Positions 1 to 64,000 of a DNA stretch of 64,000 bases are shown here, in pieces. The translations under genes were made by a program, and so were the position numbers. Within the stretch, counting starts at the first letter, position 1. Every line of letters begins with the position of its first letter. The stretch spans positions 12,090,001 through 12,154,000 of the forward strand of contig CM114271.1 of NCBI GenBank assembly GCA_050084515.1. The letters run 5' to 3'. The notes beneath the pieces were generated by a model. That model did no database searches. It was not told the origin of the DNA and worked only from the letters and a program-made list of their open reading frames with translations. This DNA is from Blasia pusilla (lineage: Eukaryota).

Positions 1-304
1 CAATTTTTGATCCCTAGATCTCACAACAGCTCTAACAAAGAGCTCGTAAATCGAAGGGCCCTTTCCCTTGGTTATGCCTTTTGTGAGGAAGATGTGGGAT
101 GCTGTAGATTGTAGCATTGCTCTTGCCTGGTCTTGTTGGCATGGCTCAACGAGAGATATTTTTTGACATGTTTGTGATGACCTCTAGGAGGAATGGACAC
201 TCTCGGCTCCACTTGTAGTGGGGCAGAGGGCATTTTCGTGAATGTTCAGTCCCTGCATAGGAAAACTTGTCAATTAATGGAAGGAACGCTTAAGTGTTCA
301 ATGC

Positions 305-945
305 TTGCAACCCATCGAAATTCGACGGGTTGCAAGAAGCATTGATTTGAAAATAACCAACGCGTCAATAAGAAATTATGAACAAAACTTGGACACGACC
401 GGGTGCCGAATACCAACCCGGGAGTGGTTCTGACGCATTGCAGCATGTAATTTGCAGGACAAGCAGCAAACCGTCGGATTTCGATGGGTTGCAAGTTGAA
501 CATTTTTGAAAAAAGCCGTTGGCAACCCGTCGAAAAGCGACTTTTCTCTGCCAATGTTTTTGCAACTGTCGGAATCCGATGAGTTGCAAGATAAATTTTT
601 CTGGCAAAAAATAACTTGCAACCAGTCGGAATTCGACGGGTTGCAAGATGAATTAATTTTGCAAAAAAATAACTTATAACCCGTTATATTTCTACGAGTT
701 GCAAGTTGAACTTATTTCGCACAAAAATTATTCGCAACCCGACGGGTTGCAAGATGAACTTATTTCACAATAAAGTTATTTGTGACCCGTCGGATTCCAA
801 CGGGTTGCAACATGAACTTTTTTCGCAAAAAAGTAGCTCACAACCCGTCGGATTTGGACAGTCCGCACTGTGATGCAACCCGTCGGTCCCGACGGATTGC
901 TTTACCTACCTATTTTTCAAACCATACGATTCTGATGGATTGCAA
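305..945. repeat. Array of degenerate palindromic ~30-bp motifs (TTGCAACCCGTCG-AATT-CGACGGGTTGCAA) separated by AT-rich spacers; probably transposon subterminal repeats
   Basis: Motif or half-motif recurs at about 305, 470, 520, 560, 616, 678, 735, 785, 840 and 875; lies next to the 3' end of the MULE remnant. Confidence 0.7.
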
Positions 946-1189
946 CTTGACACTTGGACCACATACTTGGGAAAAATGGAGAAAACTCACTTGCCGCATA
1001 AAGTTTCCCCATTGCCTCATACGGACGGTCCGCCAACCCATGAACACAACTCTTTGTATTTCCCCTCAATCACATGTTTTCTCCACCACACATGAAGCTC
1101 TTCCTAACACTCCATCGCTTGTTTGAAGGTTTTTTAATCCTTGCAAGGTTGAAGTAGAGCTACATGCTTTGTTCTCTTAGTCTTCTTGA

Positions 1190-2300
1190 TGCAAGATTTT
1201 GTGTGTCGAGTCATGTACTATTGCCAATGGAAAGCATCAGATCTTTCCCTCCCCCCCCCACCCCCTCCCCCAAAAAACGCTTCCCTGATAGCAATCCATC
1301 CCGGTTGGGCATTTTCCACCATGAAGCCATATATTTCAGGGGGAGGTCTTTCGTTTTCCTTCACCACCTCCAATAAGAGTAACCAACACATTTTCAAGCT
1401 GCCAACATCTTTCGCTTTCACCTCATAGACAAAGATGGTTTTGAGACCCTTCTCCACATGGTCATAAACGTGTGCACCCATGGTCAACCATCCATTTAAC
1501 ACCCTGTAGCAAATATCAAAGCTAACCCAGCTCCCAAATAGATCTTTTCCCTCCCTCCTTTTGTCAATAAGATCTAGACGGCCCTATAGTAGACATTTTG
1601 AAGACATAAGCTCTAGATCCCTTGCCTCCTTGGCCCATGAACTGCCATCTCAGAATGAATGGAAACCGTGAGTTGGCCTTGATCCTAGCAATGGCATCCA
1701 TCTTCGCGGTTTTTCCATCAAGTATTGGTATTTGATGCAATTAGTTCCTGAAGCTTTCAGGATCAGCCAAGAATGCAAGATTTTTCCACAATTGCTTCTC
1801 CTCAAATGCTGTGATCTCCCCTTGGCCAAGGATACCCAACAGTTGTTCACAAATTGGCGATGAAGTTGTCAATTTGATCATTCCGGGATTTGATCCAAGA
1901 GAATTTGTGTACACCTCGGCCACTTTTTTTTCCACATCCTCCTTGATGTGTCTTTGAATTGCACCCGTGATAGGATGAGTGTGAGACCCAACACGAATTT
2001 CCAGCCATGTATACTCGGACGTAGAATTGTAGTTGTGCACTATGAAAAAAAAAAAAAAGTCGGACACGCTCTAACACAAAAAGGGGAGGCTTGACAATGC
2101 AGACATCGATGGCCACCTGAGAGTATGGTCGTGCCCATGGCATAAGGAGTTTCTGCATTTTCAAGGGGAATTGTGACGTATTCACGCTCTGTTCCTCTCG
2201 AAGAAGGGGCATCTTGGACTTCTGCACTCTAAGGCTCCAACACATTGGCGACGAGACACAATCTAAGGATCACTTGGGATTGAAGCGCTTGTCTGCTGCA
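1190..2300 (-). pseudogene. Degenerate Mutator-like (MULE) DDE transposase
   Basis: Fragments GWLTMGAHVYD...GFMVENAQPGWIAIREAF...RERSDAFHW resemble the MULE core (FMxD...W.AI...CxFH.) as I recall it; a Cys-rich fragment lies upstream; frameshifts and stops. Confidence 0.6.
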
Positions 2301-3149
2301 GTCTACACCATCGGTGACAGTCCGATTTTTTGTCCATACCCTTCAAGCGGCCTCCATCTTTCTTTTGAGCACCATTGACAAGTGGAGGAAGCTCAAAAAT
2401 GCAGTTTCCATGACTGTCATGAAAGTCATCGGCTATGCCCAGTGGTCAAAGTTTACTTTGAGCGGATTTCAAGTGTTCTGTTGTGGAAAATCCCATCTGA
2501 TGGATATGTATTGATCGGATGGGATTTTCATGCCTTGATGCATCAAGAGCCCTCTTACCCAAGACGGTGAGGGTGGGAGTCCTACATCAACAGTCCATAA
2601 GTAAAACCCTCAAGGGCACCGTAGTCTATTGTCTTCATATTCAATCTTTATTAGCACCTATCATTGTTATGAAATTTTTTGTACCGATGAAATTCTCCCT
2701 AGATGGTCCTCCAACAATTATGCCCTTCCTCTGGGTGGCTTACTCTATAGCCGGCTTAGACTAGCAATGTGAACAAATTTTGGCTCACATAGAGAGTGAT
2801 GGAAGCATGTTTGAAGTGGTCTTCTTATGTCTACTTGTTTTTCCAAGGGTGGAAAAACAAGGTTAGTTTAAGCCCCAATCTGGTCCACTTGCTACTCTCT
2901 TCTAAAGATTTTTTGCGTTTGAAAGCAAAAAAAAATACAGTAATGTCAACAACAAGTTTTGAAGAGAAGAGGCGGATTCTACCTCTTTTTTTTTTTTTTC
3001 TTTAACTTCAAACTAAGAGAGGAAGAGAGATTCTCCTCTCTTCCTCTCTTAGTTTAAGTTAATATTTCAGCAATATATGTTGAGCTCCAAAGATTTAAAG
3101 TGACATATGTGTTTACAAGTGTATCGATTGATTCTATACTAGTTATAAC

Positions 3150-5300
3150 ACCACGTAGAAGACACTCATGGAGATATGACTAGCAGGCCGAGTTCAAGGA
3201 AATGAGGTCCTTATCTGACCTGAATGGTACATGGTGAAGAAGTTGATTGTAAAAGAACTCATTCCACTGGTGAAGTGGGTGGAATTCCGTAAAACGAACA
3301 AGTGTAGAGGTCTTGTAAAGAAATTTTCCCAACAAATCAACTCCCACGGTTCCTGTAGGAGCCGCTTGTTTAGCATTTCTTTCAGCAGTATAGTGGGTTC
3401 AATAATGTATAAATGTCATAGATTCTAAAGATTATGGTCTATTACAATAGGATGAATGCATGGTATTGATGCATTTTTATACAAGATAGTCCGTCGTGTT
3501 GGTGGATTAGACTTTAAGTCTTCATTGATTGGGATTTGAATATGATGGGAATCTGCAAGGACATTAGAGAAGCCTCTGTAGATGATATAGAACGATTCAA
3601 CATGACTCCAGATACGAGTTCAAGCTTAACCTCACCTAAACTATCTAGTCCTAGACAATGGAAGTCTCTTTGTCAATATCCAAAAATCCTGTAGGTTTTG
3701 ATTTTAGTGCATATTTTACTAGGTAGAAGGACCAGTCAGTATTTGTAATGTTGGAGATTCATGTGTGCCCCCCATAGTTGGAGAACAATGGGGTGGTATG
3801 GGATCACATTTCTATGCTCAAGAGATGGCCTGAAGTATGTCCATCTCTTGGTTTGAGCATGAATGAAAGGGAATTGTTGGATACTTATGCCATGTGGAAA
3901 GCCAAGCCTGCAATATAGATATTGGGTTTTATTCCTAACAATACATACTCCTTCCTTGCATTTGTGGAGTTGCTTTTTTGTGACGTAGGTGTGGAGTAAA
4001 GTATTAGTGTCCAATGTAGAGCTTCTGCTGCCAATGGACATTTGCTATGTAGATGTAGTGGGTATATAGGCACAAATTTTTGCTGTGACACGTTGAATAT
4101 CTTTAGCATTTACCTAGAATATCATGTGAAAGTGAAGGCTTTCTCTTCCCCTGAATCTCATATCTGAGGACGTAATTGAAAATTCTACCAAGTATTTGTG
4201 GCCCAGCGAAAATGAATTGAGATAGGAATGTATGAAGTTGAGTGTGGAATAGTTGTGCACATTCAGCTAGTCCATCACGCCAAGTAAAGTTAGGGTTGAA
4301 TGTATGTAAGATCATTTCTATTGCATCTACCTGTGGCCACTTTGTTGGGGAGACTTCACTAGATGTGAGTGTTAAGAAAAAGTGAGGCATGCCCCACTTT
4401 GGACCATGGCTTTAATGTCTTTCATGTGTCTCCTATGCCATCCTGGTGTACCGGCAACTTGGGGAATCAGAGAATGCCTAGATAAGTGGCGATACAAGTC
4501 TTCTTCAAGAAAATCTGGTTTGTCTTTTCTCAACTTATCTAGATCCTTGTTGAGTATGAATGACTGAGAGGATGAACATAACAAAATGGACTATTTTATC
4601 TCATGCATGACGAGTGGGTATGGTTTGTACACGGAAAATGGGCTAAAGAGTTGTTTCGAACTTTGTCTCGTATAGGCTGAAAATGATATTGAACCACGAA
4701 AGTAACCTGAAAGAAAAGGAAAAAAAACCTATTTCAATTGTGAGCCTACTATCCAAGGAGTTCCTAGATGAGTCACTTAAGAATGATTCTCTAGAAAAAT
4801 GCATGTCTCCTAAGGAATATACTCCCATTGTTGAAGATATCATATGAATAGCGACGCTGAACATGAAGAGAATATGTTACATCTTGCAACACATTGAGTT
4901 CTGGATGATAGGGGTTGAAGGACATGCTATAAGTTGCCTCACCTTTCTCTTAGCTTTTTTTGAGAATTGACGAGACAAAGTTACTTGGAAGTATTACAAA
5001 ACCAATAGATGGGTTGGGATGTTCCAACAAGCATTTGTAGTCTTGTATAAATCATTTACAACTAAGTTAGTTGCAAGCACATTGCTGGCTCTGTCTTGAA
5101 TAGAGTTTATAGTGGGTTGAGTTGGTAAACTCATATTCCAGGCTACAAGAGGAGAGTCTATTAGAGAGACTGGACGGAAGAAACCTTTGTGAGATCCATT
5201 ATATTTTTGTAAAATGCCAATCCGGGAATCGACAATTGAGAGAAGCTGAAGCTGCAAGGGATTAGATGTTAGGATTTCTCTGATATACGCTGGTGTCATA
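3150..5300 (-). pseudogene. Degenerate Helitron Rep (HUH endonuclease) region; no helicase domain visible
   Basis: GTPGWHRRHMKDIKAMV / MPHFFLTLT (Helitron_like_N), YVLRYEIQG(RG..H.H), NVIPYHPIVLQLWGAHMNLQ, FYLVKYALK (catalytic Tyr motif, ~3700), EFFYNQLLHHVPFR. Confidence 0.8.
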
Positions 5301-7689
5301 TAGACATTCTAGAGGGTACGTGGTTTAGAAGTAGTACATAGATCACAAATAGAACTCGGTAGGAATTGGTATAATGTAGTCTTTGAGAAATCCATTACAT
5401 AGAGCATATGGTGGATATTTCTGGGACTTTACTATGCACATCCCACCGCGGGGATTGCAATAGAGTACAGAGCCAAAATATCCACAACACTACGTCTTCT
5501 CTATACAAAAGGTTACAAATGGACCTCCACTTTGACAAAAATGTACTAGTCAGAGGCCAGTGGTAACTGACTGGCTTGCAAAGTAGTTTTTGTTTACATA
5601 TGTTCAGGGGCGGGCTTGTGATCTACAGATCTGCAATCGGCGTTTGTGGAGAATAGAGGACTTGCGAGTTGTTGGTATTCTCTTGACAGCGTTCCTGAGT
5701 TTAGACCTTGAAATAGCAGACCTCGTAGACTTCCTTGTATGATTAGGCATGATGTTCGAGTAGTGTGCACTCAGGCAAAATTGAGTGAACAGTCTACGGG
5801 ATATACTACCGTTGTGGTCAAAGTAGAACAGAAAGTTTGCTAGGAGCTAAGTAACAAAAATCAAATTGCAAAACTCAAAACCTTAAACCCCATCATCAAG
5901 TCTATCCTGGTGCTTGAACAAATAATTCTCACTTGCTCATTGCTTCACACTAAAAGATTGTTTCTAACATCAGTTGGGGTTTGTTTTGGTCCGAGTACTG
6001 TCCCTAAACTAAGTGTCTTAGAGAAATATTTCTCTCAGTATCAGAAGGCTTAGTGTTGGGTTTGTTGGAGTATGGAGGAGGAGCAACGGCTGTATGATTG
6101 GTGGAAGCGTGGTCGGGGCATTTGGTCGGGTGAATGTTATTATATGATTATGTAAAATTGGCTAATGAACGTTAGGGCGGTTTGTGTGGATACCCAACTG
6201 GTAGTGTTTGCTGAATATTACAGTCTTAAGAGACTTAGGGAAGTCTGTGAAAGAGTCGGTGTGTAGCTTCTTATATCTCAGGTATCTTGGATGGTGTCTT
6301 CCTTGGAAAATATTCAAGCCACACAACTGTGGATACGCAGCAGAGTGTGACAATCTCAGTGTAGTGAGTCGTTCAAATATTTCTGAGGAAAAACGCAGGC
6401 TGTATCCTAAAATGGGATAGTGTGAATTGGAATGACAAACACCGGGTCGCACTCTGCTTAGTCCCGAGTTTGTTGAATGTAGGGGAGTCACTTTACTGAG
6501 AACCATAGGAGTACGACAGAGTCGGGAGTAATGGATCGCAAATAGGCTGTGGCAGGTTAACAGCGTAGCTCGGGAAGTAGTACGTTGTAGACATTAGATT
6601 TGAGAAGGAGGTGCCGGAAGCCAAGGTAGTGTCAGAATAACCGGATTCTCAGTTTCTGTATGAGTAGGGCATGGACGTATAGAAACGGGAGTTAATGGAG
6701 ATCAGAGAGAGTATCCCGTGTGGAAACAGAATGTGGTAATTGGGTGGATTCGGAGGCTGACTCACTTCAAATTTTGAAAGAAATGAGAGGAGATCATAGA
6801 ATGGACGCGCGGAGGTGGCGGCGGAGTATAGTGGATGTCACCGTCATAGAGAGGAAAGCTACAGGATTCACTGATATAAACTTGATAAAAGATTAAAACA
6901 GTAGCAAGAATCTAAACTCGCGAAGGTAAGTGTATTCACTAGTGAAGGCGGAGAGCAGGATCGAGTTCGCCAAGTTGTGGGGTAAGCTGAAGTCGGTACC
7001 TGCGTTTGAGATAAGATTAGTGACACACCATGAGCAAAATCTTGTGAAAAATCAAGTAGAGCTTAGAGATGTAGAGATCCTACTCACCGCCAAGGGTACG
7101 AACTACAGTGCACGAAGCGTTTGATCGATGGAAAAGCCCTGTCGAATGTCGGGTGTGACAGCAAACACGATGAGGCCGAAACTACAACGCGACCTCACTA
7201 AGCAATCATTCCTACAAGCAAAGAAATGCTGAAGACTTTCGAAGGGCAACAAAGGACTTGATCGAAAAAGTATCCTATTAATAGTGAGGTGTAACAGCAA
7301 AGACCATGAAGTAAAAGTGCATCCGTTTAGTTATCATTCGCTCACAAAGGCAAAGAATTGCTGAGTGCGTTTCGAGAGGCTATGAAAAAAGAGAGCTGTG
7401 TACAACGGAAGGAGGAAGAAGGAGCGGATGAGTCACGAGCGGATGAAGTTTCACGGATATAGATATACATTGTACCAGTATGGCCGAGGTGGTCGTAGTT
7501 TATGACAACGACAATACATAGGAGTCGTGAGAGCAAATCTGGCCCTTAGCAAAAATTGATCCATTCTTTCTTCATGAAATAACGCTGTCGATTCAGCGGT
7601 TTAAGGTATAGGTCGATCAAAATTGATATACGTTAGAGGCATACGAGGTAGATAACCATTCACTCCCGATGAATCACTCTTGAGAATTG

Positions 7690-8010
7690 TCAGAGATGCT
7701 CACAGCCGCCGATAAGTAGGAAGCACCCAAGGAAAGTAGGAAGCACGAAGCAAATCAAACTTTGTAGCGGAACGCAGCCTCCACTCCGAGATAATAACTC
7801 AAGTATGGTCAGGTTACACGAGACACGATTGGATCGGATGTAAGCTCCGTCGCATCGGACGATTACAAATACGTGAGTCATGGCTGGGCGCCACGTGGAT
7901 ATATGCAGCGAGCTCAAAAGGAAAACGTAGATTGATGTGGAAGAGGGATCATGAGCCACTCCCACATGTAGAGGCCGTAACTAAAAGACCAAACTAACGC
8001 CAATATTATA
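7690..8010. repeat. Dispersed repeat, diverged copy at ~23910-24215 in the same orientation
   Basis: Shared blocks gctcacagccgccgat, ggaacgcagcctccactc, gggcgccacgtgga, ccactcccacatgta, agaccaaactaacgc. Confidence 0.75.
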
Positions 8011-9100
8011 GTGAGAATTTAAGTAAACAAGTGTGCGGCCACAGTGGGCCACTTACAAACGGATAGAAATAGTTGGTTTGGATAAATTATTGAATGAAGA
8101 GTTGATTGAATAGGTTAAAAAATGGAGGTATTGATGACTTACGTTAAAATACAAATTTGGATGGGTTGTATTTAGTGGGTAATTATGATATAGATAGTAA
8201 GGGTTAAAGTTATCCGGTAAAGAAGTGATTAAAATAGTTTGAAAACAAGTGGAAATGTGAATTGAGTGATTGACTTATAATATCATATTAAGGAATTCTT
8301 AAGGTTTTATTTGTACAAGTAAACCTTGGAAGGGGTGTGATGTGAATTTGGAAAATATGAAAATTGTGAGGGCACATGAATCTTTTTTGCATAGAAGTAG
8401 TATATGTGTGACATTTTAAATTTTGTATCATGTAATGAAAGGAGTGAGTATAGAAGAAGACTTGTAAAGTAAATGGAGAAAGTGGGTGACAGAGCCGTGT
8501 GAAAACATGGTAGTAGTGTATGTGGAAGGTGTAAAGTACCAACAGAGATAGCAATTAAATTTAGAGTTTAGTGGACCCGAAAGTGAACATTAAGGAACTT
8601 ATATAAACTTCAGAGTTTAGAGTGGAGGCATTGACATTATAATGTGGAAACAGTAGTTATAAGACTGCATAGTAGCTTTGTAAATTGGACAGCATAGTTG
8701 AAAGCAGCAAGAACATAAGGAAATAAATGATGATGACCATTCAATGAGGAAGTAAATAAAATCAGTAGTGAGTGTAGCAGATATAAAACTCATTGGAGAC
8801 ATTGAATGGAAATCTTGCTGAAAAAAGTACAGCAGACGTTAAGATAATGGACAAAGCCATGTATAATATGTGTACATTGTGCAAAGGTGATTGTAGTAAC
8901 TAGTGAGTTATAGGCTGACAGCAAACTTGAAAATTGTTGAAACCATGTATGTGTATGATGTATGGAAAGCAGAAACAGGATCTGATGGGCAGGGTAGCTA
9001 TCACATCAAATGAACTTGCGCAATAAAGACTGAATAAGTAGTGCCTCAAGTTGCAACTTTGGATTGCCCTCTACAAGATCTGAAGTGCATTTGAGAAATT

Positions 9101-9981
9101 TGTCGTGCGCATACACATCGCTACACAACAAACATCGCTGTCACCGAACACACACACAAACACGCATGATCCCATGCTAACTCATGACATCCAAACAACA
9201 AGACAAGAAGTACCAAAATATCTCCAATAAAATAAGATCGAATCTCGCTCACAACACCATAGTTCTCACATGTATGCACTCTCACATGTCTCTCTCAATG
9301 TCAAACCAAACCCACTCTCCTAATGAGAGGCTTGGGTTACACACACAAGGAAAGCAACAACAGAGCTCCGCCGCCTCATGCCAAGAGGTTCAACAAAGAG
9401 AGAATGAGCTCTCAAGCCCACTCTCCTAATGAGAGGCTTGGGTTACACACACAAGGAAAGCAACAACATAGCTCCGCCGCCTCATGCCAAGAGGTTCAAC
9501 AAAGAGAGAATGAGCTCTCAAGCTCTCTCTCCTTGAGGTATACCCCTCCCCTCTCCCAAGCTCTCTCCATGGTAACCTATGCTCCCAAGTCACCTCCTTG
9601 GCTCTTAACCTGATGTAGGAGGTCAAGGGCTACTTACCAAAAATAGAAATTGGATCATATACTCAAAATGGTACTTGCCTAAAATAGTAAGTTCCTCAAT
9701 ATGGCTCCAAATGAGCCGAAACGAAGGAAAAACCTGCTCTCTCAGGTTTTCCGGGGCCTCAACAAGTCATCCTCGACCTATTGAGTCTATCCTCCACTAC
9801 TCACGAAGGCCCTCTACTAGATCTCACCGATCTATCGTAAAAGAGGTGACAGCTGTCGTGCGTATACACATCGCTATAAAACATACATCGTTGTCACCGA
9901 ACACACACACAAACACGCACGATCCCATGCTAACTCATGGCATCCAAACAACGGGACGAGAAGTACCAAAATATCTCCAAT
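9101..9981 (-). repeat. E1 3' terminal repeat block Y-gc-X-Y
   Basis: 128-bp Y at 9101-9228 and 9854-9981 flanking X (9229-9851); X is homologous to 23144-23658 and 15947-16461 and contains a ~106-bp tandem duplication (~9311-9525). Confidence 0.85.
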
Positions 9982-10160
9982 CGCCCCCCTAGTTGATGGT
10001 TAGGTCCTTTAACTCCAGATAGCCATCTATCCCTACCTACTATGGCATACATCTCTCGGACGCTAAGAGCAAGAAGGCCGGGTGCTCATGTGGCCCCATC
10101 GTTAGTCACCTTCTTGTTATCCATGTCACAGACACAAGTCGGAATATAGAACTACCTACT

Positions 10161-10763
10161 CTATGTACATCTGGGACACATCCATCGTCCCTGAGAAACT
10201 CTAGTGAGAGATGGCATCAAACATGCCATATGCCATCCTCTTGAATATCCATCACAGACTAGCACAGTGGCTGCACCATGGGCGGAACCACACAACATAC
10301 ACCGCAAGCCTGCTGGAACTATTGCTAAGCTCAGATCAACTGTACCGTCAATGTTTGGAAGATGACATGGTGCACAGTTACGCACATGGTCCTTCCAAAC
10401 CATACCATCGCGTCCCTCCAATACGAGAACACCGGATGACAAAACCTCACGCACTCTCAAGATAGTGCACCCTACAGTCACATCCAACGTCGTGGGTGCC
10501 GTCTGCTGTAAGTAGACATAGTCTCCCTGATGAAACCTACAGATAGTAGGTCGATAATTACCTCCCCGAATAGTCGTATACCTCAACGTATCCCGATGTT
10601 GCGCAATCGCCAAATTCTCAAACGCCATGGGCATTACTCTCCAAAATAACTCAGCCCTTTGAGAACATGCTCGCATCCATACATCAAGGTCATCAAGGTT
10701 CAACACCTCACCAACATCTCGACGAATGGCGATAGTTAAATCTGGCTCTCGGCCACAAAGCAA
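10161..10763 (-). pseudogene. E1 integrase C-terminus with PHD finger
   Basis: CMLCGSAHGAATVLVCDGYSRGWHMACL...GRWMCPRC fits the C4-H-C3 PHD pattern with one Cys lost. Confidence 0.85.
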
Positions 10764-10984
10764 AAATTATGGTGAGAAAGACGTTAAGGATGCCTGCCTG
10801 CTGAATCTGTATTCCATCACCAACCACGGCAATTGAAGGTCCCAATCTCCTAGGTAACCTCTCTACAAGCCATACTTACGTAGTCCTCTCTTCATCGTCT
10901 GCACAACCCGCTACGCTAGTCCATCCGCCTCAGGATGATCTCGCGAAGTAGTGCGGTGGTTGATTAGTTCCTGATCACACAAGG

Positions 10985-11980
10985 TGTCGTGCGCCTACTC
11001 TCCTTGAACGTTAGTCTTGTTGTTGCAGAAGCGTGCGTTCAATAGGTCACGCTCTCAACGCTGATCTGCATCCAAACACGCACTCTGGTTAGTCGGGTCT
11101 TGGATCAATCAGTGGGCTAACTTTCCGAGTTCTCGTCTTGGTCTCTCATCAAGCTCACCCTTCCTAGTTTTGCGATTTACAACACGAGCAAGTCTTGCAA
11201 GACTTGGGACATACTTTCTGGTCGGTTTCGCGCCTGGCCATTCCAACTTTTTGATGGACATCCAATGAGTCCCTAACCGAGACTCGCATGAAGTGAATCT
11301 CGGATTGGAATCCAAGTGTGGCGTACAAAGTCTACTCCCTTGGATCAAGTTTGGGTTTTGAGTTCCAACGCCAAACTCTCGTTCCATCCCGTGCCTCTGA
11401 GATGCCGTTTGGCGCTCAAAGTGGGGATTCGTGTTCCAAGACATCTTGGAGAGACTCCTCCCTCACTAGTACTTCTAGGGATCTCTTAGGTCCCCCTACC
11501 TTTAGGGAAAGACACCGGGGCCTCTCCAATTGGCCCTCAACCCGATTGCTCTCACAGTGGTTTTCGGCCAATATCTCAGTCTGTACTTCTGCGTTTGATG
11601 AGATCTTTGGTGCATTGGAAGCGTCTCAAGATAAGCTCTTACTTGTCTTGAACGTATCTTGGGACAAAACGTTATGGTCTGAAACACAGTTAATTCCCCA
11701 AACGCTAGTCGTGCTCCAAAATTGGTTCTCACCTCCTTGGCAACCAACCTTCCAAGACTCAACTCATTTCAAGTCTTGGTTCGCATTTGGTCTAGGTTTC
11801 CTGGTTGTGACCACTAACGCACGAAACACACAAATGTGTTCCGCGTTTTGTCTCTTGGAATTTTCCAAGAGACCTTTCCAAATGCCTCTCCAAAGCGCAA
11901 ACATCGCAGCGTGAGTCCACTTGGGTTATGATATTCCGCTTGGCGCCTATTTGGTGTTGTTTGTTATGAGGGTCGTGACA
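10985..11980 (-). mobile_element. Solo LTR of the chromovirus family at 54570-61899, inserted in the E1 integrase
   Basis: TG...CA ends; perfect 5-bp TSD CAAGG (10980-10984 and 11981-11985); homologous to 59335-61899. Confidence 0.92.
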
Positions 11981-14100
11981 CAAGGCTTGAAACTCCTCGC
12001 GGAACTCTGTACCCTGGTCTGTCAACACCTCAGTTGATGCACCATAATGACTCAGCACTCGATCTAGGAAGGCATACGCTACTCCCTCACTTGCTTTGTC
12101 AAGCAATGCAACCAACTCTATCCACTTTGAGAAGTGCTCAACCATCACCAACACATAACGACTATGGTGCTCTGTCAAAGGCAAAGGTCTTGCAAAATCC
12201 AAACTCCATCTATAACCTAAACCCATGATCAAAAGTGGATGCAAATGTGGAGTCAGAGCATTGAACGATGCTCGGACTCGATCACACACCATGCATTTGG
12301 AAACAAACTGCTGAACGTCAATCCGCATGCCTCGCCACCAATACGGAATCTGGAGCAAGCTGTACATCCGCTTCACTCCAAAATGACCCAAATCCTCGTG
12401 GGCATGATGCACCAAACGTGCTCTCTGCGAAGGATGAGGCACTACACGCACTCTACCATCCTCCTACACTCGCAACACATGTCTGCCCTCCCACCAAAAC
12501 CGTCTAGCTTGTTGTAGGATCCGATCCCGCTCTCTACCACCCACTCTGCTCGCGACGCTGTTAGTACGCAGGTACTCCAAGACCACTCCATCGTCGTGAA
12601 TGTCTTGGCCACTTGTCGTCTCCTCTCCGGCCTCTGGATCTAAGGACTCTCCATCAGACCTCACCATCGAGGTCTTAGAAATCTGGCTCTCCATAGCCAA
12701 CAAGCCCAAATAGGCTAACGTATGCCATCTTGGCCTCAACTCCTCATCACTCTCATCATGCCAACGAGCTCCAGTCGCATCTTGCTCACTCGAGCATGGG
12801 TTACGACTCAAACCATATGTATCCTGGTTGAGCATCCCAAGTCTATGCACTACCTGGAAGTCATACTCTTGCAACAAAAGATCCCACCTCGCAAGCTTCC
12901 CTGTAAGCTTATCGGACTCCATCAACCACTTAAGTGGCTAATGATCAGTAATGATGGTAAAGGGATTTCCAAATAGATAACATCTGAAATGTGCGACAAT
13001 CCACAGTGCAGCCAAGCACTCACCCTCATACGAGCTATACTTTGTCTCTGCAGCGTTGTTCGAGCGACTAGCGTAAGCCACTACAAACTCTCTACCATCA
13101 TCATCATGTTAGATGAGCACGGCTCCAAACCCCAACATGCTCCACTCGGTATGTAACTAGAAAGGACGCCCCTTAATCGGTCTCCTCAATATGGGCACGG
13201 ACGTCAATCCGTCCTTGAGCATGTGAAATGCTCTCTCCTGCTCATCCCCCCAGTGACACTCCTGATCCATCTTGGTCAACAAGGTTAGCAGCTTCGCAAT
13301 CGAACTGAAACCCTTGACGTATCGTCGATAGAAGTTTGCCAATCCCATGAATGTACGAACTCGATTCACATCTGTAGGGCGTGGAATGCCTGAAATAGCC
13401 TCTACCTTCGTCTGTTGCACACCAAGATCCCCTAGGTATATCGTATGAGCCAAGTACTCAATTTGGTTGTAGAAGAACTTGCACTTGCCTAGATGTAGCT
13501 TCAACCCATATAACTGCAATCGTCGAAACACCTCCTCTAGATGTCGCTCATGCTCCTCAACCCTGGTGCTAAAGACTACGATGTCATCAATATAACACCT
13601 AGCAAAATCCAGACCTGCCAATATCCTATCCATGACCCTCTGAAACTCACCCGGGGCATTCTTTAACCCGAATGGTAAGAACCGCCATTGTGCAAACAAT
13701 CCTTTCCATGAGGATCCATGCCCAAAAATGTTGTCTTCTTCCTGTCCTCCAATCTAATAGGCAATTGATGGTATCCGGCTCGCAAATCCAATGAACTGAA
13801 GACCTTTGCATGTCCAATCGTATCAAAGATCTCCTCAAGGATGGGCATGGCAAACCTATCAGACTTCGTCTGCCGATAGATAGGTTGGTAATCTCCACAC
13901 ATCCGCCTATCCGTCCAGTTGCCATTCACATCCTTCCTGGCAGGCATGATAGTGGCATATGCATACTCTCTATATATGCAACATCTCCACTAGTCTTGAT
14001 CCAACGAAGTCATGGCTCCTACTCTGAATCAGAGCCCTCTCCATGTCACTGTACTTGTAGAGTCGTCGGAAGATCGGCGTGTCACTCGATAACTCAATGC
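11981..14100 (-). pseudogene. E1 pol: RT, RNaseH and integrase core
   Basis: LPFGLKNAP, YIDDIVV, GKLARW, HEDLGHFG...CMVC, WSLDF, VLTDQGTEF. Confidence 0.92.
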
Positions 14101-14539
14101 GGATCCCTACATCATACCCAAATCATGCATACTAAATGCAAAACAACTCCTATAACTCCTAAGGAATTGGTGTATCCGGCACCACTCTCCTCTTGTCAAC
14201 TTAGGGCCCATATATGGCTCCCAAGTCTCCATCGTGACTATGGTAGGACTCTCCAGCGCGGATGTCGGTGGTTGCTATCGTGCAACCCCGTCTCGGACAA
14301 TAGAACTCTCATCTCCACGTGTAGTACCCGAAACCACGCTCAATGCTATGGCTATCATCTCCTGGGGTACCTGCAAAACATCCCAAGAAGTCCAAAGGTG
14401 TCTCTCCCAATCATCCCTGGTATGTCGATCTCCTTGGGTCTCCTCCCCAGCCACTGCCTCAACCGTCTTGGTAGGCATGGGGATCACCAACGCAACAACT
14501 GTGATCTGTCGCATCCTCAAACGACGCTGCTCAGCTACT

Positions 14540-15133
14540 CCTAAGCTGAAAATCATGTCAAGCAGTTCACGTCCATTGCCTGACCTAAGAATGACGTTGT
14601 GATGCCTCTGATAGTGACGGTACTGCCGTCACTCCTATGGGGAATCCCATCGCTCGCTCTTGCTCATCGGCGTTAGGCTCCACCAACCTCTGTACTTGGT
14701 CATCCCAAACCAAGCCAAGTCCGTCCTCCTTGAATGCATAGGAAGCGGGAAAACTCACCAATGTGGCAAAGGCTGCCCGTGGCCTGCCAATCCTCTTGAC
14801 CACAATCAACCGTGGTTGATCATCTAGCCTCATTGTCTATGATCGACGGCCCAGATCCAATATAGAATCCACCAAAAAATCGAAGGGGCGCTCCACTCTC
14901 GCATATGCCCTCCGCAACACCTCGTGTGGTACCTAGTTGGTCTACCAAAGACGCGGGTGATGTGCTCATGAACCCACACTCGCCGCATCCAACAAAACTG
15001 CCGGGCCGATCCATGCGCGCATTTGATATGCACTTGTCACCAGACGGGACCTCAAATCGCCCAAAATCAATACATTCTCCATAATGTATACTGGAGGACG
15101 AGACTGATGCTCCCGAAATTGTCGCAAGATCCG
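14540..15133 (-). pseudogene. E1 DNMT3-like C5 methyltransferase, C-terminal half (motifs VI, VIII, IX, X)
   Basis: VYIMENVL; GS*AHHPRLW*TN; EQERAMGFPIGVTAVPSLSEASQRH. Confidence 0.8.
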
Positions 15134-15496
15134 TGTTGTGCGCATACACATCGCTACACAACATACATCGTTGTCACCGAACACACACACAAACACGCAC
15201 AATCCCATGCTAACTCATGGCATCCAAACAACGAGACAAGAAGTACGAAAATATCTCCAATGTTGTTGTGCGTATACACATCGCTACACAACATACATCG
15301 CTGTCACCGAACACATACACAAACACGCACAATCTCATGCTAACTCATGGCATCCAACCAACGAGACAAGAAGTACCAAAATATCTCCAATATCTCCAAT
15401 ATTTTGGTACTTCTTGTCTCGTTGTTATCGTGCGGGTTTGTGTGTGTGTTCGGTGACAACGATGTATGTTGTGTAGCGATGTGTATGCGCACGACA
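15134..15496. repeat. Y-Y-inverted-Y foldback built from the E1 terminal Y repeat
   Basis: Direct copies at 15134-15261 and 15264-15391; inverted, internally deleted copy at ~15399-15496 ending in CA. Confidence 0.85.
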
Positions 15497-15879
15497 TATT
15501 GCTCGCAGCCTTACATTACTACCGTGCTTCTCAGTATAAGCTCGCGACGATGCTGAAGGAAAAACTAATTCTGTGACGATTCTCACACTCTAAGAGCCTG
15601 GCCAACCCTTGAATTAGTCAAACACTCCACAAAGTGTTTCCGGCCAGCTCTTGGATACTCCCTTGAAGATATGGCCATTGTCTGATCAGTTGATAACGAC
15701 CCTGTCTAACACAATTGGCGTGTACACCCGCCTAAGCTACGATTGCTACGATTTTTCCCTCTCTCCCTCCTTTCTACCTATCACAGTGTGGCACTAAATG
15801 CATTCAAATTCTACCCTATAAGTCGCTACCTGAACCTCCAACTCACAACACAATTCTCCCTCTCCTTCTCCTTCTCCCT

Positions 15880-15884
<5 letters not shown>

Positions 15885-15946
<62 letters not shown>
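15885..15946. repeat. (CT)n microsatellite, about 31 units
   Basis: Read directly from sequence. Confidence 0.98.
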
Positions 15947-15949
<3 letters not shown>

Positions 15950-16570
15950 CACGTCTTTTAGGATAGATCGGTGAGATCTAGTAGAGTGCCTTTGTGAGTA
16001 GTGGAGAACACGCTCAGTAGGTTGAGGATGACCTACTGAGGCCCCGGAAAACCTGAGAGAGCAGGTTTCCATTTCGTTTCGGCTCATTTGGAGCCATATT
16101 GAGGAACTTACTATTCTAGGTAAGTACCATTTTGAGTATATGATCCACTTTCTATTTTTGTTAAGTGGCCCTTGACCTCCTACATTAGGTCAAGAGCCAA
16201 GGAGATGACTTGGGAGCATAACTTACCATGGAGAGAGCTTGGGAGAGGGGAGGGGTATACCTCAAGGAGAGAGAGCTTGAGAGCTCATTCTCTCTTTGTT
16301 GAATCTCTTGGCATGAGGCGGTGGAGCTATGGTGTTGCTTGCCTTGTGTGAGTAACCCAAACCTCTCATTAGGAGAGTGGGTTTGGTTTGACATTGAGAG
16401 AGACATGTGAGAAAGCACACACTTGAGAGCTATGGTGTTGAGAGAGATTGGATCTTATTTTACAAAGAGAGAATGAGTGAGTGAGAGAGCTTCATGGGGG
16501 AGCTTGCTGGTTGTTCAATGTTTGGTGCAGGTTGGGGGACCGTGTTCCCTGCTTCATGGCTCATGAGAGT
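15947..16570 (+). mobile_element. 5' end of another E1-subfamily copy (X repeat, PBS position, start of leader)
   Basis: Starts TGTCAC; reverse-complement homologue of 23030-23658. Confidence 0.88.
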
Positions 16571-17375
16571 GCTCACCGAAGCAAGAGCCGTGCGAGTTTG
16601 TTGTTTTTCTTTGCGTATTTTTTGTACGGGAGAGTGACACACGGAAGCGCTGCCCAATTTTTGATAGAAATTGAGTATGGGGGGTGGATTGCTCTATGGT
16701 GATGCTCTCGGGAGCACCATGTAGCTTGCTGATTTGTGTTCTCACAGGTTTTACAGTTTTGTTGGGAGAAATCAGCGTGGAAGCGCTGCCATATTTTGTG
16801 TAGGAGAAAGAGACATTGGGCTTTACGACAGTCCCCATCAGTTTTTACTAGAATGTCTAATTCAAAATACTTTTTAACGTTGTCGTAGATCGTGAAGCTA
16901 TGCACGTTGTGCAATAAATGGTGCGCAACTAGGAGTTGCGAGCAAAAAGTTATGGTCAATCTTGCAAAGTTGCCATTGCTAGGCGATTTTTAGGGTTAAA
17001 TTGTTCAAACCCTAAACCAGGCGCCGTGCCAGCAGCGGCCGTCATGGTCATAGTCCCCGTCAACGATCAACCATCGCCATCAACAGTCAACCATCACCAT
17101 CAAAGGTCAATCGTCGCTCTCAGCCGCTGCTCTAAACAAGTTACTCCGGCCACGAAAATGACCGCACAGGTAGTAGGCCAACGCTTTTATGGGGGCAAAA
17201 ACCTAAACGGTGTCTTGGTTGCGGCGGTCCGGGTGTAACTACCCTGCCCCAACGGTTAGAGACTACATCCTTTGCTTCGTGCTTTGTGCTTTGAGCTTCA
17301 CATAAGACCGAAGCGCCTTCTTCTCTTGTGATGTGCCTTTTACCACGCAAAAGCGCTTCGGTACGAAGTGGTGCT

Positions 17376-19820
17376 TTCCCCCTCCCTCAACTTTTAGTCA
17401 GGGTATGGTTGCGGCTCATGATATCTTCGAACATGCATGTCGTTGACACGAGTGGGTAATGCTTCTCCGGTTAAGGTTTCCAACTGCAGTGATCCATTGT
17501 CATATATCGCGATCACCCGGTAGGGTCCCATCCACTTTAATTTTAGTTTCCCGGGGAACTTCAGCCGGTGGTTATCATACATCAACACCAGGTCCCCAAT
17601 GCTTATAGATTGTGGCCATAGATGTCTATTGTATCGTTGCTTCCGTTCATCTGGGTAACGCGTTTGGTCTGGCGTAGAGATAAGACCCGTGCTTCCTCCA
17701 AGGCTACTAAGGTCTCATTTCTTGCCTGAAGAATTCTTGTGGCATCCTCCCTTCTATTTCCCTCCAATACGCCATAAGTGGGCAGAGCCCATTCAATAGG
17801 GGTCAAAGGTTGAACTCCATAAGTAAGATAGAACAGGGTATACTTGGTAGTAACCTTTTGTGTTGTTCGGTAGGCCCACAATGCCGTTGAGATTTTCACG
17901 TCCCAATCATAGGGATATGTAACTGTCAAGCGATTCAATATCCGGCAGATCAATCCGTTACATTTTTCGGTTAACCCGTTGGCTTTAGGAATGTACGGCG
18001 TGGTCTTCCTATGCTTGATTAAGAAGTGGGAAGTTAGGGACTCAATAGTCTTGTTCAAGAAGTGAGTGCCACGATCACTTACTAATTCCAATGGGCAGCC
18101 ATACCAAGTGATAATCATTTCGTAAAAAAATTTGGCTACTGCCTCACTCTCATCTTTTCGCGTGGCCACCGCCTTGACCATCTTGGTACAATAGTCGGTG
18201 GCTATAAGGATATACTTCCGCCTTATTTGGCGGGTAGCGGGGGAGATAGGGCCCACAAAGTCAATACCCCATTTTTCAAAAGGAGCTAGGGGGCATGATG
18301 GGTACCAAAGGCCACCGCGAGGTAGCCGTTGGTCGACCAGCTCTTTGACACGCATCACAACTCTGAATAAATTGGCCTACATCCTTGTACATGGTTGGCT
18401 ACCAGTAACGTGCGGCCAAGATGTTTTTTACTATGTTCTTGATGGCATAGTGTCCACTGGAATCGGCCGCATGCATGGCCCTAATAATGTGGGAAATTTC
18501 GTATGTTTCCAAGCATCGTCGGTACTCTTCATCAACACCTACTTTGAATAATACTCCCCGACACAACTCATATGGTCGTATCTTATGTAAAAAGACTACC
18601 CGTTCCTCCGCCGTCATAGGGGCTAGAAGTTGGAGGGTAATCAGGAAACGCAAAATATCTTCATAGAGGGATTAACACAATTGGTTTCAATGTTTCAAAT
18701 GCGGCTTGGCAGGTTGGGGTCCACTCCCATTCGGTGGTCTTCTTAAGCAACGCGGTTAGTGCTCCTGCCTTTACTGCATAATCCTTAATGAACCGTCGAT
18801 AGTATCCGACATGGCCCAAAAAATCTCTCAACTCTCGAAGATTCATGGGGGGTTCCAATGCTACGATAATATCTACTTTGGCCTTATCGACCTCAATCCC
18901 CTGGGCAGACACTCGGTGTCCCAACAAGATGCCTTGTCTCATAGCAATATATGATTTTTCAGGATGGAGGGATAAATGCACTTTGCGGCATCGTGCCAAG
19001 GTTAATTCTAATTTCTGTAAATACTCTGCTTCTATGCTGAAAATAAAAAATTCATCGAGGAAAATTTTGACGAACTTCCGTAGGTACCCTAGGAAGATAG
19101 AGATCATCATCTGCTGGAAGGTTGCCGACGCATTGCACAAACCTAACGGCATTACTCGATACGCAAAGGTGCCCTAGTCCGTGGTGAAATTCGTTAGGGG
19201 CCGATCTTTCTCCCTAATGGATACTTGGTTATACCCTGAGTACCCGTCCAAAAATGTATAACGCTCGTGACCCGCAACTTTGTCCAAAATGTTGTTGGTG
19301 AAGGGTAGGGGATGATGGTCTTTCAAGGTGGCCGCATTCAACTTCCAATAATCCTGGCACACCCTCATTTTCCCGGTTTGATTCTTAGATACAATTACAA
19401 TGGGAGAAACCCACTCGCTACTTAACACGGGGTAAATTATTCCAGCTTTGAGACGTTGGTCAATTTCGTCCTTGACCAACAATGAGTATTTAGGATTAAG
19501 AGGATACTGCCTCATCCGCACCGGGACAACGCCTGCTTTTAGATGGATTCGGTGTTCACCATACTGTGCTAGAATGCCTATCATTTCATCCATGGAATAT
19601 GAAAACACATCCAAGTACTCAAGCAATAAGTTTTTATACCTAGTGAATTATGCAGGAGACAATTCCGCCGACAGGCATGAGGACTTCTGACTCGTAATTG
19701 GGACCTGTACATAGTCCTTTTCCTGAACCATATTTTCCGCAAATTGGAATGTGTTATGGCCTAGATTTTCTTCCTCTCGGGTTGACCTCTGTTCCCTAGA
19801 GGCCGAACCTTCATCTATTT
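17376..19820 (-). pseudogene. Unrelated Ty3/Gypsy pol fragment (RT, partial RNaseH, integrase) with PPT
   Basis: FLDGYSGYNQ, MPLGLCNASATFQ, FEKWGIDFVGP, LVSDRGTHF, PGKLKLKWMGPY; purine tract at 17376-17388 on the minus strand. Confidence 0.9.
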
Positions 19821-19823
19821 CAT

Positions 19824-20032
19824 AGAGAGAGCTTGAGAGCTCACTCTCTCTTTGTTGAACCTCTTAGCATGAGGCGGCGGAGCTATGGTCCCTTGCCTTG
19901 TGAGTGCAACCCAAGCCTCTCATTAGAAGAGTGGGTTTGGTTTGACATGAGAGAGAGTGCACACCTTTGAGAGCTATGGTGTGAGATTGTGTAGAGAGAG
20001 ATTGGATCTTACTTTACAAAGAGAGAATAAGA
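19824..20032 (+). repeat. Inverted partial copy of the E1 X repeat (transcribed part plus PBS position)
   Basis: Near-identical reverse complement of ~23127-23335. Confidence 0.85.
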
Positions 20033-22354
20033 ATGTTTGTATCTGGAAGGACAACGCTCCACATCGGCTCTCGTCAAGCCCAATCCTCTGAATGACGCTT
20101 TCCCCAACATGAGGGGTTGCGCTCCTGAATCCAACAAGATGCGCTGCGGACTAAAAGCTCTACCTTCGGGACTTACCAATTGGAATACCTCTCCTCGATT
20201 ATCCAGCAACACAACACTAGGAGAAGCCATGGCACGCTTTATCGCGGGTCTAGCGGGCATCTCCGCCATCCTAGCAGCCGTAGCCTGCCATGAATGTGAC
20301 GTGGACGGTCCGAGCATCCGCTCCAAAGGCAGGTCCATCACCTCCTCTGCAATCACCTCTGAACGTGATGCATGAACTCCAACTCCGCGCTCACATAGCG
20401 AAGTGGCTAGCCGAAAAGCCTTGGCGGGCGTACCCCCCAACATCATAACATCGAAAGCACAAAATAAAGGAGTGCGGTACACAACGGTGGCCGCCCCCAA
20501 CAACGTGCTTGACACATGCCCATCCTGAGCATCAACAATAGAAGTCGTCGCACTCGTTTCTCCCATCACCCTCGGTGCCTGCACACCCACAACATCACCC
20601 ACTCTCAAGGAACTTTGATGAGGACCCATCGATGGGGTCCTCATCGCTTCGGACAACGTGAAAGACTAAGGAAGCCTAGTGTGTTTTCTGGCTTCCCCTC
20701 GTTGTGGATCCAACACGGCGGCTGCTCCACGCGTCACAACTACGGCGGCCTCCATCTGGGCAACCCCGCACATCCAACCAGGATCCTCTAGATCTTTGGC
20801 TGCTCCATATGATGTCGATGCCATGGATCTGGCATCGGGTAACCTCAATGCCATAGCGGCAATCTGCTCATGTAGCTGCTGTATGTGAGCAGCCATTCCA
20901 GCCTCACGTCCGGCGTCTCCCTCGGCGCTTCTAGGTGGTGGTACTCTACCTCCTCCACGGGCAGCTCCACCACCATGTTGGGCAGCTCCAACTCCTCGTC
21001 CCCCAACGAGACCACCTGGTGCACGATCTGTAGGCCCACCCGGACTGCCTACTCGCCCTGGTGCCCTCTCTGGCTCTCACTCCAGACGTAACTCAGGATG
21101 TAAACTGAAACACCTAGCACGTGTATGACCATACCTCTGACAATAGTCACATTGATAACCTCTTGATGGAGCACCATATCCTCCTCCAGGATGAGACACA
21201 CGTCCATGACCCTGACGAGTGCAATGGCGCTAATGATGGGCTCGACCACATGACCAACAAGTAATAGTAGGCGGCTGCTGTTGAGCCGCATATGAAGGCA
21301 CAGGTCTTTGTGCCACGGGCTCCCGGTATCCTCCTTGAGCTTATGGTGCCATAGTTGACCTATCTCGGAGTCCAGGTTGCTGCATAGGTGGTGCAGCCAA
21401 TCGCAACTGCTCTCACCCAAAACCCATGGTGGCTATGCTCTCCTCCGCCATATTGCGCTCAATGTTCTTGGCGGTCCTAAAAACATCTCTCAACGTAGGG
21501 GAGGTATTCAGAAGAAGCACCCCCTCCCGCACCCGTGGCCGCAGGGTTTGGTCCAACATTGCGTACCATGACTGGATAGCCTGAGCCTCTGTCACCCCCT
21601 GAGTGACGTTGATCAACCGGCGCAAGCGAGTGTAAGCCTCACGTAAACTCTCACCAGGGCGCCTTTGGAAGTTGTGGATGCTCCGCAACTTCTCCGTCCG
21701 TACCCCTTGGTAGCTTGCCCTCAACTCAAAAAAGAACTCTACCACAGGGTTGAACCTGGGACAAACCCGACTAGACGGTGCAACTGCTCCAGTGCAAGTG
21801 ACCCCTCCTAAAACATCACTAGTGGAAGAGGAAGTAGCCTCTCCTGACTCCTCCTCCTTATTTGGGAACGGCTCCATCCATGACACATAGTGTAGGTCGT
21901 AGTAGAGTCGCCATGCCTCAATCTCCTGGGCATATATGTGGGAAAACTCATGGTAATCGTCAATGGGTGCCTCCTCTAAATGCTGGAATATACAGTTCCA
22001 TGCTGTAAACGGGTTGAACTCTCTAGAGTTCCTGGCTTGCTGGGAGTCGCACCAACTCCTAAACTCTACTATGAAATCGTGCAACTCAATCGTACCGACT
22101 GCACCTGAAAACCTATGCGGTCCTCTACCCCGGTCATCCATCTCGTACGCCCAACTGGTAGGACCACTCACAATGTGTGGCGATGTGCTCACAAACTCCT
22201 CTACACCCTCTCCCTCGTCTGATGATGACAGAGAAGGAGGTCGAGGTGGTCCCTGAAGTGAAGACCCTTGGAACCTCACGCCACTCCGCGTAAAACCTCT
22301 AGAGCTACTCTCGGGTTCACCACCTCGCCTCTCAAAGTCCCGAACGGACGCCGT
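20033..22354 (-). pseudogene. E1 gag and aspartic protease
   Basis: TRSG leader, RFSGAVGTIELHDF, FQRRPGESLREAY, decayed zinc knuckles, ILLDSGAQP protease motif. Confidence 0.82.
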
Positions 22355-24741
22355 GATGACCCTTGTGCCCTTCTCACTTGATCACTCTTGCCTCGTGAGT
22401 AATCCCTCAATCATTCATCCCAAACCTGCGACACTCGATCTACACTCTCCCTCCCCGAGACGTATAACGTGCGGCAACACGCGGCGTGGTGCGGCAAATC
22501 GACCAGGCTATCATCTCATCGAAAACCTACCTTCAAATCCGGACATCCCACATAGGTCTATGTCCCCTAAAACACATACATAAATGATGCTCTCAGCATC
22601 CACACACCCAATATCCCCAAATAAACTACCCAAATCCCAGAATCCCTCACACGTGCAGGGTAAAGGACTAGAATGAGTAACCTAAACACATGTCGATGTC
22701 GCTCCTCAACAACTGAAAATCTGGACCCCAACTCGGAGACAACTCCTCCAATCAGCAAGTCATACTCCTCCCGTACTGACGTTGCTCAAAACTCCTCCAT
22801 AGACGGTGCGGTTCCTGCGGAACGGTGCAGCGTTGCAGGCGACACGGAACGGCTACGAACGGCACGACCCTCGATGATGGGATGTGGCACTCGGAGACAT
22901 ACCCTCCTCAATCAACAATAAACCCACACTCTGCTCCACAATGCCAAAGCGGCTCCGTGATCGAGATGGTGCGGTGCAAAGAACAATCCAAGCAACCCTT
23001 GCTCCAGTGAGCACTCCCATGAACCGCTGAACGGGGAACACGGTCCCCAACCTGCAAAAACAGCGAGTGACCAGGAAGCTCCCCCATGAAGCTCTCTCAC
23101 TCTCTCATTCTCTCTTTATCTCTTTCTCTTATTCTCTCTTTGTAAAGTAAGATCCAGTCTCTCTCTACACAATCTCACACCATAGCTCTCAAAGGTGTGC
23201 ACTCTCTATCATGTCAAACCAAACCCACTCTTCTAATGAGAGGCTTGGATTACACTCACAAGGCAAGGGACCATAGCTCCGCCGCCTCATGCCAAGAGGT
23301 TCAACAAAGAGAGAGTGAGCTCTCAAGCTCTCTCTCCTTGGGATATATACCCCTCCCCTCTCCCAAGCTCTCTCCATGGTAACCTATTCTCCCAAGTCAC
23401 CTCCTTGGCTCTTGACCTGATGTAGGAGGTCAAGGGCCACTTACCAAAAATAGAAAGTTGATCATATACTCAAAATGATACTTTCCTAAAATAGTAAGTT
23501 CCTCAATATGGCTCCAAATGAGCCAAAACGAAGGGGAAACCTGGTCTCTCAGGTTTCCTAGGGCCTCAGCAGGTCATCCTCGACCTCTCAACCCTGTCCT
23601 CCACTTCTCTTGAAGACGCTCTACTAGATCTCACCGATATATCCTAAAGGACGTGACAATAGAGAGTGAGTAGCCCGTGACAGGTTTATAGTGTGGCTCG
23701 GGGAAGGGTCAAGGGTACGAGTTAGAATGTGGGGGGTCGGTCGCGCCTAGATGTATCGAAAGAGAACATAATGTAGATCATCTAGTATTGAAAAAAGGTA
23801 AAAGACATGATAGAAAGAACGAGCAAAGCTCGTGGAGCTGGCTCAGTGCAGTAAATTACACTATAGAGAGCAATCTCGTGAATAGATATGAAAAACATCA
23901 GCACAAATTTGATGAGACGCTCACAGCCGCCGATGATTGGGAAGCCCGAACGAAGGAGGGAAGCAAGAAGGAAATAAACAAATTCGTAACGGAACGCAGC
24001 CTCCACTCGGAAACAATAACTCGGGTTACAGACACGCTCGCATCCGAGGTAAACCTGGTAGCATCGGACAATCAAGAGTACGACAATGGTGAGTGGGCGC
24101 CACGTGGACATATGCAGCTAGTTCAAAGAGAAAAGGAAGGTTGAGGCATGTGGAAGAGGGATCATAAACCACTCCCACATGTAAAGGCCGTAAAGACCAA
24201 ACTAACGCATATACTAGGAAGGAGGAAAAGGAGAAATGGTTTACAGCCAAAACTTAGTCATGGTTAATTGTTGAGAGAGACCTTCACATCTTCCACTTTG
24301 TGACAGTCGTCTTTCCCTCCATCCCTCTCTCTCAAACGTTCGTTTACACCTTCTGGTTCCAATTTTCGAAATCGACGAGCTGTGCAATTCTGCTTTCCTC
24401 TCTTGTCCTCTGCTCTCAGGATGTACATGTTCGTCACAGATCGGGAAGTTAGTTCACTTCTGTTGCTTGAGTCAGCTCGAGAGGGTTCGGTCCGTGGTAC
24501 AATTTTGGCGCAACATGCAGTAGCATTCGGGCAAGACGTGAGCGATAGGTTGGTTGTTCAAGATTGATCGGGAGACCGTTTGGTGGGGGCGGTTGACGGC
24601 CTCAGAGGGAGAGACGTTGAAGGAATTGTATTCGGGGTCGACGGTAAGAGTGCAAAGAGGAGAGCCGGTTGGTAGTGAGGAGCAGCATGAACAGGTGCAG
24701 TAGAGGATTTAAGGACTGTTTTCCCCCGATGCTTTAGGCTC

Positions 24742-27700
24742 ATGACGCGCAGAGAAGCTGGGGCTTCGTCCAGTAGCAGGCCGCAAGTGAAGCGGTTGCG
24801 CTTGGCTCGAAATCGTCCTGTACCCAGCCATGGTGCAACGCGTTTGGGTACTTCTTCCTTGGTAGCTAACAACTCACTGTCGTTTCGTCGATTTGGACCA
24901 AGGACTGCTGAGGGATTCTCACTCATTTATATCAGTAAATATGGAAGTTCAAAGAATGAAAACTTCATCAGCGTGGGGACCAGCAAGCTATTGCCTCAAA
25001 TTGGTCCAGTTTAGAATGATAAACCAGAATTTGTTATCTTCTTGTGCAAGTTGGATTTGTACGAGGGCACTCTACAATGTATTTCGTACGGACTCTTTAA
25101 ATCGATGAGCCTAGAAGTTAGTGATTGAGCATGGCTGGGAAGCTCACCGATTTGCTAACCGATTTCAGAGCGTTGGTTTCTTGAGTTATGGAGAGGCTAG
25201 TTGAATTTTGGATCTGCAATGATGGTTCACGACTTGGGAAACTTTTAATTATGATTGGTTACTTTGATTCGTGGATAGCGACATTGCCCGCAAGATTGTA
25301 GCTGTTATCTTGAAATCTCTGCATGATATTTCTGACGGCAATCAATCGAATCTCTCCCTGTTTACTGGGATGTGAAGTCCAATCATTCGACTGAATGCTG
25401 TTACCTGCTTGTCTCAGGATGCCGTAAATCACAACATTGATCGGTTTCAACCTCAAGTGGATCCTGTGTCTTTGGCTACGAATGTTGAGAATGGCGAGCT
25501 TGCGGATTGTAACCCTAATATCTCCCAAGTTTCCCTCCCAGCTAGACTACAAACTCCCCGAGTCTTGACGACCGATTCCCTCCACGGAAATTCAAATACA
25601 GACCAGCACGGCTCTGGCATTCAACTCGACATCAGCAAGGAATTTCTGAGTAATAAGAAAGTGCAGCAGGGAGAGACACTGTCCACTTCTGTGAGTGACA
25701 ACTCTGCGTTGCTGAAATGTGGTTCGTCATCTCACGACGGCGAAAAAAGTGGCCTTCCTGGAACCGGTTGCAATGAATCAAATTATGAAATGGTAGAGCC
25801 GATTCAGGATGTACTCCGTATTTCAGATATACAGGAACCTGTGTTGGCTAAATCTGTTTTAACTAAGTTGACCAATCCAGAGTCGAATGGGCCTCACGGT
25901 GAAGTTAGTGCTAACAAACCAATTGTGTCCACTCATCTCAGCTCTGAGCTTAGTCGACGTGGACCTTGGGATGGTTGTGAAAGTTCGGTCAGATTGGATG
26001 ATCATCCAGAAAGACAGGAAGATCTCCTTCCAGAATTGAACGGAACAGGGAGTTATCCCGAGTCCTATTCTCAAATTTCAGAGACGGAAATTTCTCCTGC
26101 AGATCTAGGGGCGCCTGAGGGAAATGATAGAAGTCCAACACATGGCTATGGAGTCCATGGAGCCATGAATCAAGCTCCAACTATAACCACTGACGAGTTA
26201 GATGCACCACCTAAAGGTACGACAATTTTGGATGACTTTGAGAATCAGTCACGTGAGATCTCACATCAGTTTTCGAGTCAATCAAGACCAAGTGTTAGCG
26301 AGGTGGTTGAGTTTGCATGGTCGACAGGTACAAGTACCATCCTTGAAGAAGTTGCTACGTTGAGAACCCAGCCAGTTACAGTCCAGGAAGAGCTCCAACC
26401 ACTTCTCGGCGGCCGTCTAGCTGCCAATTCACATGTCACAGGTGGTCTGGAATCCTCTTATACTGTCCAAAATTCTACAGGAGCACTAAATTATGTGACA
26501 ACCAGAGGTGAGGTGGATCTCAGAGGAGACCCTGAGATTGAAATACCTTTAGGAGGGGTTTTTCAGTCTGAGCCCAATGAAGATGCAGAGGAGAGAAAAA
26601 GTACAGTGGTATTTGCTTCTGAAGATGGGTTCTTCTCCGCTCCTGGTCTGCAAGTGGATGAAAGAGACCGTGCAGCATTGCTGTCATCTGAAGGCAGACT
26701 GCTGACTGCTTCCAGTCAACAAATAATAGAGAGAACAGGTGTAGACTTGGGAGCAGGAGATACTGTGACAGGAAATGTTGAGCCCAATGGTACCACCACG
26801 GTTTTACTGTCTGAGCCCAATGTACATGAGCAGGAGAGAATAAGTACGCCAGTGGTAGCTTCTGAAGATGTGTTTTTCTCTGCTCCTAGTCTACAAGTGG
26901 AGGAAAGTGTTGGTGAACTGTCACTGTCTTCGTCTTCTCAACGTAGACTTCTGACTGTCTCCAGTCAACGAATGGTGGAGAGAATAGGTGTAGCCATGGA
27001 ATCAGCAAGTGACATTGCTGCAGGAAACTTTGAGGCCAATGGTACCACACGAAGGCATATGCAAGAAAGTTCTGCTTTAGAAATGCCTCCCCACCCGGAA
27101 CCAGAATCTTCAAACATTGCACTTGCACATGAAGATCCCTTGCTGGTTGATGATAGGAGTGCTAATAACAAGCTGCCTGAAGAGACTGCTGAACGATCAG
27201 ATCTCAGGAGCTCCCAAGATCAGAAGGCAAATGAGGGTGATGCTCTTGTCTGCCCAATTTGCATGGAACCATGGACAAACACCGGCGATCATCGAATCTG
27301 GTACTAATTTCTTGATGTGCTTAGGATGGCTTGACTTGTAAACTGTGTACTCATGTCAAGTAGTATAATTAAATTTCATATTTGAGAGTCTCATCTGCAT
27401 TGGGTTGACAGTATTCTGAAACAAATGTGGCAAGGTTCAATTCACAACTTATGATATCACCCTCTTTAGTAAAGGATTCATCGTCAAAATCATGTTTATT
27501 TGCAGCTCGCTTGCATGTGGCCATCTTTTTGGGAAGTCATGCATAAGACGCTGGCTTAAGCAGACAGGGAAAAAGCACGGCAAAGTACGTACAAAAGGAA
27601 ATCATCTGATGCTTTTGATCTATCTGGAAGTAAAGATTGTCTCTTTAGTTTCAAATTGCCCATCAAGTTTCAGGGACATGTGAAGTTTAGAAATCGACAG

Positions 27701-30700
27701 TCTCATATGATGAAGTCAACATCAGCAGGTCTTTGCAAGGTCTTGAGAATTTAAGCTCCGTACTTCAAATTGCTTTGTTGAAGTTTCAAAACCTGAGTCT
27801 AAATATCATAATTCGTCATCAGGTGTCAGTTAAACACCATTTGTTTTTTGGGATGTGATGTGGGATCTGCACAGTGCCCTCATTGCAATAAAAGAGCAAG
27901 ATTGGAAGATCTGCGGAATATTTATGTCCCTCACATTGCAGTCACAGACGGACAAAGCCAACAACTAGCCCAGGTAGTCCTGGTTTCTTCACTTGATGTT
28001 CTTTGAATGCTTTCCTTTCAAATCCTTTCCTTTCAAATCCTTTAGTGGTCCTGACAAGAAGTTTGTTCTGTGCTTACTTGGAAGGGCATCAGTGATGCTG
28101 ACATGAGTTTAATCGGGGTGATTCAGGAAGTCAACCATTTGAGATCAGAAAATACACATCTGAAGATGGAGGTAATGGATTTTCCTTCCCTGGATCTCCT
28201 TAGAGTCTACATGAGTGTCTATTTGCAGTGTGGTTGCACCTGGTAGCACATGTTGATACTTTGACCAATATAATTACTGCAAATGAAATTCGTACTTCAT
28301 TAGTTGTAATCTGCAGGTCTTCAGAAAGCTGTGGAAACTCTTTTTATATGGAAATGTGGCTAGTCGTATGTCTTTGGCTGTCCTGTGATGTTGATGAATC
28401 TTATTAACAGATATCTGGTTCATGCTCAAAGAAGTAACAATGGAATGATTCTTGCTGCAGAATGCAAGGCTGATGGATGAGGTCAATCGAGCTGAGGTCA
28501 GTAATTTCCAGTTGTGAATTGTGACAATCTAGATGTTACAATGGACTATGAGACCTGGCATTCATGCTAAGTGCATATGGATGTGACCCACTCAAACTTG
28601 TTGTATTAGTCATCATCATTCAACTGCATTGTGTTGAGATATTTTATGAATGTGGGCCAGGTCAGGACTAAGCTAGTTTAGAGCCAAATCTGAAGGTTTC
28701 ATGTCGATGTCTCATTGCAGGTTCTGATAGAGACTGTTTTGGTGGGGCGGTCAGATGAATTCAGGAGACCTGAGAGGCCGCTGCCAGAAATTCATCATTT
28801 ACATAACCATCATAGTTTGCTGAAGAGACAGAGAGAGGATGCCTCAGCTCCCTCAAAGCAGTTATCTACAGCTCCAGGCAAACATCGCCACAGTAAAGAG
28901 GATATTCTCTCTGATTCCGAGGTATTGCCAAATGCAAGGGATATGGGAGTATTTGCAATACATGCCAGACAAAGATTAGCATCTTCTCAATTTGGGATCC
29001 CTTCTACGAGAGGTGGATCTACCTTGGTACAATACTCTAGACACTTCCCAAACAGGAAGGATGAGGTGGTCCGAATTCATAGAAGTATCTCAAGTGGGCA
29101 GGCCCAATCACATAGCCTGCGTTCAAGTTCTTCACTTGCGTGCATTGGCAGTAGTGGACTTGAAGACAGTTTTATCCTCCAGGTATGTGGCCTGTATTGT
29201 TCCTTAGAGAATAATTGTGCCAAATATTTCATCAATGTATCAAATCAGCTCTGGTTGAGCATATAATTTAATCTCTGCAATCCACACTTCTGTAGGATGA
29301 AGCGCACATGCAGGGAGCAAAGGTCTTTGATATGGATGCCTATAGCCAGATGGTTATTGTTTCTAACAAGACCTCAAGTTGTGGGAGCACTTTTGGTTTA
29401 ACCAAGGTAGTATGTATCCTTACTATCCTGGTCCTTCGGTAAATTTGCACAAGGAGTGGAGCAGAATTGGTTCTAACAGCAAAGGAAAAACTTCTCAATT
29501 GAGAGACATGTGTAGCAGACATGGTTCCCATTCAAAGGCCAAAGTTATGCTTTTACTAGTATTTTTCCGCTTTGACTGACTGGCTCCAAGGCCTTCTCCC
29601 TTAACCTGGTAGTTTCATGTGTTCCTGCTCACTTTATTAGATTGGAAGTTTCAAGTAGTATTTGAAACTTAAACTTATAGCATACACATTTCCTGCAGAT
29701 GAGCCTGCTAGCTACTTCAGAAGTGGAAAATATAAGTCTTCCATCTGGGTTTGGAGCTATTCGTGACATTCGTTTCTCACCCTCTGGCATTGGGTCTCCT
29801 GGAAAGCTTGCCTTGGTTGCTTCGATAGGCAAGAAACTCTCTGTTGTCAGGTAGGCAATGGTGGATTTATTTGCTGTTTGCAATATGGTTGCAGTGTGCA
29901 AGGTTCTCCATCTCCTTCTGAGTACAAGATTACAAAAAAATGAGAAATCCAAAATGCTGACTTTTCTAGACCTCATCAGCTGGAATGTAAATCATTGTCT
30001 AGATCTCAGATGCTCCACTATATTTTAGGGCCAGGTAATATGCTATAAGTGCATGAACAATATATCGTTATGATATGCTGCTAAGTTACTGTCCATGCTG
30101 GGGCTGTCTATTTTTAGGAGAATGGATCTGATTTTGAGAATTTGTTCTGGTGATTTTTTTTGCTGGCAGTTTGGAAAGCAATAACATTGTCCTTAACTAT
30201 TCAGTTCAGGTATTGTTGTCTTTCCTTGTGTTAGTGGTTGCCATCCTTCCAACTGAGTATAGTATTTGTTGCATTATGAGGTTGATAATATCAACCTCAT
30301 ATTTCAACGAATGCTATACTCTCAGGGCAGTAGAATAATATCAACTTCATAATTCAATGATCATCACTTTGTTGCCCCTGGGAGCTTGGAAAATTCAGAC
30401 TTGTGGTGATATGTATCTGAAAGTCATCTTTCTGCACAGAAATTTATGGGGATTCTAGGCTGTTATCTGATTACATATCAACTGTTGATGGGACAGCACG
30501 TCGTGTGTCATGTATCAGTTTACTGACAGTTGAGTTGTTGTGATTGTAGAGTGCTCCTTGGTCTTGCGCTTGGGATCCCAGTATTCCCACTCAAGTATAC
30601 TCCGGGCTACAGGTAAGATATCATCAAAGTGTAAATCCTTTCTCAGGAACCAAGTTAGTATGTCTGATGGAGCTTTTGTCAAATTACAATTAGATTGCTT

Positions 30701-32122
30701 TACTAGGCCTTGTCTTTTAACTATTTCAAACCCTATCACTTTCTGCCGTACAGACTAGCCAGAGTAGCCAGACCAGTACAAACTAGTTGAAAATTTGATG
30801 AGTGATGAGAACGTGTCACCTAAAATCACCAGAGCTCTCTTCCGCTATTGTAGAGATTTGAAATCTTTTGATAGTGCTCAAAGACAGTATGTAGATGCTC
30901 TAGAGATTTCATATCTGTTATCGTGTTGGATCTCAATTGGTGGTCCAAGTGCTGTTTCTTTTTAATACACTCAGTATCGTGTCGGGAAGAGGCTATGCCT
31001 TAACTGCTTTAGGGATGTTTTTGCAGAATGGGTCTTTGCTGATTTTTGACTTACGACAAACATCATCTCCCATTGCCTCATGGAGTGGTGCCAACATTCG
31101 TCCAATTCATACTCTCCAAGCAGTTGCTGGTCAATCGAGGCAGGAGGTAGTGAAGAGAGGTGGGAAAGGAATCCTAAGTGCATCCAGCAGTGGTGTGTAC
31201 TTTTGGGAGCTGGGCTCTTCAGCAGATATGAGTGAAACAGTAAGGTAATACAATGAACTTCCTCTTTGTTCAGGCGGACATTCTCGTGCATGGTATGTTT
31301 TGCTTTGGGACAACTGGAAAAGAATGACTCTTGTATGCAACTTGTACAACTGAGTGATTCACAACATTCATGCAAAAGAGAAATGCATGTGCACAACCTC
31401 AAATTCTGTTCCACGAAATGTTCTAGTTTCGAAACTAAAGTTTTCAGGGATCTAATTGATGCGCTGGTGCATGTTGCAGGCCATACTGTATCTCAGATTT
31501 CCAGAGGGAAAAACTCTGCGTCTCTCTTGTTTATGAGTCCTTCATAAAATCTGCAGTAGCTTCCTTTAGACCATCTCCTTTGGCTCACACTGATTCCTCT
31601 TCATGTACACCTGGATCATCTGAAGTGGACAACTCGAGCCAGCCATTAGGTGCCACTTTAGAGCCTAGTTCAACTACACGCCCAACCACTCAAGATAGCC
31701 CATCTCATTGCATTTTTAGCGAGACTAACATGCTTTCTTCTCTGCAAAGTAATGAAGAAAGCCATGTCAGCGATACCAGTATTACGTCTGGAGAGAGTAC
31801 CTCAGGAAATAGGTCTTTGTGGCGGTGGGAAGTGGGAAGAGCTATGGTGGGTCACAAGAGTCACAGCGTGATGCCTCGATCTGCGATCATACCAGAGCGG
31901 GATCTCACAACAGGTTTCAAACCGCTGTTTGCTAGTGGAGATGAAGGCTCAAACTCCGTTTGGTTGTGGAATATGGAATCGCTCGGAGTCGTACAGACTC
32001 TTATTCCCCACCAATCACCAGTTCTAGATGTAAAATACGTACAGGTTGGAGGAAGAGATGTGTTGGGTTGTGTAAGTGAGAGAACTTTTCAGCTCTACCG
32101 GCGGCTGTCTTCGACACTTTAA
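24742..32122 (+). CDS. RFWD3: RFWD3-like RING finger and WD40 E3 ubiquitin ligase. Predicted exons: 24742-24861 (tentative), 25418-27300, 27506-27584, 27875-27973, 28127-28171, 28461-28496, 28721-29182, 29296-29406, 29699-29850, 30170-30209, 30550-30612, 31027-31244, 31480-32122
   Basis: Split RING [34 protein letters not shown]...CPHC; coiled coil; WD40 blades (AIRDIRFSP, PWSCAWDP...YSGLQNGSLLIFDLR, ASGDE, HQSPVLDVK); GT-AG introns with consistent phases. The first exon is the least certain. Confidence 0.9.
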
Positions 32123-33067
32123 AGCGATGATATGACCGCAGCCTTCAAACAAATGCATGTGCTCCAGGCATTATAATCTTTATGACCCATGAATTCTTTG
32201 ATGTGTACGATAGTTGTCCTTACATAGCCGCAGCCTTCTCACAGCAATCAACTTCTCTTGGGGAAGGCCTTGAAGTTTTTTCTCTCCGACGATATGTTCG
32301 TTTGAAAGTCGTACTCGAACATGTCCACACGACGGACCTGACGGTCAGTTCTGGTCACGGATTGTTTCCAACCTTGGAACGCGGAAATTGCTGAACATGT
32401 CAAGTCCAGTCCTTTCAAACTATCTATACGCAAGGCCGAGTTTCTTGTCAGATGGGCCACCGTATATAAGAGACCGAATTTCAAGTAAGACTCGTCGCAA
32501 ACTCCAAGGAGTCTGAGTGGTCTTACAACCCCTGGATTGATGTTATCCTCCGATGCCAGAAGTGCCATCGCAGTCGCTGGGCGTACACGCGGGTTGCCAT
32601 AGGGATTGGCAGACAACGGAGCTCCTTGCGATGCCATAGGAAATTCCACTGAATTTCCTCGGTGTACCTAAGTTTTCACTAGGACCGGGTCCAAGTGGAC
32701 CTATGAATCAATGCATCCGCCCCCGGTGGTGAAGTCGGTAAGGATGAAAGTTCACTAAACCTCCCTTACAACGCAGTCTGTGGAGGACGACGCATCCACA
32801 GCAGTAAAAGGTTTACTGCACCATGGAAAACATATTTGTCGCTTGGCAGCCATAGCTCGAGATGGTCTCATGCTGGGTCCAAATGTAGCGGTTCTGACGG
32901 AGTCAACCAGCGTGACATGTCTGTCTCATGCGACCGAAATCTTCTACCGAAGAGCAACTCGTGTTTCGGACAGAATCTGATCTCACCATTGCTCGTAAAT
33001 TCCGACCCCTTCTATTCACATGATCGTGAGTGGGTCCTAACCGACAGAGAAGGTCACTACCAACGTC

Positions 33068-33180
33068 CCCTTCTTCCTTTTCTGGTCGTGTTGTGGCCTT
33101 CAGGTTTTGACTCTTTGAGTCCCCCTCTTTTGTACTTCCGATGGGTTTTCCATCACTCGTTTTTATCGAAGTGCATCTTT
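33068..33180. repeat. ~110-bp dispersed repeat; copy at ~37137-37247 and partial copy at ~34720-34762
   Basis: cccttcttccttttctggt...ccgatgggttttccatcactcgtttttatcgaagtgcat. Confidence 0.85.
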
Positions 33181-36100
33181 TTCTCCAACGTCTAGAAATT
33201 TCAGCGTTGTTGGTAGTACCGAATTTGTATGAAGTAGAGTTCGCCGAGCGAAACGTTTGACCAAATCTTCGGACTATACTAAGGACACCCTCTATGATTC
33301 TCCGTTATTCCCCTCGGGCACCTGGATTTACCCCGAAATTTGGTGCTTGTAGGGTTACTAGTGAACGTCTGATAAACTTGCGCCTTCTTTTCGGACAGGA
33401 CAAGGGGTACAATGCAGGACCGATCAGCACTATCAGTCACTACGAGAAGTTCTGAAGCTTCCGTAGAATCGAGTGCACTGCGGACGGAACTGAAGTTACC
33501 GTTGCTCGGTGGAGCAAGTAAGCGAGTAAGCGAACAGCAAGGAAATGGGCTGATTGTCAGGAGGAAAATCAGCCCCAGGGATGAAAGACCAGTCAAGCGA
33601 GATGCGGTCCCCGGATGAGTCCAGTAATGGCCCCTTCCTATGGCCATAGGAGTATCACAAGAAAACAGCTCGAGCTGAGCTTTCATTCTCTCTCTTCTGC
33701 CGTTGAAGATCTACAGGCCGGAAAACGTTCGCGTCTACAGTTTCACACAGTGTTTATCCGCATGCACCTGCATGCATGCCAGAACATGTTCTGGCATGCG
33801 TGGGTGCTGGCAGGAGGAGCAAGCATCTGAAGGGTGCGTCATGCACTACGTTTTGAATTCTCTCTTTCTCCTCTGTTATGACACATAAGCGAGAGAATAT
33901 ACGTAATGCGTCGACATTCGCGATTGATCGCAAGGACCAAGCTTGGGCAAGCTTTGAGGAACGCTCACGGTAACAATTGCGCTCTTCCTGTACCTGTCGC
34001 TGCTAACACCGTCCTACCAGATCCCGGGCCCAATGGCGGTGGCCGGTGCCACCTTCTGTCGGTTTTCGAGTCCATTCTCCTTTTTTACCGGTGTGCGTTG
34101 GTGTGAGAGAGTTTGCTTTCTGGTCCACGGGACGAGAGGAGAGACTTTACTCAGTTCCGAAGTTTTCTACACTATGAAAGCAGGGAGACGTTATCCCATA
34201 GCACTGGTGTGACTGCTGACCATATGGTATGTTAATGCGCAGCTTCCTGGCGTCAGCCGAGCATCTCTTTACAACACGATCTATCTGACATGAATTGGGG
34301 TTGCGAATGACAAGACGAACCAGTGCCGCAGCTTTGGGCAGTGAATCTGCGAAGAACATGACTAACCAGTGCGGCCGATTTGAGCTGTCAATCTAGGCGT
34401 ATGAAATGGATGAACTCGTATGAGATAGTCGTGACTCTCTTTGCTCGAAAGGTTTCACATATTACCTACTAGACAGTGATGGGGAGTCTCATCCAATCAT
34501 TACCTATAGTGCCGGATTTTTATAACTTTTCCGAGCTCCTGTCCTGAACTTGAAGATTAGCGCGCTTCCGGAAGAAGTAAAACCATGCAAATACTTCTTG
34601 CAGTCTGGTGGTTCAGGTACACAATCAGTATATAAAAGATCTCTTGATTGCTGCGAGACCTCTTCCCCGACTTTGGTTAACATAGTCCCACGGCATGTCT
34701 CCCTTCGCTCCATGTTCCTTTGGAGTCCCCCTCTTTTGTTTTTCCGATGGGTTTTCCATCATGCATTTCTATTGAGATTCATCAATTAAAAAAAAAAAAT
34801 CGTTCACGCTCTGCAGGAGTTCGGTTTCCAAAACTTCTCCCGGAGTGCTAGAGCCTTTGGATTACGGTTGGACGGTGCATGAATCCAAGGGTAGCGCGTC
34901 TGAGATTACGGTCGCTCTCGCGCGTTCTCTGGTATCAAAAGCTTCCAGCAAACTAGAAAAGCATATCAAATCCAATCTACGATTCCCTCCTCAAGAGTCA
35001 TTATGTCGGCAAAGCGTCCTACTAGTCAAATTCTGCCCATGAAATATTGGAAAATCCTAAATCCCTTGTAGTGGTTACCTTTTAGACCATGGTGCGCTCC
35101 GCCGGGTGAAGGTGATGGATGAGAGCGTGCATGTATGTCACCGATCAAAAAGTTCAACTTCTCTACCTTCTCCGTTTCTGACAGGTCCCATAGGTCCCAC
35201 CGGATTTTGAATTTGGGCTCTTCGATTCGAATTTGAGATCTTCGATTCGAAACCCTACGTTGTAATCACGAGACCATGAATCAAGAAGGTCATGGATTCG
35301 TGGAGATGAGGGAACCTCATACTTGCATCAGCAAAGGGATCCTAGCCAGAGAGAATCCTCCCGGAGAGCAGACGTAAGTCCACATGCCTGGCTGATGTCA
35401 TCGTCTCACTTTCGGATTCTACCTTCGAGAGTGAGTGAGTGCGTCAGGCTTCCGACTAGTTATTAGATTCTTCTAGCCCATGAAGTTTTCAGAAGGTTCC
35501 CATTCTTTCTTAGCAACCAGCCAGAGGATCTGCGGCTAGAATCGCTTGTGTCTCATTCATTTGTAGCACTCAAGCTGGTGTTAGACCTAAGGACGTCTCA
35601 TGGGAATGAACCCTTTTTCGAGTGAGTCTCCCAGCCCATGCACACGGACATTTTCTCGCTACTATTTCCCGGCATTCTCTCTTATCGAGAATGAACAATC
35701 TTTGTGCTGCGGGACCTGAGTATTGTGGCCTCTTGAAATATGCACAGTGGAGATCATGATGGACCCAAAAGAAGGCGGAGCATACGCATGCCATACAGTC
35801 TAGACCTGCGACCTTAAGGTCCATGGAATTTGTCAGTCCCCAATTCGGAAGACAAAAATTCGAGAGGAATGGAATAAATCAGTTTAGTATCTTTCACTAT
35901 CTTCTGATTACGTATCATTCCATCCAGCCACAATGATTGCTGATGCCGATCTAGAAATTTTCTAGTGCTGCATCGATGTGGCGAAGGGAGAGGACTGTCC
36001 CATGTGCGGCAGCTTATAATCATGAAAGAGAAAGTCCTATGTTGGCAGTGCATAGCAGAAATATCCAATATGCAGCTTGCGATCTCTCCTGAATGGAATG

Positions 36101-37717
36101 GTCATGCGTTAGTGAATTCTTACGTGGACATGCAGTAGTACCGTCCCTTACAAAGACTCAATGCTCCACCAAATGCAATATCAGCATGAAGCTATACGTA
36201 GGGTGCGTGGCTTCGATGCGTTCCTGAGTTACCGGCCCAGAAAGAACATCGGGGAATGCAAGAGACTTGATTCTGTCAGAAAATCGACACTTCGATCAGA
36301 ACTAACCTCGCTGTGGTTAGTCGATCGTACGATTCCCAGGGATAATTTTCGGCCTCCCTATACGAGAGGTTTGGTGGGAACCCTTCATGACGGAGTCTTG
36401 GAGATGAGAATAGACGCGGGAGAGAATTTCTCTTTCACTTCAAGTTGCAACAGCAATTCTTCCGAGGTGAGACGATGTTTCTTGCTCGATGGAAACGATT
36501 CTCAGGCAAAGTGAGGCAACCCCTACGCGAGAGCTCTGGAGGATACCCATCTTGATGCAGATGAGAACAGACGCGGAATCCCGCTTTCAATTCAAGTTGC
36601 AACAACAATTTTTCGAAGGTGAGATGATGTTTCTTGCACGTGGTTATAGGATGAGATGACGTCGAAGTACAGATGCTGAGGGCTCCGAGGAATTTTAGTG
36701 TAATTGCTCCGTACCCACTACGAACCTTCAATCTTGCTATCTCGGGAAAGTCGGAAAGTTGTGGGTGCGATCAGTATTTCCGAAAAACCAATCAATCCAT
36801 AAGTGCGACCGGCTCATGCGAGTCATACCGTCATACGAGAGCAGCAGGATCGGCGCACAAGTATCCGCAGAATGTTGAAATAAAAGCTTCCAGCTAATTC
36901 CGACCACTGCCCAGGCGGCCCGGGCCTGGTCATTGCGCCTATGAGAACAGCGGTGGACAAGTATTCGAACATCAGCAGAATGTCGAAATTAAAGCGCGCA
37001 AGGATACGTGCAACAGTCTGATCAGTAGTTAAGACGGGTCGCCAGCAAATTTTGAATGAAAGATTCGTCCAAGACTTACGAAGTTACGAACCAAAGTTTC
37101 TTTCATACTTGCACACTGAGTGTTAGGGGGGAATGCCCCCTTCTTCCTTTTCTGGTATTGTTGTGGCCTTCAGGTTTTTAATCTTTGAGTCCCTCTCTTT
37201 TGTATTTCCGATGGGTTTTCCATCACTCGTTTTTATCGAAGTGCATATTTTCCTGTTTTCTCGAATCATGAATGGATCATAAGAGCAAGGCTCGGACAGT
37301 TTATTTTAGGCCGTCCGTTTTTTACCGGATACATACAGGCCTATACGGTTTTTAAAAATTTGATCCAATCCCGTTCCTTAAAGGCTTTGTCGTCTCCGGT
37401 TTTCTTCCGGTGGACAGAAGTTTTGTCCAGCGGAGCGTTAGTTTTCACTCACCAAATTAATCTGAAACTCTACTAAAATCCTTACTAACCTCTCTGAACT
37501 CTCATTACAACCCCTACTATTTACTTCTGATTACCCTCTCAAATTTCCGATTACTTCTATTCTCAATCGTCAAGATTACCGGCGGAAATAATTAATGTCG
37601 AATGATTTCCTAGATTCTAACGTTCCTGGCCGGTGACCCTTTCGTGAATATAAGTTTCAAATCAGTAAAACACTTTTGGGAAGTAAAACACTTTTGGGAA
37701 TTGACACCTCTTACAAA

Positions 37718-37908
37718 GAATGCCGGTTTTGTCCTAGCGGTTTAGTCCTAGCGGAAAATCAAGGTTATTATATTACGAGGTTAGTAAACTTTAAGGTTTT
37801 CTTCTTTTATCCGCAGCAGGATCGGCGCACAAGAATGCCGGTTTTGTCCTAGCGGAAAATCAAGGTTATTATATTACGAGGTTAGTAAAATTTAAGGTTT
37901 TCTTCTTT
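37718..37908. repeat. Local tandem duplication (~75-90 bp), followed by a very AT-rich tract to ~38830
   Basis: gaatgccggttttgtcctagcgg...aggttttcttcttt occurs twice. Confidence 0.8.
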
Positions 37909-40900
37909 AAAATTTTTTTTAACAGTCATTTTAACTTAATTTTTAATAATTTTATTAGTTAAAAAAATTTAATATAATTTTTTTCAAAATTTTCAACACG
38001 AATTTTCAAAATGAATTGGAGGGTCTCTCCAATAATAACAAGTGTGCGCCCCCCTCTCTCTAGCAACATATTTAAATACTTTAGGAGTAATGAAACATGT
38101 TGGTTTTGCAATAAAATGGCGACTTAGTGGAGTGAAATGCCGAGAATCGATGGGCTACATTTGTATATGCGATAAGGTTACATATGTAAATCGAAGTGAG
38201 ATGTGGATAAAACATTTTTGTAACAAAAAGAGTGGTGAATATGTATTTTGGAAATAAGATTCCTGCGGTTCAACGTGAGTGAATATTGAAGTAAGGTATG
38301 TAGCCACTAAAAGGTAGTGGTTCTATGGCATGTAGCCATTGGAACGTTGTGGTATTGTGGATTTGAAGTATTTTCCAAAAATGATTATTATGAAGTAAGC
38401 CTTCATAAATGGACTAGAAATACCTGGATTTAAAATAAAATAAAATTCGAAACTAAAATTTAATCATGGAAAAGAATTCATAGTTATGAAAATAATCAAA
38501 GAAAATGCATTTTTCATTTGATCACTAATATTCAAATTAAAATGATCTTATTTAAGTTCATACCATATATTTATGGTAATTTTTAAAAATCTAAAATTAT
38601 TTTTTAACCCATTTAATTTAAATTATTTTTCCCATATACTATTGGATAATTTTCAAATTCTTTTATAAATCATTTACATACATATGAGTATAATTACTAT
38701 ATAAGTCGTGAGGATATGATCGTATTGGTTTGGTAAGTCATAAAAATGAATTTAAATCAATGAAGTCATAATTTGAGTCATTTTGTACACAAGTCATTAA
38801 ATGGTGAGTTATAAAAACCAACTGTCTTATATGGATAGTTAGTCTAGATATGGCTGAGCAGAGACGAATGCGAGTGTCATCCATGCCGTGACGTCCACGA
38901 GTTAGCGCATTGCCTACAGGATCTCTAGAGGCATTGGCTGGGGATGAGATGAGGGAAGATAGGCACCCATGGACTTCTTGGGACGTCGTTCGAGTAGAGA
39001 GTGAGAAGGCAGCTAGAGTAGCATATGTTCATTTTTCAAGTGTGGAGCATGATGTGGGAGGTCAGAGAGGAGTAACTCTAGCGGAGGTGGCTAGGATTGC
39101 TACATAGAAATCAAAGCCGAAGGTTGTGTTCTCTTCGAGTGAGGTCACGATGGAGACTTGGCAGCTTGCGATAAGTCTCGAGTTGACAAAAGGAGAGAGA
39201 CGGCAGATGTATACATAGGTTTGTGAGAGGGCATGTGGGTTGTTTTGCCTGCAATATGAGAGACTTGGGTACTTTGAAGTCTCCCGCGATACGAATAGCT
39301 AGATTTGGCTAGTGATACGCCAATCTTTCGTCGATCCTACAGGTATTCTGACATGGAGCAAGCCTTGATTCTGAGTAGGAGTCAAGACTTCTGGGAGGCA
39401 GGATTGTTAGAGTTATTGCATGGGGAGTATGCGTATGCCACAATCACACCAAAAAATAAGGATATATGGCAACTAGATGGATAGATGGATGTGTGGAGAT
39501 TACCGTCCTATCAACCTAAAGATGAGGTCAGATCGGTACGCCATGCTTACTCCTGCGGAGATCTTTGATGCGGTAGGGCATGCAAAGATATTGATTACTT
39601 TAGATCTCAGTGCTGGCTATCATCAACTTCCTATTAGTGTGGAGGACAGGGAGCAGACAAGATTTTGGGGGACAGATCATATCAAGAGATATTGTTTGCA
39701 TCAGTGGCGGTTCTTAGCATTTGGGTTGAAGAACGCTCCTGTGGAGTTCCAGAGAGTGAAGGATAGGATTCTGGCTAGCTTTGATTTTGTACGATGTTAC
39801 ATAGATGATATTCTTATCTTCAATTCCTCGTCCGAGAGCATGAGCGACACCTGGAGAAGGTGTTTCAACGATTGCAGTTACATGGACTGAAGTTACATCT
39901 GGGAAAGTGCAGGTTCTTTCAAGAACAGATCGAGTACTTAGGACACACCATAGATCTAAGTGGGTTAGGTGTTCAGCTAACGAAGGTGGAGGCTATTGCG
40001 CAAATTCCATGGCCTATAGATGTGAGTCAAGTCGGAGCATTTTTAGGACTAGCAAACTTCTATCGAGGATGTGTCAAGGGTTTTAGTGCGATGGTGAAGC
40101 CTTTGAGCTTGTTGATTAGACTTTATCAAGTTTGGCATTGGGGAGATGATGAGGAGCAATCATTTTAGGAGCTCAAGGATAGGTTGATGTCCTCATCCAT
40201 TCTACAGAGATTGGTTATGGGTCGTCCATTCTAGTTACATACGGATTGGAGCATGTTGGATTAAGGAGTGATGCTTACTCGCAGAGATAACGAGGAGAGG
40301 GAGTTTTTTGTGGCTTATGTGAGTTGATCGAACAACATTGTAGAGACAAAGTACAATTCCTACAAGAGAGAGTGCTTGGCTGTAGTATGGGACGTGGCAC
40401 ATTTTAGATGCTGTCTATTCGGGAATCCTTTCACACTTATCATTGATCATCAACCGTTTAAATGGTTGATGGAGTCCGACAAGCTGATGGGGTAGCTTTC
40501 CAAGTGGACTCTATTACTACAATAGTACTAGTTTGAGATGGTTCATAGGCCAACTAGTTGGCTAATCCAAGATGCAGATATTTTGAGTCGCAACCCATGC
40601 CCGAGTCAGAGATACGACATATATAGGAGCTCGATGGCACGAAGAGAGTGATGAGGAGATGGTGCCTGCTTGGCACAAATCTGTCTTTCTTTATTGCTTG
40701 ATTATGTCAGATCAGTAGCAGGTGGTGACTTTAGTGGTGGGATCAAATGATGAGTCTCAAGATCCGGAGGTCAATAAGGAGGCGGCAAGTAGTCGTGATA
40801 TCCATGGCGATGTGCACGTGGAGGTTGTGGAGTTTCTATGGAGTGGCATCATAGCGAGCACAATGAATAATACTAGGGAGCGGGATCGGATCCTATAGAG

Positions 40901-41291
40901 AGGTTCACGTGGGAGGGAACACACATTTTACTGGTATGGGGAGATGGTAGGGTCCGAGTGGTGCCTCATCCTTCCCATCGAGGTTTCATACGCATACACA
41001 TCGCTACACAACATACATCACTGGTCACATCCACACCACACAACACCGATCTTCCCCACACACGGGTAGATCCACACATGTACAAAAATCAACTCATACA
41101 TATACATCGAGATCACACAACTCTCATGTGAAAATAAAGAGTAGTAAAAACGGCACACCCGGTCTAAAACTCCACTCCTCAATCTACATTGACATATTGA
41201 GCCTTGTCCACCCTGTGCTATCAAGAAATCCAGACGCTAGCACCTAGTCCTAACTCACACACACGAGCAAGAATGGTACTCCAACGGCCCT

Positions 41292-44200
41292 ACATGAGAA
41301 AGATGTCAAGGGGCTGGTGGGAATTCATTGTTTGCAGGTAGGCAAGCGAGTTGCCTCGGTAGGGAGCCCCTGGATATGCTGGTTGGCATTTTATTGTCGT
41401 TTTTTCGTTCAAAAAGTTGTGCGCGGAATCGCTGTTCATTTTTCTTCTTAGATCTTGCTGGTGCAGGTGAAGAGGGACAATAGCAGAGTGGGAGTCGAGC
41501 AAGAGTGCTTGGGTGCAGCGCAAAATAATGCTGGAGCGACAAGAGAAAGGTGCACAACGGGAGTATAGAGAAAGAAGCATATTGAGAGCTTGTAGCCGCC
41601 AAGGGGCTAGGGTTGCAAAGGTGTCTAGGGCTAGGGTTAGGTCGCAGGTGACGGCGAGCTGAAGCCGGGGCGGAGGCAGATGGAAGGCGGAATAGGGCGG
41701 ACAGAGCTGAGGGCGGCGAGCTACAGAGCCGTAGCCCTTGGCCGCGACCCTTCCCTTCCCTTCCACGTTACCCCCCCTCCCCCCCCACGTGGTTGGGAGC
41801 ACCATGTTCGGCGCCTTCCACATCAGAGAGACATACGTGGTACGGGGCAGACATGGTTGGTAGGAGCAGACGTGGAACGGGACAGACGTGGTCGGTAGGA
41901 ACAGATATGGTAGGAGCAGGGCGGCGGATGTATTAGGGGCCAAGGTGGACGTAGTAGGATGACATGGTAGTGGCGTGGGAGACGTGGTAGACGGGAAGCC
42001 ATGGTTGGGGTCGGACGTGTTTGAGTTGAGTTACGTAGTGGGAGAGCGTTGGTGAGACTTGGTATTTCACGAGCATGGTGGGATTTGCGACGGGAGTTTG
42101 GCACTTATTACGAGTCAGTTGGGGTTCGACTCATTAGTTCTTCACCGCTTGGGATTTGTGAGGATTGTGATGGAGACACACTTGTCGATGCTGATGGGTA
42201 GTCTGCATCCATTGATGGGAAGTTTGATGCATGTCGAGGAAAGTGTTGTGTTGCGGAAGTTGCCGTACCACATGGAGGAGTGAGTGTTGACGATGGCGTA
42301 GGTTGGAGGGCGTGATCATGTCACCCATTCGAGTCCCTTTTCCCACGCTTATCTTATATGATTGAGAGTGCTAGGTATGGGGTAGTTGTTAGGGCTAGAT
42401 GGGTGTAGCGATGGTGACGAGTGTAGTCTCCATGCATGTGTAGCATGTATGTGGATATACGGTGGTTGCCAAGTAGGGATCACCCTTTTTAGTCAAGAGT
42501 GTCGGTAGTTTAGGTGAGTTAGTTGGGAGGCTCATGGTGAGCCCGAGTGTTGAGTGTGCGTGAGGCCAGGTGTGTCATTACGGGATTACCATTAGCGTAG
42601 GTGAGCTAGTGAGGAGTGTGGGAGACTCTTGGTGAGTCTAAGTGATTGAGCGGGTGAGACAGGGTTGTCATCACGGCGTTCTTCTTGTGTTCAAAAGAAC
42701 GGGGTAGTGCGAGCAGTAGTAGTGGTGTGACACGGAGTGGAGTGAAATACCGAGGGGTTACGAGTGAGGAGCTACCTCGAATTCCAGCCATGGTTGGATC
42801 GTCATCACTGAACAACAGGTTTGGTGACGAGATCGCAGATGGAGACAATGTCACTTGGAAGGAGATGGACGACATGGGCCACCGGGGCATGCGTTGTTTC
42901 TCGGGTGCAGTGAGCACCATCGACTTAGATGACTTCATCCAAGAGTTCGACACGTGGTGCGATTTCCAGGAGATATGGACCCCGACACGGTTCAACCCTT
43001 TCATGGCATGGAAGGGATTATTCCAGCACTTGGAGGGTCTTCCGATGGATGATTACATAGAGTTCCAATCTTTATACTCTATAGAGATTGATGCCTGGAG
43101 GGTGTATTGGGCTCCACGGTATGTGTCCACTAATGGCCGCAAGGTGTATGATGGGATAGTGAGAGTGGAGAGACCTACTCCATCAGCCCAGGGACTAGAT
43201 GGAGAGGATGGCAGTGAGAGTGGTGAGATGCCAGAGACCTCACATGGTAGAGGACCATCGAGTTTCAGTCCTACGATGGAGTTCTTCTCACAGTTGGGGA
43301 GGAGCTACCAAGGCGTGTTGATAGACAAGCTGAAGAGTCTACAGGATTTTCATCGGAGATCACGTGAGAGTCTGAGGGAGGCGTTCATACGCAGGCGACG
43401 GTTGATTGTTTCCACATATGGGGTGAGTGAGGCGTAGTGAGTGCAGTATTGGTACGGGGTGTTGGATGAGGAGCTATGGAGGAGAGTTCGGGATGCGATG
43501 TTGCTTCACACAGCAAAGCCCATATTGAAGGTGATATTCGAGTTGTCTGAGTGGGTAGAGCTCAACATGAGTGAGGAGGAGGTGATGACCATGGGATTTT
43601 CATGGGATTCGACATATTGATGAGTAGGAGTAGACCCACAGGTGCCCCAGTATGCACCAATACCACGAGAGTGGGGTGGTGGGCCTAGAGAGCAGGGCGG
43701 GTATCGTGAGCCCATGAGGCAATGGTGCGTACCGACATATGTTTCCCAGTAGAGACCAAGATTGGCTTGTTGGACGTGTGGTGGGCCACATAGGCACAAA
43801 GACTGCCCAGAGCATGGTAGAGGGCCTAGGGTGCCTTCGAGTGTTCAGGAGCCACCTAGGATGGCCCCACCACAGTTGCAGTGTGATCATTGTCATCGAT
43901 ATGGTCACACTAGGGATAGGTCTTTTGATCTTCGCCAAGCGGTACGTCCAGAGGTAGGCAAAGGGCCTGGGGGCGAGAGAGTTGGTGGAGATCGAGGAGT
44001 TGATGATCGTGGTGGTAGAGTGCCATCATCACTCAGGGGAGATGGAGGACGTGCAACTGATGCAGCGCTCCTCACTCGCATCGATCAGTTGGAGCAGAGG
44101 ATTGCTGCCATGACAATGATGTAGCCAGTGATAGGCACGGAGCCGAGAGTAGTTAGTGTGGCTCCAGCCTCCACGTCGTATCAGGATACGGGGGAGGACT

Positions 44201-44420
44201 ATACGGGGTTGAGGTTTATGTGCAGTGCAACTCAGGTTGAGGCTGCTGCGGTGGTGACTTGGGGTGCTGCGAGAATAATCGAGCCATCAAGAGGTGGGGT
44301 TTAGATTGACCCACAGGAGGGGACCGATGGGTGACAGGCCAGGGTTCCCTAGTCGTTTACATTTTCAGAGGCACTACATACACCGTCGATGGTGCCTCGA
44401 CAACCAATAGTACACACGAG
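41292..44420 (+). mobile_element. Inverted duplicate of the E2 leader and gag, inside the E2 3' repeat block
   Basis: Reverse-complement homologue of ~50520-53642; gag 42673-44124 with CWTCGGPHRHKDC and CDHCHRYGH knuckles. Confidence 0.88.
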
Positions 44421-47400
44421 TAGTAAAAAAGGCACTCCACCCCTCAATCTACATCGGCATATCAAGCCTTGTCCATCCTGTGCCATCAAGGAATTTAGAC
44501 GCTAACATCTAGTCCTAACTCACAGACACGAGCAAGAATGGTACTCTAACGGCCCAACATGAGAAAGATGGCTTGGGAAAGCCATCTTCCTACCTTATAT
44601 AGGGTTGGGAAGAGCCAAAAGGCTCTTCCTCTAAAAATAGCTATCCTTATAGTAACCTACGCGCACAGGTTACCAAGGGCGGATGACCTTCTCAACAAGT
44701 CACTCGGCTGTGAAAGACCTCAACAAGAAAGTTTGTCAGAAACGACGTTCCTGACACAATGGACATATCCTCAACCTCATCTCATACCTCGGGACAAAGT
44801 TACACTCAAGACAATCCGCTGGCTCCTACGCCCTATCCACGATAGATCTCGGCCTATCAACCACTCAGATGTGACAACTATCGTGCGCATACACATTGCT
44901 ACACAACATACAGCGCTGGTCACATCCACACCACACGACACCGATCTTCCCCACACACGGGTAGATCCACACATGTGCAAAAATCAACTCATACATATAC
45001 ATCAAGATCACACAACCGCCCCCCTAGCTGGCAGTTGGACCCCCCAAACTCCAGACAAAAAATATCACATCTCCCTAACATGACTTACTACCCTATACAC
45101 ATTTCAAACATATCCATCGTCACGTGGAAACTACATCAAGAGGAGGGTCAGACATGACATATGCCACCATCGAGAACAACCATCACATGCCAACATGGTG
45201 GGTGAACCCCTTGTAGATCCGCACAACATACACCTCAAGCTTGCAAGTGCCACTGCCAAGCTCGGATCTAGTGTCCCGTCCATGTTTGTAAGGTGACATG
45301 GCGCACAATTGTGCACAAGATCCTTCCAAACCATACCATCCCATCCCTCCAACATGAGGACTCGGGTTGGTAATACCTCGTGCACACATAGGATTGTGCG
45401 CCCTACAGTGACATCTAGCGTCGTGGGTGCGACCTGTTGCACATATACATAATCTCTAAGATGAAACCTCCTAATCCTTGGACGATAACCTCCTCCACAA
45501 ATGGTTGCGTACCTCAATGTATCCCTATGCTGAGCAATAGCTAAGTTCTCAAAGGACACGAACATAACTCTACAAAAAATCTCCGCCCTCTAAGAACATG
45601 CTTGTACCCACACATCTGAATCATCAAGATCTAACACCTCTACCATGTCACGTCGAATAGTTGCAGGTAAATCTGGCTCTCTCCAAAAGAGTTAACAATA
45701 TGATGAAAATGACGTTGAGGATGCCTTTTGACTAGATAACCCATAGCCAATCAGGGCAACTGTAGGTCCCACTCCCTCAACTATCCCCGTTGCAAGCCAT
45801 ACTTGCGCAATCCTCTCTTCACCGTTTGTACTATTCTTTCCGCCAACCCATCCCCCTCAGGATGATCTCTCGATGTGATGCGGTGATCTATTAGCGCCTG
45901 ATCACACAAGGCGTGAAAATCTCCCCTGAACGCGGTACCCTAGTTAGTCAACACCTTTGCCGATGCACCAAAGTGACTAAGCACACGATCTAGAAATGCA
46001 TAAGCTGTTCTCTCGCTCGCCTTGTCTGGTAGTGCCACCAACTCTATCCACTTGGAGAAATGCTCCACCATAACCAACATGTACCTGTGATGACGCCCCG
46101 TCAAAGGCAAAGGTCCCGCGAAGTCTAAACTCTACCGATAACCTAAACCCATAATTGGTAAAGAATGTAACTGTAGAGTGGGAGCATTGAAGGATGCTTG
46201 CACTCGGTCACATACCATACATCTAGCCACAAACTGCTCTACCCTAGTATGTATGCCGCTCCACCAATACTGAACCTCGAGTAAGCTGTAAGTACGCTTT
46301 ACTCCAAAATGCCCCAACTCCTCATGGGCATGTCGCACTACACGTGCTTGCTGGGAAGGATGAGGTACCACTTGTATCCTACCATCTCCCCATACCCACA
46401 AAATATGAGTCCCCTCCCACCTGAACCCTCTGGGTCTCTATAGGATCCGATCCTCTCGCTATGACGCCAATACGCAAGAACTCCACAACCTCCACGTCGT
46501 CATGGATATTAGGACCACATGTCGCCTCCTCACTGACCTCCGGATCCAAAGACTCATCATCTGACCCCACCACTGGAGTCACCACATGCGGCTAACAAGC
46601 CATAATCAACCAACAAAGATAGGCAGATGCTTGCCAAGTGGGCATCATCTCTTCATCACTCTCTTTGTGCCATCGAGCTCCTGTGTCGTCTCTCTGACTC
46701 AAACATGGGTTACGACTCAACCCATTCGCATCTTGGTTCAGCCGACCTGGCCCGTGAAGCACCTCAAACTCATACTCTTGTAGTAATAGAGCCCACATGG
46801 TAAGCTTTCCCGTAAGCTTGTCGGACTCCATCAACCACCTCAACCGCTGATGATCAGTGATAAGTGTGAAAGGGTTGCCGAATAAATAGCTCCTGAAATG
46901 TGCCACAGCCCATACTGTAGCCGAGAACTCTCCCTTATAGGAGCTGAACTTTGCCTCTCCAATATTTTCTGATTGGCTCGCGTTAGCCACAACGAACTCC
47001 CTCTCCTCGTCATCCCTCTGAGTAAGCACAGCTCCTAGACCCAACATGCTCCAATCCGTATGTAATTGGAGTGGGCGACCCCTAATCGGTCTCTGTAAAA
47101 TAGGTGAGGACATCAACTTGTCCTTGAGCTCCTAAAATGCTTGCTCCTGATAATCTTCCCACAACCAAACCTGATCAAGTCTCGTCAACAAGGTCAAAGA
47201 CCTTGCGATCGCACTAAAACCCTTGACATACCGTTGATAGAAGTTCGCGAGTCCCATAAACGCTCGGACTCGACTCACATCTATAGGGCATGGAATTTGT
47301 GCAATAGCCTCCACCTTTGTCTACTAAACACCTAATCCACTCGGGTATATGGTGTGTCCCAAGTACTCAATCTGCTCTTGAAAGAATCTACACTTGCCTG

Positions 47401-48439
47401 GATGTAACTTCAGTCCATGTAACTGCAATCTCCAAAACACCTCCTCGAGGTGTCGCTCATGCTCCTCAACCATGGAATGGAAGATAAGAATATCATCTAT
47501 GTAACACCGAACAAAATCCAAGCTAGCCAGAATCGTATCCATCACTCTCTGAAACTCCGCAAGCGCATTCTTCAACCAAAATGGTAAGAACCGCCACTGA
47601 TACAAGCAATCTTTCCCAAACCGATCTATTCCCTAGAATGTTGTCTTCTCCCTGTCCTCCAACTTGATAGGAAGCTGATGATAGTGAGCACGAAGATCTA
47701 AAGTACTGAAGATATTTGCATGCCCTACCGCATCAAAGATCTCCTCAGGAGTAGGCATGGCGTACCGATCTGACCTCGTCTGTCGGTTGATAAGACGGTA
47801 GTCTCTACACATTTGCCTATCTGTCCAATTGCCATACATTTCCTTCTTCGCCGACATGACTGTGGCAGATGCATACTCCCCATGTGATAACTTCACAAAT
47901 CCTGCCTCCAACAAGTCATGACTCCTCCTTTGAATCAAGGCTCGCTCCATATTAGAGTACCTGTAGGGTCAACGAAAGATTGGCGTGTCACTAGCCAACT
48001 CAATCCGTATCCTGCAACCCTTCAGCGTACCCAAGTCTCTCATACTGAAGGCACAACAACTAGCTTACTCTCTGTCGCCCTCGTCGTATAAACTTGAGAC
48101 CTATCACAGGCTCCCAATTCTCCATCGTGACCTCACTCGGAGAAGACGCAACCTCCGGATTTGGTTGTTATGTAGCAACCCTAGCCACCTCCGCAACAAC
48201 CACTCCACTCTGACCCTCCTACATGATGCTCCACATAAAAAAATTAACATGTGCTACTCTGGCCGCCTTTGCAGTCTCCGCTTGAACAACGTCCCAGGGA
48301 GTCCATGGGTGCCTATCTCTCCTCGTCCCGGCCCTAGTCAATGCTTGTACAGACCCTGTAGGCAATGCTCCAACTCGTGGACGTGACAACATGGATGACA
48401 CGCACATCCGTCTCCGCTTAGCCATACCTAGGTTGATTA

Positions 48440-49434
48440 TCCATGTGAGACAGATGAGCTCCATTGCCTGCCCCAATACCTATCTTCGTGATGCCTCAAT
48501 CATACATGGCACCGCCGTAGTACCCGTAGCAAACCCCATGGTGCGCTCGCACTCATCTGTCATAGGCTCCTGCAATGTTTGAGTCACCTCATCCCAAATC
48601 ATGCCCAACCCTCCCTGACAAAAGGCATGGAATGCTAGGAAGCACACCAACATAGGTAAGGTTTCCCTCAACTCCCCCACCCTATTGGCTATTGCCAACG
48701 GTGGTCTATCATCCCGCGTCACCACCTGAGATGGACACCTAAGCCCAAAATAGCATCCAATGTGAGATGTGGTGCTCTTTGAACTCCATCATATGCTCGA
48801 CTCACTACCTATGATGGTATCAGGTTTGTCCACCATAGCCATGGATGATGGGCTGTGATCCAACTCTCGCTGCATCTAACAACACAACAGTTCCTAACCA
48901 AGACCTCACCCGATGCATACTCGTCATCACACGTGCATGAGTGTCTCCCAACAATGGCACGTTCTCCAAAATGTATGCCGGAGAACATGTTTGATTCTCG
49001 TGCAAGTGTCGCACTACTTGTAGCATCTCCCAAAATATCCCTGACCTCAGATCCTGCAATCCAAACCCTCGACCAGCTGATGAATGACCCTGACATGGCC
49101 ATCCAACAATCACCAAATGAATGGTGCCAACTCTATCCAGATCCTACGCCCCCACCAAAGAAATATCGACGGGTAGTGTATGTCGATATCCCCATACTGC
49201 AGATACCAGCAACAACTCAAGATACCTCTGGACCAATCTCGCCACATGATGTAATAATACTTGCCGCGCAGTCTCATCTCTCTCTACATAAAGGTACTGA
49301 TGCACCCGTATGCCCGCCTGCAACACTGCAGCTAATCCGGTGCTAATCCCTCCGAAGAGATGTAACACCCTAACACCCTCCTCTGGACACTTCCACACAA
49401 TGGGTGTGGTATCCAGTGGTGTCAACGTCTCCAT
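48440..49434 (-). pseudogene. E2 DNMT3-like C5 cytosine methyltransferase domain between protease and RT
   Basis: Motif I VRVLHLFGGISTG, II YLYVE, IV VGWPCQGHS, VI YILENV, VIII AHHPWLWWTNL, IX-X ECERTMGFATGTT...RR*VLGQAM. Confidence 0.9.
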
Positions 49435-52400
49435 TCTAGGAGCCCAATTTCCACCTGACCCTTGCTGCTACGAGATAAAGGCATGACTCCACGCCTACCT
49501 CATGAGGTCGTCGACACTCCTTTATAGCTCTCGAGTCGTACCCCACAATGGTGAAGAGGTTTCACCAACATGGGAAGAGACACCTGCCATGGCCTGTCTC
49601 TCCGTGGGACTATCCGCTACTAGGACATCCTCCGCATGTGCATTCCCCTCCAACAACTCTCCTGGCTAGCTAACACTTCTTGTGAAAGCTTCCAATGCGG
49701 TTTGAGACTCGTCTCGTGGTCGACCACCTTGTCCGCAAATTGCACGGGTAACTGATTCATCCGCCCGTCACCTGACCGCCACCCTGGCCGATAAGCAACA
49801 GTCTCCTCCCAGAAGTCAAGGATGAATCCTAGGGGATATAGCACTATACTCCCCACCAACACATCGTACGACTTAGCTGGTGTCATAATTGCACGTGTGC
49901 ACACCATCGCACTATCCATCGCATGCTCTGACTGGACTCAAAAGCTATCTCCTGTCGAGTCATATACTGTGTGGGTGACACACCCGCAATCAAGGTCAGT
50001 ATATGGAAGGGACAAGGCTCAATGTCGGCCTTCCGTAAACCCTACGCTAAACACGTCGCCTTCCCTAACATCAAGGGCTGCACTCCTGAATCAAGTAGGA
50101 CATGCTGCGGGTGGTACACTATTCTTGTCGGATTAACCAAGCAAAATACTCCAGCTCGGTTATCCAATAACACCACGCCAGGTGTCACCATGGCCTGCTC
50201 TATGGTCGATCGAGCTGACATATCTACCAACTTTGCCGTTGCCGCATGCCATGATTCTGTCGGGGACGTCTCAAGCACTTGCTCCGAGGGCAAGTCCACC
50301 ACCTCCTCAACTACCTTTGAATGAGAGGCAGTCATCTCTCCATGCTCACACAATGTGGTGGCTAGCCAAAACACCTCGGCTGGTCCAACTCCCAACGTCG
50401 TCAACTCTTTGGCAAAAACTAATGGAGCCTGGCTCACCCTGGTGGCCAACTCCAACACTGTGGTCGACACTGACTCCACTCAAGCAGGCATAGGAGTTGC
50501 CACTCCAGCTGACCTGTAGGCACCAAAGGTCGTCGAGGCACCATCGATGGTGTGTGTAGTGCCTTTGACAATGTGAACGACTTTGGAACCTTGGTCTCCC
50601 GCCCATCGGTCCCTTCCAATGGGTCAATCTCAACTCCACCTATTGATGGCTCACTGCCTCTCACAGCACCCCAAGTCACCATTGTAGTAGCCTCAACCTG
50701 AGCCGCACTACACATAAACCCCATACTAGCAAGATCCTCACTCGGTCAGGGTAAGAGATAGAAGTTGGAGCCACACTAGCTTCTCTCGGCTCGTGCCTTC
50801 CCTGAGATGCATCATCGTCATGGCAGCAATCTTGTGCTCCAATTGATCGATGCGCGAGAGAAGCGCCGTCTCTGATGCTCCCGCTCCATCTCTTGTGGTA
50901 GGTGGTGGTCCTCTACCACCACGTCCAACAACAACTCCTCGACCTCCTCCAAGACGACCTCTTGGCCTACCTCTAGACGTGCCTCTTGACGAAGGTCAAA
51001 ACATCTATCCCTAGTGTGACCATATCTGTTGCAATAGTCACACTGGTATTGTGGTGGGGCCCTCCTCTGTGGTTCTTGAGCAATCGGAGGTGCTCGTGGT
51101 CCTCTCCCATGTTATGGGTAGTCTATCTGCCTATGGGCCCCTCCACACATCCAATAAGACAACATCGGTCCCTTCTAGGCAACATGTGTATGTACGGGTT
51201 GTTGCCTCGTAGGCTCATGGTACCCGCCCTGCTCTCTAGGCACATTGGTCCGCTCCCATGGTACCGGTGCTTGTTGTGGCATTTGTGGGATCACCATCTC
51301 TCGTGGACCTGTCGACTCTCGAAAAAAATCCAGCGGTCACTACGTGCTCCTCACTCATGTTGAGCTCAATACGCTCAAACAACTCAAAGACCACCTTCAA
51401 TATGGGCTTCTCTGTGTGAATCAACACCACATCTTCGACTCTCCTCCGTAGTTCTCGGTCCAGAACTCGGTACCAATACTAGACTCACTGCGCCTCAATT
51501 ACTCCATAAGTAGCAATGATCAGCCTCCTCATGCGCATGAATGTCTTTCTCAGACTCTCACCTGATCGTAATTGAAAATCCTTAGACTCTTCAACTTGTC
51601 AGTGCGTACGCCCTAGTAGCTCTTCCCCAACTGTCGGAAGGACTCCACTGTGGGACTGAAGCTGGGTGGCCCTCTACCACCAAAGGTCTCTGCCACATTG
51701 CTTGTCTCACTGCCCTCCTCTCCATCTAGTCTCCGGGCTGATGATGTGGGTCTCTCTCCTCTCACAATCCCATCATATGCCTCACGATCACTAGTGGTCA
51801 CATACCCAAGAGCCTAATACATCCTCAAGACATCAATCTCTATTGAATATAGTGATCAAAACTCCATGTAATCATCCATCGGGGGACCCTCCAAGTGCTG
51901 GAACAACACCTTCCATGCCATGAAAGGGTTGAACCGTGTCGGGGTCCGTATCTCCTGGAAATTGCACCACGTGTCAAACTCCTCGATGAAGTCATCTAAG
52001 TCGATGGTTCCCACTACACTCGAGAAACGATGCATGCTCCAATGGCCTATGTAGTCCATCTCTTGCCAAGTGACACTGTCTCTATCTGCAATCTCATCAC
52101 CAGACCCGCTGTCCAATGATGACGATCCAGCCACGGATGGAAGTCGAGGTAGCTCCTCACTCGTAACCTCTCAGTATCTCACTCCACTCCGTGTCACACC
52201 ACTACTACTGCTCGCACTACCATGCTCTTTCGAACCCGGGAAGAACGCCGTGATGACAACCTTGTCTCACTTGCTCAAGCACTCAGACTCACCAAGAGTC
52301 TCGCACACTCCTCACTTGCTCACCTATGCTAATGGTAATCCTATGACGACACATCGGCCTCACGCACACTCAACACTCGGGCTCACCATGAGCCTCCCAA

Positions 52401-55400
52401 CTAACTCACCTAAACTACTGACACTCTCGAGTCAGACACGTGACCCCTATTCGGCAACCTCCGTATATCCACAGACATGCTACACATGTATGGAGACTAC
52501 ACTCGTCACCATTGCTACACCCATCTAGCTCCATCAACTACCCGATACCAAGCACTCTCAATCACACAAGATAAGCGTGGGAAAAGGAAATCGAATCGAT
52601 AACCTCCAATCTACGGCACCGTCAACACTCACTCCTCCATGTGGTATGGAAACCTCCGCAACACGACACTCTCCTCAACACATGTCAAACCTCTTATCAA
52701 TGGATGCAGACTACCTGTCGGCATCGACATGTGTGTCTCCATCACAACCCTCGCAAGTCCCAGTCGGTGAAGAACTAACGAGTCGACCCCCAACCGACTC
52801 GTAATAACTGCCAAACTTCCGTTGTGAATCCCACCATGCTCGCAAAACACCAAATCTCACCAATGCTCTCCCACTACGTAACTTAACTCGACCACGTCCG
52901 ATCCCAACCATGGTTGCCTATCTACCACGTCGCCCCTGCCTCTACCACGTCGCCCGCACCACTACCATGTCACCTTACTACGTCCACCTTGGCCCCTAGT
53001 ACATCCGCCGCCCTGCCCCTACCACATCTGCTTCTATTGACCACGTCTGTCATGTATCACGTTCGCCCCTACCGACCACATCTGCCCCATACCACGTGTG
53101 TCCCTCTTACCACGTCGGGAAGGCACCGTCGATGGCGCTCCCAACCACGTGTGAGGGGGGAGGGGGTACATGGAAGGGAAGGGTCGCGGCTCTACGGCTC
53201 ACCGCCCCTGGCTCCGTCCGCCTCTGCCTCATCCCGCCTTCCATTCACCTCCACCCCGGCTCTGACTCGCCATCACATGCGACCTAACCCTAGCCGCGCC
53301 TAGCCCTAGACGCCTTTGCAACCCTAGCGCCCCAGCGGCTACAAGCTCTCAACGTGCTTCTTTCTCTACACTCCCGCTCTGCGCTATTCTCTTGACGCTC
53401 CAACAGTACTCTGCGCTACACCCAAGCGCTCTTGCTCGACCCCCACTCTGCTGTTGTCCCTCCTCATCCGCACCAACAAGATTTGAGAAGAAAAATGGAG
53501 AGTGCTTCCGCGCACAGCTTTTTGAACGAAAAAATGACAACAAAATGCCAACCAGCATATCCAAGGGCTATCCACCAAGGCAACCCGCTTGCCTACTTGC
53601 AAACAACAAATTCCCACCAACCCCTTGATATCTTTCTCATGTAAAAATAAAGACTAGTAAAAACCGGCACACCCGGCCTAAAACTTCACTCCTCAATCTA
53701 CGTCGGCATATCAAGGCTCGTCCACCTTGTGCTATCAAGGAATCCAGATGCTAGCACCTAGTCCTAACTCACACACACGAGCAAGAATGGTACTCCAATG
53801 GCCCAACATGAGAAAGATGGCTTGGGAAAACCATCTTCCTTCCTTATATAAGGTTGGGAAGAGCCAAAAGGCTCTTCCCCTAAAAATAGCTATCCTCCTA
53901 GTAACTTGCACGCACAGGTTACCAAGGGCAGATGACCTTCTCAACAAGTCATCCGGTTGTGAAAAACCTCAACACAAAAGTTGTCAGAAACAACGTTCCT
54001 GACACAAGAGACCTATCCTCAACCTCATCTGACACTTCGGGACAAAGTTACACTCAAGAAAATCCGCTGGCTCTTATGCCCTATCCACGATAGATCTCGG
54101 CCTATCGGCCACTCAGATGTCATAGAGCACATGTAGTGCAACATGTCCACGAGGATTTGGGCCATTTTGGAGTAAAACGTACTTACAACTTACTCTAGGT
54201 TCAATAATGGTGGGGTGACGTGCATACTAAGGATCGACAGTTTGTAGACATGTTCATGATATATGACCGAGTGCGAGCATCCTTCAATGCTCCCACTCTA
54301 CATTTGCATTCTTTTCCGGTTATGGTTTTAGGTTATTAGTGGAGTCAAGACTTTGCACGACCTTTGCCATTGACAGGGTGTCATCCTAGGTACGTTTGGT
54401 CATGGTGGAGCATTTCTTCAAGTGGATAGAGTAGGTGGCACTTCCGGACAAGACGAGAAAGGGAATGGCGTATGCATTTCTAGATTGTATGCCTAATCAT
54501 TTTGGTGCACTAGAGGAGGTGTTGATTGACCAAGATACCGAGTTCAAGGGAGAGTTTCAGGCCTTCTGTTTACTAAACTTTTCTAGTTACAACGGGTTAT
54601 TGGCCCAAGCTTCCCGGTCACAAGTTATGTCCTTTGCTTCACCATGTACTAACGTATGTGCCTATCTTGCATCCATTTGAAGTCTCAAAACGCCTCTTGC
54701 GCGTGTTCAAGATTTGCCTCCGCAATCCAAGTTGCCTCTTTCACATGGCAGCCTTTCTACTTGACCAAGTACTCATACTTGGTGGCTCTATGTCTCGAAT
54801 GTAGAATGCTCTCCACTTCAAACTCTGGTTCCTCATTTCTGATGACCGGTTGTGGTCTCAACACAATCCTTTGTTCCGGACGCACATTGTCTTGAAGACA
54901 CTTCTTCAATAATGACACATGGAAAGTCGGGTGAATATTGAACTTGTTGGGAAACTCCAATATGTACACATCCGCAAACGGCTTTGCCTTGATCACATAC
55001 GGTCCAACATACTTGGCTGAAAATTTCGTGGACAATTCCTTTGGAAGAGTGAGATTCTTTACACTCAACCACACTTGCTTCCCAACTTGGAAACTCACTT
55101 GGTGCAGAATTTTGTTAGCATGCTTCACGTACATTAGTTAAGCCTTGGAAAGAAAACTCCTTGCTCGCTCTTGTCGTTCTTGCATTTCCACAAACGAACA
55201 TTTTGCCGAGTTATGAGTGTGTGACGATGTAGTGCCCCTCGAAAGGGCCAAGTCAAGAGGCCCTTCTGGTTCTCTTTGATACGCCAGAAGAAACGGAGAT
55301 TCTTCGGTTGCAGAATACTTGGTCAAGTTGTAACAATACTCAGCCATACTAAGCCACTTTGCCCAATCTCTTTGGTCCGCACTCACGTAATTCCTTAAGT

Positions 55401-58400
55401 ACTGGTTCACGACCGAGTTTACTTTTTCCGTTTGCCCATCCGTTTAAGGATGGAAGGCCGTACTAAAGCTGATTTTGGTCATGAACCTCATGAATAGATG
55501 TTTCCAAAAGGCACTGGTAAAATTCGGATCTCAATCAGACACAATGCTCATAGGCAATCCGTGAGCTCGCCACCAACCATCCAAGAATAGTTGGAAGCTC
55601 GTGTAGGCCGTCGCAGAATCTCTCGTCGGCACAAACCTCCCCAACTTGCTAAACCGATCAACTATCAGTCTATCACAAGTATAGTGTTGTATCCCTCAGA
55701 TTCTGGAAGACTCGTAATGAAATCCATGCTAATGCTTTGCAAGGGTCCCTTCGGGATCAGCAAAGGACGAAGTAAGCCTTGCTTCTTTGCATAAGAAACT
55801 TTGTTTGCCTGACAGGTCACGCAGGTCTTCATATATTGAGCAACATCTTCCTTCATGTTGGGCTAGAAGAACCTCTTGGCCAAAACAACAAGAGTGGATT
55901 TCTTCCCTTTGTGTCTTGCCAAAGATCCATCATGAAATTCCACAAAAACTTTGGTCCATAGCTTGCCTTGGCCTACATAGATCATGCTATGCTTAAACCT
56001 TAGCAAGCAGTGCCTCAAACTTAGATTGGCCACCTTCTCGCCCTGCTTCAACTTCCCAAGGTACTCACTCGCTTGCGCATCCTTCACGTATCCATCAGGA
56101 ATCATTCTTTCCAGATCTGTTTCATTAGTTAACATTGCTTTCAAGACTTATGTCGTTGATGGCATATGCTCATCCCTGCAACTTAACGCATCTGGAATGA
56201 CATTGTCTTTCCTTGGCTTGTGGATTAGCTCCACATTCGTCAACGCCAAGGTATCATGCCATCAAAGTTGCTTCGGTGTTAAGCAATCCTGGGTCTCAAA
56301 ATACTTGAGCGATATGTTATCGGTGAATACTCGAGTCTTGTGAAGTCCCAGATAGTGATGCCACTTCCTCAAGCAATGAATCACTGCGAACAACTCTTTC
56401 TCATGAGTGGGCCATCTCCTTTCAGTGCCGCTAAGCTTCTTGCTCTCGTATGCTACAGGTCTCCCTTTTTGCACCAACATTCTTGCAATCACAAAATCAC
56501 TAGCATCAGTGTGCACCTCGAACGGTTGGGCAAACTCTGGCAGCTTCAGAACTGGTTCCTACGAGAGGATCTCCTTGACTCCGTTGAACGATTTATCCAC
56601 TTCCTTGGTCCATGTTGTGTTGGAAAACTTGGCGGTCCAATCTGTGAGAGGTTTCACTATTCCCGAAAAGTTCTTCACGTATGTCCGGTAAAACTAGACT
56701 GCTCGGATAAACTTGCTCATCCCCTTCGCAGTGGAAGGCGGTTCCCATTCGGAAATCACGCTTACCTTCTCCATGTTTGGACTCACTCCATCTGCACAAA
56801 CCACATGCCCCAAGAACTTGACCTTCGTCAAACCAAATTGACTCTTATCCGCATTTGCATACAACTTGTTTGCACTGAGTTTCTCAAACATTGTCTTTAA
56901 ATATCGAGCGTGCTCCTCTAGTGTTTTTGAATATATGAGTATATCATCTATGTAGATGATCTCAAACTCATCCTTCTCCTTATGAAAGATGGATTTCATC
57001 AAAGTGGTGAACGTCAAAGGTGCATTAAAAAGACCAAAAGGCATTACCACAAACTTGAATGAACCGTATCTCGTCCTACACGCAGTCTTCTCTACATCCG
57101 CTTCAGCAATCTGAATCTAATAATATCTTGATTTCAGGTCAATCCGGCTGAAATACTTGGCACTTGATAATCAATCAAAGAGGTCATCCATCCTCGGAAG
57201 AGGATAGTTGTTCCTTACCATCACTTTATTCAGCGCTCGGTTATCAACACAGAGTCTCAACTTTCCATCTTTCTTCTTCACAAAGAGAACAGGTGCTCCA
57301 TAAGGTGACTTGCTAGTTTGGATCTAATCCCTCTCTAGGAGTTCACCCAATTTTTTCTTCAACTCAGCAAGTTCTTCTTGATTCAACCTATATGGCGCCT
57401 TTGAAGGTGGTTGAGATCCGGGTATCACCTCTATCTCATGATCAAACGCCCTATGTGGTGGCAACTCAATTGGAAGCTCCTTAGTCAAGATATCTCCAAA
57501 TTCTTTCATAATTATCTTGAGTGTTTCAGGGATTCCCCTTGAAGCTGAGTTTTGATCTTTGCATCTCGCGCTTGCATCATCCTCTACTTGTCTCATCAAG
57601 CAAAGGAATCCTTCCTCTAACTCCGTCAAACTCGTCGTCGTGATGGCATTCACCAACTCTGTCTTTGTAGGAACCTCACGAAAAAATCCAACGTCCGTCC
57701 ATTTTCCGTTAACCAAGATGCTCAATCTCAAAAGTCTTTGCCTTAGTTCCACCTCATACGCATCCAAGAACGTGTTCTCCAAGACTCCATCGATTCCGTC
57801 CATGTCGCAAACTGTGAAATTCTCCTTCAACTCCAATACTCGGCATCCCACAACTAGCCCTAAAACCAGCTTTGAGGTCTGGTGGGATTTGCCTGCTGCG
57901 AATCCTACCCTAATGGGTTCATCCGCCTTAGTGGTTGGTAATCCCAATGTCTTCACGATTCTCGGGCTTAAGGATGAGTGTGAAGCACATGTATCAACGA
58001 GCAACATCACATTGCAATTGGCAATCTTGGATCCTAGGTAAACCAAATTGGGCGTTCTCTTGGTGACTTGGAGAGATGTATCTAGATCTCTCGCCGATAA
58101 GTGCTTAGTAGCAAAAAAAATCATACTCGGTTTACTAACCTTGGGCCTCATACATTCCTTAGCCATATGCCCGGGTTCGCCACAATTGTAGCAAATCACT
58201 TTGGCGTTTTCTGACTTTGAGAACGGCAGACCTCTTGGCTTCGCGTTGAGTTCCACTCATTTTGCTATTGGGGAAAGAGACCCTCCGTGGTCACGCTCAT
58301 CCCCATTCCAAACCCTCTTGGATGCCCCTTTGTTTTTTGGTAACTGAGAAACACTTTTCGACTTAAAGGGTTTTTGGTTTTGGACGTCATCATCCCCTAT

Positions 58401-59320
58401 CTGCTCTGCTAACCTCAGAAGCTCCGCGCATGTCTGTGGAATGTGAGACATACAAAAGAGGGCCTTTTTGGCCCTCAGTTTTAGCCCACTTAAGAAGATC
58501 ACCTTCTTTGTAAACTTTTTCGTGGAAAGTGAGCTCATTTGTGTAGTGAACTTTTGCACATAAGCGCTAAGAGATCCGCTTTGGCGCAACCTCACAAACT
58601 CCATACCATCGCGATACTCCTGATATTCCGGAGTGAATCGGTTACCAATCAGCCCCTTGAAATCTTCCCAACTCAAAGTTCTTACCTCGCCCAAATGTTC
58701 TTTACGGTGAGCCGTCCACCAGTGGAGAGCGTGATCCTTAAAAAACGTGACCGCTACAATCACCTTGTCTTGCTCATCTGCCCTTTGCGCTTCGGAGTAA
58801 AGTTCAAGTTCCGTTAGAAACTTGCTCACTTTTTGAGAGCGCCCCATTCCTATGAATGGTGTTGGAAAATTTGTCTTACAAAGCTTCTTGCCAAAACTAG
58901 AGGCTCCATTCGACTTGAGTTCTATAATCACCTTGCTCTGTTCGGCCATCTGGTTGGCCATCACCTTCATCAAATCCATCATTTGGATATAAAAGGCTGG
59001 ATCGTTTGAGTTTGGAGCCGAAGGCCACGCGGAAAGATTGGCATTTGGAACATCCTCATGTCTGGGACTTGGCACTTCAAGAGTCGCTATCTCCACCTCT
59101 GGCTCACGGTCCGTCATTGATTCGTCTCTCGAATTTTTTTATTTGACTCGCGGCTTCCTTGGTTCTTCGCCCTTGGTCACCATTTGCGAGTCCTTGCTTT
59201 CTCAGATCTCCTCCTTATCTCTTGCATTCCTCATTGAGCATCACGGTCTTCTAGCCACCTGGAGTCCTTCCTCAACCTCCAAATCTTCTATGATCCCAAG
59301 TTCACACTCACCAAGGATTT

Positions 59321-59332
59321 GCTTTGATACCA
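59321..59332 (-). promoter_or_regulatory. tRNA-Met primer binding site of the chromovirus
   Basis: gctttgatacca on +, 2 nt from the LTR end. Confidence 0.88.
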
Positions 59333-59774
59333 CGTGTCGTGTGCCTACTCTCTTTGAACGTTAATCTTTGTTGTTGCGGAAGCGTGCATTCAGTAGGTCA
59401 TGCTCTCAACGTTGATCTACATCCAAACACGCACTTTGGTTAGTCGGGTCTGGATCAATCAGCGGGCTAATTTTTGAGTTCTCGTCTCGGTCTCACATTA
59501 AGCTCAACTTTCCTAGTTTCACGGTTTACAAAACAGGCAAGTCTCAAAAGACTTGGGACAAACTTTTTGGTCGGTTCAAGAACCTCAAATTTTTTTCGTG
59601 CCTGACGGTTCCAAATATCTGATGGACATCCAATGAGTCCCTAACCGAGACTCACACAAAATGAATCATGGGTCGAAATCCAAGTGTGGCGTACAAAATT
59701 CCTTGGATCACGTTTGGATTTCGAGTTCCAACGCCAAACTCCCGTTCCATCCCGTGCCCTTGAGATGTTGTTTG

Positions 59775-61312
59775 TATTGGATTCTCAACATCCACTCCTC
59801 TGAGCACCATTGATTTGATCGGCCATTGAGAGAAGGGTCTCATGAAGAGTCCTTCAGAAGCAAATTTGTATGTGTTTTGCGAAGATGGGATGTATATGTT
59901 GATAGTCTTGTATGTGGACGATCTGATCATCACAGGAGACCACAGTAAGAAAATAGAGGAAATGAAGGGAGTGTTGGAATCTGAGTTTGAAATGTCAGAT
60001 TTAGGTCTTCTGCACTACTTTATAGGATTGGAAATTTGGCAACAGTCAGATTCTATTTTTCTCTCTCAGCAGAAGTATGCTAGAGAAATCTTGAAGGCAT
60101 TCGGGATGACCGAGTGTAAGGCAGTGGTCTCGCCAATGGAGGTAGAGTTGAAACTCTCGATGGAGGATGTTTCACCATTGGTAGATGAAAAGATGTACAG
60201 AAAGCTTGTAGGCAGTTTGATATTTTTGTGAAACAGTAGACCAGACATTAGCTTCGCTGTGGGAGTATTGAATAGGTTCTCAACTAAGCCTCGTGAGAAT
60301 CATTGGAAGGCAGGGATGCGGGTGTTGAAGTACATCAAAGGCACTATCGAGTACGGCATCACCTATGGAGCAGGGACGGAAATGACAGGTTTTTGTGACT
60401 CAGATTGGGCAGGAGATTTAGATTCTTGAAGATCAGTTTCGGGTTATTGCTTCTTGGTAGGATTAGGTGTGGTGTCATGGGTCAGCAAGAAGCAACCTAC
60501 AGTGGCTCTTTCTTCTACCGAGGCAGAGTACAAGGCGGCTTGTTATGCTTCTTGGGAAGAAATATGGTTGAGATGGATACCGGAGGACATAGGAGAAGCA
60601 CCAGAAAGTGCTACTGTAATGTGGTGTGACAATCAGAGTTACATTGCCATAGCACATAATCCTGTGTTTCATGCTCGTACGAAGCACATAGAGATCGAGT
60701 ACCATTTTGTTCGTGAATTGATCGAGAGAGAGGTTTTGAAGTTAGTCTATTGTCCAACAGAGGATAACCGTGCATACATCTTCACGAAAGCCTTGAGCGG
60801 AGATCAGCTTCACCAACATCTGAAGGGTCTTGGCATAGGTCCAAGACAGTAGTCCACATGAGAATGGATATTGAGGGGGTATTGGATTCTCAACATCCAC
60901 TCCTCGAGCACCATTGATTTGATCGGCCCCCTTGTATGAGGAGAAGCCTAGATCGATGGTTCCGACGTAGACGTCGAAGGAGTCATAGTAATATGACGTA
61001 GGTGGTTTACGGAGTAGCGTTACTAGGTTTATCTAACCCTATATTGCATCAGGGTGCGGGGCACCCTGATGCAATATAGGTTGAAATTTTTTTCTATTAA
61101 TAGAAATGAAGAAAAATAGGTAAAAACCCTATGTTTCCCGAGTAGTCAAATAGTCGGGAGCCGCAGCGGTAGCGCATTCTCGTATGTCGAGTTATCTCCC
61201 AGTTCAGGTTCCATCGAAGCTCTTCTGTGAGCGCACGGACGGACTAGGCCACTTTGTATCTCTAAGTTTTTGTAAAGATTTCAGTGATTTAGTCACTTTC
61301 TGTTTTCTCACA
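59775..61312 (+). mobile_element. Internally deleted Ty1/Copia element
   Basis: TSD GTTTG (59770-59774 and 61313-61317); 5' LTR stub 59775-59824; RT YVDDL; RNaseH SSTEAEY...HARTKHI; PPT gaggggg; 3' LTR 60880-61312. Confidence 0.92.
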
Positions 61313-62639
61313 GTTTGGTGCTCAAAGTGAGGATTCATGTTCTAAGTCATCTTGGAGAGACTCCTCCCTTACAAGTACTTCTAGAGATATCCGAGGTTCC
61401 CCTAACTTTAGGGAAGGACAGTCGGGCCCCTCAAAGTGCCCCTCAACCTGATTGCTCTCACAATCATTTTTGGCCAATATCTTAGTCACTACTTATGCAT
61501 TTTCTAAGATCTTTGTGCGTTGGAAGCGCCTCAAGATAAGCTTTCCAACACGCCCTTATTTATCCCAAACGCATCTTGGGGCTAAACTTTATGGTTCAAA
61601 ATATAGTCAACTTCCCCAAACGCTAGTCGCGTTCCTAAACTGGTTCTCACCTCTTTGGCAACCAACCTTCCAAGACTCAACTCATCTCAAGTCTTGGATC
61701 TCGTTTGGTCTAAGTTTCCTGGTTGCGACCACTAATGCATAAAATGCACAACTCTATTCCATGTTTTGTCTTTTGGACTTTTCCAAGAGACCTTCCAAAA
61801 GCCTCTCCAAAGCGCGATCATCGCAACGTGAGTCCACTTGAGTTATGATGTTCCGCTTGGCGCCTATTTGGTGTTCGTTTGGTTATGAGGGTTGCGATAG
61901 ATCAAGTGCTTATAGATTACCGCACCATGGCCAAAGATCATCTTGAGGATATGGGTTGGCGGAGAAAGTAGTACAGACGGTGAAGAGAGGGTTACGAAAG
62001 TATGGCTTGCAGCAAGGACATTGGAGGGATTGGGACCTATATTAGCTATGGTTGGCTATGGGTTATCGCTTCAGTTGGCATGCATCCTTGGCATCTTTTT
62101 CATCATACTTTTTACTCTATGGGAGATAGTCCGATTTATGTGCGGCTATTTGACTTGAGATGGCGGAGGTGTTGGATCTTGATGACCCAGATGTGTGGGT
62201 ACAAGCATGTTCTTGGAGGGCCGAGATTTTTTGTAGAGTTATGTCCATGGGATTAGAGAACTTAGGTGTTGCTCAACACAAGGATACATTGAGGTACACG
62301 ATCATTCATGGAGGAGGTTATCGCCCAAGGATTAGGAGGTTCCCTCCTGGAGATATGTGTATTTATAGTAGGCGTCAACCATGACGTTAGATGTCAATGC
62401 AGGGCGCACAATTTTTCATGTGAGCGAGGTGTTATCAACCTGAGTCATCACATTGGAGGGAATGTTATGGTTTGGCAAGATCATGTGCGCAACTATGTGC
62501 CACACCATCTTCTCAATGTGGACACGATAGTGGATCTGTGCTGGGCAAGGGTACTTACGGGCTTGAGGTGTATGTTGTGCGGATCTGCGAGGGGTGTTGC
62601 CACCATGTTGGTGTGTGATTGTTGTTCTTGAAGGTGGGC

Positions 62640-64000
62640 ATCACTCTTCAAAAAAACTCAGCCCTCTGAGAACATGCTCGCATCTATATATGAGGGTCAT
62701 CAAGGTTCAACACCTCACCAACATCTTGACAAATGGCCGCAGGTAAATATGGCTCTCGGCCATAAAGCAACACGTACGGTGAGAAAGACCCTAAGGATGC
62801 CTGCCTACTAAATGTGTATCCCATCACCAACCATGACAACTGAAGGTCCCAATCTCCTAGGTGACCTATCTACAAGCCTTACTTGCACAATCCTCTCTTC
62901 ACCGCCTGCACGACCCTCTCCACTAGTTCATCCGCTTGAGGATGATCTCGCGACGTGGTGTGGTGGTCGATCAACGTATGATCACACAAGGCTTGAAACT
63001 CCCCATAAAACTCCGTATCCTGGTCTTTCAACACCTCATCTAGTGCGCCGTAATGACTCAACACTCAATCTAGGAAGGCAAACGCTACTCCCTCACTTCC
63101 TTTGTCAGGCAATGCAACTTGCTCTATCCACTCCGAGAAGTGCTCGACCATCACCAACACATAACAACTATGGCGCTCCGTCAAAGGTAAAGGTCCTGTA
63201 AAATCCAAACTCCATCTATAACCTTAACCCATGATTGGAAGTGGATGCAAGTGTGGAGTTGGAGCATTGAACAATGCTCGGACCCGATCACACACCATGC
63301 ATCTGGCAAAAAATTGATGAACGTCAGTCTACATGCCTCGCCACCAATACTATATCTAGAGAAAGCTATACGTCCGCTTTACTTCAAAATGACCTAACTC
63401 CTCGTGGGCATGACGCACCAAATGTGCTCTCTACAAAGAATGAGGCACTACACATACTCAAAGATCCTCCCAAACTCGCAACACATGTGTCCCCTCCCAC
63501 CGAAATCGTCTGGCTTGCTGTAGGATCTGATCCCACTCTCTAGGATCCACTCTGCTCGCAACACGGCCAATACGTAGGTACTCCAAGACTACTCCATCGT
63601 CGTGAATGTCTCGGCCACCTTTCATCTCCTCACCGGCCTGTGGATCTAAGGACTCTCCATTAGACCTCGCCATCAAAGTCTTAGCAATCATGCTCTCCAT
63701 AGCCAAGAAGCCCAAAAAGGATGACGCGTACCATCTTGGCACGAACCTCCTCATCACTTTTTCCATGCCAATGAGCTTTGGTTGCATCCCGCTAACTCAA
63801 GCATGGGTTACGGCTCAAACCATTTGCATCCTAGTTGAGCGTCCCAGGTCTATGCACCACCTAGAAATCATACTTCATCAACAACAGAGCCCACCTCGCA
63901 AGCTTCCCTGTAAAGTTGTCGGACTCCATCAACCACTTAAGTGGGTGGTGATCAGTAATAATGGTAAAGGGGTTGCTGAATAGATAACACCAGAAATGTG
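62640..64000 (-). mobile_element. Element E4: RNaseH-integrase fragment of the same family, closest to E1; runs off the window
   Basis: Collinear with 10640-13000 and lacks the solo-LTR insertion. Confidence 0.88.

What the first reader, a model, noticed from the sequence alone, without database searches (positions are those of the whole stretch)
9101..9992. Split direct repeats (X...Y-X-Y) in an element with a DDE integrase
Seen: in element orientation the PPT (CTAGGGGGGCG, identical at 9982-9992 and 45017-45027) is followed by Y (~130 bp), then X, then Y again. All three 5' ends in the window (23658, 15947, 54124) have X only and run straight into the leader. Known: A1-internal-B1-A2-B2 is the hallmark of PAT/Ngaro/TOC1 elements, which integrate circles with a tyrosine recombinase, whereas Gypsy elements have two full LTRs. 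No recombinase is visible here. Inference: a non-canonical replication route, equivalent to a permuted two-LTR circle opened at the Y/X boundary.
Basis: partly seen in the sequence, partly recalled or inferred. Interest (0 to 1): 0.87.

Follow-up and report, generated by a model that had tools for sequence, protein, structure and literature searches.

The report
Gypsy retrotransposon with split terminal repeats
A Gypsy-type retrotransposon that carries its own DNA methylase ends in an X...Y-X-Y repeat pattern otherwise typical of a different class of elements, apparently because its integrase cuts inside its long terminal repeats rather than at their tips; the pattern itself was noted once before, in an alga.

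Summary
The Y-X-Y arrangement at 9101-9992 is real: Y is 128 bp (118/128 identical), X is 623 bp, and the G-run abuts Y1. Two side claims are wrong. The X at 15947 lies on the opposite strand. In the second copy, an inverted segment separates the terminal Y from its X.

The element is a Ty3/gypsy retrotransposon: gag, protease, Dnmt3-type methylase, RT, RNase H, DDE integrase, PHD finger. Its best named relatives are in Marchantia. A figure legend on Klebsormidium (de Mendoza 2018) already notes Gypsy-Dnmt3 elements with 'DIRS-like' A-coding-B-A-B repeats. The pattern is therefore known; I found no mechanism in print.

In 80 related metagenome loci:
- 0 of 21 distinct 5' ends carry B.
- Of 17 readable 3' ends, 6 are B-A(-B) and 11 are B only.
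- 5 of 7 complete copies have perfect 4-bp target duplications at A start and B end.

B|A is a palindrome, GACA-NN-TGTC. The A|B2 joint sits exactly at the primer-defined ends, with primer-site remnants or filler in 3 of 8. Covarying self-primer arms mark the end of A as U5.

Best reading: reverse transcription makes an LTR of B+A, and integrase cuts the internal palindrome of a tandem-LTR intermediate. This is a new member of a known kind.

The parts
9101..9228 (-). Y2 (B2): terminal copy of the 128-bp repeat. It ends ...CGCACGACA at 9101, followed by unrelated flank.
9229..9851 (-). X (A2): starts TGTCAC at 9851 and ends ...TTATTTT at 9229. It holds a 106-bp internal tandem duplication (9307-9427 / 9413-9533), each copy carrying the self-primer arm CTCATTCTCTCTTTGT.
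9848..9857 (.). Palindrome GACAGCTGTC at the Y1|X boundary: CA, 2-nt spacer, TG. Proposed integrase site.
   Evidence: same motif in related loci
9854..9981 (-). Y1 (B1): internal copy. It starts on the first base after the G-run.
9982..9992 (-). G-run CTAGGGGGGCG, the putative polypurine tract. With about 25 nt upstream it is conserved in the related loci.
9993..15133 (-). Decayed internal region, 5'-truncated. It holds the C-terminal half of the C5 methylase (15133-14588, motifs ENV and MGFP..GQAMD), RT (13989-13160), the integrase zinc domain plus rve (12463-11795, continued at about 10984-10770) and the PHD finger (10766-10164). A foreign 990-bp insertion at 10984-11973 splits the integrase.
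15134..15504 (.). Two tandem Y copies (15134-15261 and 15263-15392, minus) joined head to head with a partial inverted Y (15399-15504). The cluster abuts the truncation point of the internal region. Unexplained.
15947..16585 (+). X copy on the plus strand (15947-16461) plus about 125 bp of leader, preceded by a (CT)n run. Self-primer arm at 16284-16299; complementary primer-binding arm at 16462-16477 (16 nt).
22998..23658 (-). 5' X (23658->23144) plus leader of a family copy whose gag-protease part runs to about 20040. Arms at 23304-23314 and 23133-23143 (11 nt perfect).
53643..54122 (-). 5' X of the second subfamily copy (starts TGACAT at 54122). TATA-like box about 32 nt before the self-primer arm at 53806-53818; primer-binding arm at 53630-53642 (13 nt).
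45028..53642 (-). Internal region of that copy: gag with a CCHC-like motif, protease (D-S-G motif, 50479-50045), C5 methylase (49467-48222; Pfam PF00145 on 48823-49143), RNase H (47131-46595), PHD (45589-45134).
44877..45027 (-). G-run (45027-45017), Y'1 (45016->44879) and spacer GT (44878-44877).
44408..44876 (-). 3' X of that copy (starts TGTCAC at 44876). About 89% identical to the 5' X.
41291..44405 (+). Inverted copy of leader plus the 5' internal half (80% identical to 53643->50528). Its left junction lies on the 13-nt self-primer / primer-site inverted repeat (41292-41304).
40984..41305 (-). Terminal piece: the R-U5 part of X (41305->41130), 8 nt of primer-binding site ACATGAGA (41129->41122) and Y'2 (41121->40984).
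40978..40982 (.). TCGAG, one copy of the duplicated target 5-mer. The other copy is TAGAG at 54123-54127. The block 40983-54122 interrupts a plus-oriented older family copy (38819-40982 plus 54123-54569), whose relatives carry this 5-mer only once. One extra base at 40983 is unexplained.

Best explanation
The element is a Ty3/gypsy retrotransposon of the Gypsy-Dnmt3 kind. Its order is gag, protease, Dnmt3-type C5 methylase, RT, RNase H, DDE integrase, PHD finger. In this family the ends made by reverse transcription and the ends used by integrase are different places.

1. Reverse transcription behaves canonically, with an LTR of Y+X (B+A). Plus-strand synthesis starts just after the conserved G-run, so U3 begins with Y. 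Minus-strand synthesis is self-primed, Tf1-like: the first 11-17 nt of the transcript, which starts inside X about 175 nt before its end, pair with the sequence right after X. U5 therefore ends at the end of X.
2. Integrase does not use those tips. It cuts at the palindrome GACA-NN-TGTC inside the LTR, at the Y|X boundary. Integrated copies therefore begin with X (TGTC...) and end with Y (...GACA), flanked by a 4-5 bp target duplication.
3. A copy able to replicate again must keep a whole Y+X downstream of the coding region. It must therefore be cut out of an intermediate with two LTRs in tandem. That intermediate is either an end-joined 2-LTR circle or a cDNA whose right end was extended onto the left end. 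The product is X-internal-Y.X-j-Y, where j is the U5|U3 joint. Y2 is only the stub needed to supply a right-hand integrase site.
4. Copies cut from a single LTR-to-LTR span give X-internal-Y with no repeats. These should be dead ends.

Shown here: anatomy, target duplications, junction sequences, and conservation and covariation of the cis elements. Inferred: the transcript start, the primer roles, integrase cleavage at the palindrome, and the nature of the intermediate.
For: Family: Pfam finds RVT_1, Integrase_H2C2 plus rve, PHD, RT_RNaseH and DNA_methylase (PF00145, E 1.5e-7). All 26 PDB matches of a relative's methylase domain are DNMT3A/B/C. Relatives in Marchantia have the methylase upstream of RT-RNase H in one protein.

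Repeat pattern in independent copies: 80 related loci were fetched from metagenome contigs.
- 0 of 21 distinct 5' ends have B beside A.
- Of 17 distinct 3' ends where the sequence after the first B is readable, 6 continue NN+TGTCATGA (A2) and 11 go into unrelated flank.
- 5 distinct B-A-B ends are complete.

Integrase-type ends: perfect 4-bp duplications flank A start and B end in 5 of 7 distinct complete copies (CATA, AAGG, TCTC, TACA, TGTT). One copy matches 3 of 4 and one not at all. In the window, a 5-mer is duplicated (4 of 5 identical) around block 40983-54122.

Palindrome: GACA-GC-TGTC in the window. The spacer is GC, TC, AC or AT in 6 related copies. The last ~40 nt of Y/B are conserved between the window and the related loci, while the rest of Y/B is not.

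G-run: present next to the first B in 15 of 18 related 3' ends, with a conserved ~25-nt upstream block shared with the window.

Self-priming: perfect inverted repeats of 16 nt (window subfamily A), 13 nt (subfamily B) and 17 nt (related loci) run between a site 174-178 nt before the end of X/A and the first bases after it. The sequences differ in each lineage, which is covariation. In the four runs with 13-17-nt arms, 0 of 200 shuffles reached the length; for the 11-12-nt arms (c23, L007, L067) 1-2 of 200 did. In 13 of 20 distinct related 5' ends the best complement sits at that same position, with 12-16 of 17 matches.

The j joint lies at the reverse-transcription ends and differs between copies. 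It is a precise U5|U3 join in 5 of 8 distinct joints. Two carry 8 or 10 nt of primer-binding site; one carries a 17-nt filler plus the last 2 nt of the G-run motif.

Concerted evolution: Y1/Y2 are 118/128 and Y'1/Y'2 126/134 identical within copies. Y against Y' shows only 84-95 identical positions out of 128-138.
Against: - There is no RNA or extrachromosomal DNA evidence. Transcript start, primer use and integrase cleavage at the palindrome are all inferred from sequence.
- A randomly opened 2-LTR circle should also give A-j-B.A-leader 5' ends. None is seen (0 of 21), against 5-6 B.A-j-B ends.
- The window has no clean full copy. Its only duplication-bounded block is internally rearranged, and its duplication is imperfect with one extra base.
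- One related complete copy has no target duplication and one has 3 of 4.
- 3 of 18 first-B copies lack the G-run.
- In 7 of 20 5' ends the arm is not recovered at the expected place.
- The 11 B-only ends could come from B1 x B2 recombination after insertion, or from short-read assembly skipping the A2 loop, rather than from a separate integration route.
- The G-run motif alone recurs by chance in 10 of 100 shuffles of the window.
Confidence: 0.7

Rival explanations
1. Chance rearrangement. X is an ordinary LTR, and the extra Y copies in these two window elements come from local tandem duplication, solo-LTR formation or nested insertion. They would not be a feature of the family.
For: The window is a heavily rearranged transposon nest with several inverted junctions, and neither window copy is clean.
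Against: The same G-run, B, NN, A, B order recurs in 5 distinct related loci (plus one cut by a contig end) from other DNA, with target duplications outside A1 and B2. The two Y copies co-evolve within each subfamily. 0 of 21 5' ends carry B.
Confidence: 0.02
2. DIRS/PAT/Ngaro-like route. A closed circular cDNA is inserted by a tyrosine recombinase, encoded elsewhere or by the host, and the DDE integrase is irrelevant.
For: The A1-internal-B1-A2-B2 layout is the diagnostic layout of PAT, Ngaro and VIPER elements (passages). de Mendoza et al. call the Klebsormidium repeat structure 'the same as that of a DIRS retrotransposon'.
Against: No tyrosine recombinase domain appears in any ORF scanned (window ORFs; all 20 ORFs of 90 aa or more in L067), while rve is present. 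Perfect 4-bp target duplications in 5 of 7 complete copies and TG...CA termini are the signature of DDE integration. Tyrosine-recombinase insertion is not expected to make them (recalled knowledge).
Confidence: 0.03
3. The basic unit is X-internal-Y, without terminal repeats, and the B-A-B ends are partial tandem dimers: two units integrated or ligated head to tail, with most of the second unit later deleted.
For: B-only 3' ends outnumber B-A-B ends 11 to 6 in the related loci, and two such copies have perfect target duplications. The B|A boundary looks like an end-to-end joint of the integrated termini.
Against: The A2|B2 joint would then be a random deletion joint. Instead it falls, in 8 of 8 distinct joints, at the end of A (with 0-10 nt of the primer-binding site) and at the first bases after the G-run. 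An X-internal-Y unit has no downstream copy of the promoter half of X, so it cannot regenerate X from its own transcript (inference from the standard LTR replication scheme).
Confidence: 0.08
4. Canonical element with LTR = X. Y is a 3' untranslated segment, and Y2 is added because new copies insert preferentially beside the Y of older copies, or by post-integration gene conversion.
For: X alone begins TG and ends CA, is present at both ends, and the primer-binding arm follows it.
Against: No purine-rich tract precedes X, and the conserved G-run lies 128-140 nt upstream, next to Y. Target duplications lie outside Y2, not at the end of X. The flanks of Y2 are unrelated host or other sequences in every distinct copy.
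Confidence: 0.03

Closest known systems
KnitGypsy-Dnmt3 of Klebsormidium nitens ('Gypsy-DNMT3' of streptophytes), de Mendoza et al. 2018, Nat Commun 9:1341 (PMC5890265; I read section 9 and passages; the figure itself and the supplements were not available)
   Same: A Gypsy LTR retrotransposon with a Dnmt3-type methylase inside Pol. The legend of Fig. [quoted passage not shown] A 2026 preprint refers to 'streptophytes (Gypsy-DNMT3)' (passage).
   Different: The host differs. The best named relatives here are liverwort and moss proteins (Marchantia, Calypogeia, Sphagnum), and no Klebsormidium protein was among the 46 hits. Sequence relationship to the alga's elements was not tested. The text I read gives no target duplications, junction anatomy, primer sites or mechanism. 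Whether the alga's element has a PHD finger is unknown to me.
PAT-like, Ngaro, VIPER and TOC1 elements (DIRS order) with split direct repeats
   Same: The A1-internal-B1-A2-B2 layout, with the internal B1A2 pair downstream of the coding region (passages of PMC4157794).
   Different: Those elements carry a tyrosine recombinase, and DIRS-group members carry a Dam-like adenine methylase. This element has a DDE integrase (rve), a Dnmt3-like C5 methylase, TG...CA termini and 4-bp target duplications.
Tf1/sushi group, including the plant Tcn1 clade of mosses and club-mosses (Neumann et al. 2019, PMC6317226, passages)
   Same: Predicted self-priming of reverse transcription instead of a tRNA primer (for the clade; for this family).
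   Different: Those elements have ordinary LTRs and a chromodomain. This family has a PHD finger after the integrase and split repeats. Phylogenetic placement was not tested.
Cleavage of the palindromic LTR-LTR junction of 2-LTR circles by foamy-virus and HIV-1 integrases (PMC1180852, PMC1905944; titles and starts of abstracts seen in the search listing only)
   Same: An integrase cutting an internal palindrome made of the two viral ends (CA..TG). That yields a linear, integration-ready molecule from a circle.
   Different: In retroviruses the palindrome is the circle junction itself and the route is at best auxiliary. Here the palindrome is a fixed part of each LTR, and the route would be obligatory for a replication-competent copy.

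Membership tests
Gypsy-Dnmt3 retrotransposons (KnitGypsy-Dnmt3) | Dnmt3-type C5 cytosine methylase encoded within Pol | tested here: met
   PF00145 on window:48823-49143:- (E 1.5e-7). Motifs FGG, PCQ, ENV and MGFP/GQAMD are visible in the translations. 26 of 26 PDB hits of relative P0030 are DNMT3A/B/C. In Marchantia relatives the methylase lies upstream of RT in one protein.
Gypsy-Dnmt3 retrotransposons (KnitGypsy-Dnmt3) | Gypsy domain composition (RT, RNase H, then DDE integrase) | tested here: met
Gypsy-Dnmt3 retrotransposons (KnitGypsy-Dnmt3) | DIRS-like repeat layout A-coding-B-A-B | tested here: met
   Window. Related loci L007/L036, L014, L021, L052 and L074.
Gypsy-Dnmt3 retrotransposons (KnitGypsy-Dnmt3) | Sequence or phylogenetic relationship to the Klebsormidium elements | not tested
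   No Klebsormidium sequence was in hand. None was named among the 46 hits.
Canonical Ty3/gypsy LTR retrotransposon | Two identical complete LTRs at the two ends of the integrated copy | tested here: not met
   5' ends have A only: 0 of 21 distinct related 5' ends carry B, and the same holds for 3 of 3 in the window. 3' ends are B-A-B or B only.
Canonical Ty3/gypsy LTR retrotransposon | Short target-site duplication and TG...CA termini | tested here: met
   4-bp duplications are perfect in 5 of 7 distinct complete copies. Termini are TGTC...GACA.
Canonical Ty3/gypsy LTR retrotransposon | Polypurine tract abutting the 3' LTR and primer-binding site abutting the 5' LTR | tested here: inconclusive
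   Met only if the LTR is defined as B+A. The G-run abuts B (15 of 18) and the primer-site arm abuts the end of A. No purine tract abuts A.
DIRS order (PAT-like / Ngaro / VIPER) | Split direct repeats A1...B1A2B2 | tested here: met
   Definition.
DIRS order (PAT-like / Ngaro / VIPER) | Tyrosine recombinase instead of a DDE integrase | tested here: not met
   rve and Integrase_H2C2 were found. No recombinase domain appeared in the scanned window ORFs or in 20 of 20 ORFs of 90 aa or more in L067.
DIRS order (PAT-like / Ngaro / VIPER) | Insertion without target-site duplication (recalled property of tyrosine-recombinase insertion) | tested here: not met
   Target duplications are present.
Tf1/sushi - Tcn1 self-priming chromoviruses | 5' end of the transcript complementary to the primer-binding site | tested here: met
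   Sequence complementarity only: arms of 13-17 nt with covariation in three lineages. The transcript start was not measured.
Tf1/sushi - Tcn1 self-priming chromoviruses | Chromodomain at the integrase C-terminus | tested here: not met
   A PHD finger sits there instead.
Tf1/sushi - Tcn1 self-priming chromoviruses | Placement in the clade by RT/integrase phylogeny | not tested
   No tree was built.

The most novel reading that the evidence does not exclude
In this lineage a tandem-LTR molecule, the classical 'dead-end' 2-LTR circle or its linear equivalent, is the obligatory precursor of every replication-competent insertion. The integrase has moved its recognition sites from the LTR tips to a palindrome inside the LTR, and it acts like a cut-out transposase on its own cDNA. 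The same shift would show how a DIRS-like split-repeat layout can arise from an ordinary LTR element without any change of integration enzyme.
Probability: 0.4. Interest if true: 0.85.

Novelty: new member of a known kind. Interest (0 to 1): 0.62.

Why it matters
LTR retrotransposons and retroviruses are taught as integrating the tips of a linear cDNA, with circles regarded as by-products. This family's integrated ends sit about 115-130 bp inside the left tip made by reverse transcription. Keeping a whole LTR downstream requires a tandem-LTR intermediate.

The family therefore offers a natural system to ask whether LTR-LTR junction molecules can be productive. It also shows how split direct repeats evolve, and how integrase recognises internal sites. 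The element is abundant among annotated proteins of Marchantia polymorpha, a tractable model plant, so the prediction can be tested by sequencing extrachromosomal DNA.

There is a practical point too. LTR-finding software that expects two equal LTRs will mis-bound these elements or miss them, especially the repeat-less X-internal-Y form.

Tried and rejected
- The window's own genome is not held, so no genome-wide census was possible.
- Earlier notes of this scan gave nothing relevant.
- I looked for a tRNA-type primer-binding site (TGG...) after X by eye and found none. The self-primer arms replaced that idea.
- I tested whether 23658 and 9101 are the two ends of one insertion. The flanks (..CTAT | AATT..) do not match, so they are not shown to be one copy.
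- I considered that the leader after the 5' X might be a diverged Y, because MAFFT aligned them loosely. I did not test this statistically. I set it aside because the leader is conserved as a different sequence in 21 related 5' ends.
- Pfam found nothing in the gag, leader and protease ORFs of several copies. These parts are named from motifs and from homology to Marchantia 'Retrotransposon gag' proteins.
- Literature searches for a described mechanism found the pattern only in de Mendoza 2018 and no mechanism. The searches were: 'split direct repeats' + gypsy + integrase (8 papers); 'KnitGypsy' (1 paper); 'LTR retrotransposon' / 'circularly permuted' / integrase / 'two-LTR' (5 papers); Marchantia + retrotransposon + DNMT3 + Gypsy (3 papers); and the liverwort/DNMT/Gypsy search.
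- Supplements are closed and may hold more.
- No structure prediction or complex prediction was run; none bore on the question.
Full report
**1. What is at the coordinates**

Read on the minus strand, 9992->9101 holds five parts:
- the G-run CTAGGGGGGCG (9992-9982);
- a 128-bp unit Y1 (9981-9854);
- the dinucleotide GC;
- a 623-bp unit X that begins TGTCAC (9851-9229);
- a second Y (9228-9101), followed by unrelated sequence.

Y1 and Y2 share 118 of 128 positions. A profile of Y finds only seven copies in the 64-kb window (E 5e-37 to 2e-20), all inside one element family. X also occurs at 23658->23144 (minus) and at 15947-16461.

That element's internal region (15133->9993) is collinear at protein level with a second copy (49020->45028). 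It stops inside its methylase domain, so it is 5'-truncated. A foreign 990-bp segment splits its integrase.

The G-run motif occurs twice in the window. The count alone is not significant: 10 of 100 shuffles reach it. Its position is what counts.

**2. The second copy**

At 54122->44408 (minus) the order is X, leader, coding region, G-run (45027-45017), Y' (45016-44879), GT, X (44876-44408). The next piece is not Y'. It is an inverted copy of leader plus 5' coding half (41291-44405; 80% identical to 53643->50528). After it come the last 176 bp of X (41305->41130), 8 nt of the sequence that normally follows X (ACATGAGA), and Y'2 (41121->40984; 126 of 134 identical to Y'1).

The whole block 40983-54122 interrupts an older plus-oriented family copy. 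The two halves of that copy (38819-40982 and 54123-54569) are contiguous in element coordinates. Both halves carry a 5-mer (TCGAG and TAGAG) that two other copies have only once (CCCA|GCAAG|CACG and CGCA|GAGAG|CACG). An insertion with an integrase-type target duplication therefore has X start at one end and Y' end at the other. The duplication is imperfect (4 of 5), and one extra base at 40983 is unexplained.

**3. What the element is**

Pfam finds the following:
- RVT_1, Integrase_H2C2 plus rve, and a C-terminal PHD finger in the first copy;
- RT_RNaseH and PHD in the second copy;
- a C5 DNA methylase domain upstream of RT (PF00145, E 1.5e-7, 31.6 bits, on 48823-49143).

Methylase motifs FGG, PCQ, ENV and MGFP...GQAMD are visible in the translations.

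The closest named proteins to the methylase piece (64-72% identity) are 1000-1300-residue Marchantia polymorpha proteins. Several of them also carry RT and RNase H domains downstream of the methylase. The gag-like ORF matches Marchantia and Calypogeia proteins at 44-50%. All 26 PDB matches of a relative's methylase domain are DNMT3A, 3B or 3C.

This is the 'Gypsy-Dnmt3' kind described for the charophyte Klebsormidium nitens by de Mendoza et al. 2018.

**4.

An alignment of the methylase piece retrieved 80 loci from metagenome contigs, the best 80 of 151 relatives. Self-comparison of the 36 loci of 8 kb or more gave these results:
- A1...G-run-B1-A2-B2 in L007, L014, L036 and L074;
- B1-A2-B2 in L021 and L052;
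- A1...B1-A2 cut by the contig end in L013.

I then mapped one copy's A, B and leader on all 80 loci and removed duplicates by flank:
- There are 21 distinct 5' ends. All have A directly followed by leader, and none has B beside A.
- There are 18 distinct first-B copies, 15 directly after the G-run.
- After the first B, 6 continue NN-TGTCATGA (A2), 11 pass into unrelated flank, and 1 is cut.

Target duplications of 4 bp flank A start and the terminal B end:
- perfect in L007/L036 (CATA), L014 (AAGG), L074 (TCTC), L051 (TACA) and L067 (TGTT);
- 3 of 4 in L061;
- absent in L029.

That is 5 of 7 distinct complete copies, where chance gives 1 in 256 each. L067 has RT, RNase H, rve and PHD in the same order. 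None of its 20 ORFs of 90 aa or more has a recombinase domain. The split-repeat layout is therefore a family trait, and insertion is of the DDE-integrase type.

**5. The three junctions**

(a) B|A is uniform. It reads GACA-GC-TGTC in the window (a perfect 10-bp palindrome at 9857-9848). The spacer is GC, TC, AC or AT in six related copies, and the degenerate form GATA-GT-TGTC occurs in the second window copy. The last ~40 nt of Y/B are conserved between the window and the related loci, although the rest of Y/B is not alignable. A always starts TGTCA.

(b) G-run|B. The G-run and about 25 nt before it (..GGACCTAACCA.CA.CTAGGGGGG) are conserved between lineages. B starts 2 nt after the run.

(c) A|leader. 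In three lineages, the first bases after A, overlapping its last 1-3 nt, are the perfect reverse complement of a segment 174-178 nt upstream inside A. The arms are:
- CTCATTCTCTCTTTGT / ACAAAGAGAGAATGAG (16 nt);
- ATCTTTCTCATGT / ACATGAGAAAGAT (13 nt);
- AACATAGTTCTTTGAGT / ACTCAAAGAACTATGTT (17 nt).

None of 200 shuffles reached these lengths in the four runs with 13-17-nt arms (c16, the second subfamily's 5' X, L014, L011). Shorter 11-12-nt arms (c23, L007, L067) were reached by 1-2 of 200. L007's best perfect arm sat at a different place, and L074 and L051 had no perfect arm of 9 nt or more. In 13 of 20 distinct related 5' ends the best complement sits at that same place. A TATA-like box lies about 30 nt before the upstream arm in the second window subfamily.

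This is the arrangement of self-primed elements of the Tf1/sushi group. Neumann et al. 2019 predict self-priming for the moss and club-moss Tcn1 clade (passages). My knowledge of the Tf1 mechanism itself is recalled. It places the transcript start inside A and the U5 end at the end of A.

**6. The A2|B2 joint**

This joint lies downstream of the presumed polyadenylation site, so it cannot be inherited through the RNA. It must be made anew in each cycle. It always joins the end of A to the start of B, which are the two ends that the primer-binding site and the G-run would give a reverse transcript. It also differs between copies:
- precise in the window copy at 9229/9228, in L007/L036, L021 and L052, and in L014 with one substitution;
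- with 8 nt of primer-binding site in the second window copy;
- with 10 nt of primer-binding site plus 5 nt of filler in L016/L019;
- with a 17-nt filler and the last 2 nt of the G-run motif in L074.

The mix is mostly exact joins, some with primer-site remnants or short fillers. That is what LTR-LTR junctions of retroviral two-LTR circles look like (recalled).

**7. Most likely mechanism**

Reverse transcription is canonical, with an LTR of B+A. Integrase uses the internal palindrome, so integrated copies run from TGTC (A start) to GACA (B end). Cutting one LTR-to-LTR span of a linear cDNA, or a one-LTR circle, gives A-internal-B. That form lacks a downstream promoter half and should not replicate again. 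Cutting a molecule with tandem LTRs gives A-internal-B.A-j-B, the replication-competent form.

The tandem LTR could be an end-joined two-LTR circle, or a cDNA whose plus strand jumped from the right end to the left end. Foamy-virus and HIV-1 integrases have been reported to cleave the palindromic junction of two-LTR circles (titles and abstract starts only).

Within-copy identity of the Y pairs (92-94%), against much lower identity between subfamilies, fits regeneration of both copies from one template each cycle.

Against a randomly opened circle: the other permutation (A-j-B.A-leader) is seen in 0 of 21 5' ends. A right-end extension of a linear cDNA explains this more easily.

The 11 B-only ends may instead reflect later B1 x B2 recombination or assembly shortcuts in short-read contigs. 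None of the molecular steps is demonstrated.

**8. Novelty**

The layout in a Gypsy-Dnmt3 element is in print, and a 2026 preprint mentions 'streptophytes (Gypsy-DNMT3)'. My searches found no description of the following:
- the target duplications;
- the internal palindrome;
- the primer-defined A|B joint;
- the self-primer;
- the bryophyte distribution;
- the repeat-less A-internal-B form.

Closed supplements of the 2018 paper might hold some of this. I file the element as a new member of a known kind, with a mechanistic reading that appears to be new and is directly testable.

Noticed in passing
window 41292-41304; 19824-20032; L019 12308-12916: Inverted rearrangements inside family copies have their junctions on the self-primer / primer-site inverted repeat. 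In the window, an inverted leader plus 5' half joins the R-U5 part of X at 41292-41304. An inverted R-U5-primer-site fragment at 19824-20032 is 97.6% identical to the neighbouring 5' X at 23127-23335. L019 has a comparable scrambled 3' part. These may be fold-back by-products of self-priming.
   Followed up: partly
window 15134-15504: Two tandem Y copies lie head to head with a partial inverted Y, so the cluster's outer ends are TGTC...ACA. The cluster sits exactly at the truncation point of the first element's methylase domain and has no matching target duplication. Loci L031/L054 show an inverted B where A should be.
   Followed up: partly
L029, L051, L061, L067 and eight further 3' ends (L024, L025, L037, L040, L055, L075, L080; L028 = L029): Copies of the form A-internal-B have no terminal repeat at all, and two of them have perfect 4-bp target duplications. 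LTR-finding software would miss them. They could also be recombination or assembly products.
   Followed up: partly
window 10984-11973; 59334-59774 and 61313-61892; 57327-59138: The 990-bp insertion in the first element's integrase matches sequence upstream of a different, better preserved gypsy gag-protease (zf-CCHC, aspartyl protease, Retrotrans_gag, Ty3_capsid). It is probably a solo LTR of that family. The same integrase position (about 11978) is also a breakpoint at 54569.
   Followed up: partly
window 16585-19824: RT and integrase of a third, distant gypsy lineage (about 30% amino-acid identity to the family's RT) lie between an inverted X and an inverted X fragment. What looked like one 'element 2' is a composite.
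   Followed up: partly
window 61900-62991: Inverted duplication of the PHD-finger region of a further family copy (61961-62247 against 62921-62635), with the junction near 62636.
   Followed up: no
window 25376-27304 and 31460-32119: Possible host genes: a 643-aa open frame with no Pfam match, and a frame with a sub-threshold match to the RFWD3 WD40 domain (E 4.9e-12; 46.3 bits, just under Pfam's cut-off of 47).
   Followed up: no
proteins P0019-P0027, P0040, P0051, P0057-P0058: Marchantia polymorpha gene sets contain many 500-1300-aa 'hypothetical proteins' that are pieces of this methylase-bearing Gypsy family. UniRef names some of them DNA (cytosine-5)-methyltransferase. They could be mistaken for host methylase genes.
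   Followed up: no
window 15880-15946: A (CT)n microsatellite of about 65 bp lies directly upstream of the plus-strand X.
   Followed up: no

Follow-up and report, generated by a model that had tools for sequence, protein, structure and literature searches.

The 64,000-nucleotide stretch of Blasia pusilla DNA analysed here (the window) contains a Gypsy-like element, E2, which raises the question of whether a DNA methyltransferase, a PHD finger, split direct repeats and self-priming, brought together in an element with a DDE integrase, define a categorically new, uncatalogued type of retroelement, as a preliminary description had proposed. E2 is most probably an old, inactive Ty3/Gypsy-type insertion on the minus strand and one of the Gypsy elements that carry a Dnmt3, a kind introduced to the literature as KnitGypsy-Dnmt3. 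As judged from the flanking sequence, it landed in a further member of its family, E4, within the integrase gene; both parts of E4 match neighbouring stretches of the integrase region of E2 itself, and the uninterrupted homologues E1, E2b and E3 show that E4 is unbroken across the site. Because the E4 sequence is continuous across E2, the latter is a single insertion, and the boundaries proposed earlier are right (Table 1). The target duplication of E2 is imperfect, with three of four or four of five bases matching plus 1-2 extra nucleotides. Every E2 gene is broken and all family copies in the window carry many stops and frameshifts; since all copies seen are dead, activity and mechanism are read here from fossils.

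Table 1. Coordinates within the window of E2, its host copy E4 and the second copy E1.
Feature	Position	Strand	Remarks
E2, whole element	40984-54122	-	From continuity of E4
E4, host copy, same family	38819-40977, resumes 54126-54569	+	RT to integrase
Target-site duplication, 5' side in element orientation	54123-54127	-	TCTA as 4 bp or CTCTA as 5 bp
Y, copy A1 (5' repeat)	53644-54122	-	Start TGACATC, decayed from TGTCAC
TATA box	53845-53850		Inside Y copy A1
Putative self-primer ATCTTTCTCATGT	53806-53818	-	Inside Y copy A1
Self-primer binding site (PBS) ACATGAGAAAGAT	53630-53642	-	Directly after Y end; perfect 13-nt complement of 53806-53818
gag, broken	50780-52029	-	Two degenerate zinc knuckles; tblastn with Marchantia model P0122 and translation
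Aspartic protease, broken	49937-50467	-	Motif LLDSG; Marchantia model P0008 residues 27-203 and translation
Dnmt3-like C5 DNA methyltransferase	48438-49722	-	PF00145 and Marchantia model homology
Reverse transcriptase and RNase H	46424-48073	-	RVT_1, RT_RNaseH
DDE integrase, H2C2 zinc finger and rve core	45721-46452	-	Pfam and Marchantia model homology
PHD finger	45143-45232	-	PF00628; C-terminal end of pol
Polypurine tract (PPT) CTAGGGGGGCG	45017-45027	-	Directly 5' of X copy B1
X, copy B1	44879-45016	-	End CACGATA, decayed from CACGACA
2-nt spacer GT	44877-44878	-	In near-palindromic X/Y junction GACA-NN-TGTC
Y, copy A2	44418-44876	-	Without last ~25 nt of Y
Inverted copy of E2 5' UTR, gag and start of PR	41291-44405	+	P0122 residues 1-493 on plus strand
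Y'	41122-41305	-	Last ~175 nt of Y from about predicted RNA start, plus 8 nt PBS
X, copy B2 (3' end of element)	40984-41121	-	Repeat match to X B1
Target-site duplication, 3' side	40978-40983	-	TCGA after 2 extra nt, or CTCGA after 1 extra nt
E1, second copy	9101-23658	-	Same layout as E2, different Y sequence
E1 Y, 5' side	23144-23658	-	
E1 PBS	23133-23143	-	
E1 PPT	9984-9990	-	
E1 X, inner	9854-9981	-	Followed by spacer GC
E1 Y, 3' side	9229-9851	-	
E1 X, 3' end	9101-9228	-	

The gene content claimed for E2 was recovered in full, in the minus-strand order gag, protease (PR), Dnmt3-like methyltransferase (DNMT), reverse transcriptase (RT), RNase H (RH), DDE integrase and PHD finger; PR to PHD and the element's own gag all lie on this strand, and the three plus-strand frames of 44400-53700 contain no Pfam family. 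A Pfam scan of E2 gave six families on the minus strand, among them RT_RNaseH (87.7 bits), RVT_1 (86.9 bits), Integrase_H2C2 (55.3 bits), DNA_methylase (PF00145, 25.7 bits) and PHD (PF00628, 25.1 bits), while rve scored 31.7 bits, slightly below its cut-off of 32.6. PR had no Pfam match and gag no Pfam gag match, and these two domains and DNMT were placed through homology to Marchantia models (with tblastn for gag). The methyltransferase retains legible FGGIS, PCQ and ENV motifs, its C-terminal half being frameshifted; DNMT3A is the best PDB match of its Marchantia homologue (E 3e-8), and 29 of the 30 PDB matches of the latter with E up to 0.01 are DNMT3A, 3B or 3C. The PHD finger is also found in homologues (E 1e-9 to 1e-11). 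A small chromatin-reader domain is likewise fused behind the integrase of chromoviruses, but there it is a chromodomain, and no Chromo family is present among the Pfam matches of E2.

The integrated form of the family is Y-PBS-genes-PPT-X-nn-Y-X, starting with TGTCA and ending with GACA, with a 4-bp target duplication in relatives; the layout Y...PPT-X-nn-Y-X is common to E1, E2 and related loci. The two Y copies of E2 (44434-44872 versus 53683-54120) are 89.7% identical and the two X copies (40991-41121 versus 44886-45016) 95.4% identical. The repeats announced in the preliminary description thus exist, but its formula for the termini, X...PPT-Y-nn-X...Y, reads a minus-strand element backwards: the PPT, with its core AGGGGGG at 45019-45025 on the minus strand, adjoins the inner X and not Y. 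The tract is identical in E1 and G-runs occupy the corresponding place in related loci, directly 5' of the inner X in eight of nine, and the X/Y junction reads CAYGACA-RY-TGTCATG in all nine, in some of them decayed. TG/CA is found at Y-start and X-end and at neither X-start nor Y-end, and it is Y-start and X-end that target duplications border. Six of the 14 loci examined have perfect 4-bp duplications (L007, L037, L042, L003, L039 and L065), and in L030 and L044 three of four bases match. In related loci the join from Y-end to X-start includes 0-2 extra nucleotides. In E2, Y' is 90.8% identical to 53635-53819 and fused directly to X; because the loose ends at 41121 in DNA runs pass straight from X into the U5 end, the 8 PBS letters being missing, the clean junction is the norm in this organism.

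The first ellipsis of that formula is not element body, and the leftmost 3.4 kb were misread: 41291-44405 is an inverted copy of the 5' region of E2 (79.9% identity over 3162 nt, 81.8% in a second comparison). The 5' breakpoint of this block falls on the primer/PBS complementarity, and the block is an aberrant product with its break at that inverted repeat. It is absent from E1 and the related loci, and by this comparison the 3.1-kb inverted gag copy is a one-off aberration of E2, not a family trait.

The claim that E1 shares the traits of E2 despite its different terminal sequence held. E1 is rearranged internally between 15134 and 20046 and contains a foreign Gypsy RT/INT at 17603-19491; no target duplication was found for it. 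The comparison set consisted of 80 related loci from metagenome contigs, most of which have the order PR-DNMT-RT-INT-PHD. The complete arrangement Y...X-Y-X is present in ten distinct loci (L007, L008, L017, L019, L030, L037, L041, L042, L044 and L046, the last equal to L048) and X-Y-X at the 3' end in 13 others, giving 23 with the split layout. Among the 48 loci whose 3' flank was long enough, an automated count detected both X copies in only 25, and variant forms occur, with Y...X only in five loci and X-Y without the last X in two; X was ahead of Y at none of 21 distinct 5' ends. These comparisons support the earlier view that split repeats and domain order are family traits and not decay.

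Could ordinary LTR elements with a true LTR of X+Y or Y+X nevertheless have given rise to the split repeats through nesting, tandem arrays or recombination with one another? The window is rich in nested and rearranged copies, such as E2 inside E4, E1 with its foreign insert, E3 with an inverted duplication and the inverted block of E2, and the variant forms could be read in the same way. This origin is nonetheless highly improbable, given that the identical order and base-exact junctions recur in ten complete and 13 partial independent loci from at least two sublineages, that target duplications and TG/CA mark the outer ends of the arrangement, that no 5' end has X before Y, and that the same layout was drawn in 2018 for another genus (PMC5890265, in the part describing the element). 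An A1...B1-A2-B2 layout is also that of Ngaro, PAT-like elements and SymbioDIRS-Dnmt3, the last of which carries a Dnmt3 too (PMC5890265, figure legend), and would suit integration by tyrosine recombinase. Those elements, however, possess that enzyme, whereas domain scans found no tyrosine recombinase in the six frames of 40984-53700 and a DDE integrase with an H2C2 finger instead, and relatives show 4-bp target duplications and TG...CA tips; a DIRS/Ngaro identity is refuted by these scans and has next to no probability.

Reverse transcription is probably self-primed as in Tf1, with the predicted RNA start set by the TATA box alone. The RNA would begin ~32-36 nt downstream of the TATA box in Y, and its first 11-17 nt would pair just after Y and prime minus-strand DNA. 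The 13-nt pairing of E2 was reached by none of 300 shuffles. Exact complementarity over 11-17 nt was found in six of 11 elements, a length that 0-3 of 300 shuffles attained. When the best 13-mer pairing (at least 11/13) was taken for 21 elements, it linked the end of Y to a position 32-36 nt downstream of a TATA box in 13; in five others the Y end pairs but no TATA motif stands at the expected distance, and three (L008, L041 and L035) do not fit. Four different sequence pairs retain the complementarity, and since pairing is kept while primer and PBS change between lineages, the self-priming proposed earlier gains support from covariation. Elements of the Tf1/sushi group, including the plant Tcn1 clade, similarly have no tRNA-type PBS and an RNA 5' end that can pair immediately downstream of U5. 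Their LTRs are ordinary, they bear a chromodomain and they are not known to carry a DNMT, unlike the E2 family with its split repeats and DNMT, the likeness considered here being one of features.

How the terminal X arises is less certain. Plus-strand DNA would begin at the G-run that abuts the inner X on its 5' side, and the usual two jumps would yield cDNA with LTRs equal to X+nn+Y. The palindromic X/Y junction suggests that what is integrated is a circularly permuted version of this ordinary two-LTR cDNA: the integrase would act on the palindrome CAYGACA-NN-TGTCATG within the LTR, not on the cDNA tips, and the Y-end/X-start junction that every copy has close to its 3' end would represent joined cDNA ends. 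This reading is put forward tentatively, as one we would sooner doubt than assert. The reaction that it needs, a DDE integrase cutting an internal palindrome of two viral ends, is reported for the cleavage of LTR-LTR junctions in two-LTR circles by retroviral integrases (PFV, PMC1180852; HIV-1, PMC1905944). In retroviruses, however, the palindrome arises only when cDNA tips join, whereas the E2 family has a standing palindrome in each LTR and its joined tips give a different junction, Y-end/X-start. Moreover, cutting of a symmetric two-LTR circle at one or the other of its two identical sites predicts Y-X-Y...X as often as Y...X-Y-X, and since the former was seen at none of the 21 5' ends, the permutation step needs some asymmetry. 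A third template switch would avoid this difficulty, as it accounts for Y...X-Y-X alone: on arriving at the end of Y, the plus strand would jump to an X-start template and stop at the palindrome, with no joined or circular intermediate and with Y-start and X-end already forming the linear tips. Strand-switch scars are frequent (the inverted block of E2 at the primer/PBS repeat, a 22-nt palindrome at an X start in E1, an inverted Y beside the 5' Y of L056), and the 16-nt palindrome could stall polymerase on a single-stranded template. Such a switch is unlikely, if not negligibly so, since Y-end shares no homology with what precedes X-start that would guide the jump, the route alone leaves X at the 5' end unremoved, and the variable PBS-derived filler at Y-end/X-start (0, 1-2 or 8 nt in E2 and related loci) resembles end joining, a likeness drawn from work on retroviral circle junctions.

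It remains to place the family. The best named matches of the E2 RT-RH region were in Calypogeia fissa and Marchantia polymorpha (69%), Closterium (43-50%) and Klebsormidium (KFL_013780010, 49%), and the 30 matches to the DNMT part included 17 Marchantia models, one from Calypogeia and one from Sphagnum fallax. Close relatives are present in Marchantia, Calypogeia, Sphagnum and Closterium. The apparent kinship with Klebsormidium elements is drawn from a single search, with 49% identity across RT-RH, and not from a tree. KnitGypsy-Dnmt3 of Klebsormidium nitens (de Mendoza et al., 2018; PMC5890265, in the part on this element) has the LTR/Gypsy domain set, a Dnmt3-type methyltransferase inside pol and A-coding-B-A-B repeats 'as in DIRS'; it differs in its host, E2 being a dead copy in a liverwort-like host. 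The four traits do occur together in E2, and the PHD tail, the self-primer, the palindromic X/Y junction and the liverwort copies were found neither described nor named in the literature searched. A new type is nonetheless very unlikely, as this core was published in 2018, the RT-RH relatives include a Klebsormidium protein, and retrotransposon PHD fingers (PMC6673714, PMC8557442) and self-priming, predicted for Tcn1 and TAR elements in the REXdb paper (PMC6317226), both have precedents of long standing. The architecture is thus largely catalogued already, in PMC5890265, and the proposed novelty falls. The words PHD, PBS, self-priming and circular do not appear in the main text of that paper, nor do PHD, methyltransferase and Marchantia in that of the REXdb paper; the name KnitGypsy-Dnmt3 was found in a single publication. 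No description of this family was found in the available portions of literature joining retrotransposon, Marchantia, DNMT3 and Gypsy, nor an account of this lineage in titles and opening lines of abstracts on Gypsy, PHD finger and integrase. Overall, the preliminary description was confirmed in part as an observation, and its interpretation stood for the traits and not for strand, PPT position, the left 3.4 kb or novelty.

By analogy, the methyltransferase may act on the element's own cDNA or its surroundings, self-methylation of cDNA having been proposed by the authors of PMC5890265 in the part on these elements, and the PHD finger may steer integration by reading histone tails. The kind has been known since 2018; the priming and the ends of Dnmt3-Gypsy elements can now be read in detail.

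The domains of E2, a Gypsy retrotransposon carrying a Dnmt3-type methyltransferase (DNMT), all lie on the minus strand. A Pfam search of 44400-53700, translated in pieces with X written at stop codons, matched RVT_1 (86.9 bits), RT_RNaseH (87.7 bits), Integrase_H2C2 (55.3 bits), rve (31.7 bits, just below its cut-off), DNA_methylase PF00145 (25.7 bits) and PHD PF00628 (25.1 bits) on this strand, in the order DNMT, reverse transcriptase (RT), RNase H (RH), DDE integrase (INT) and PHD, the PF00145 match sitting between the protease (PR) and RT. No Pfam family was found in the three plus-strand frames of the same interval. E2 therefore reads from 54122 down to 40984, not on the plus strand as the preliminary description had it, and the gene order given there is correct, as judged by the minus-strand Pfam matches together with placements from Marchantia gene models. 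Neither strand of 40984-44400 yielded a Pfam family, the gag in that interval being recognized solely through the Marchantia models, and no long open frame survives anywhere within 38-57 kb.

E2 is inserted in E4, a plus-strand copy of the same family. Self-comparison of the window identified 38819-40977 and 54126-54569 as adjacent pieces of E4, which is continuous across the gap as judged by uninterrupted homologues in E2 and in the further family copies E1 and E3; 40984-54122 is therefore a single insertion, with an imperfect duplication on its two sides: TCTA against TCGA if two extra bases are allowed, CTCTA against CTCGA if one is.

Features of the E2 and E1 copies, listed in element orientation
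Feature	Position	Strand	Basis or context
E2 Y, 5' copy	54122-53644	-	followed by UTR and genes
E2 gag	~52029-50780	-	homology to Marchantia gene models
E2 protease with LLDSG	50467-49937	-	homology to Marchantia gene models
E2 methyltransferase	49722-48438	-	homology to Marchantia gene models
E2 polypurine tract CTAGGGGGGCG	directly 5' of inner X	-	base-level reading
E2 inner X	45016-44879	-	followed by spacer GT
E2 second Y	44876-44418	-	self-comparison and base-level reading
E2 inverted block	44405-41291	+ relative to window	self-comparison
E2 Y' (last ~175 nt of Y)	41305-41122	-	self-comparison
E2 terminal X	41121-40984	-	self-comparison
E1 Y, 5' copy	23658-23144	-	followed by genes, then CTAGGGGGGCG, identical to that of E2
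E1 inner X	9981-9854	-	followed by spacer GC
E1 second Y	9851-9229	-	X adjoins directly
E1 terminal X	9228-9101	-	no inverted block at the place equivalent to that of E2

The two split-repeat units, Y and X, are thus arranged as Y, primer-binding site (PBS), genes, polypurine tract (PPT), X, two spacer bases, Y and X. Y starts with TGTCAC and X finishes with CACGACA, so that the tips of the element are TG...CA with a short inverted repeat, and X meets the Y that follows it in a junction of the form GACA-NN-TGTC. The split layout reported earlier is real, its plus-strand formula being the same layout written backwards; the tract placed there next to Y is not the PPT, the true G-run lying directly 5' of the inner X. 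A long terminal repeat composed of Y followed by X was rejected, because the PPT precedes X and none of 21 distinct 5' ends carries X after Y. Beyond the two ends of E1 lie direct repeats (75%; 7693-8008 and 23914-24216) that may represent the LTRs of an element older than E1 and hosting it.

Within E2, the inverted block repeats the UTR, gag and the start of PR on the plus strand, at 79.9-81.8% identity versus 86-90% for the Y pair. Its 5' breakpoint falls exactly on the primer/PBS inverted repeat, and the Y' that follows starts at about the predicted RNA start. The block is read as an aberrant strand switch at this repeat, possibly with a sibling template behind it, and was either carried in with the insertion or formed afterwards; it is peculiar to E2 and no property of the family. 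A reading of the left 3.4 kb as a separate plus-strand element nested beside E2 was also considered and rejected: no plus-oriented Y lies ahead of that stretch, the Y' and X on its left share the orientation of E2, and E4 resumes flush at both outer ends.

Other copies are rearranged in their own ways. E1 is without ~1 kb between PR and DNMT (inside 15134-20046), in place of which it has two tandem X copies (15134-15391) with a 22-nt palindrome ahead, at the X start; it also holds an inverted Y with 145 nt of UTR (15935-16585), an inverted Y fragment (19824-20032) and, on the minus strand, a foreign Gypsy RT/INT (17603-19491). A ~1-kb sequence at 10984-11973, probably a separate repeat, splits E1 between the integrase and PHD regions, recurs in two pieces near E3 (59334-59774 and 61313-61892) and is absent from E2. 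E3 (59334-64000), the third copy, runs past the end of the window, and its PHD region is doubled head to head (61900-62637 inverted, 62621-62991 direct), another inverted duplication within the family. Among related loci, an inverted Y directly adjoins the 5' Y in L056 (4312-4850) and an inverted X lies inside the element in L028 (7555-7715).

The generality of this anatomy was assessed in metagenome contigs, which were scanned with an alignment of twelve relatives and gave 80 related loci, most with the order PR-DNMT-RT-INT-PHD; L046/L048, L052/L054, L016/L017 and L033/L034 are probably double assemblies of one element each. When the loci were compared with themselves and reference Y and X pieces were mapped onto them, ten distinct loci had the complete Y...X-Y-X layout, and a further 13 had X-Y-X at the 3' end. 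Applied to the 48 loci whose 3' flank reaches 1 kb or more, an automated rule called an X pair in 25; two of these calls are tandem repeats, and one true pair escaped the rule. Nine loci were examined base by base: a G-run stands directly ahead of the inner X in eight, the X|Y junction is CAYGACA-RY-TGTCATG in all nine, some of them decayed, and the Y end joins the X start with 0-2 extra bases. Perfect 4-bp target duplications were present in six of 14 related elements examined; they surround Y-start and X-end in L007 (AAGG), L037 (CCTT) and L042 (ATAA), and three of the four bases match in L030 and L044. Neither X before Y nor a Y-X-Y form occurs among the 21 distinct 5' ends.

Shorter forms were also found. 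Five loci (L003, L020, L039, L059 and L065) are Y...X only, despite 6-10 kb of further flank, seven more have a lone X (L023, L024, L029, L032, L033/L034, L051 and L067), and two have X-Y without the final X. A Y...X element could have arisen directly, by cutting at both sites or through a one-LTR circle, or later, by deletion between the two X copies; the perfect 4-bp duplications of three such loci (L003 TACA, L039 TTTT, L065 ATGG) are compatible with either origin. The internally deleted L019 (2936-7396), which may be a non-autonomous derivative, has RT ~700 nt after Y, no detected gag, PR or DNMT, and retains X-Y-X at its 3' end. In DNA sequencing runs, word depth over 40947-41240 and 44475-44915 is thousands of times that of the E4 neighbour, and X and Y pieces are therefore very abundant in the sequenced organism. 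Loose ends in these runs point to the clean Y|X junction as its common form, the read contigs being mostly 42-222 nt and too short to bridge the odd junctions of E2.

The start of reverse transcription appears to be encoded by the element itself. The 13 bases directly after Y in E2 (ACATGAGAAAGAT, 53642-53630) pair without a mismatch with ATCTTTCTCATGT at 53818-53806, a site 32 nt past the TATATAAGG box within Y; in E1 the complementary pair is ACAAAGAGAGA with TCTCTCTTTGT, 33-35 nt past the TATA box. Exact complements of 11-17 nt occur at the equivalent two places in six of 11 elements, compared with 0-3 of 300 shuffles, the remaining five having complements of only 6-8 nt. When mismatches were tolerated (best 13-mer, at least 11 of 13 paired), the Y end paired with a site 32-36 nt past the TATA box in 13 of 21 elements. 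In another five the Y end is paired, with no TATA motif at the expected spacing, and three did not fit the pattern. The pairing is preserved by four different sequence pairs and has the arrangement of Tf1: as in Tf1/sushi elements, the RNA 5' end, here a predicted start, is complementary to a site directly after U5. By eye, the sequences after Y mostly do not start with the TGG of a tRNA-type PBS; L008 has TGG 2 nt in (TCTGGAATT), where relatives read TCTAGAA. The pairing gives self-priming of the family good support at the sequence level. The REXdb survey, as far as its main text goes, predicts self-priming for Tcn1 and TAR only and contains no mention of PHD, methyltransferase or Marchantia (PMC6317226).

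Among named relatives of the RT-RH part, those of Calypogeia fissa and Marchantia polymorpha rank first, at 69% identity; proteins of Closterium (43-50%) and KFL_013780010 of Klebsormidium nitens (49%) follow, and many of the matches carry PF00145 and PF00628. Animal, fungal and oomycete Gypsy proteins reached 36-42% pairwise identity in the same search, which is no more than a lead towards a place in the Tf1/sushi/Tcn1 clade. The 30 matches listed for the DNMT part of a Marchantia model include 17 Marchantia models, all annotated as hypothetical proteins, one Calypogeia and one Sphagnum model, and no Klebsormidium DNMT-bearing protein. Among solved structures, the intact Marchantia DNMT homologue best matches DNMT3A/3B (E 3e-8). 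More distant relatives (38-41% identity) have a second arrangement, RT-RH-DNMT-INT-PHD, with the DNMT placed after RNase H and before the integrase rather than between PR and RT (P0051, P0045, P0042 and L047 1677-5891), either because a DNMT was captured a second time or because it moved within the element.

The claim that E2 represents a new type of retroelement is not supported, since the kind was published in 2018 for Klebsormidium (de Mendoza et al., 2018; PMC5890265). Like KnitGypsy-Dnmt3, the K. nitens element of that report, E2 combines the Gypsy pol order RT, RNase H, DDE integrase with a Dnmt3-type C5 methyltransferase inside the polyprotein, and the A-coding-B-A-B repeats recur in E2, E1 and 23 related loci. 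The same authors showed de novo CG methylation by retrotransposon DNMTs and proposed that the elements methylate their own cDNA; PHD, PBS, self-priming and circles are not mentioned in the main text of that paper. A 2025 paper notes that some DNMT3s lie in streptophyte LTR elements and, in the passage concerned, repeats only that. The earlier observations and their interpretation stand in part, their novelty does not, and what is new relative to the published kind is anatomical detail and a wider host range rather than a class. Canonical Ty3/Gypsy elements are bounded by two identical LTRs, whereas the present family has Y only at the 5' end and X-Y-X at the 3' end; their PBS follows the 5' LTR and their PPT precedes the 3' LTR, while here the PBS follows Y and the PPT precedes X. 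The TGTCA...GACA tips, with 4-bp duplications in relatives, resemble the canonical TG...CA tips and 4-5 bp duplication. Split direct repeats are shared with DIRS/Ngaro/PAT-like elements and, judging by titles and abstracts, the papers retrieved on such repeats all deal with tyrosine-recombinase elements; unlike these, E2 has no tyrosine recombinase in six frames of 40984-53700. In the position after the integrase where chromoviruses carry a chromodomain, E2 has a PHD (PF00628) and no Chromo match.

How a Gypsy integrase might generate such a layout can be considered from its landmarks. Minus-strand DNA would begin at the Y end and plus-strand DNA at the X start, and with the usual two jumps these landmarks would give a cDNA X-Y-genes-X-Y, with tips lacking TG/CA. 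Integrated copies start at Y-start and finish at X-end, with Y-end and X-start joined near the 3' end. Were the cDNA tips joined and the molecule then cut open within the left LTR, at its palindromic X|Y site, this observed form would result; the integrases of PFV and HIV-1 have been reported to cut a palindromic LTR-LTR junction (PMC1180852; PMC1905944). The filler at the Y|X junction varies: E1 and most loci have none, L007 has 1-2 nt, and E2 has eight PBS bases. The weak point of the permutation route is direction, as a symmetric circle with two identical sites would be expected to yield Y-X-Y...X as well, a form that was never seen (0 of 21 distinct 5' ends); a symmetric two-LTR circle cut at random is weakened accordingly, and a polymerase-switch route is a live rival to the joining of tips. 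The joined-tip permutation is put forward tentatively, at distinctly under an even chance: a streptophyte lineage of DDE-integrase LTR elements (Klebsormidium, Closterium, mosses, liverworts) would make self-primed cDNA with X+Y as its LTR, join the tips and integrate through the standing palindrome inside the LTR, every copy being a circular permutation Y...X-Y-X. If true, such a route of integration would have no described counterpart among integrase-bearing retrotransposons, and would account for a Gypsy element mimicking the DIRS/Ngaro repeat layout.

Elsewhere in the window, an unrelated minus-strand Gypsy element at 56181-59138 carries Retrotrans_gag/Ty3_capsid, a zinc knuckle and an aspartyl protease, and its RT shares only 27% identity with that of E2. 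A 643-aa open frame without a Pfam family (25376-27307) and a fragment resembling the RFWD3 WD40 domain (31460-32122; 46.3 bits, just below the 47-bit cut-off) may be host genes.

Dnmt3-Gypsy elements, reported from one charophyte, are also present in land plants, a host range wider than the single charophyte genus of the 2018 report, the 2025 paper speaking, where it touches on them, just of streptophytes. Because Marchantia, Calypogeia and Sphagnum gene models carry the DNMT of this family, the number of 'DNMT' genes annotated in bryophyte genomes may include transposon copies and so be too high. Standard LTR finders expect paired LTRs and a tRNA PBS, and so will mis-bound the family, a practical point on which the preliminary description was right. 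A figure legend had remarked, unexplained, on DIRS-like repeats around Gypsy genes; with the base-exact junctions, a testable model of how these elements prime and integrate can be built on the G-run ahead of X, the self-primer that follows Y, the palindrome at X|Y and the 4-bp duplications. E2 itself is a fossil of a published kind, but the anatomy of its junctions allows the odd architecture of these elements to be explained in concrete and testable terms.

What the first reader, a model, noticed from the sequence alone, without database searches (positions are those of the whole stretch)
48440..49434. DNMT3-like cytosine methyltransferase embedded between protease and RT
Seen: C5-MTase motifs in canonical order without introns: VRVLHLFGGISTG (I), GWPCQ (catalytic PC), ENV, AHHPWLWWTNL, ERTMGF...VLGQA. 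Known: these resemble DNMT3 (IRVLSLFDGIATG, AHRARYFWGNL, EMERVFGFP...LLGRS), not the permuted DRM order. De Mendoza et al. 2018 reported DNMT capture by retrotransposons in charophytes and dinoflagellates. Inference: the domain is released by the protease and packaged with RT; its presence in what looks like a land-plant genome would extend the known range.
Basis: partly seen in the sequence, partly recalled or inferred. Interest (0 to 1): 0.88.

Follow-up and report, generated by a model that had tools for sequence, protein, structure and literature searches.

The report
Decayed plant retrotransposon carrying DNMT3-like methyltransferase
This is a dead copy of a jumping gene (a Ty3/gypsy retrotransposon) that carries its own DNMT3-type DNA cytosine methyltransferase between its protease and reverse transcriptase, a rare arrangement described in print for a green alga and found here in a family whose closest relatives sit in liverwort and peat-moss genomes.

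Summary
On the minus strand, 49698-48279 encodes a C5 cytosine methyltransferase domain (PF00145, E 1.5e-7). Its motifs run in the unpermuted order. It lies between an aspartic protease and RT-RNase H-integrase-PHD in a 9.7 kb LTR element (44434-54120; LTRs 439 bp, 90% identical).

This copy is dead: it has three in-frame stops, at least two frameshifts and a lost RxR motif. A second, divergent copy (15151-14377) and a third remnant (38820-38993) lie in the same window.

The closest proteins (63-69% identity) come from Marchantia, Riccia, Calypogeia and Sphagnum. Intact relatives are nearest to DNMT3A/B/C by sequence and by predicted fold. The DNMT domain evolved under purifying selection between subfamilies (dN/dS about 0.16-0.19, with dS saturated).

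One new detail is a conserved in-frame stop, TAG or TAA followed by CAA-C(C/T)N, between the DNMT and RT. It is present in both window copies and in 40 of 41 related metagenome loci. This implies ORF1 = Gag-PR-DNMT, with RT-RH-INT made by read-through.

The kind is known (Gypsy-DNMT3 of Klebsormidium, de Mendoza 2018). I found no report of it in bryophytes. Verdict: new member of a known kind, moderate interest.

The parts
53683..54120 (-). 5' LTR of element A
   Evidence: 439-bp direct repeat with 44434-44872, 394 of 439 identical (90%). It starts TGACATCTGAGTGG.
52171..53682 (-). Leader between the 5' LTR and gag, about 1.5 kb
   Evidence: Position. A leader of about 1.15 kb is also seen in metagenome relatives L040, L010 and L051.
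50503..52170 (-). gag, decayed, with a CX2CX4HX4C zinc knuckle at 51042-51016 (CDYCNRYGH)
   Evidence: Collinear tblastn with Marchantia P0003 residues 13-501; motif position. Relative L030 has PF00098 at E 1.2e-7.
49728..50467 (-). Aspartic protease (LLDSGVQP 50098-50075; YDVLVGS 49868-49848)
   Evidence: tblastn with P0003 residues 514-760. That P0003 region aligns with the Pfam-detected protease of P0039. Pfam itself finds no protease in the window fragments.
48279..49698 (-). DNMT3-like C5 cytosine methyltransferase domain, pseudogenised (core motifs 49365-48456)
   Evidence: PF00145 at E 1.5e-7. 49-55% identity to P0003 residues 773-1246. Stops and frameshifts.
48162..48170 (-). Conserved junction stop with its context, TAA-CAA-CCA, between DNMT and RT
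   Evidence: The same site in copy D and in 40 of 41 metagenome loci carries TAG or TAA.
47324..48073 (-). Reverse transcriptase (YIDD at 47503-47480)
   Evidence: PF00078 at E 3.3e-20 on 47632-47324; tblastn with P0017.
46592..47131 (-). RNase H
   Evidence: PF17917 at E 4.3e-27.
45736..46437 (-). Integrase (H2C2 zinc domain plus core)
   Evidence: PF17921 at E 7.5e-17 on 46437-46132; tblastn with P0067 residues 1870-2101.
45134..45589 (-). Integrase C-terminal extension with a PHD finger
   Evidence: PF00628 at E 1e-6.
44434..44872 (-). 3' LTR of element A
14377..15151 (-). DNMT remnant of a second, divergent copy (element D). Motifs VI to X are present (ENVLILGD 15079-15056, EQERAMGF 14665-14642). 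The N-terminal part is cut off near 15214.
   Evidence: tblastn (33-55% identity); ORFs.
14269..14277 (-). Junction stop of element D, TAG-CAA-CCA
10164..14223 (-). RT, RNase H, integrase and PHD finger of element D
   Evidence: PHD E 8.9e-8; rve E 3.9e-11.
38819..40977 (+). Third fragment: DNMT tail (38820-38993), then RT and RNase H, 79% identical in DNA to 48456-46352
41291..44405 (+). Inverted partial copy (leader plus gag), 80% identical to 53643-50528

Best explanation
The window holds a decayed insertion of a Ty3/gypsy-type LTR retrotransposon. It spans 44434-54120 on the minus strand. Its order is LTR, leader, Gag, protease, DNMT3-like C5 methyltransferase, RT, RNase H, integrase with a PHD finger, LTR. 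It belongs to a family abundant in liverworts and peat mosses.

In working members of the family, Gag-PR-DNMT is one reading frame. That frame ends at a conserved UAG or UAA followed by CAA-C(C/U)N, and RT-RH-INT continues in the same frame. I infer that RT-RH-INT is made by occasional stop-codon read-through. The methyltransferase would then be made in the same amounts as Gag, cut free by the element's protease, and used to methylate cytosines de novo. The likeliest substrate is the element's own new cDNA or integration site.

Shown: the domain identity, its order in the element, its recurrence, purifying selection on it, the conserved stop, and the death of this particular copy.

Inferred: the read-through, cleavage by the protease, enzymatic activity, and the substrate.
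For: Domain identity and class:
- PF00145 hits the window fragment.
- A PDB sequence search with the intact relative P0003 found 27 distinct sequences at E<=0.01. Of these, 25 were DNMT3A/B/C (best 1.7e-8), followed by M.HaeIII at 1e-3 and a plant DRM at 2.6e-3.
- The profile search with A2 gave DNMT3A 4.2e-14, DNMT3C 1.4e-10, DNMT3B 1.7e-10, DRM 5.5e-7 and HaeIII 6e-5. No DNMT1 was listed.
- The AlphaFold model of relative P0020 has pLDDT 85.6. All the printed top Foldseek PDB rows, through rank 50, are DNMT3A/B/C, with target-normalised TM about 0.8 against the catalytic-domain chains.

Order in the element:
- Collinear tblastn runs from gag through PHD.
- Marchantia P0017 has DNMT 460-529, RT 833-919 and RNase H 974-1098 in one protein.
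- P0067 has CCHC, protease, DNMT, RT, RNase H and integrase in one ORF.
- The protease is assigned through P0039. PHD fingers are found in copies A and D.
- LTRs: window A; direct repeats of 307-342 bp flank L040, L010 and L051.

Recurrence:
- Two further copies lie in the window.
- 61 metagenome loci were fetched.
- Named proteins come from 7 bryophyte species.
- In the tree, the window sequence sits inside a bryophyte clade of 31 rows (SH-aLRT 100).

Selection: DNMT dN/dS is 0.16-0.19 between subfamilies and 0.33-0.97 within the family.

Conserved stop:
- Present in window A, window D and L030/L055/L056.
- 40 of 41 loci carry it (28 TAG, 12 TAA), and 39 of those 40 are followed by CAA-C(C/T)N.
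- The stop and the next five bases are invariant across 9 sequences from 4 lineages, while the following roughly 35 bases vary.
- Five Marchantia proteins end 61-63 residues after the DNMT domain.
Against: - This copy cannot make the enzyme: it has stops, frameshifts and a lost RxR motif.
- Most of the 41 loci belong to one family, so the 40 of 41 count is largely shared descent. Independent support comes from about five lineages only.
- The main metagenome family has CAA-CCC, which departs at the sixth base from the tobamovirus-type CAR-YYA context (a motif I recall from memory).
- No convincing RNA structure follows the stop (consensus -7.4 kcal/mol, little covariation).
- Distant relatives such as P0067 have no stop at all.
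- The only experimental test of a Gypsy-DNMT3 domain (Klebsormidium, expressed in yeast) detected no methylation, which its authors called inconclusive (PMC5890265, section 10 read).
- No Klebsormidium, host DNMT3 or DRM sequence was available for a tree.
Confidence: 0.8

Rival explanations
1. The DNMT is a host DNMT3 gene or pseudogene that happens to lie between unrelated transposon fragments in a nested, rearranged repeat region.
For: The window is full of nested and inverted transposon fragments. The domain is broken.
Against: The same gag-PR-DNMT-RT order recurs in a second copy in the window, in single Marchantia proteins, in the near-intact locus L030 in one frame, and in dozens of metagenome loci flanked by LTRs.
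Confidence: 0.02
2. The conserved stop is not a read-through site. RT-RH-INT would be expressed another way (splicing, reinitiation, a separate transcript), or the stop is simply the ordinary end of an ORF1.
For: There is no strong downstream RNA structure. The main family's context is CAA-CCC, not CAR-YYA. Gene predictors in Marchantia bridged the site with an intron, as the P0017 sequence suggests (my reading).
Against: RT continues in the same frame immediately after the stop in 40 of 41 loci and in both window copies. The stop and the next five bases are the only invariant bases in an otherwise variable linker. In-frame stop read-through between gag and pol is an established retroelement strategy (PMC2194720, abstract seen in the search listing).
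Confidence: 0.25
3. The domain is kept for something other than DNA methylation, for example RNA methylation or a non-catalytic DNA- or chromatin-binding role.
For: KnitGypsy-Dnmt3 showed no DNA methylation in yeast (PMC5890265 section 10). The authors discuss RNA methylation for other transposon DNMTs (section 11).
Against: The catalytic positions are nearly invariant. C92, Q93, N136, R175 and R177 are conserved in at least 90% of 57 sequences with 14% mean column identity, and E135 is invariant. In the 17-sequence alignments PC-Q, E and R-R are invariant. The fold and nearest sequences are those of DNA enzymes DNMT3A/B/C, not DNMT2.
Confidence: 0.12
4. The bryophyte elements acquired their DNMT3 independently of the Klebsormidium Gypsy-DNMT3 elements, rather than descending from the same element lineage.
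For: De Mendoza et al. describe DIRS-like repeats for KnitGypsy-Dnmt3 (PMC5890265, Fig. 4 legend). The elements here have plain direct LTRs. No Klebsormidium protein appeared among the 29, 120 and 120 hits listed.
Against: DNMT-bearing gypsy elements with related DNMT domains are spread across green plants, including chlorophytes. That favours an old shared lineage. The searches list only the best 120 hits, so the absence of Klebsormidium is weak evidence.
Confidence: 0.25

Closest known systems
KnitGypsy-Dnmt3 (Gypsy-DNMT3) of the charophyte Klebsormidium nitens, de Mendoza et al. 2018 (PMC5890265)
   Same: An unpermuted, intron-less DNMT3-type domain sits inside the polyprotein of a Ty3/gypsy element. 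There are many copies. The DNMT is under purifying selection (their Ka/Ks < 0.2; here 0.16-0.19 between subfamilies).
   Different: The nearest relatives here are land plants (liverworts, Sphagnum). The repeats here are ordinary direct LTRs, not the DIRS-like arrangement stated in their Fig. 4 legend. A conserved in-frame stop separates the DNMT from RT, and 'readthrough' does not occur in the main text of that paper.
Green-algal gypsy elements with the order RT-RNase H-DNMT-integrase-PHD (e.g. proteins named from Monoraphidium neglectum and Haematococcus lacustris)
   Same: Related DNMT domain (about 35-42% identity), Ty3/gypsy backbone, and a PHD finger after the integrase.
   Different: The DNMT lies between RNase H and integrase instead of between protease and RT. 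It forms the outgroup clade in the DNMT tree. I did not examine these for a junction stop.
SymbioDIRS-Dnmt3 of Symbiodinium (PMC5890265)
   Same: A DNMT3-type domain in a retrotransposon Pol, shown to methylate CG de novo in yeast (section 10).
   Different: The backbone is DIRS, with a tyrosine recombinase. The element here has a DDE integrase (PF00665, PF17921).
Cellular DNMT3A/3B/3C
   Same: Closest solved structures by sequence and by predicted fold. Motif order is the same and the target-recognition region is small.
   Different: No PWWP or ADD domains are attached. The enzyme is encoded as part of a Gag-PR-DNMT frame. About 20-23% identity in the structural alignment.
Leaky-stop gag-pol expression in retroviruses and tobamovirus-type read-through contexts (UAG-CAR-YYA, recalled from memory)
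   Same: An in-frame UAG or UAA is followed by CAA-CCA or CAA-CUA, and the polymerase continues in the same frame.
   Different: The stop lies after the protease and the DNMT, not directly after Gag. The largest family has CAA-CCC. Read-through is untested.

Membership tests
C5 cytosine DNA methyltransferase (Pfam PF00145) | Profile match above the curated cut-off | tested here: met
   31.6 bits against a cut-off of 22, E 1.5e-7, on window 49143-48820. Relatives score 27.7-54.3 bits.
C5 cytosine DNA methyltransferase (Pfam PF00145) | Motifs I (FxGxG), IV (PC), VI (ENV), VIII (RxR), IX and X all present and intact in an open frame | tested here: not met
   In the window copy, motifs I, IV, VI, IX and X are recognisable. 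Motif VIII reads AHHPWLWW instead of AHRxRLWW, and the frame is broken by 3 stops and at least 2 shifts. All motifs are intact in relatives such as P0003 and L030.
DNMT3 subfamily | Closer to DNMT3 than to DNMT1, DNMT2, DRM or bacterial enzymes by sequence | tested here: met
   PDB searches: DNMT3A 4.2e-14, DRM 5.5e-7, HaeIII 6e-5, a tRNA DNMT2-type enzyme 5e-4, no DNMT1 listed.
DNMT3 subfamily | DNMT3-like fold | tested here: met
   Tested on the intact relative P0020, not the window copy. pLDDT 85.6. The printed top Foldseek PDB rows are all DNMT3A/B/C, E about 1e-19, target-normalised TM about 0.8 against the catalytic-domain chains.
DNMT3 subfamily | Unpermuted motif order (unlike DRM) | tested here: met
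   Order I, IV, VI, VIII, IX, X along the minus strand. The DRM match falls on the C-terminal part of the DRM chain.
DNMT3 subfamily | Placement within the DNMT3 clade in a phylogeny with named DNMT3, DRM, DNMT1 and DNMT5 references | not testable with these tools
   No named reference sequences could be obtained. The tree holds only transposon-type sequences.
Ty3/gypsy LTR retrotransposon | Order PR-RT-RNase H-INT, with gag upstream | tested here: met
Ty3/gypsy LTR retrotransposon | Flanking direct long terminal repeats | tested here: met
   44434-44872 and 53683-54120, 90% identical. Pairs of 307-342 bp starting TG and ending CA occur in L040, L010 and L051.
Ty3/gypsy LTR retrotransposon | Target-site duplication and a recognisable primer-binding site | tested here: inconclusive
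   The 5-bp flanks differ (CTCTA and CTACT) and lie in rearranged repeats. I recognised no tRNA-type primer site.
Gypsy-DNMT3 (KnitGypsy-Dnmt3) | DNMT3-type domain inside a gypsy polyprotein, in multiple copies, under purifying selection | tested here: met
Gypsy-DNMT3 (KnitGypsy-Dnmt3) | DIRS-like arrangement of terminal repeats (Fig. 4 legend of PMC5890265) | tested here: not met
   Simple direct LTR pairs in window A and in 3 metagenome loci. The inverted 3.1-kb repeat in the window is a second partial copy, not a terminal repeat.
Gypsy-DNMT3 (KnitGypsy-Dnmt3) | Sequence kinship with the Klebsormidium copies | not testable with these tools
   No Klebsormidium sequence surfaced. The paper's supplements are closed.
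Programmed stop-codon read-through site | In-frame stop with a conserved 3' context, and the downstream frame open and homologous | tested here: met
Programmed stop-codon read-through site | Measured read-through | not testable with these tools
   Needs a reporter assay or ribosome profiling.

The most novel reading that the evidence does not exclude
A lineage of gypsy retrotransposons that is abundant in liverworts and peat mosses, and related to elements in green algae, makes a working DNMT3-type de novo methyltransferase as the C-terminal part of Gag-PR. It lies upstream of a conserved leaky stop, so the enzyme is produced in Gag-like excess over RT and integrase. Together with the PHD finger on the integrase, this would let the element set the methylation state of its own new copies or insertion sites. 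Transposon-encoded de novo methylation would then be a feature of land plants, not only of one alga.
Probability: 0.35. Interest if true: 0.7.

Novelty: new member of a known kind. Interest (0 to 1): 0.5.

Why it matters
DNA methylation is the host's main weapon against transposons, so a transposon that carries its own de novo methyltransferase reverses the usual roles.

The printed cases I could find are a charophyte alga and dinoflagellates. Showing that the same kind of element is common in liverworts and Sphagnum, and related to elements in chlorophytes, moves the phenomenon into land plants. It also moves it into Marchantia, a tractable model where activity, targets and effects on the methylome could be tested.

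The conserved stop codon suggests how the enzyme's dosage is set relative to RT and integrase, and this is directly testable.

The copy in this window is itself a fossil and has no function.

Tried and rejected
- Own genome: none is held.
- Sequencing runs: 5 DNA runs listed, all with small shares (0.07-0.20). No RNA holder was listed and organism names are coded. I did not lay the reads, so this says nothing about expression or habitat.
- Protein atlas: it returned only generic PF00145 clusters, the nearest being a 57-member eukaryotic (Streptophyta) cluster. It added nothing further.
- Cluster look-up of 10 distant relatives: all come from unnamed metagenome or run assemblies, so no taxa were gained.
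- First structure prediction, with 10 close sequences, failed (pLDDT 38.9). It was replaced by a 57-sequence alignment.
- RNA structure after the stop: a weak consensus. Its one conserved 6-bp stem overlaps the conserved peptide TWEP.IGPK, so it cannot be told apart from coding constraint.
- DIRS-like repeat structure: I considered it because of the large inverted repeat 41291-44405 / 53643-50528. I rejected it because that repeat is leader plus gag of a second partial copy, and intact relatives have plain LTRs.
- Target-site duplication and primer-binding site: not found.
- The in-frame TAG between PR and DNMT in L030 is not shared by Marchantia P0003. I take it to be a mutation, not a signal.
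- Pfam found no protease in the window or in P0003. The protease rests on the DSG motif and on BLASTP homology to P0039.
- Within-window dN/dS between copies A and D was not computed. At about 50% amino-acid identity, synonymous sites would be saturated.
Full report
**1. Observation**

Motif I (LHLFGGISTG) is at 49365-49336 and the catalytic GWPCQG at 49104-49087. ILENVP is at 48972-48955, AHHPWLWWTNL at 48853-48821, ERTMGF at 48548-48531 and VLGQAMEL at 48479-48456.

I scanned ten ORF fragments against Pfam. The fragment 49143-48820 matched PF00145 (E 1.5e-7, 31.6 bits, cut-off 22). The neighbours 47632-47324 and 47131-46592 matched reverse transcriptase (3.3e-20) and RNase H (4.3e-27). The fragments with motif I and motifs IX-X gave nothing on their own.

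The copy is broken. There are in-frame TAGs at 49146-49144, 48482-48480 and 48221-48219. Motifs I-VI, VIII and IX-X are in three different frames. The family's AHRxRLWW motif reads AHHPWLWW.

**2. What surrounds it**

tblastn with four guide proteins is collinear along the minus strand. Marchantia P0003 (1278 residues, Gag-PR-DNMT) runs from 52029 to 48279. Marchantia P0017 continues through RT and RNase H to 46424. Metagenome P0067 and P0047 continue through the integrase to 45116.

Pfam confirms the integrase zinc domain (7.5e-17) and a PHD finger (1e-6) at the C-terminal end. Pfam does not see a protease. However, the window has LLDSGVQP and YDVLVGS in the stretch that matches P0003 514-760. 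That P0003 region aligns by BLASTP (whole alignment E 6e-66) with the Pfam-detected protease of P0039.

A 439-bp direct repeat, 90% identical, lies at 44434-44872 and 53683-54120. The sequence just upstream of the 3' copy resembles the same position in metagenome relatives.

Element A is therefore 44434-54120. Its order is LTR, a leader of about 1.5 kb, gag, PR, DNMT, RT, RNase H, INT-PHD, LTR. I found no target-site duplication.

**3. Other copies in the window**

- A second, divergent copy on the minus strand has the C-terminal two thirds of the DNMT (15151-14377, 33-55% identity). RT, RNase H, integrase and PHD follow, down to 10164.
- A third fragment (38819-40977, plus strand) starts in the DNMT tail.
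- The 3.1-kb inverted repeat 41291-44405 / 53643-50528 is leader plus gag of another partial copy.

**4. Relatives elsewhere**

The 215-residue read-through of the N-terminal half (one X at the stop) found 29 longer proteins at E<=1e-3. The best were 63-69% identical. They are named from Marchantia polymorpha, Calypogeia fissa and Sphagnum.

A profile search added Marchantia paleacea, Riccia sorocarpa and Sphagnum tenellum (201 hits, 120 listed). The exhaustive search of cluster representatives gave 1596 hits at E<=1e-3, 371 at 1e-10 and 8 at 1e-30.

In a quick maximum-likelihood tree of 45 DNMT domains, the window sequence lies inside a clade of 31 bryophyte-type rows (SH-aLRT 100). Within it, the sequence falls in a set of five with Riccia, M. 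paleacea and two unnamed sequences (95). A liverwort is the best guess.

Marchantia P0017 carries DNMT, RT and RNase H in that order. P0067 carries CCHC, protease, DNMT, RT, RNase H and integrase in one frame.

A different, larger group has RT-RNase H-DNMT-integrase-PHD (P0047). Named members come from the chlorophytes Monoraphidium and Haematococcus.
- 94 show RT-DNMT-INT-PHD.
- 44 show partial versions of that order.
- 15 show DNMT before RT.
- 246 are DNMT only.
- 6 show DNMT-INT only, which does not tell the two orders apart.

This sample is biased by my queries.

**5. Which methyltransferase**

By sequence, P0003 matched 27 distinct PDB sequences at E<=0.01. Of these, 25 are DNMT3A, 3B or 3C (best 1.7e-8). 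The others are M.HaeIII (1e-3) and a plant DRM (2.6e-3).

The family profile sharpened this:

| PDB target | E-value |
|---|---|
| DNMT3A | 4.2e-14 |
| DNMT3C | 1.4e-10 |
| DNMT3B | 1.7e-10 |
| DRM | 5.5e-7 |
| M.HaeIII | 6e-5 |
| tRNA DNMT2-type | 5e-4 |
| M.HhaI | 6e-4 |
| DNMT1 | not listed |

The first structure model failed (pLDDT 38.9). A model of the intact relative P0020, built with a 57-sequence alignment, reached pLDDT 85.6 and pTM 0.81. The last 62 residues, the linker to the stop, are disordered. In Foldseek against the PDB, all the printed top rows (through rank 50) were DNMT3A/B/C, with E about 1e-19, target-normalised TM about 0.8 against the catalytic-domain chains and 20-23% identity.

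The motif order is unpermuted, unlike DRM. I could not place the domain in a tree with named DNMT3, DRM or Klebsormidium sequences, because none could be obtained.

**6. Structure of intact relatives and the conserved stop**

A scan of metagenome contigs gave 61 loci. Most are decayed. Only L030 is nearly intact. It has 957 residues of Gag-PR, then TAG, then 438 residues with PF00145 (7.6e-13), then TAG, then at least 766 residues of RT-RNase H-integrase, all in one frame.

L040, L010 and L051 show direct LTRs of 307-342 bp (91-94% identical) starting TG and ending CA. They lie about 8.7 kb apart, with a leader of about 1.15 kb. The family therefore has ordinary LTRs. It does not have the DIRS-like repeats that the Fig. 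4 legend of de Mendoza et al. gives for KnitGypsy-Dnmt3.

The second TAG of L030 is followed by CAA-CCA. The same stop and context occur at the homologous place in window copy A (TAA-CAA-CCA, 48170-48162) and in copy D (TAG-CAA-CCA, 14277-14269). L055 and L056 have TAG-CAA-CTA.

I located the start of RT by tblastn in 41 loci and read the codon just before it. That codon was TAG in 28, TAA in 12 and CGG in 1. In 39 of the 40 loci with a stop, the next six bases were CAA-C(C/T)N, and 35 of these were CAACCC.

In an alignment of nine sequences from four lineages, the stop and the next five bases are invariant, while the following roughly 35 bases vary. Five Marchantia proteins end 61-63 residues after the DNMT domain. 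P0003's end falls within about five codons of the window's TAA.

I read this as a programmed leaky stop. ORF1 would be Gag-PR-DNMT, and RT-RH-INT would be added by read-through.

Caveats:
- Most of the 41 loci are one family.
- CAACCC differs at the last base from the CAR-YYA context, which I recall from plant viruses and did not check.
- No convincing RNA structure follows the stop.
- Distant relatives such as P0067 have no stop.
- Nothing here measures read-through.

**7. Selection**

I used Nei-Gojobori pairwise estimates on codons threaded onto single-frame tblastn matches, with stops masked. There were 31 loci for the DNMT and 16 for RT.

| Comparison | dN/dS |
|---|---|
| DNMT, copies with at most one stop, within the main family | 0.33-0.97 |
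| DNMT, L030 against the main family | 0.16-0.19 |
| RT, summed per dS bin, 0.05-0.8 (76 of 79 pairs) | 0.35-0.43 |

The within-family range is what neutral decay after insertion would give. For the L030 comparison, dN is about 0.30 and dS 1.6-2.0, which is saturated, so the ratio is approximate.

The catalytic positions are nearly invariant across 57 sequences with 14% mean column identity. The domain was therefore maintained while the lineages were active.

**8. Literature**

In de Mendoza et al. 2018 (PMC5890265) I read sections 9, 10 and 11 and the searched passages. The paper reports DNMT3 in a gypsy element of Klebsormidium nitens with Ka/Ks < 0.2. It reports de novo CG methylation in yeast for the Symbiodinium DIRS enzymes. 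It reports no detectable activity, called inconclusive, for the Klebsormidium domain. The main text contains neither 'Marchantia' nor 'moss' nor 'readthrough'.

Passages of PMC12344493 and of the 2026 preprint 10.64898/2026.05.21.726589 mention transposon DNMT3 'in streptophytes' only by citing that paper.

Searches combining Marchantia or Sphagnum with retrotransposon, DNMT3, polyprotein or gypsy found nothing describing these elements. The same was true of the searches.

**9. Verdict**

The finding is a genuine but dead copy of a gypsy retrotransposon that encodes a DNMT3-type methyltransferase between protease and RT. The kind is known.

What is added here:
- The family is common in bryophytes.
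- It has plain LTRs and a PHD-tipped integrase.
- It is related to chlorophyte elements with a different domain order.
- It has a conserved stop that puts the DNMT on the Gag side of the gag-pol boundary.

How the enzyme is used remains inference. Possibilities include methylation of the new cDNA, methylation of the insertion site, or something else.

Noticed in passing
window 48170-48168 and 14277-14275; L030:4509-4517 and 40 of 41 metagenome loci: A conserved in-frame stop (TAG or TAA) followed by CAA-C(C/T)N lies exactly between the DNMT tail and the start of RT. It suggests Gag-PR-DNMT is ORF1 and RT-RH-INT is made by read-through.
   Followed up: yes
proteins P0047, P0324 (Monoraphidium), P0368/P0393/P0394 (Haematococcus) and about 140 others: A large set of gypsy polyproteins, including some named from chlorophyte algae, carries a related DNMT domain in a different place (RT-RNase H-DNMT-integrase-PHD). 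Another 15 show DNMT before RT.
   Followed up: partly
window 41291-44405 vs 53643-50528; 38819-40977 vs 48456-46352; about 62638; 9228-9851 vs 16462-15947: Several large inverted duplications and palindrome-like junctions between copies of the same element family. They could be real rearrangements or fold-back assembly artefacts.
   Followed up: partly
window 45134-45589 and 10164-10766 (minus strand): Both copies end their integrase with a PHD finger rather than a chromodomain. PHD fingers in retrotransposons are known (cited in PMC6673714, passages read).
   Followed up: partly
window 17606-19647 (minus), 55138-58256 (minus), 59830-60849 (plus): Other retrotransposon remains without a DNMT: two gypsy-like RT/integrase stretches (26-34% identical to the guide proteins), and a stretch with a YVDDLIITG motif that looks copia-like by eye (not run through Pfam).
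   Followed up: no
window 25376-27304 (plus): The longest open frame in the window (643 residues). Not identified.
   Followed up: no
L053:1789-1794: A more distant relative (44% identity, from a different metagenome) has two stop codons in tandem at the DNMT-RT junction.
   Followed up: no
window, whole: CpG observed/expected is about 0.66 for the whole window and 0.57 in the DNMT segment, with TpG+CpA raised to 1.2-1.4. Relatives L030, L040 and L010 have 0.28-0.52. This is consistent with past CpG methylation and deamination of these repeats.
   Followed up: partly

Follow-up and report, generated by a model that had tools for sequence, protein, structure and literature searches.

A putative self-complementary primer binding site in PHD-finger Ty3/gypsy elements of Blasia pusilla

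The window analysed here is the whole of a 64,000 nt stretch of Blasia pusilla DNA (GenBank assembly GCA_050084515.1, contig CM114271.1, positions 12,090,001 to 12,154,000 of the forward strand) and contains retrotransposon copies of two subfamilies, E1 and E2, as well as a different gypsy element, E4. The E2 unit interrupts the integrase gene of a further copy, E3, and its 3' end lies at 40983-41305 (Table 1). Pol is encoded on the minus strand in the order RT, RNase H and integrase with rve and H2C2 zinc finger domains (Pfam), which is the order of the Ty3/gypsy group, and its best PDB match is Ty3 (E 2.2e-94), a match that indicates Ty3/gypsy membership only. The position after the integrase at which Tf1/sushi-Tcn1 chromoviruses carry a chromodomain is held by a PHD finger, a character in which the elements differ from that group; among the homologues, PF00628 is present in 37 of 62 and a chromodomain in none. 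Pol in addition includes a C5 DNA methyltransferase (PF00145, score 31.6 bits, cut-off 22), a fragment with PCQ and ENV motifs and with 33% identity to residues 78-172 of P0024. PF00145 was found in two of the 62 homologues. The lineage is deep, as Pol identity falls to about 35-55%, and its nearest named relatives are from Sphagnum, Closterium and liverworts such as Calypogeia and Riccia; a protein atlas returned only generic retroelement clusters (best score 0.89). The window copies have decayed and contain many stops, so their activity is historical.

Table 1 Features of the elements in the window, numbered from its first nucleotide
Feature	Position	Strand	Remarks
E2 5' repeat (A1; called X in the original prediction)	53643..54122	-	begins TGACATC; flank and target duplication examined
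E2 TATATAA box	53844..53850	-	read directly
E2 5' arm ATCTTTCTCATGT, with which the E2 transcript is predicted to begin (13 nt)	53806..53818	-	exact match, shuffles, fold, alignment
E2 putative self-complementary primer binding site ACATGAGAAAGAT	53630..53642	-	offset 0 after A1
E2 Pol remnants	45134..49143	-	DNA_methylase 49143-48823; RVT_1 47968-47327; RT_RNaseH 47131-46595; Integrase_H2C2/rve 46437-45943; PHD 45589-45134
E2 B1 (45016-44879) with G-run tract CTAGGGGGGCG ahead (45027-45017)	44879..45027	-	
E2 B to A junction GATAGTTGTC	44882-44873	-	shares a few bases with B1 at its end and with A2 at its start
E2 3' repeat copy (A2)	44434..44876	-	about 50 nt short in U5; arm at 44569-44557
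Inverted copy of primer site, leader and gag	41291..44405	+	80.5% identity to E2 53643-50528
E2 second R-U5 copy (41305-41122), then B2 (41121-40983)	40983..41305	-	R-U5 copy ends in 8-9 nt of the primer site
Target duplication TCGAG	40978..40982	.	partner TAGAG at 54123-54127
E1-type 5' repeat (15947-16461), arm CTCATTCTCTCTTTGT (16284-16299), putative primer site ACAAAGAGAGAATGAG (16462-16477)	15947..16477	+	
Second E1-type 5' repeat (23658-23144), arm 23319-23304	23104..23658	-	
Putative primer site of the second E1-type copy, two tandem copies	23143-23128 and 23119-23104	-	each 14/16
Inverted copy of R-U5 and primer site	19824..20032	+	97.6% identity to 23335-23127; terminates within 1 nt of the primer-site end
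E1-type 3' end	9101..9992	-	G-run 9992-9982; B1 9981-9854; palindrome GACAGCTGTC 9857-9848; A2 9853-9229; B2 9228-9101
E4 conventional primer site TGGTATCAAAGC	59321..59332	-	2 nt after the LTR end ...CACGACA

The repeats of these elements follow the order A-coding-B-A-B, which was seen in E2 and at 9992-9101, and in full in L026 and L033, two of the relatives from metagenome contigs that bear L-numbers here. The bounds of A1 in E2 come from its alignment to the 3' copy at 44876-44434 (89.7% identity to 44434-44872). The integrated unit runs TG-A ... B-CA, the internal joint of B with A is the conserved palindrome GACAGCTGTC, and a G-run tract precedes B. At all six 5' ends (E2, the E1-type copies at 16 kb and 23 kb, L012, L026 and L033) A has no B directly upstream. 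A B2 tail is present in seven of 21 loci that carry the junction palindrome, and a BLAST screen for B..B pairs gave candidates in 13 of 54 loci, eight of them with a B1 that starts about 60-180 nt from the end of Pol. The DIRS, Ngaro and PAT elements share the repeat order A1-internal-B1-A2-B2, but encode a tyrosine recombinase, whereas the window elements have a DDE integrase (rve), TG..CA-type ends and target duplications of 4-5 bp and thus do not belong with them. KnitGypsy-Dnmt3 of Klebsormidium nitens combines the DIRS-like order A-coding-B-A-B with Gypsy domains, and is further like the present elements in that its gypsy Pol includes a Dnmt3-type methyltransferase; the passages on it used here give no priming mode, palindromic junction of B with A or target duplications, and the term 'primer binding' is absent from the main text of that paper (de Mendoza et al. 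2018, PMC5890265).

The original prediction for E2 was that the first 13 nt after the 5' repeat are the exact complement of a stretch within that repeat, here termed the arm, and this was confirmed for 13 of 13 nt. The arm starts 176 nt before the end of the repeat. The TATATAA box named in the prediction is also present, but its position had been given one base too far (53851-53844 instead of 53850-53844); the stated spacing of about 26 nt is correct when counted from the last base of the box, and corresponds to 32 nt from its first T. In a chance test, the sequence after the repeat (offset 0-3) was searched for its longest exact reverse-complement match to the repeat itself, and the result was compared with 2000 dinucleotide shuffles of the repeat for each junction; in E2 the longest match is the 13 nt (0/2000 shuffles). 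In the minimum free energy (MFE) fold of E2 the site pairs with the arm with pair probabilities of 0.71-1.0.

The E1-type copies carry a different pair of sequences. At 16 kb the arm and the site match over 16 of 16 nt, as predicted (0/2000 shuffles), and the arm starts 178 nt before the end of the repeat; only a weak GTATAC lies upstream, 28 nt from the arm. The copy at 23 kb has an exact match of 11 nt (14/16 overall; 1/2000 and 3/2000 shuffles in two runs), with the 16-mer starting 176 nt and its exact core 171 nt before the repeat end, and a TATATAT 30 nt ahead of the 16-mer. Both subfamilies have a complement of at least 11 nt between the sequence after the repeat and the interior of the repeat, at offset 0, as expected of self-priming elements. 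Folding of the leader had been suggested as a check, and in MFE folds the arm pairs with the site in three of the four window copies; the inverted copy at 19.8 kb folds its arm elsewhere. As the E1 arm is CT-rich and its repeat GA-rich, alternative pairings exist in this subfamily.

A tRNA primer site of the TGG type had been reported as missing, and none is found in the first 20 nt after the E2 or the E1 repeat, where the first TGG occurs at +24 and +34, respectively; this absence stands for the lack of a site complementary to a tRNA 3' end. ARAGORN identified no tRNA in the window and one in 79 loci, which are too few for a comparison with tRNA complements. E4, which spans 56.4-59.8 kb with gag and protease at 59138-57324, is like the PHD-finger elements in having Ty3/gypsy gag, protease and RT and an LTR end (...CACGACA) that resembles the end of B. 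Unlike them, it has a TGG-type primer site 2 nt past the LTR, which differs by one mismatch from the usual plant initiator-tRNA (tRNA-Met) site. The 3' repeat copies of the PHD-finger elements contain the arm but not the full partner, of which the E2 copy holds 8-9 nt, and in the A2 at 9853-9229, which no primer site follows, a 106-nt tandem duplication holds two arms, one at 9514-9499 and one at 9408-9393. The partner is therefore part of the internal region, as a primer binding site is, and not of the repeat.

The arrangement recurs in other families. Six junctions have repeat ends that are defined by a second copy, and at five of them (E2, both E1-type copies, L026 and L012) the site follows the 5' repeat at offset 0; the exception, L033, is decayed: its site carries a 1-nt indel, and the arm of its 5' copy two changes. 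L026 and L012 each show complementarity with a distinct sequence of their own (11 and 12 nt, respectively), and in both the distance from TATA to arm is 31 nt. E2 and L012 have arms that begin with an A preceded by C or T, and such an A, following a pyrimidine, is found 1-3 nt into the arm in E1 and L026. Ten further loci, in which the repeat end is not independently defined, were scanned for the best inverted repeat within 1 kb downstream of the repeat start, with 300 shuffles each. Matches of 16 nt were obtained in L001, L007 and L059 and of 14 nt in L028 (0/300 each) and L003 (1/300), and weaker ones of 12 nt in L055, L070 and L075 (4-6/300); the match in L035 is non-significant (90/300), and none was found in L063. 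L075 retains the upstream context of E2, TTCCCAAGCC, yet its arm differs and its site matches that arm. A de novo inverted-repeat scan of everything upstream of Pol gave 11-mers at about the chance rate, and with a TATA filter it left five candidates in four loci, two of which (L026 and L012) are the arms later confirmed. A TATA-anchored scan after 14 junction palindromes gave no match, because the families with those palindromes are mostly without a consensus TATA.

The claim that pairing is conserved while sequence differs was checked in more families with RNAalifold, which recovered the terminal stem from an alignment of six sequences. The stem is 93.8% paired, with changes on both sides at eight of 11 pairs and no equal among 500 shuffles, in sequences that were cut at the arm and the site and whose alignment ends are anchored by these cuts; controls in which the stem was slid were 45-72% paired, the 72% still being reached at +2. 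The conservation of pairing extends beyond the two subfamilies of the window. Since reverse transcription would be expected to write the arm into the site, the covariation may reflect either such copying or selection on the pairing.

Self-priming of the Tf1 type is the probable explanation for the site after the 5' repeat, judged from the sequence evidence. The tRNA-independent priming of the original prediction is supported in all aspects that can be tested on sequence, namely the offset of 0, the spacing from TATA, the covariation, the composition of the 3' copies and the absence of TGG. In Tf1 of Schizosaccharomyces pombe the duplex measures 11 bp and RNase H cuts after nucleotide 11. The 8-9 nt of primer site that remain at the A2 to B2 junction of E2 are in keeping with a title on the self primer among the references of the plant survey (Neumann et al. 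2019, PMC6317226). For the present elements it is proposed that transcription would begin within the repeat, about 28-32 nt past the TATA box, so that the arm would form the 5' end of the element RNA. This end would then fold back over R-U5 (about 130-180 nt) and pair with the 13-16 nt just past the 5' repeat, the putative self-complementary primer binding site. By analogy with Tf1, the RNase H of the element would nick the RNA where the duplex ends on its 3' side, and the released RNA of 11-16 nt would prime minus-strand strong-stop DNA. The primer would be copied during plus-strand synthesis and the site thereby rewritten in each cycle, which would keep arm and site complementary while their sequence drifts between families.

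The mechanism itself is already known. Self-priming is established for Tf1/sushi elements and predicted for 12% of surveyed plant elements, among them the Tcn1 clade (moss, club-moss) and the TAR copia elements, for which the prediction was likewise made from sequence (Neumann et al. 2019, PMC6317226); for SM-Tcn1 neither a tRNA primer nor a self primer was identified (Novikova 2010, PMC2864245). The present elements are like Tf1/sushi in that the sequence past the 5' LTR complements the predicted start of their own transcript, in the lack of a tRNA site and in the Ty3/gypsy order of Pol. They are unlike Tf1/sushi in the PHD finger that replaces the chromodomain after the integrase, the C5 DNA methyltransferase in Pol, the A-coding-B-A-B repeats in place of two LTRs, the arms of 11-16 nt and their streptophyte hosts. 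With Tcn1 and TAR they have in common a sequence-predicted self-priming in non-seed plants, but Tcn1 carries chromodomains and ordinary LTRs. The family is a different one, a Ty3/gypsy lineage in which a PHD finger and a DNA methyltransferase are combined with A-coding-B-A-B repeats. The main text of the plant survey does not mention Marchantia, liverwort, Klebsormidium or PHD (Neumann et al. 2019, PMC6317226), and a search of the literature library yielded no study of self-priming in a liverwort or charophyte and none of PHD-integrase gypsy elements. Self-priming has been established experimentally only in Tf1 and predicted in plants only for Tcn1 and TAR, and would here extend across a deep and little-studied lineage, in which the variety of arm sequences constitutes a natural covariation series on what a primer must look like. 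Annotation tools built to look for a tRNA site and a pair of identical terminal repeats will report such elements as being without primer binding sites or LTRs.

The stem of arm and site could alternatively be a structure of the leader RNA that closes R-U5 and serves packaging, dimerisation, strand transfer or translation control, with priming left to another primer. This is unlikely, even though the stem encloses all of R-U5 and dominates the MFE folds, and though priming by the arm is a step that we infer. No alternative primer site is seen, TGG being absent within 20 nt, and the site lies exactly where a primer binding site is expected, a geometry for which self-priming is the sole precedent in the main text of the plant survey (Neumann et al. 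2019, PMC6317226). Moreover, the terminus of one inverted R-U5 copy falls no more than 1 nt from where the 16-nt site ends, as that of strong-stop DNA would. It is highly improbable that a cellular RNA, be it a host tRNA, a half-tRNA or some other, is the true partner of the site, whose match to the repeat would then be secondary. Half-tRNA primers do occur in plant copia lineages (Neumann et al. 2019, PMC6317226), but at least seven families here have unrelated sites that each match their own repeat, so that a different cellular RNA would be needed for each; none of the sites has an initial TGG, and the E4 site, which is of the tRNA type, looks quite different. On these grounds the possibility was rejected.

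The arms might also be the terminal inverted repeats of a small insert of the foldback or MITE-like type, or of a segment capable of inversion, within the repeat, since they bracket R-U5, and since R-U5 is found inverted both at 41122-41305, relative to the adjacent 41291-44405, and inside an element at 19824-20032. This can hardly be the case and was rejected, as the right arm is not part of the repeat and is missing or incomplete at the 3' copies, in unrelated families the left arm keeps its position relative to the TATA box, and no target duplication surrounds R-U5; at 41 kb it is B, not U3, that lies upstream of the inverted copy, which argues against a simple flip. A chance or low-complexity match, for which the CT/GA-rich E1 sequence and the chance 11-mers of the whole-upstream scans could be adduced, has a negligible probability and was rejected on the basis of the shuffles (0/2000 for E2 and for the E1-type copy at 16 kb), the recurrence at the same position in other families and the covariation controls, which favour a real stem.

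The self-priming reading can be extended to the repeats. The site is found in a streptophyte Ty3/gypsy lineage, with a PHD finger and often a Dnmt3-type methyltransferase, which does not end in two LTRs, and this raises the question of how an element with a DDE integrase regenerates its ends when its repeats are arranged as A-coding-B-A-B with a palindromic junction. A tentative and rather doubtful scheme is that self-primed reverse transcription would yield a conventional (B-A)...(B-A) DNA, that its ends would be joined or bridged, and that the DDE integrase would open one palindrome to give the permuted A...B-A-B. The palindrome GACAGCTGTC is read as two integrase ends placed head to head, like the junction of a 2-LTR circle, and the joint of A2 with B2, which in E2 contains 8-9 nt of the primer site, as the point where the end of U5 is expected to meet the start of U3. 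No scheme of reverse transcription that yields A...B-A-B deterministically could be derived, and the lack of B directly upstream of A at six of six 5' ends counts against the idea that either of a circle's two palindromes is picked at random. If the scheme is correct, the permuted insert would represent a convergence on the repeat logic of DIRS and Ngaro by an integrase-bearing element. The inverted R-U5 fossils at 41 kb and 19.8 kb would then be by-products of a minus-strand 3' end that shares the sequence of the R start; at 41 kb the inverted copy joins the R-U5 copy within a shared 13-mer.

The PHD-family Ty3/gypsy elements of types E1 and E2 in the window carry within their 5' repeat a predicted transcript 5' end, the arm, which is complementary to a putative primer binding site just after that repeat. 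As the original prediction had it, 53642-53630 and 53818-53806 of E2 are perfectly complementary over 13 nt; the TATA box named with them is present, although its start at 53851 was one base off and the box reads at 53850-53844. The 5' repeat of E2 (54122-53643; A1, where A and B denote the repeat parts) has its ends set by alignment with the 3' copy, and the site begins at the next base. The predicted E1-type pair holds equally, with the arm at 16284-16299 of copy E1-16k pairing at 16/16 positions with the 16 nt from 16462. In the second copy, E1-23k, the arm has two changes and the site is present in two tandem copies (23104-23143, minus strand), each pairing at 14/16 positions. The arm starts 176-178 nt upstream of the repeat end in both families. 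With 2000 dinucleotide shuffles per repeat, none reached the observed 13 nt of E2 or 16 nt of E1-16k and the 11-nt exact core of E1-23k was reached by 1/2000 and 3/2000 in two runs, which excludes chance matching. In the repeat copy at 9 kb, 106 nt that include the arm are duplicated in tandem (9307-9518), so that it carries two arms.

An alignment of 15 Pol homologues led to 79 metagenome loci, and the search in more subfamilies that the original prediction called for bears it out, as the complementarity recurs in L026, L012 and most of ten further loci. L026, which has two repeat copies, shows TATAAAA and, 31 nt on, the arm TAGTTTTTCTA, whose exact complement directly follows the last base of the 5' repeat (11/11, extended 15/16; 4/2000 shuffles). 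L033 belongs to the same family and was scored as a miss, being decayed by a 1-nt indel in the site and two changes in the 5'-copy arm; its 3' copy has kept the L026 arm. The 5' repeat of L012, which shares 89-91% identity with those at the 3' ends of L011, L018 and L019, has TATAAA, the arm AGTTCTTTGAGT 31 nt on and ACTCAAAGAACT at offset 0 (3/2000 shuffles). The other ten loci have a repeat of which the start alone is defined, and for these the best inverted repeat within the next 1 kb was compared with 300 shuffles. It measures 16 nt in each of L001, L007 and L059 and 14 nt in L028 (0/300 each), 14 nt in L003 (1/300) and 12 nt in each of L055, L070 and L075 (4-6/300); the best of L035, 10 nt, is not significant (90/300), and L063 has none within 1 kb after the repeat start. 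In these ten loci the sequence downstream of the site is not B, and the contigs most likely join a 3' repeat to the continuation of a 5' repeat, a join that repeat assemblies commonly produce, so that the repeat end is not independently defined. L075 retains the upstream context TTCCCAAGCC of E2, together with an arm that differs from that of E2 and a site that matches its own arm. The 13-nt arm of E2 has exactly one exact match in the 79 loci (about 0.02 expected by chance), at L012 9972-9984, the very end of U5 and 7 nt ahead of L012's own, different site.

RNA polymerase II promoters follow a usual TATA spacing and an initiator rule, and the arms fit both. Beside the 31 nt of L026 and L012, box and arm are 32 nt apart in E2, 30 nt apart in E1-23k (measured to the 16-mer) and 28 nt apart in E1-16k, where the sole box is a weak GTATAC. 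The arms of E2 and L012 open with an A that follows a pyrimidine; E1 and L026 have such an A 1-3 nt into the arm. RNAalifold, given six sequences (E2, three E1 copies, L012 and L026) cut at arm and site and hence anchored at the alignment ends, recovered an 11-pair terminal stem with both sides changed in 9/11 pairs by its own count; a separate count gave 93.8% of cells paired and 8/11 pairs changed on both sides. None of 500 shuffles attained any of four measures. With the partner slid by 1-3 columns, 45-72% pairing remained, the +2 slide being still 72% paired owing to the CT/GA repeats that make up the E1 sequences. In minimum free energy folds of the leader, arm and site are paired as expected in E2, E1-16k and E1-23k and not in the 19.8 kb E1 copy, where an internal GA run is the arm's partner instead.

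In the 3' repeat copies the arm is followed by B instead of the full site (window 9229-9853, L011, L018, L019, L026 and L033), and just 8-9 nt of the site are left in that of E2; the site thus goes with the internal region and not with the repeat. By contrast E4, a different gypsy element whose gag and protease lie at 59138-57324, carries TGGTATCAAAGC 2 nt past its LTR end, which we take to be an ordinary site of the initiator-tRNA type. Pairing that recurs with different sequences, in the geometry of a primer site, supports the earlier reading of tRNA-independent self-priming. A purely structural role of the arm-site stem is unlikely: the elements have no other primer site, and the geometry is that of one. 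Priming by a tRNA or tRNA fragment is highly improbable, since each of at least seven families would require a separate cellular RNA. Also excluded is a MITE-like insert, since the right arm falls outside the repeat and the 3' copies either lack this arm or have it only in part.

Tf1-type self-priming is the best reading of this arrangement, and a transcript start at the arm, its cleavage and its use as primer are inferred. The 5' end of the element RNA would fold back onto the site, RNase H would release a primer of 11-16 nt, minus-strand strong-stop synthesis would begin at the U5 end, and plus-strand copying of the primer would renew the site in every cycle. The Tf1 primer is 11 nt long and is cut after nucleotide 11. 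The mechanism is already known and the plant prediction is already in print: the article text of PMC6317226 describes Tf1/sushi as self-priming elements and predicts that 12% of plant elements, from the Tcn1 and TAR lineages, prime themselves. The literature search returned no report of self-priming for the PHD/methyltransferase lineage, liverworts or charophytes; the main text of PMC5890265 contains no occurrence of 'primer binding' and that of PMC6317226 none of liverwort, Marchantia or Klebsormidium.

An inverted R-U5 copy at 19824-20032 (plus strand) shares 97.6% identity with the 5' R-U5-site of its own element. Its end falls within 1 nt of where the 16-nt site ends, as for a strong-stop product, while its start, 16 nt further upstream than the arm, is unlike that of a product from the predicted start. 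The copy fits self-priming without proving it. The A2|B2 joint of E2, where the remnant of the site lies, may by analogy recall Tf1, whose self primer reportedly can escape removal; this again fits and is no proof. In two places an inverted R-U5 comes after, or is fused to, the first 3.1-3.6 kb of an element (primer site, leader and gag), and these joins, at 41.3 kb and 19.8 kb, could be template-switch fossils or nested insertions.

Coordinates of repeats, domains, primer sites and element ends (window positions unless a locus is named)
Feature	Position	Strand	Remark
PHD-family elements with Pol domains	~10.1-15.2 kb; ~44.9-53.6 kb	-	Pfam; the second is E2
C5 DNA methyltransferase domain (PF00145) in gypsy Pol	48823-49143; homologous region 14594-15133	-	upstream of RT
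E1-16k 5' repeat	15947-16461	+	
E1-23k 5' repeat	23658-23144	-	second E1-type repeat
9 kb 3' end (9101-9992)	G-run 9992-9982, B 9981-9854, A 9853-9229, B 9228-9101		
E2 3' end (40983-45027), first part	G-run 45027-45017, B 45016-44879, A 44876-44434		
E2 3' end, far end	R-U5 41305-41122, then B 41121-40983		
B-A-B ends in loci	L026 14303-14952; L033 14291-14913; L011 6513-7072; L018 5071-5640		
R-U5 joined to inverted element start	41122-41305 (-) + 41291-44405 (+)		joint inside shared 13-mer
Conventional TGGTATCAAAGC primer site	59321-59335; also 10985-10997	-	different gypsy element

PHD-family elements do not end in two LTRs, their 3' end being B-A-B with a G-run tract ahead of the first B. 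The full A-coding-B-A-B layout is present in L026 and L033 and matches that of KnitGypsy-Dnmt3 of Klebsormidium as given in a figure legend of PMC5890265. The B|A joint is a conserved palindrome, GACAGCTGTC (window 9848-9857), and 704 kb of loci contain 14 exact copies of this 10-mer where about 0.7 would be expected. If one mismatch is allowed, 21 of the 57 loci with at least 300 nt downstream of Pol have the palindrome in that stretch, and in 7 of the 21 it is followed by a B2 tail. The unit starts with TGTC or TGAC and ends in ...GACA, and the target duplications are short, 4-5 bp (CCAA/CCAA in L033, TCGAG/TAGAG in E2, just 3/4 matching in L026). All six 5' ends examined have A without B directly upstream. 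No reverse-transcription scheme was derived that yields this permuted form; integration from a circle junction is a speculative, rather unlikely route to it, and the end structure of the family merits separate study. B of the L026/L033 family starts with ATACATGAGAA (L026 14344-14354 and 14772-14785; L033 from 14291 onwards), and ACATGAGAA, common to this start and the primer site of E2, may be a coincidence or a trace of shared ancestry. The LTR of E4 terminates in ...GCACACGACA, as does B of the PHD family, a shared motif suggesting that their integrases recognise ends in related ways. Three B units without adjoining A occupy 15134-15504; two are tandem copies on one strand, and the third faces them head to head from the opposite strand. 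The 16 kb repeat starts about 450 nt beyond them, behind a long (CT)n tract that ends near 15946.

The window as a whole consists of nested, decayed plant-type LTR retrotransposons, among which two related minus-strand elements have the Pfam order RVT_1, RT_RNaseH, Integrase_H2C2, rve and PHD finger. Between gag and RT a frame of E2 matches the C5 DNA_methylase family (31.6 bits, cut-off 22), and this fragment has PCQ and ENV motifs and 33% identity to the N-terminal part of P0024, a metagenomic Pol protein of 1516 aa whose best solved relative is Ty3 (E 2.2e-94). A methyltransferase inside a gypsy Pol resembles KnitGypsy-Dnmt3. The closest named integrase homologues are from the liverworts Calypogeia fissa (81-83%) and Riccia sorocarpa (79%), followed by Sphagnum and Closterium. 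Among 62 integrase homologues a PHD finger is listed in 37, DNA_methylase in two and a chromodomain in none; the PHD lineage lacks the chromodomain that characterises the Tf1/sushi-Tcn1 clade. The third PHD-family copy, E3 (38822-40977 and 54126-54569, plus strand), is in two parts, its integrase gene interrupted by insertion of the entire E2 unit of 13.1 kb. An open frame at 31460-32122 (plus strand) weakly matches the WD40 domain of the RFWD3 E3 ligase (46.3 bits, cut-off 47) and is probably a host gene exon amid the transposons.
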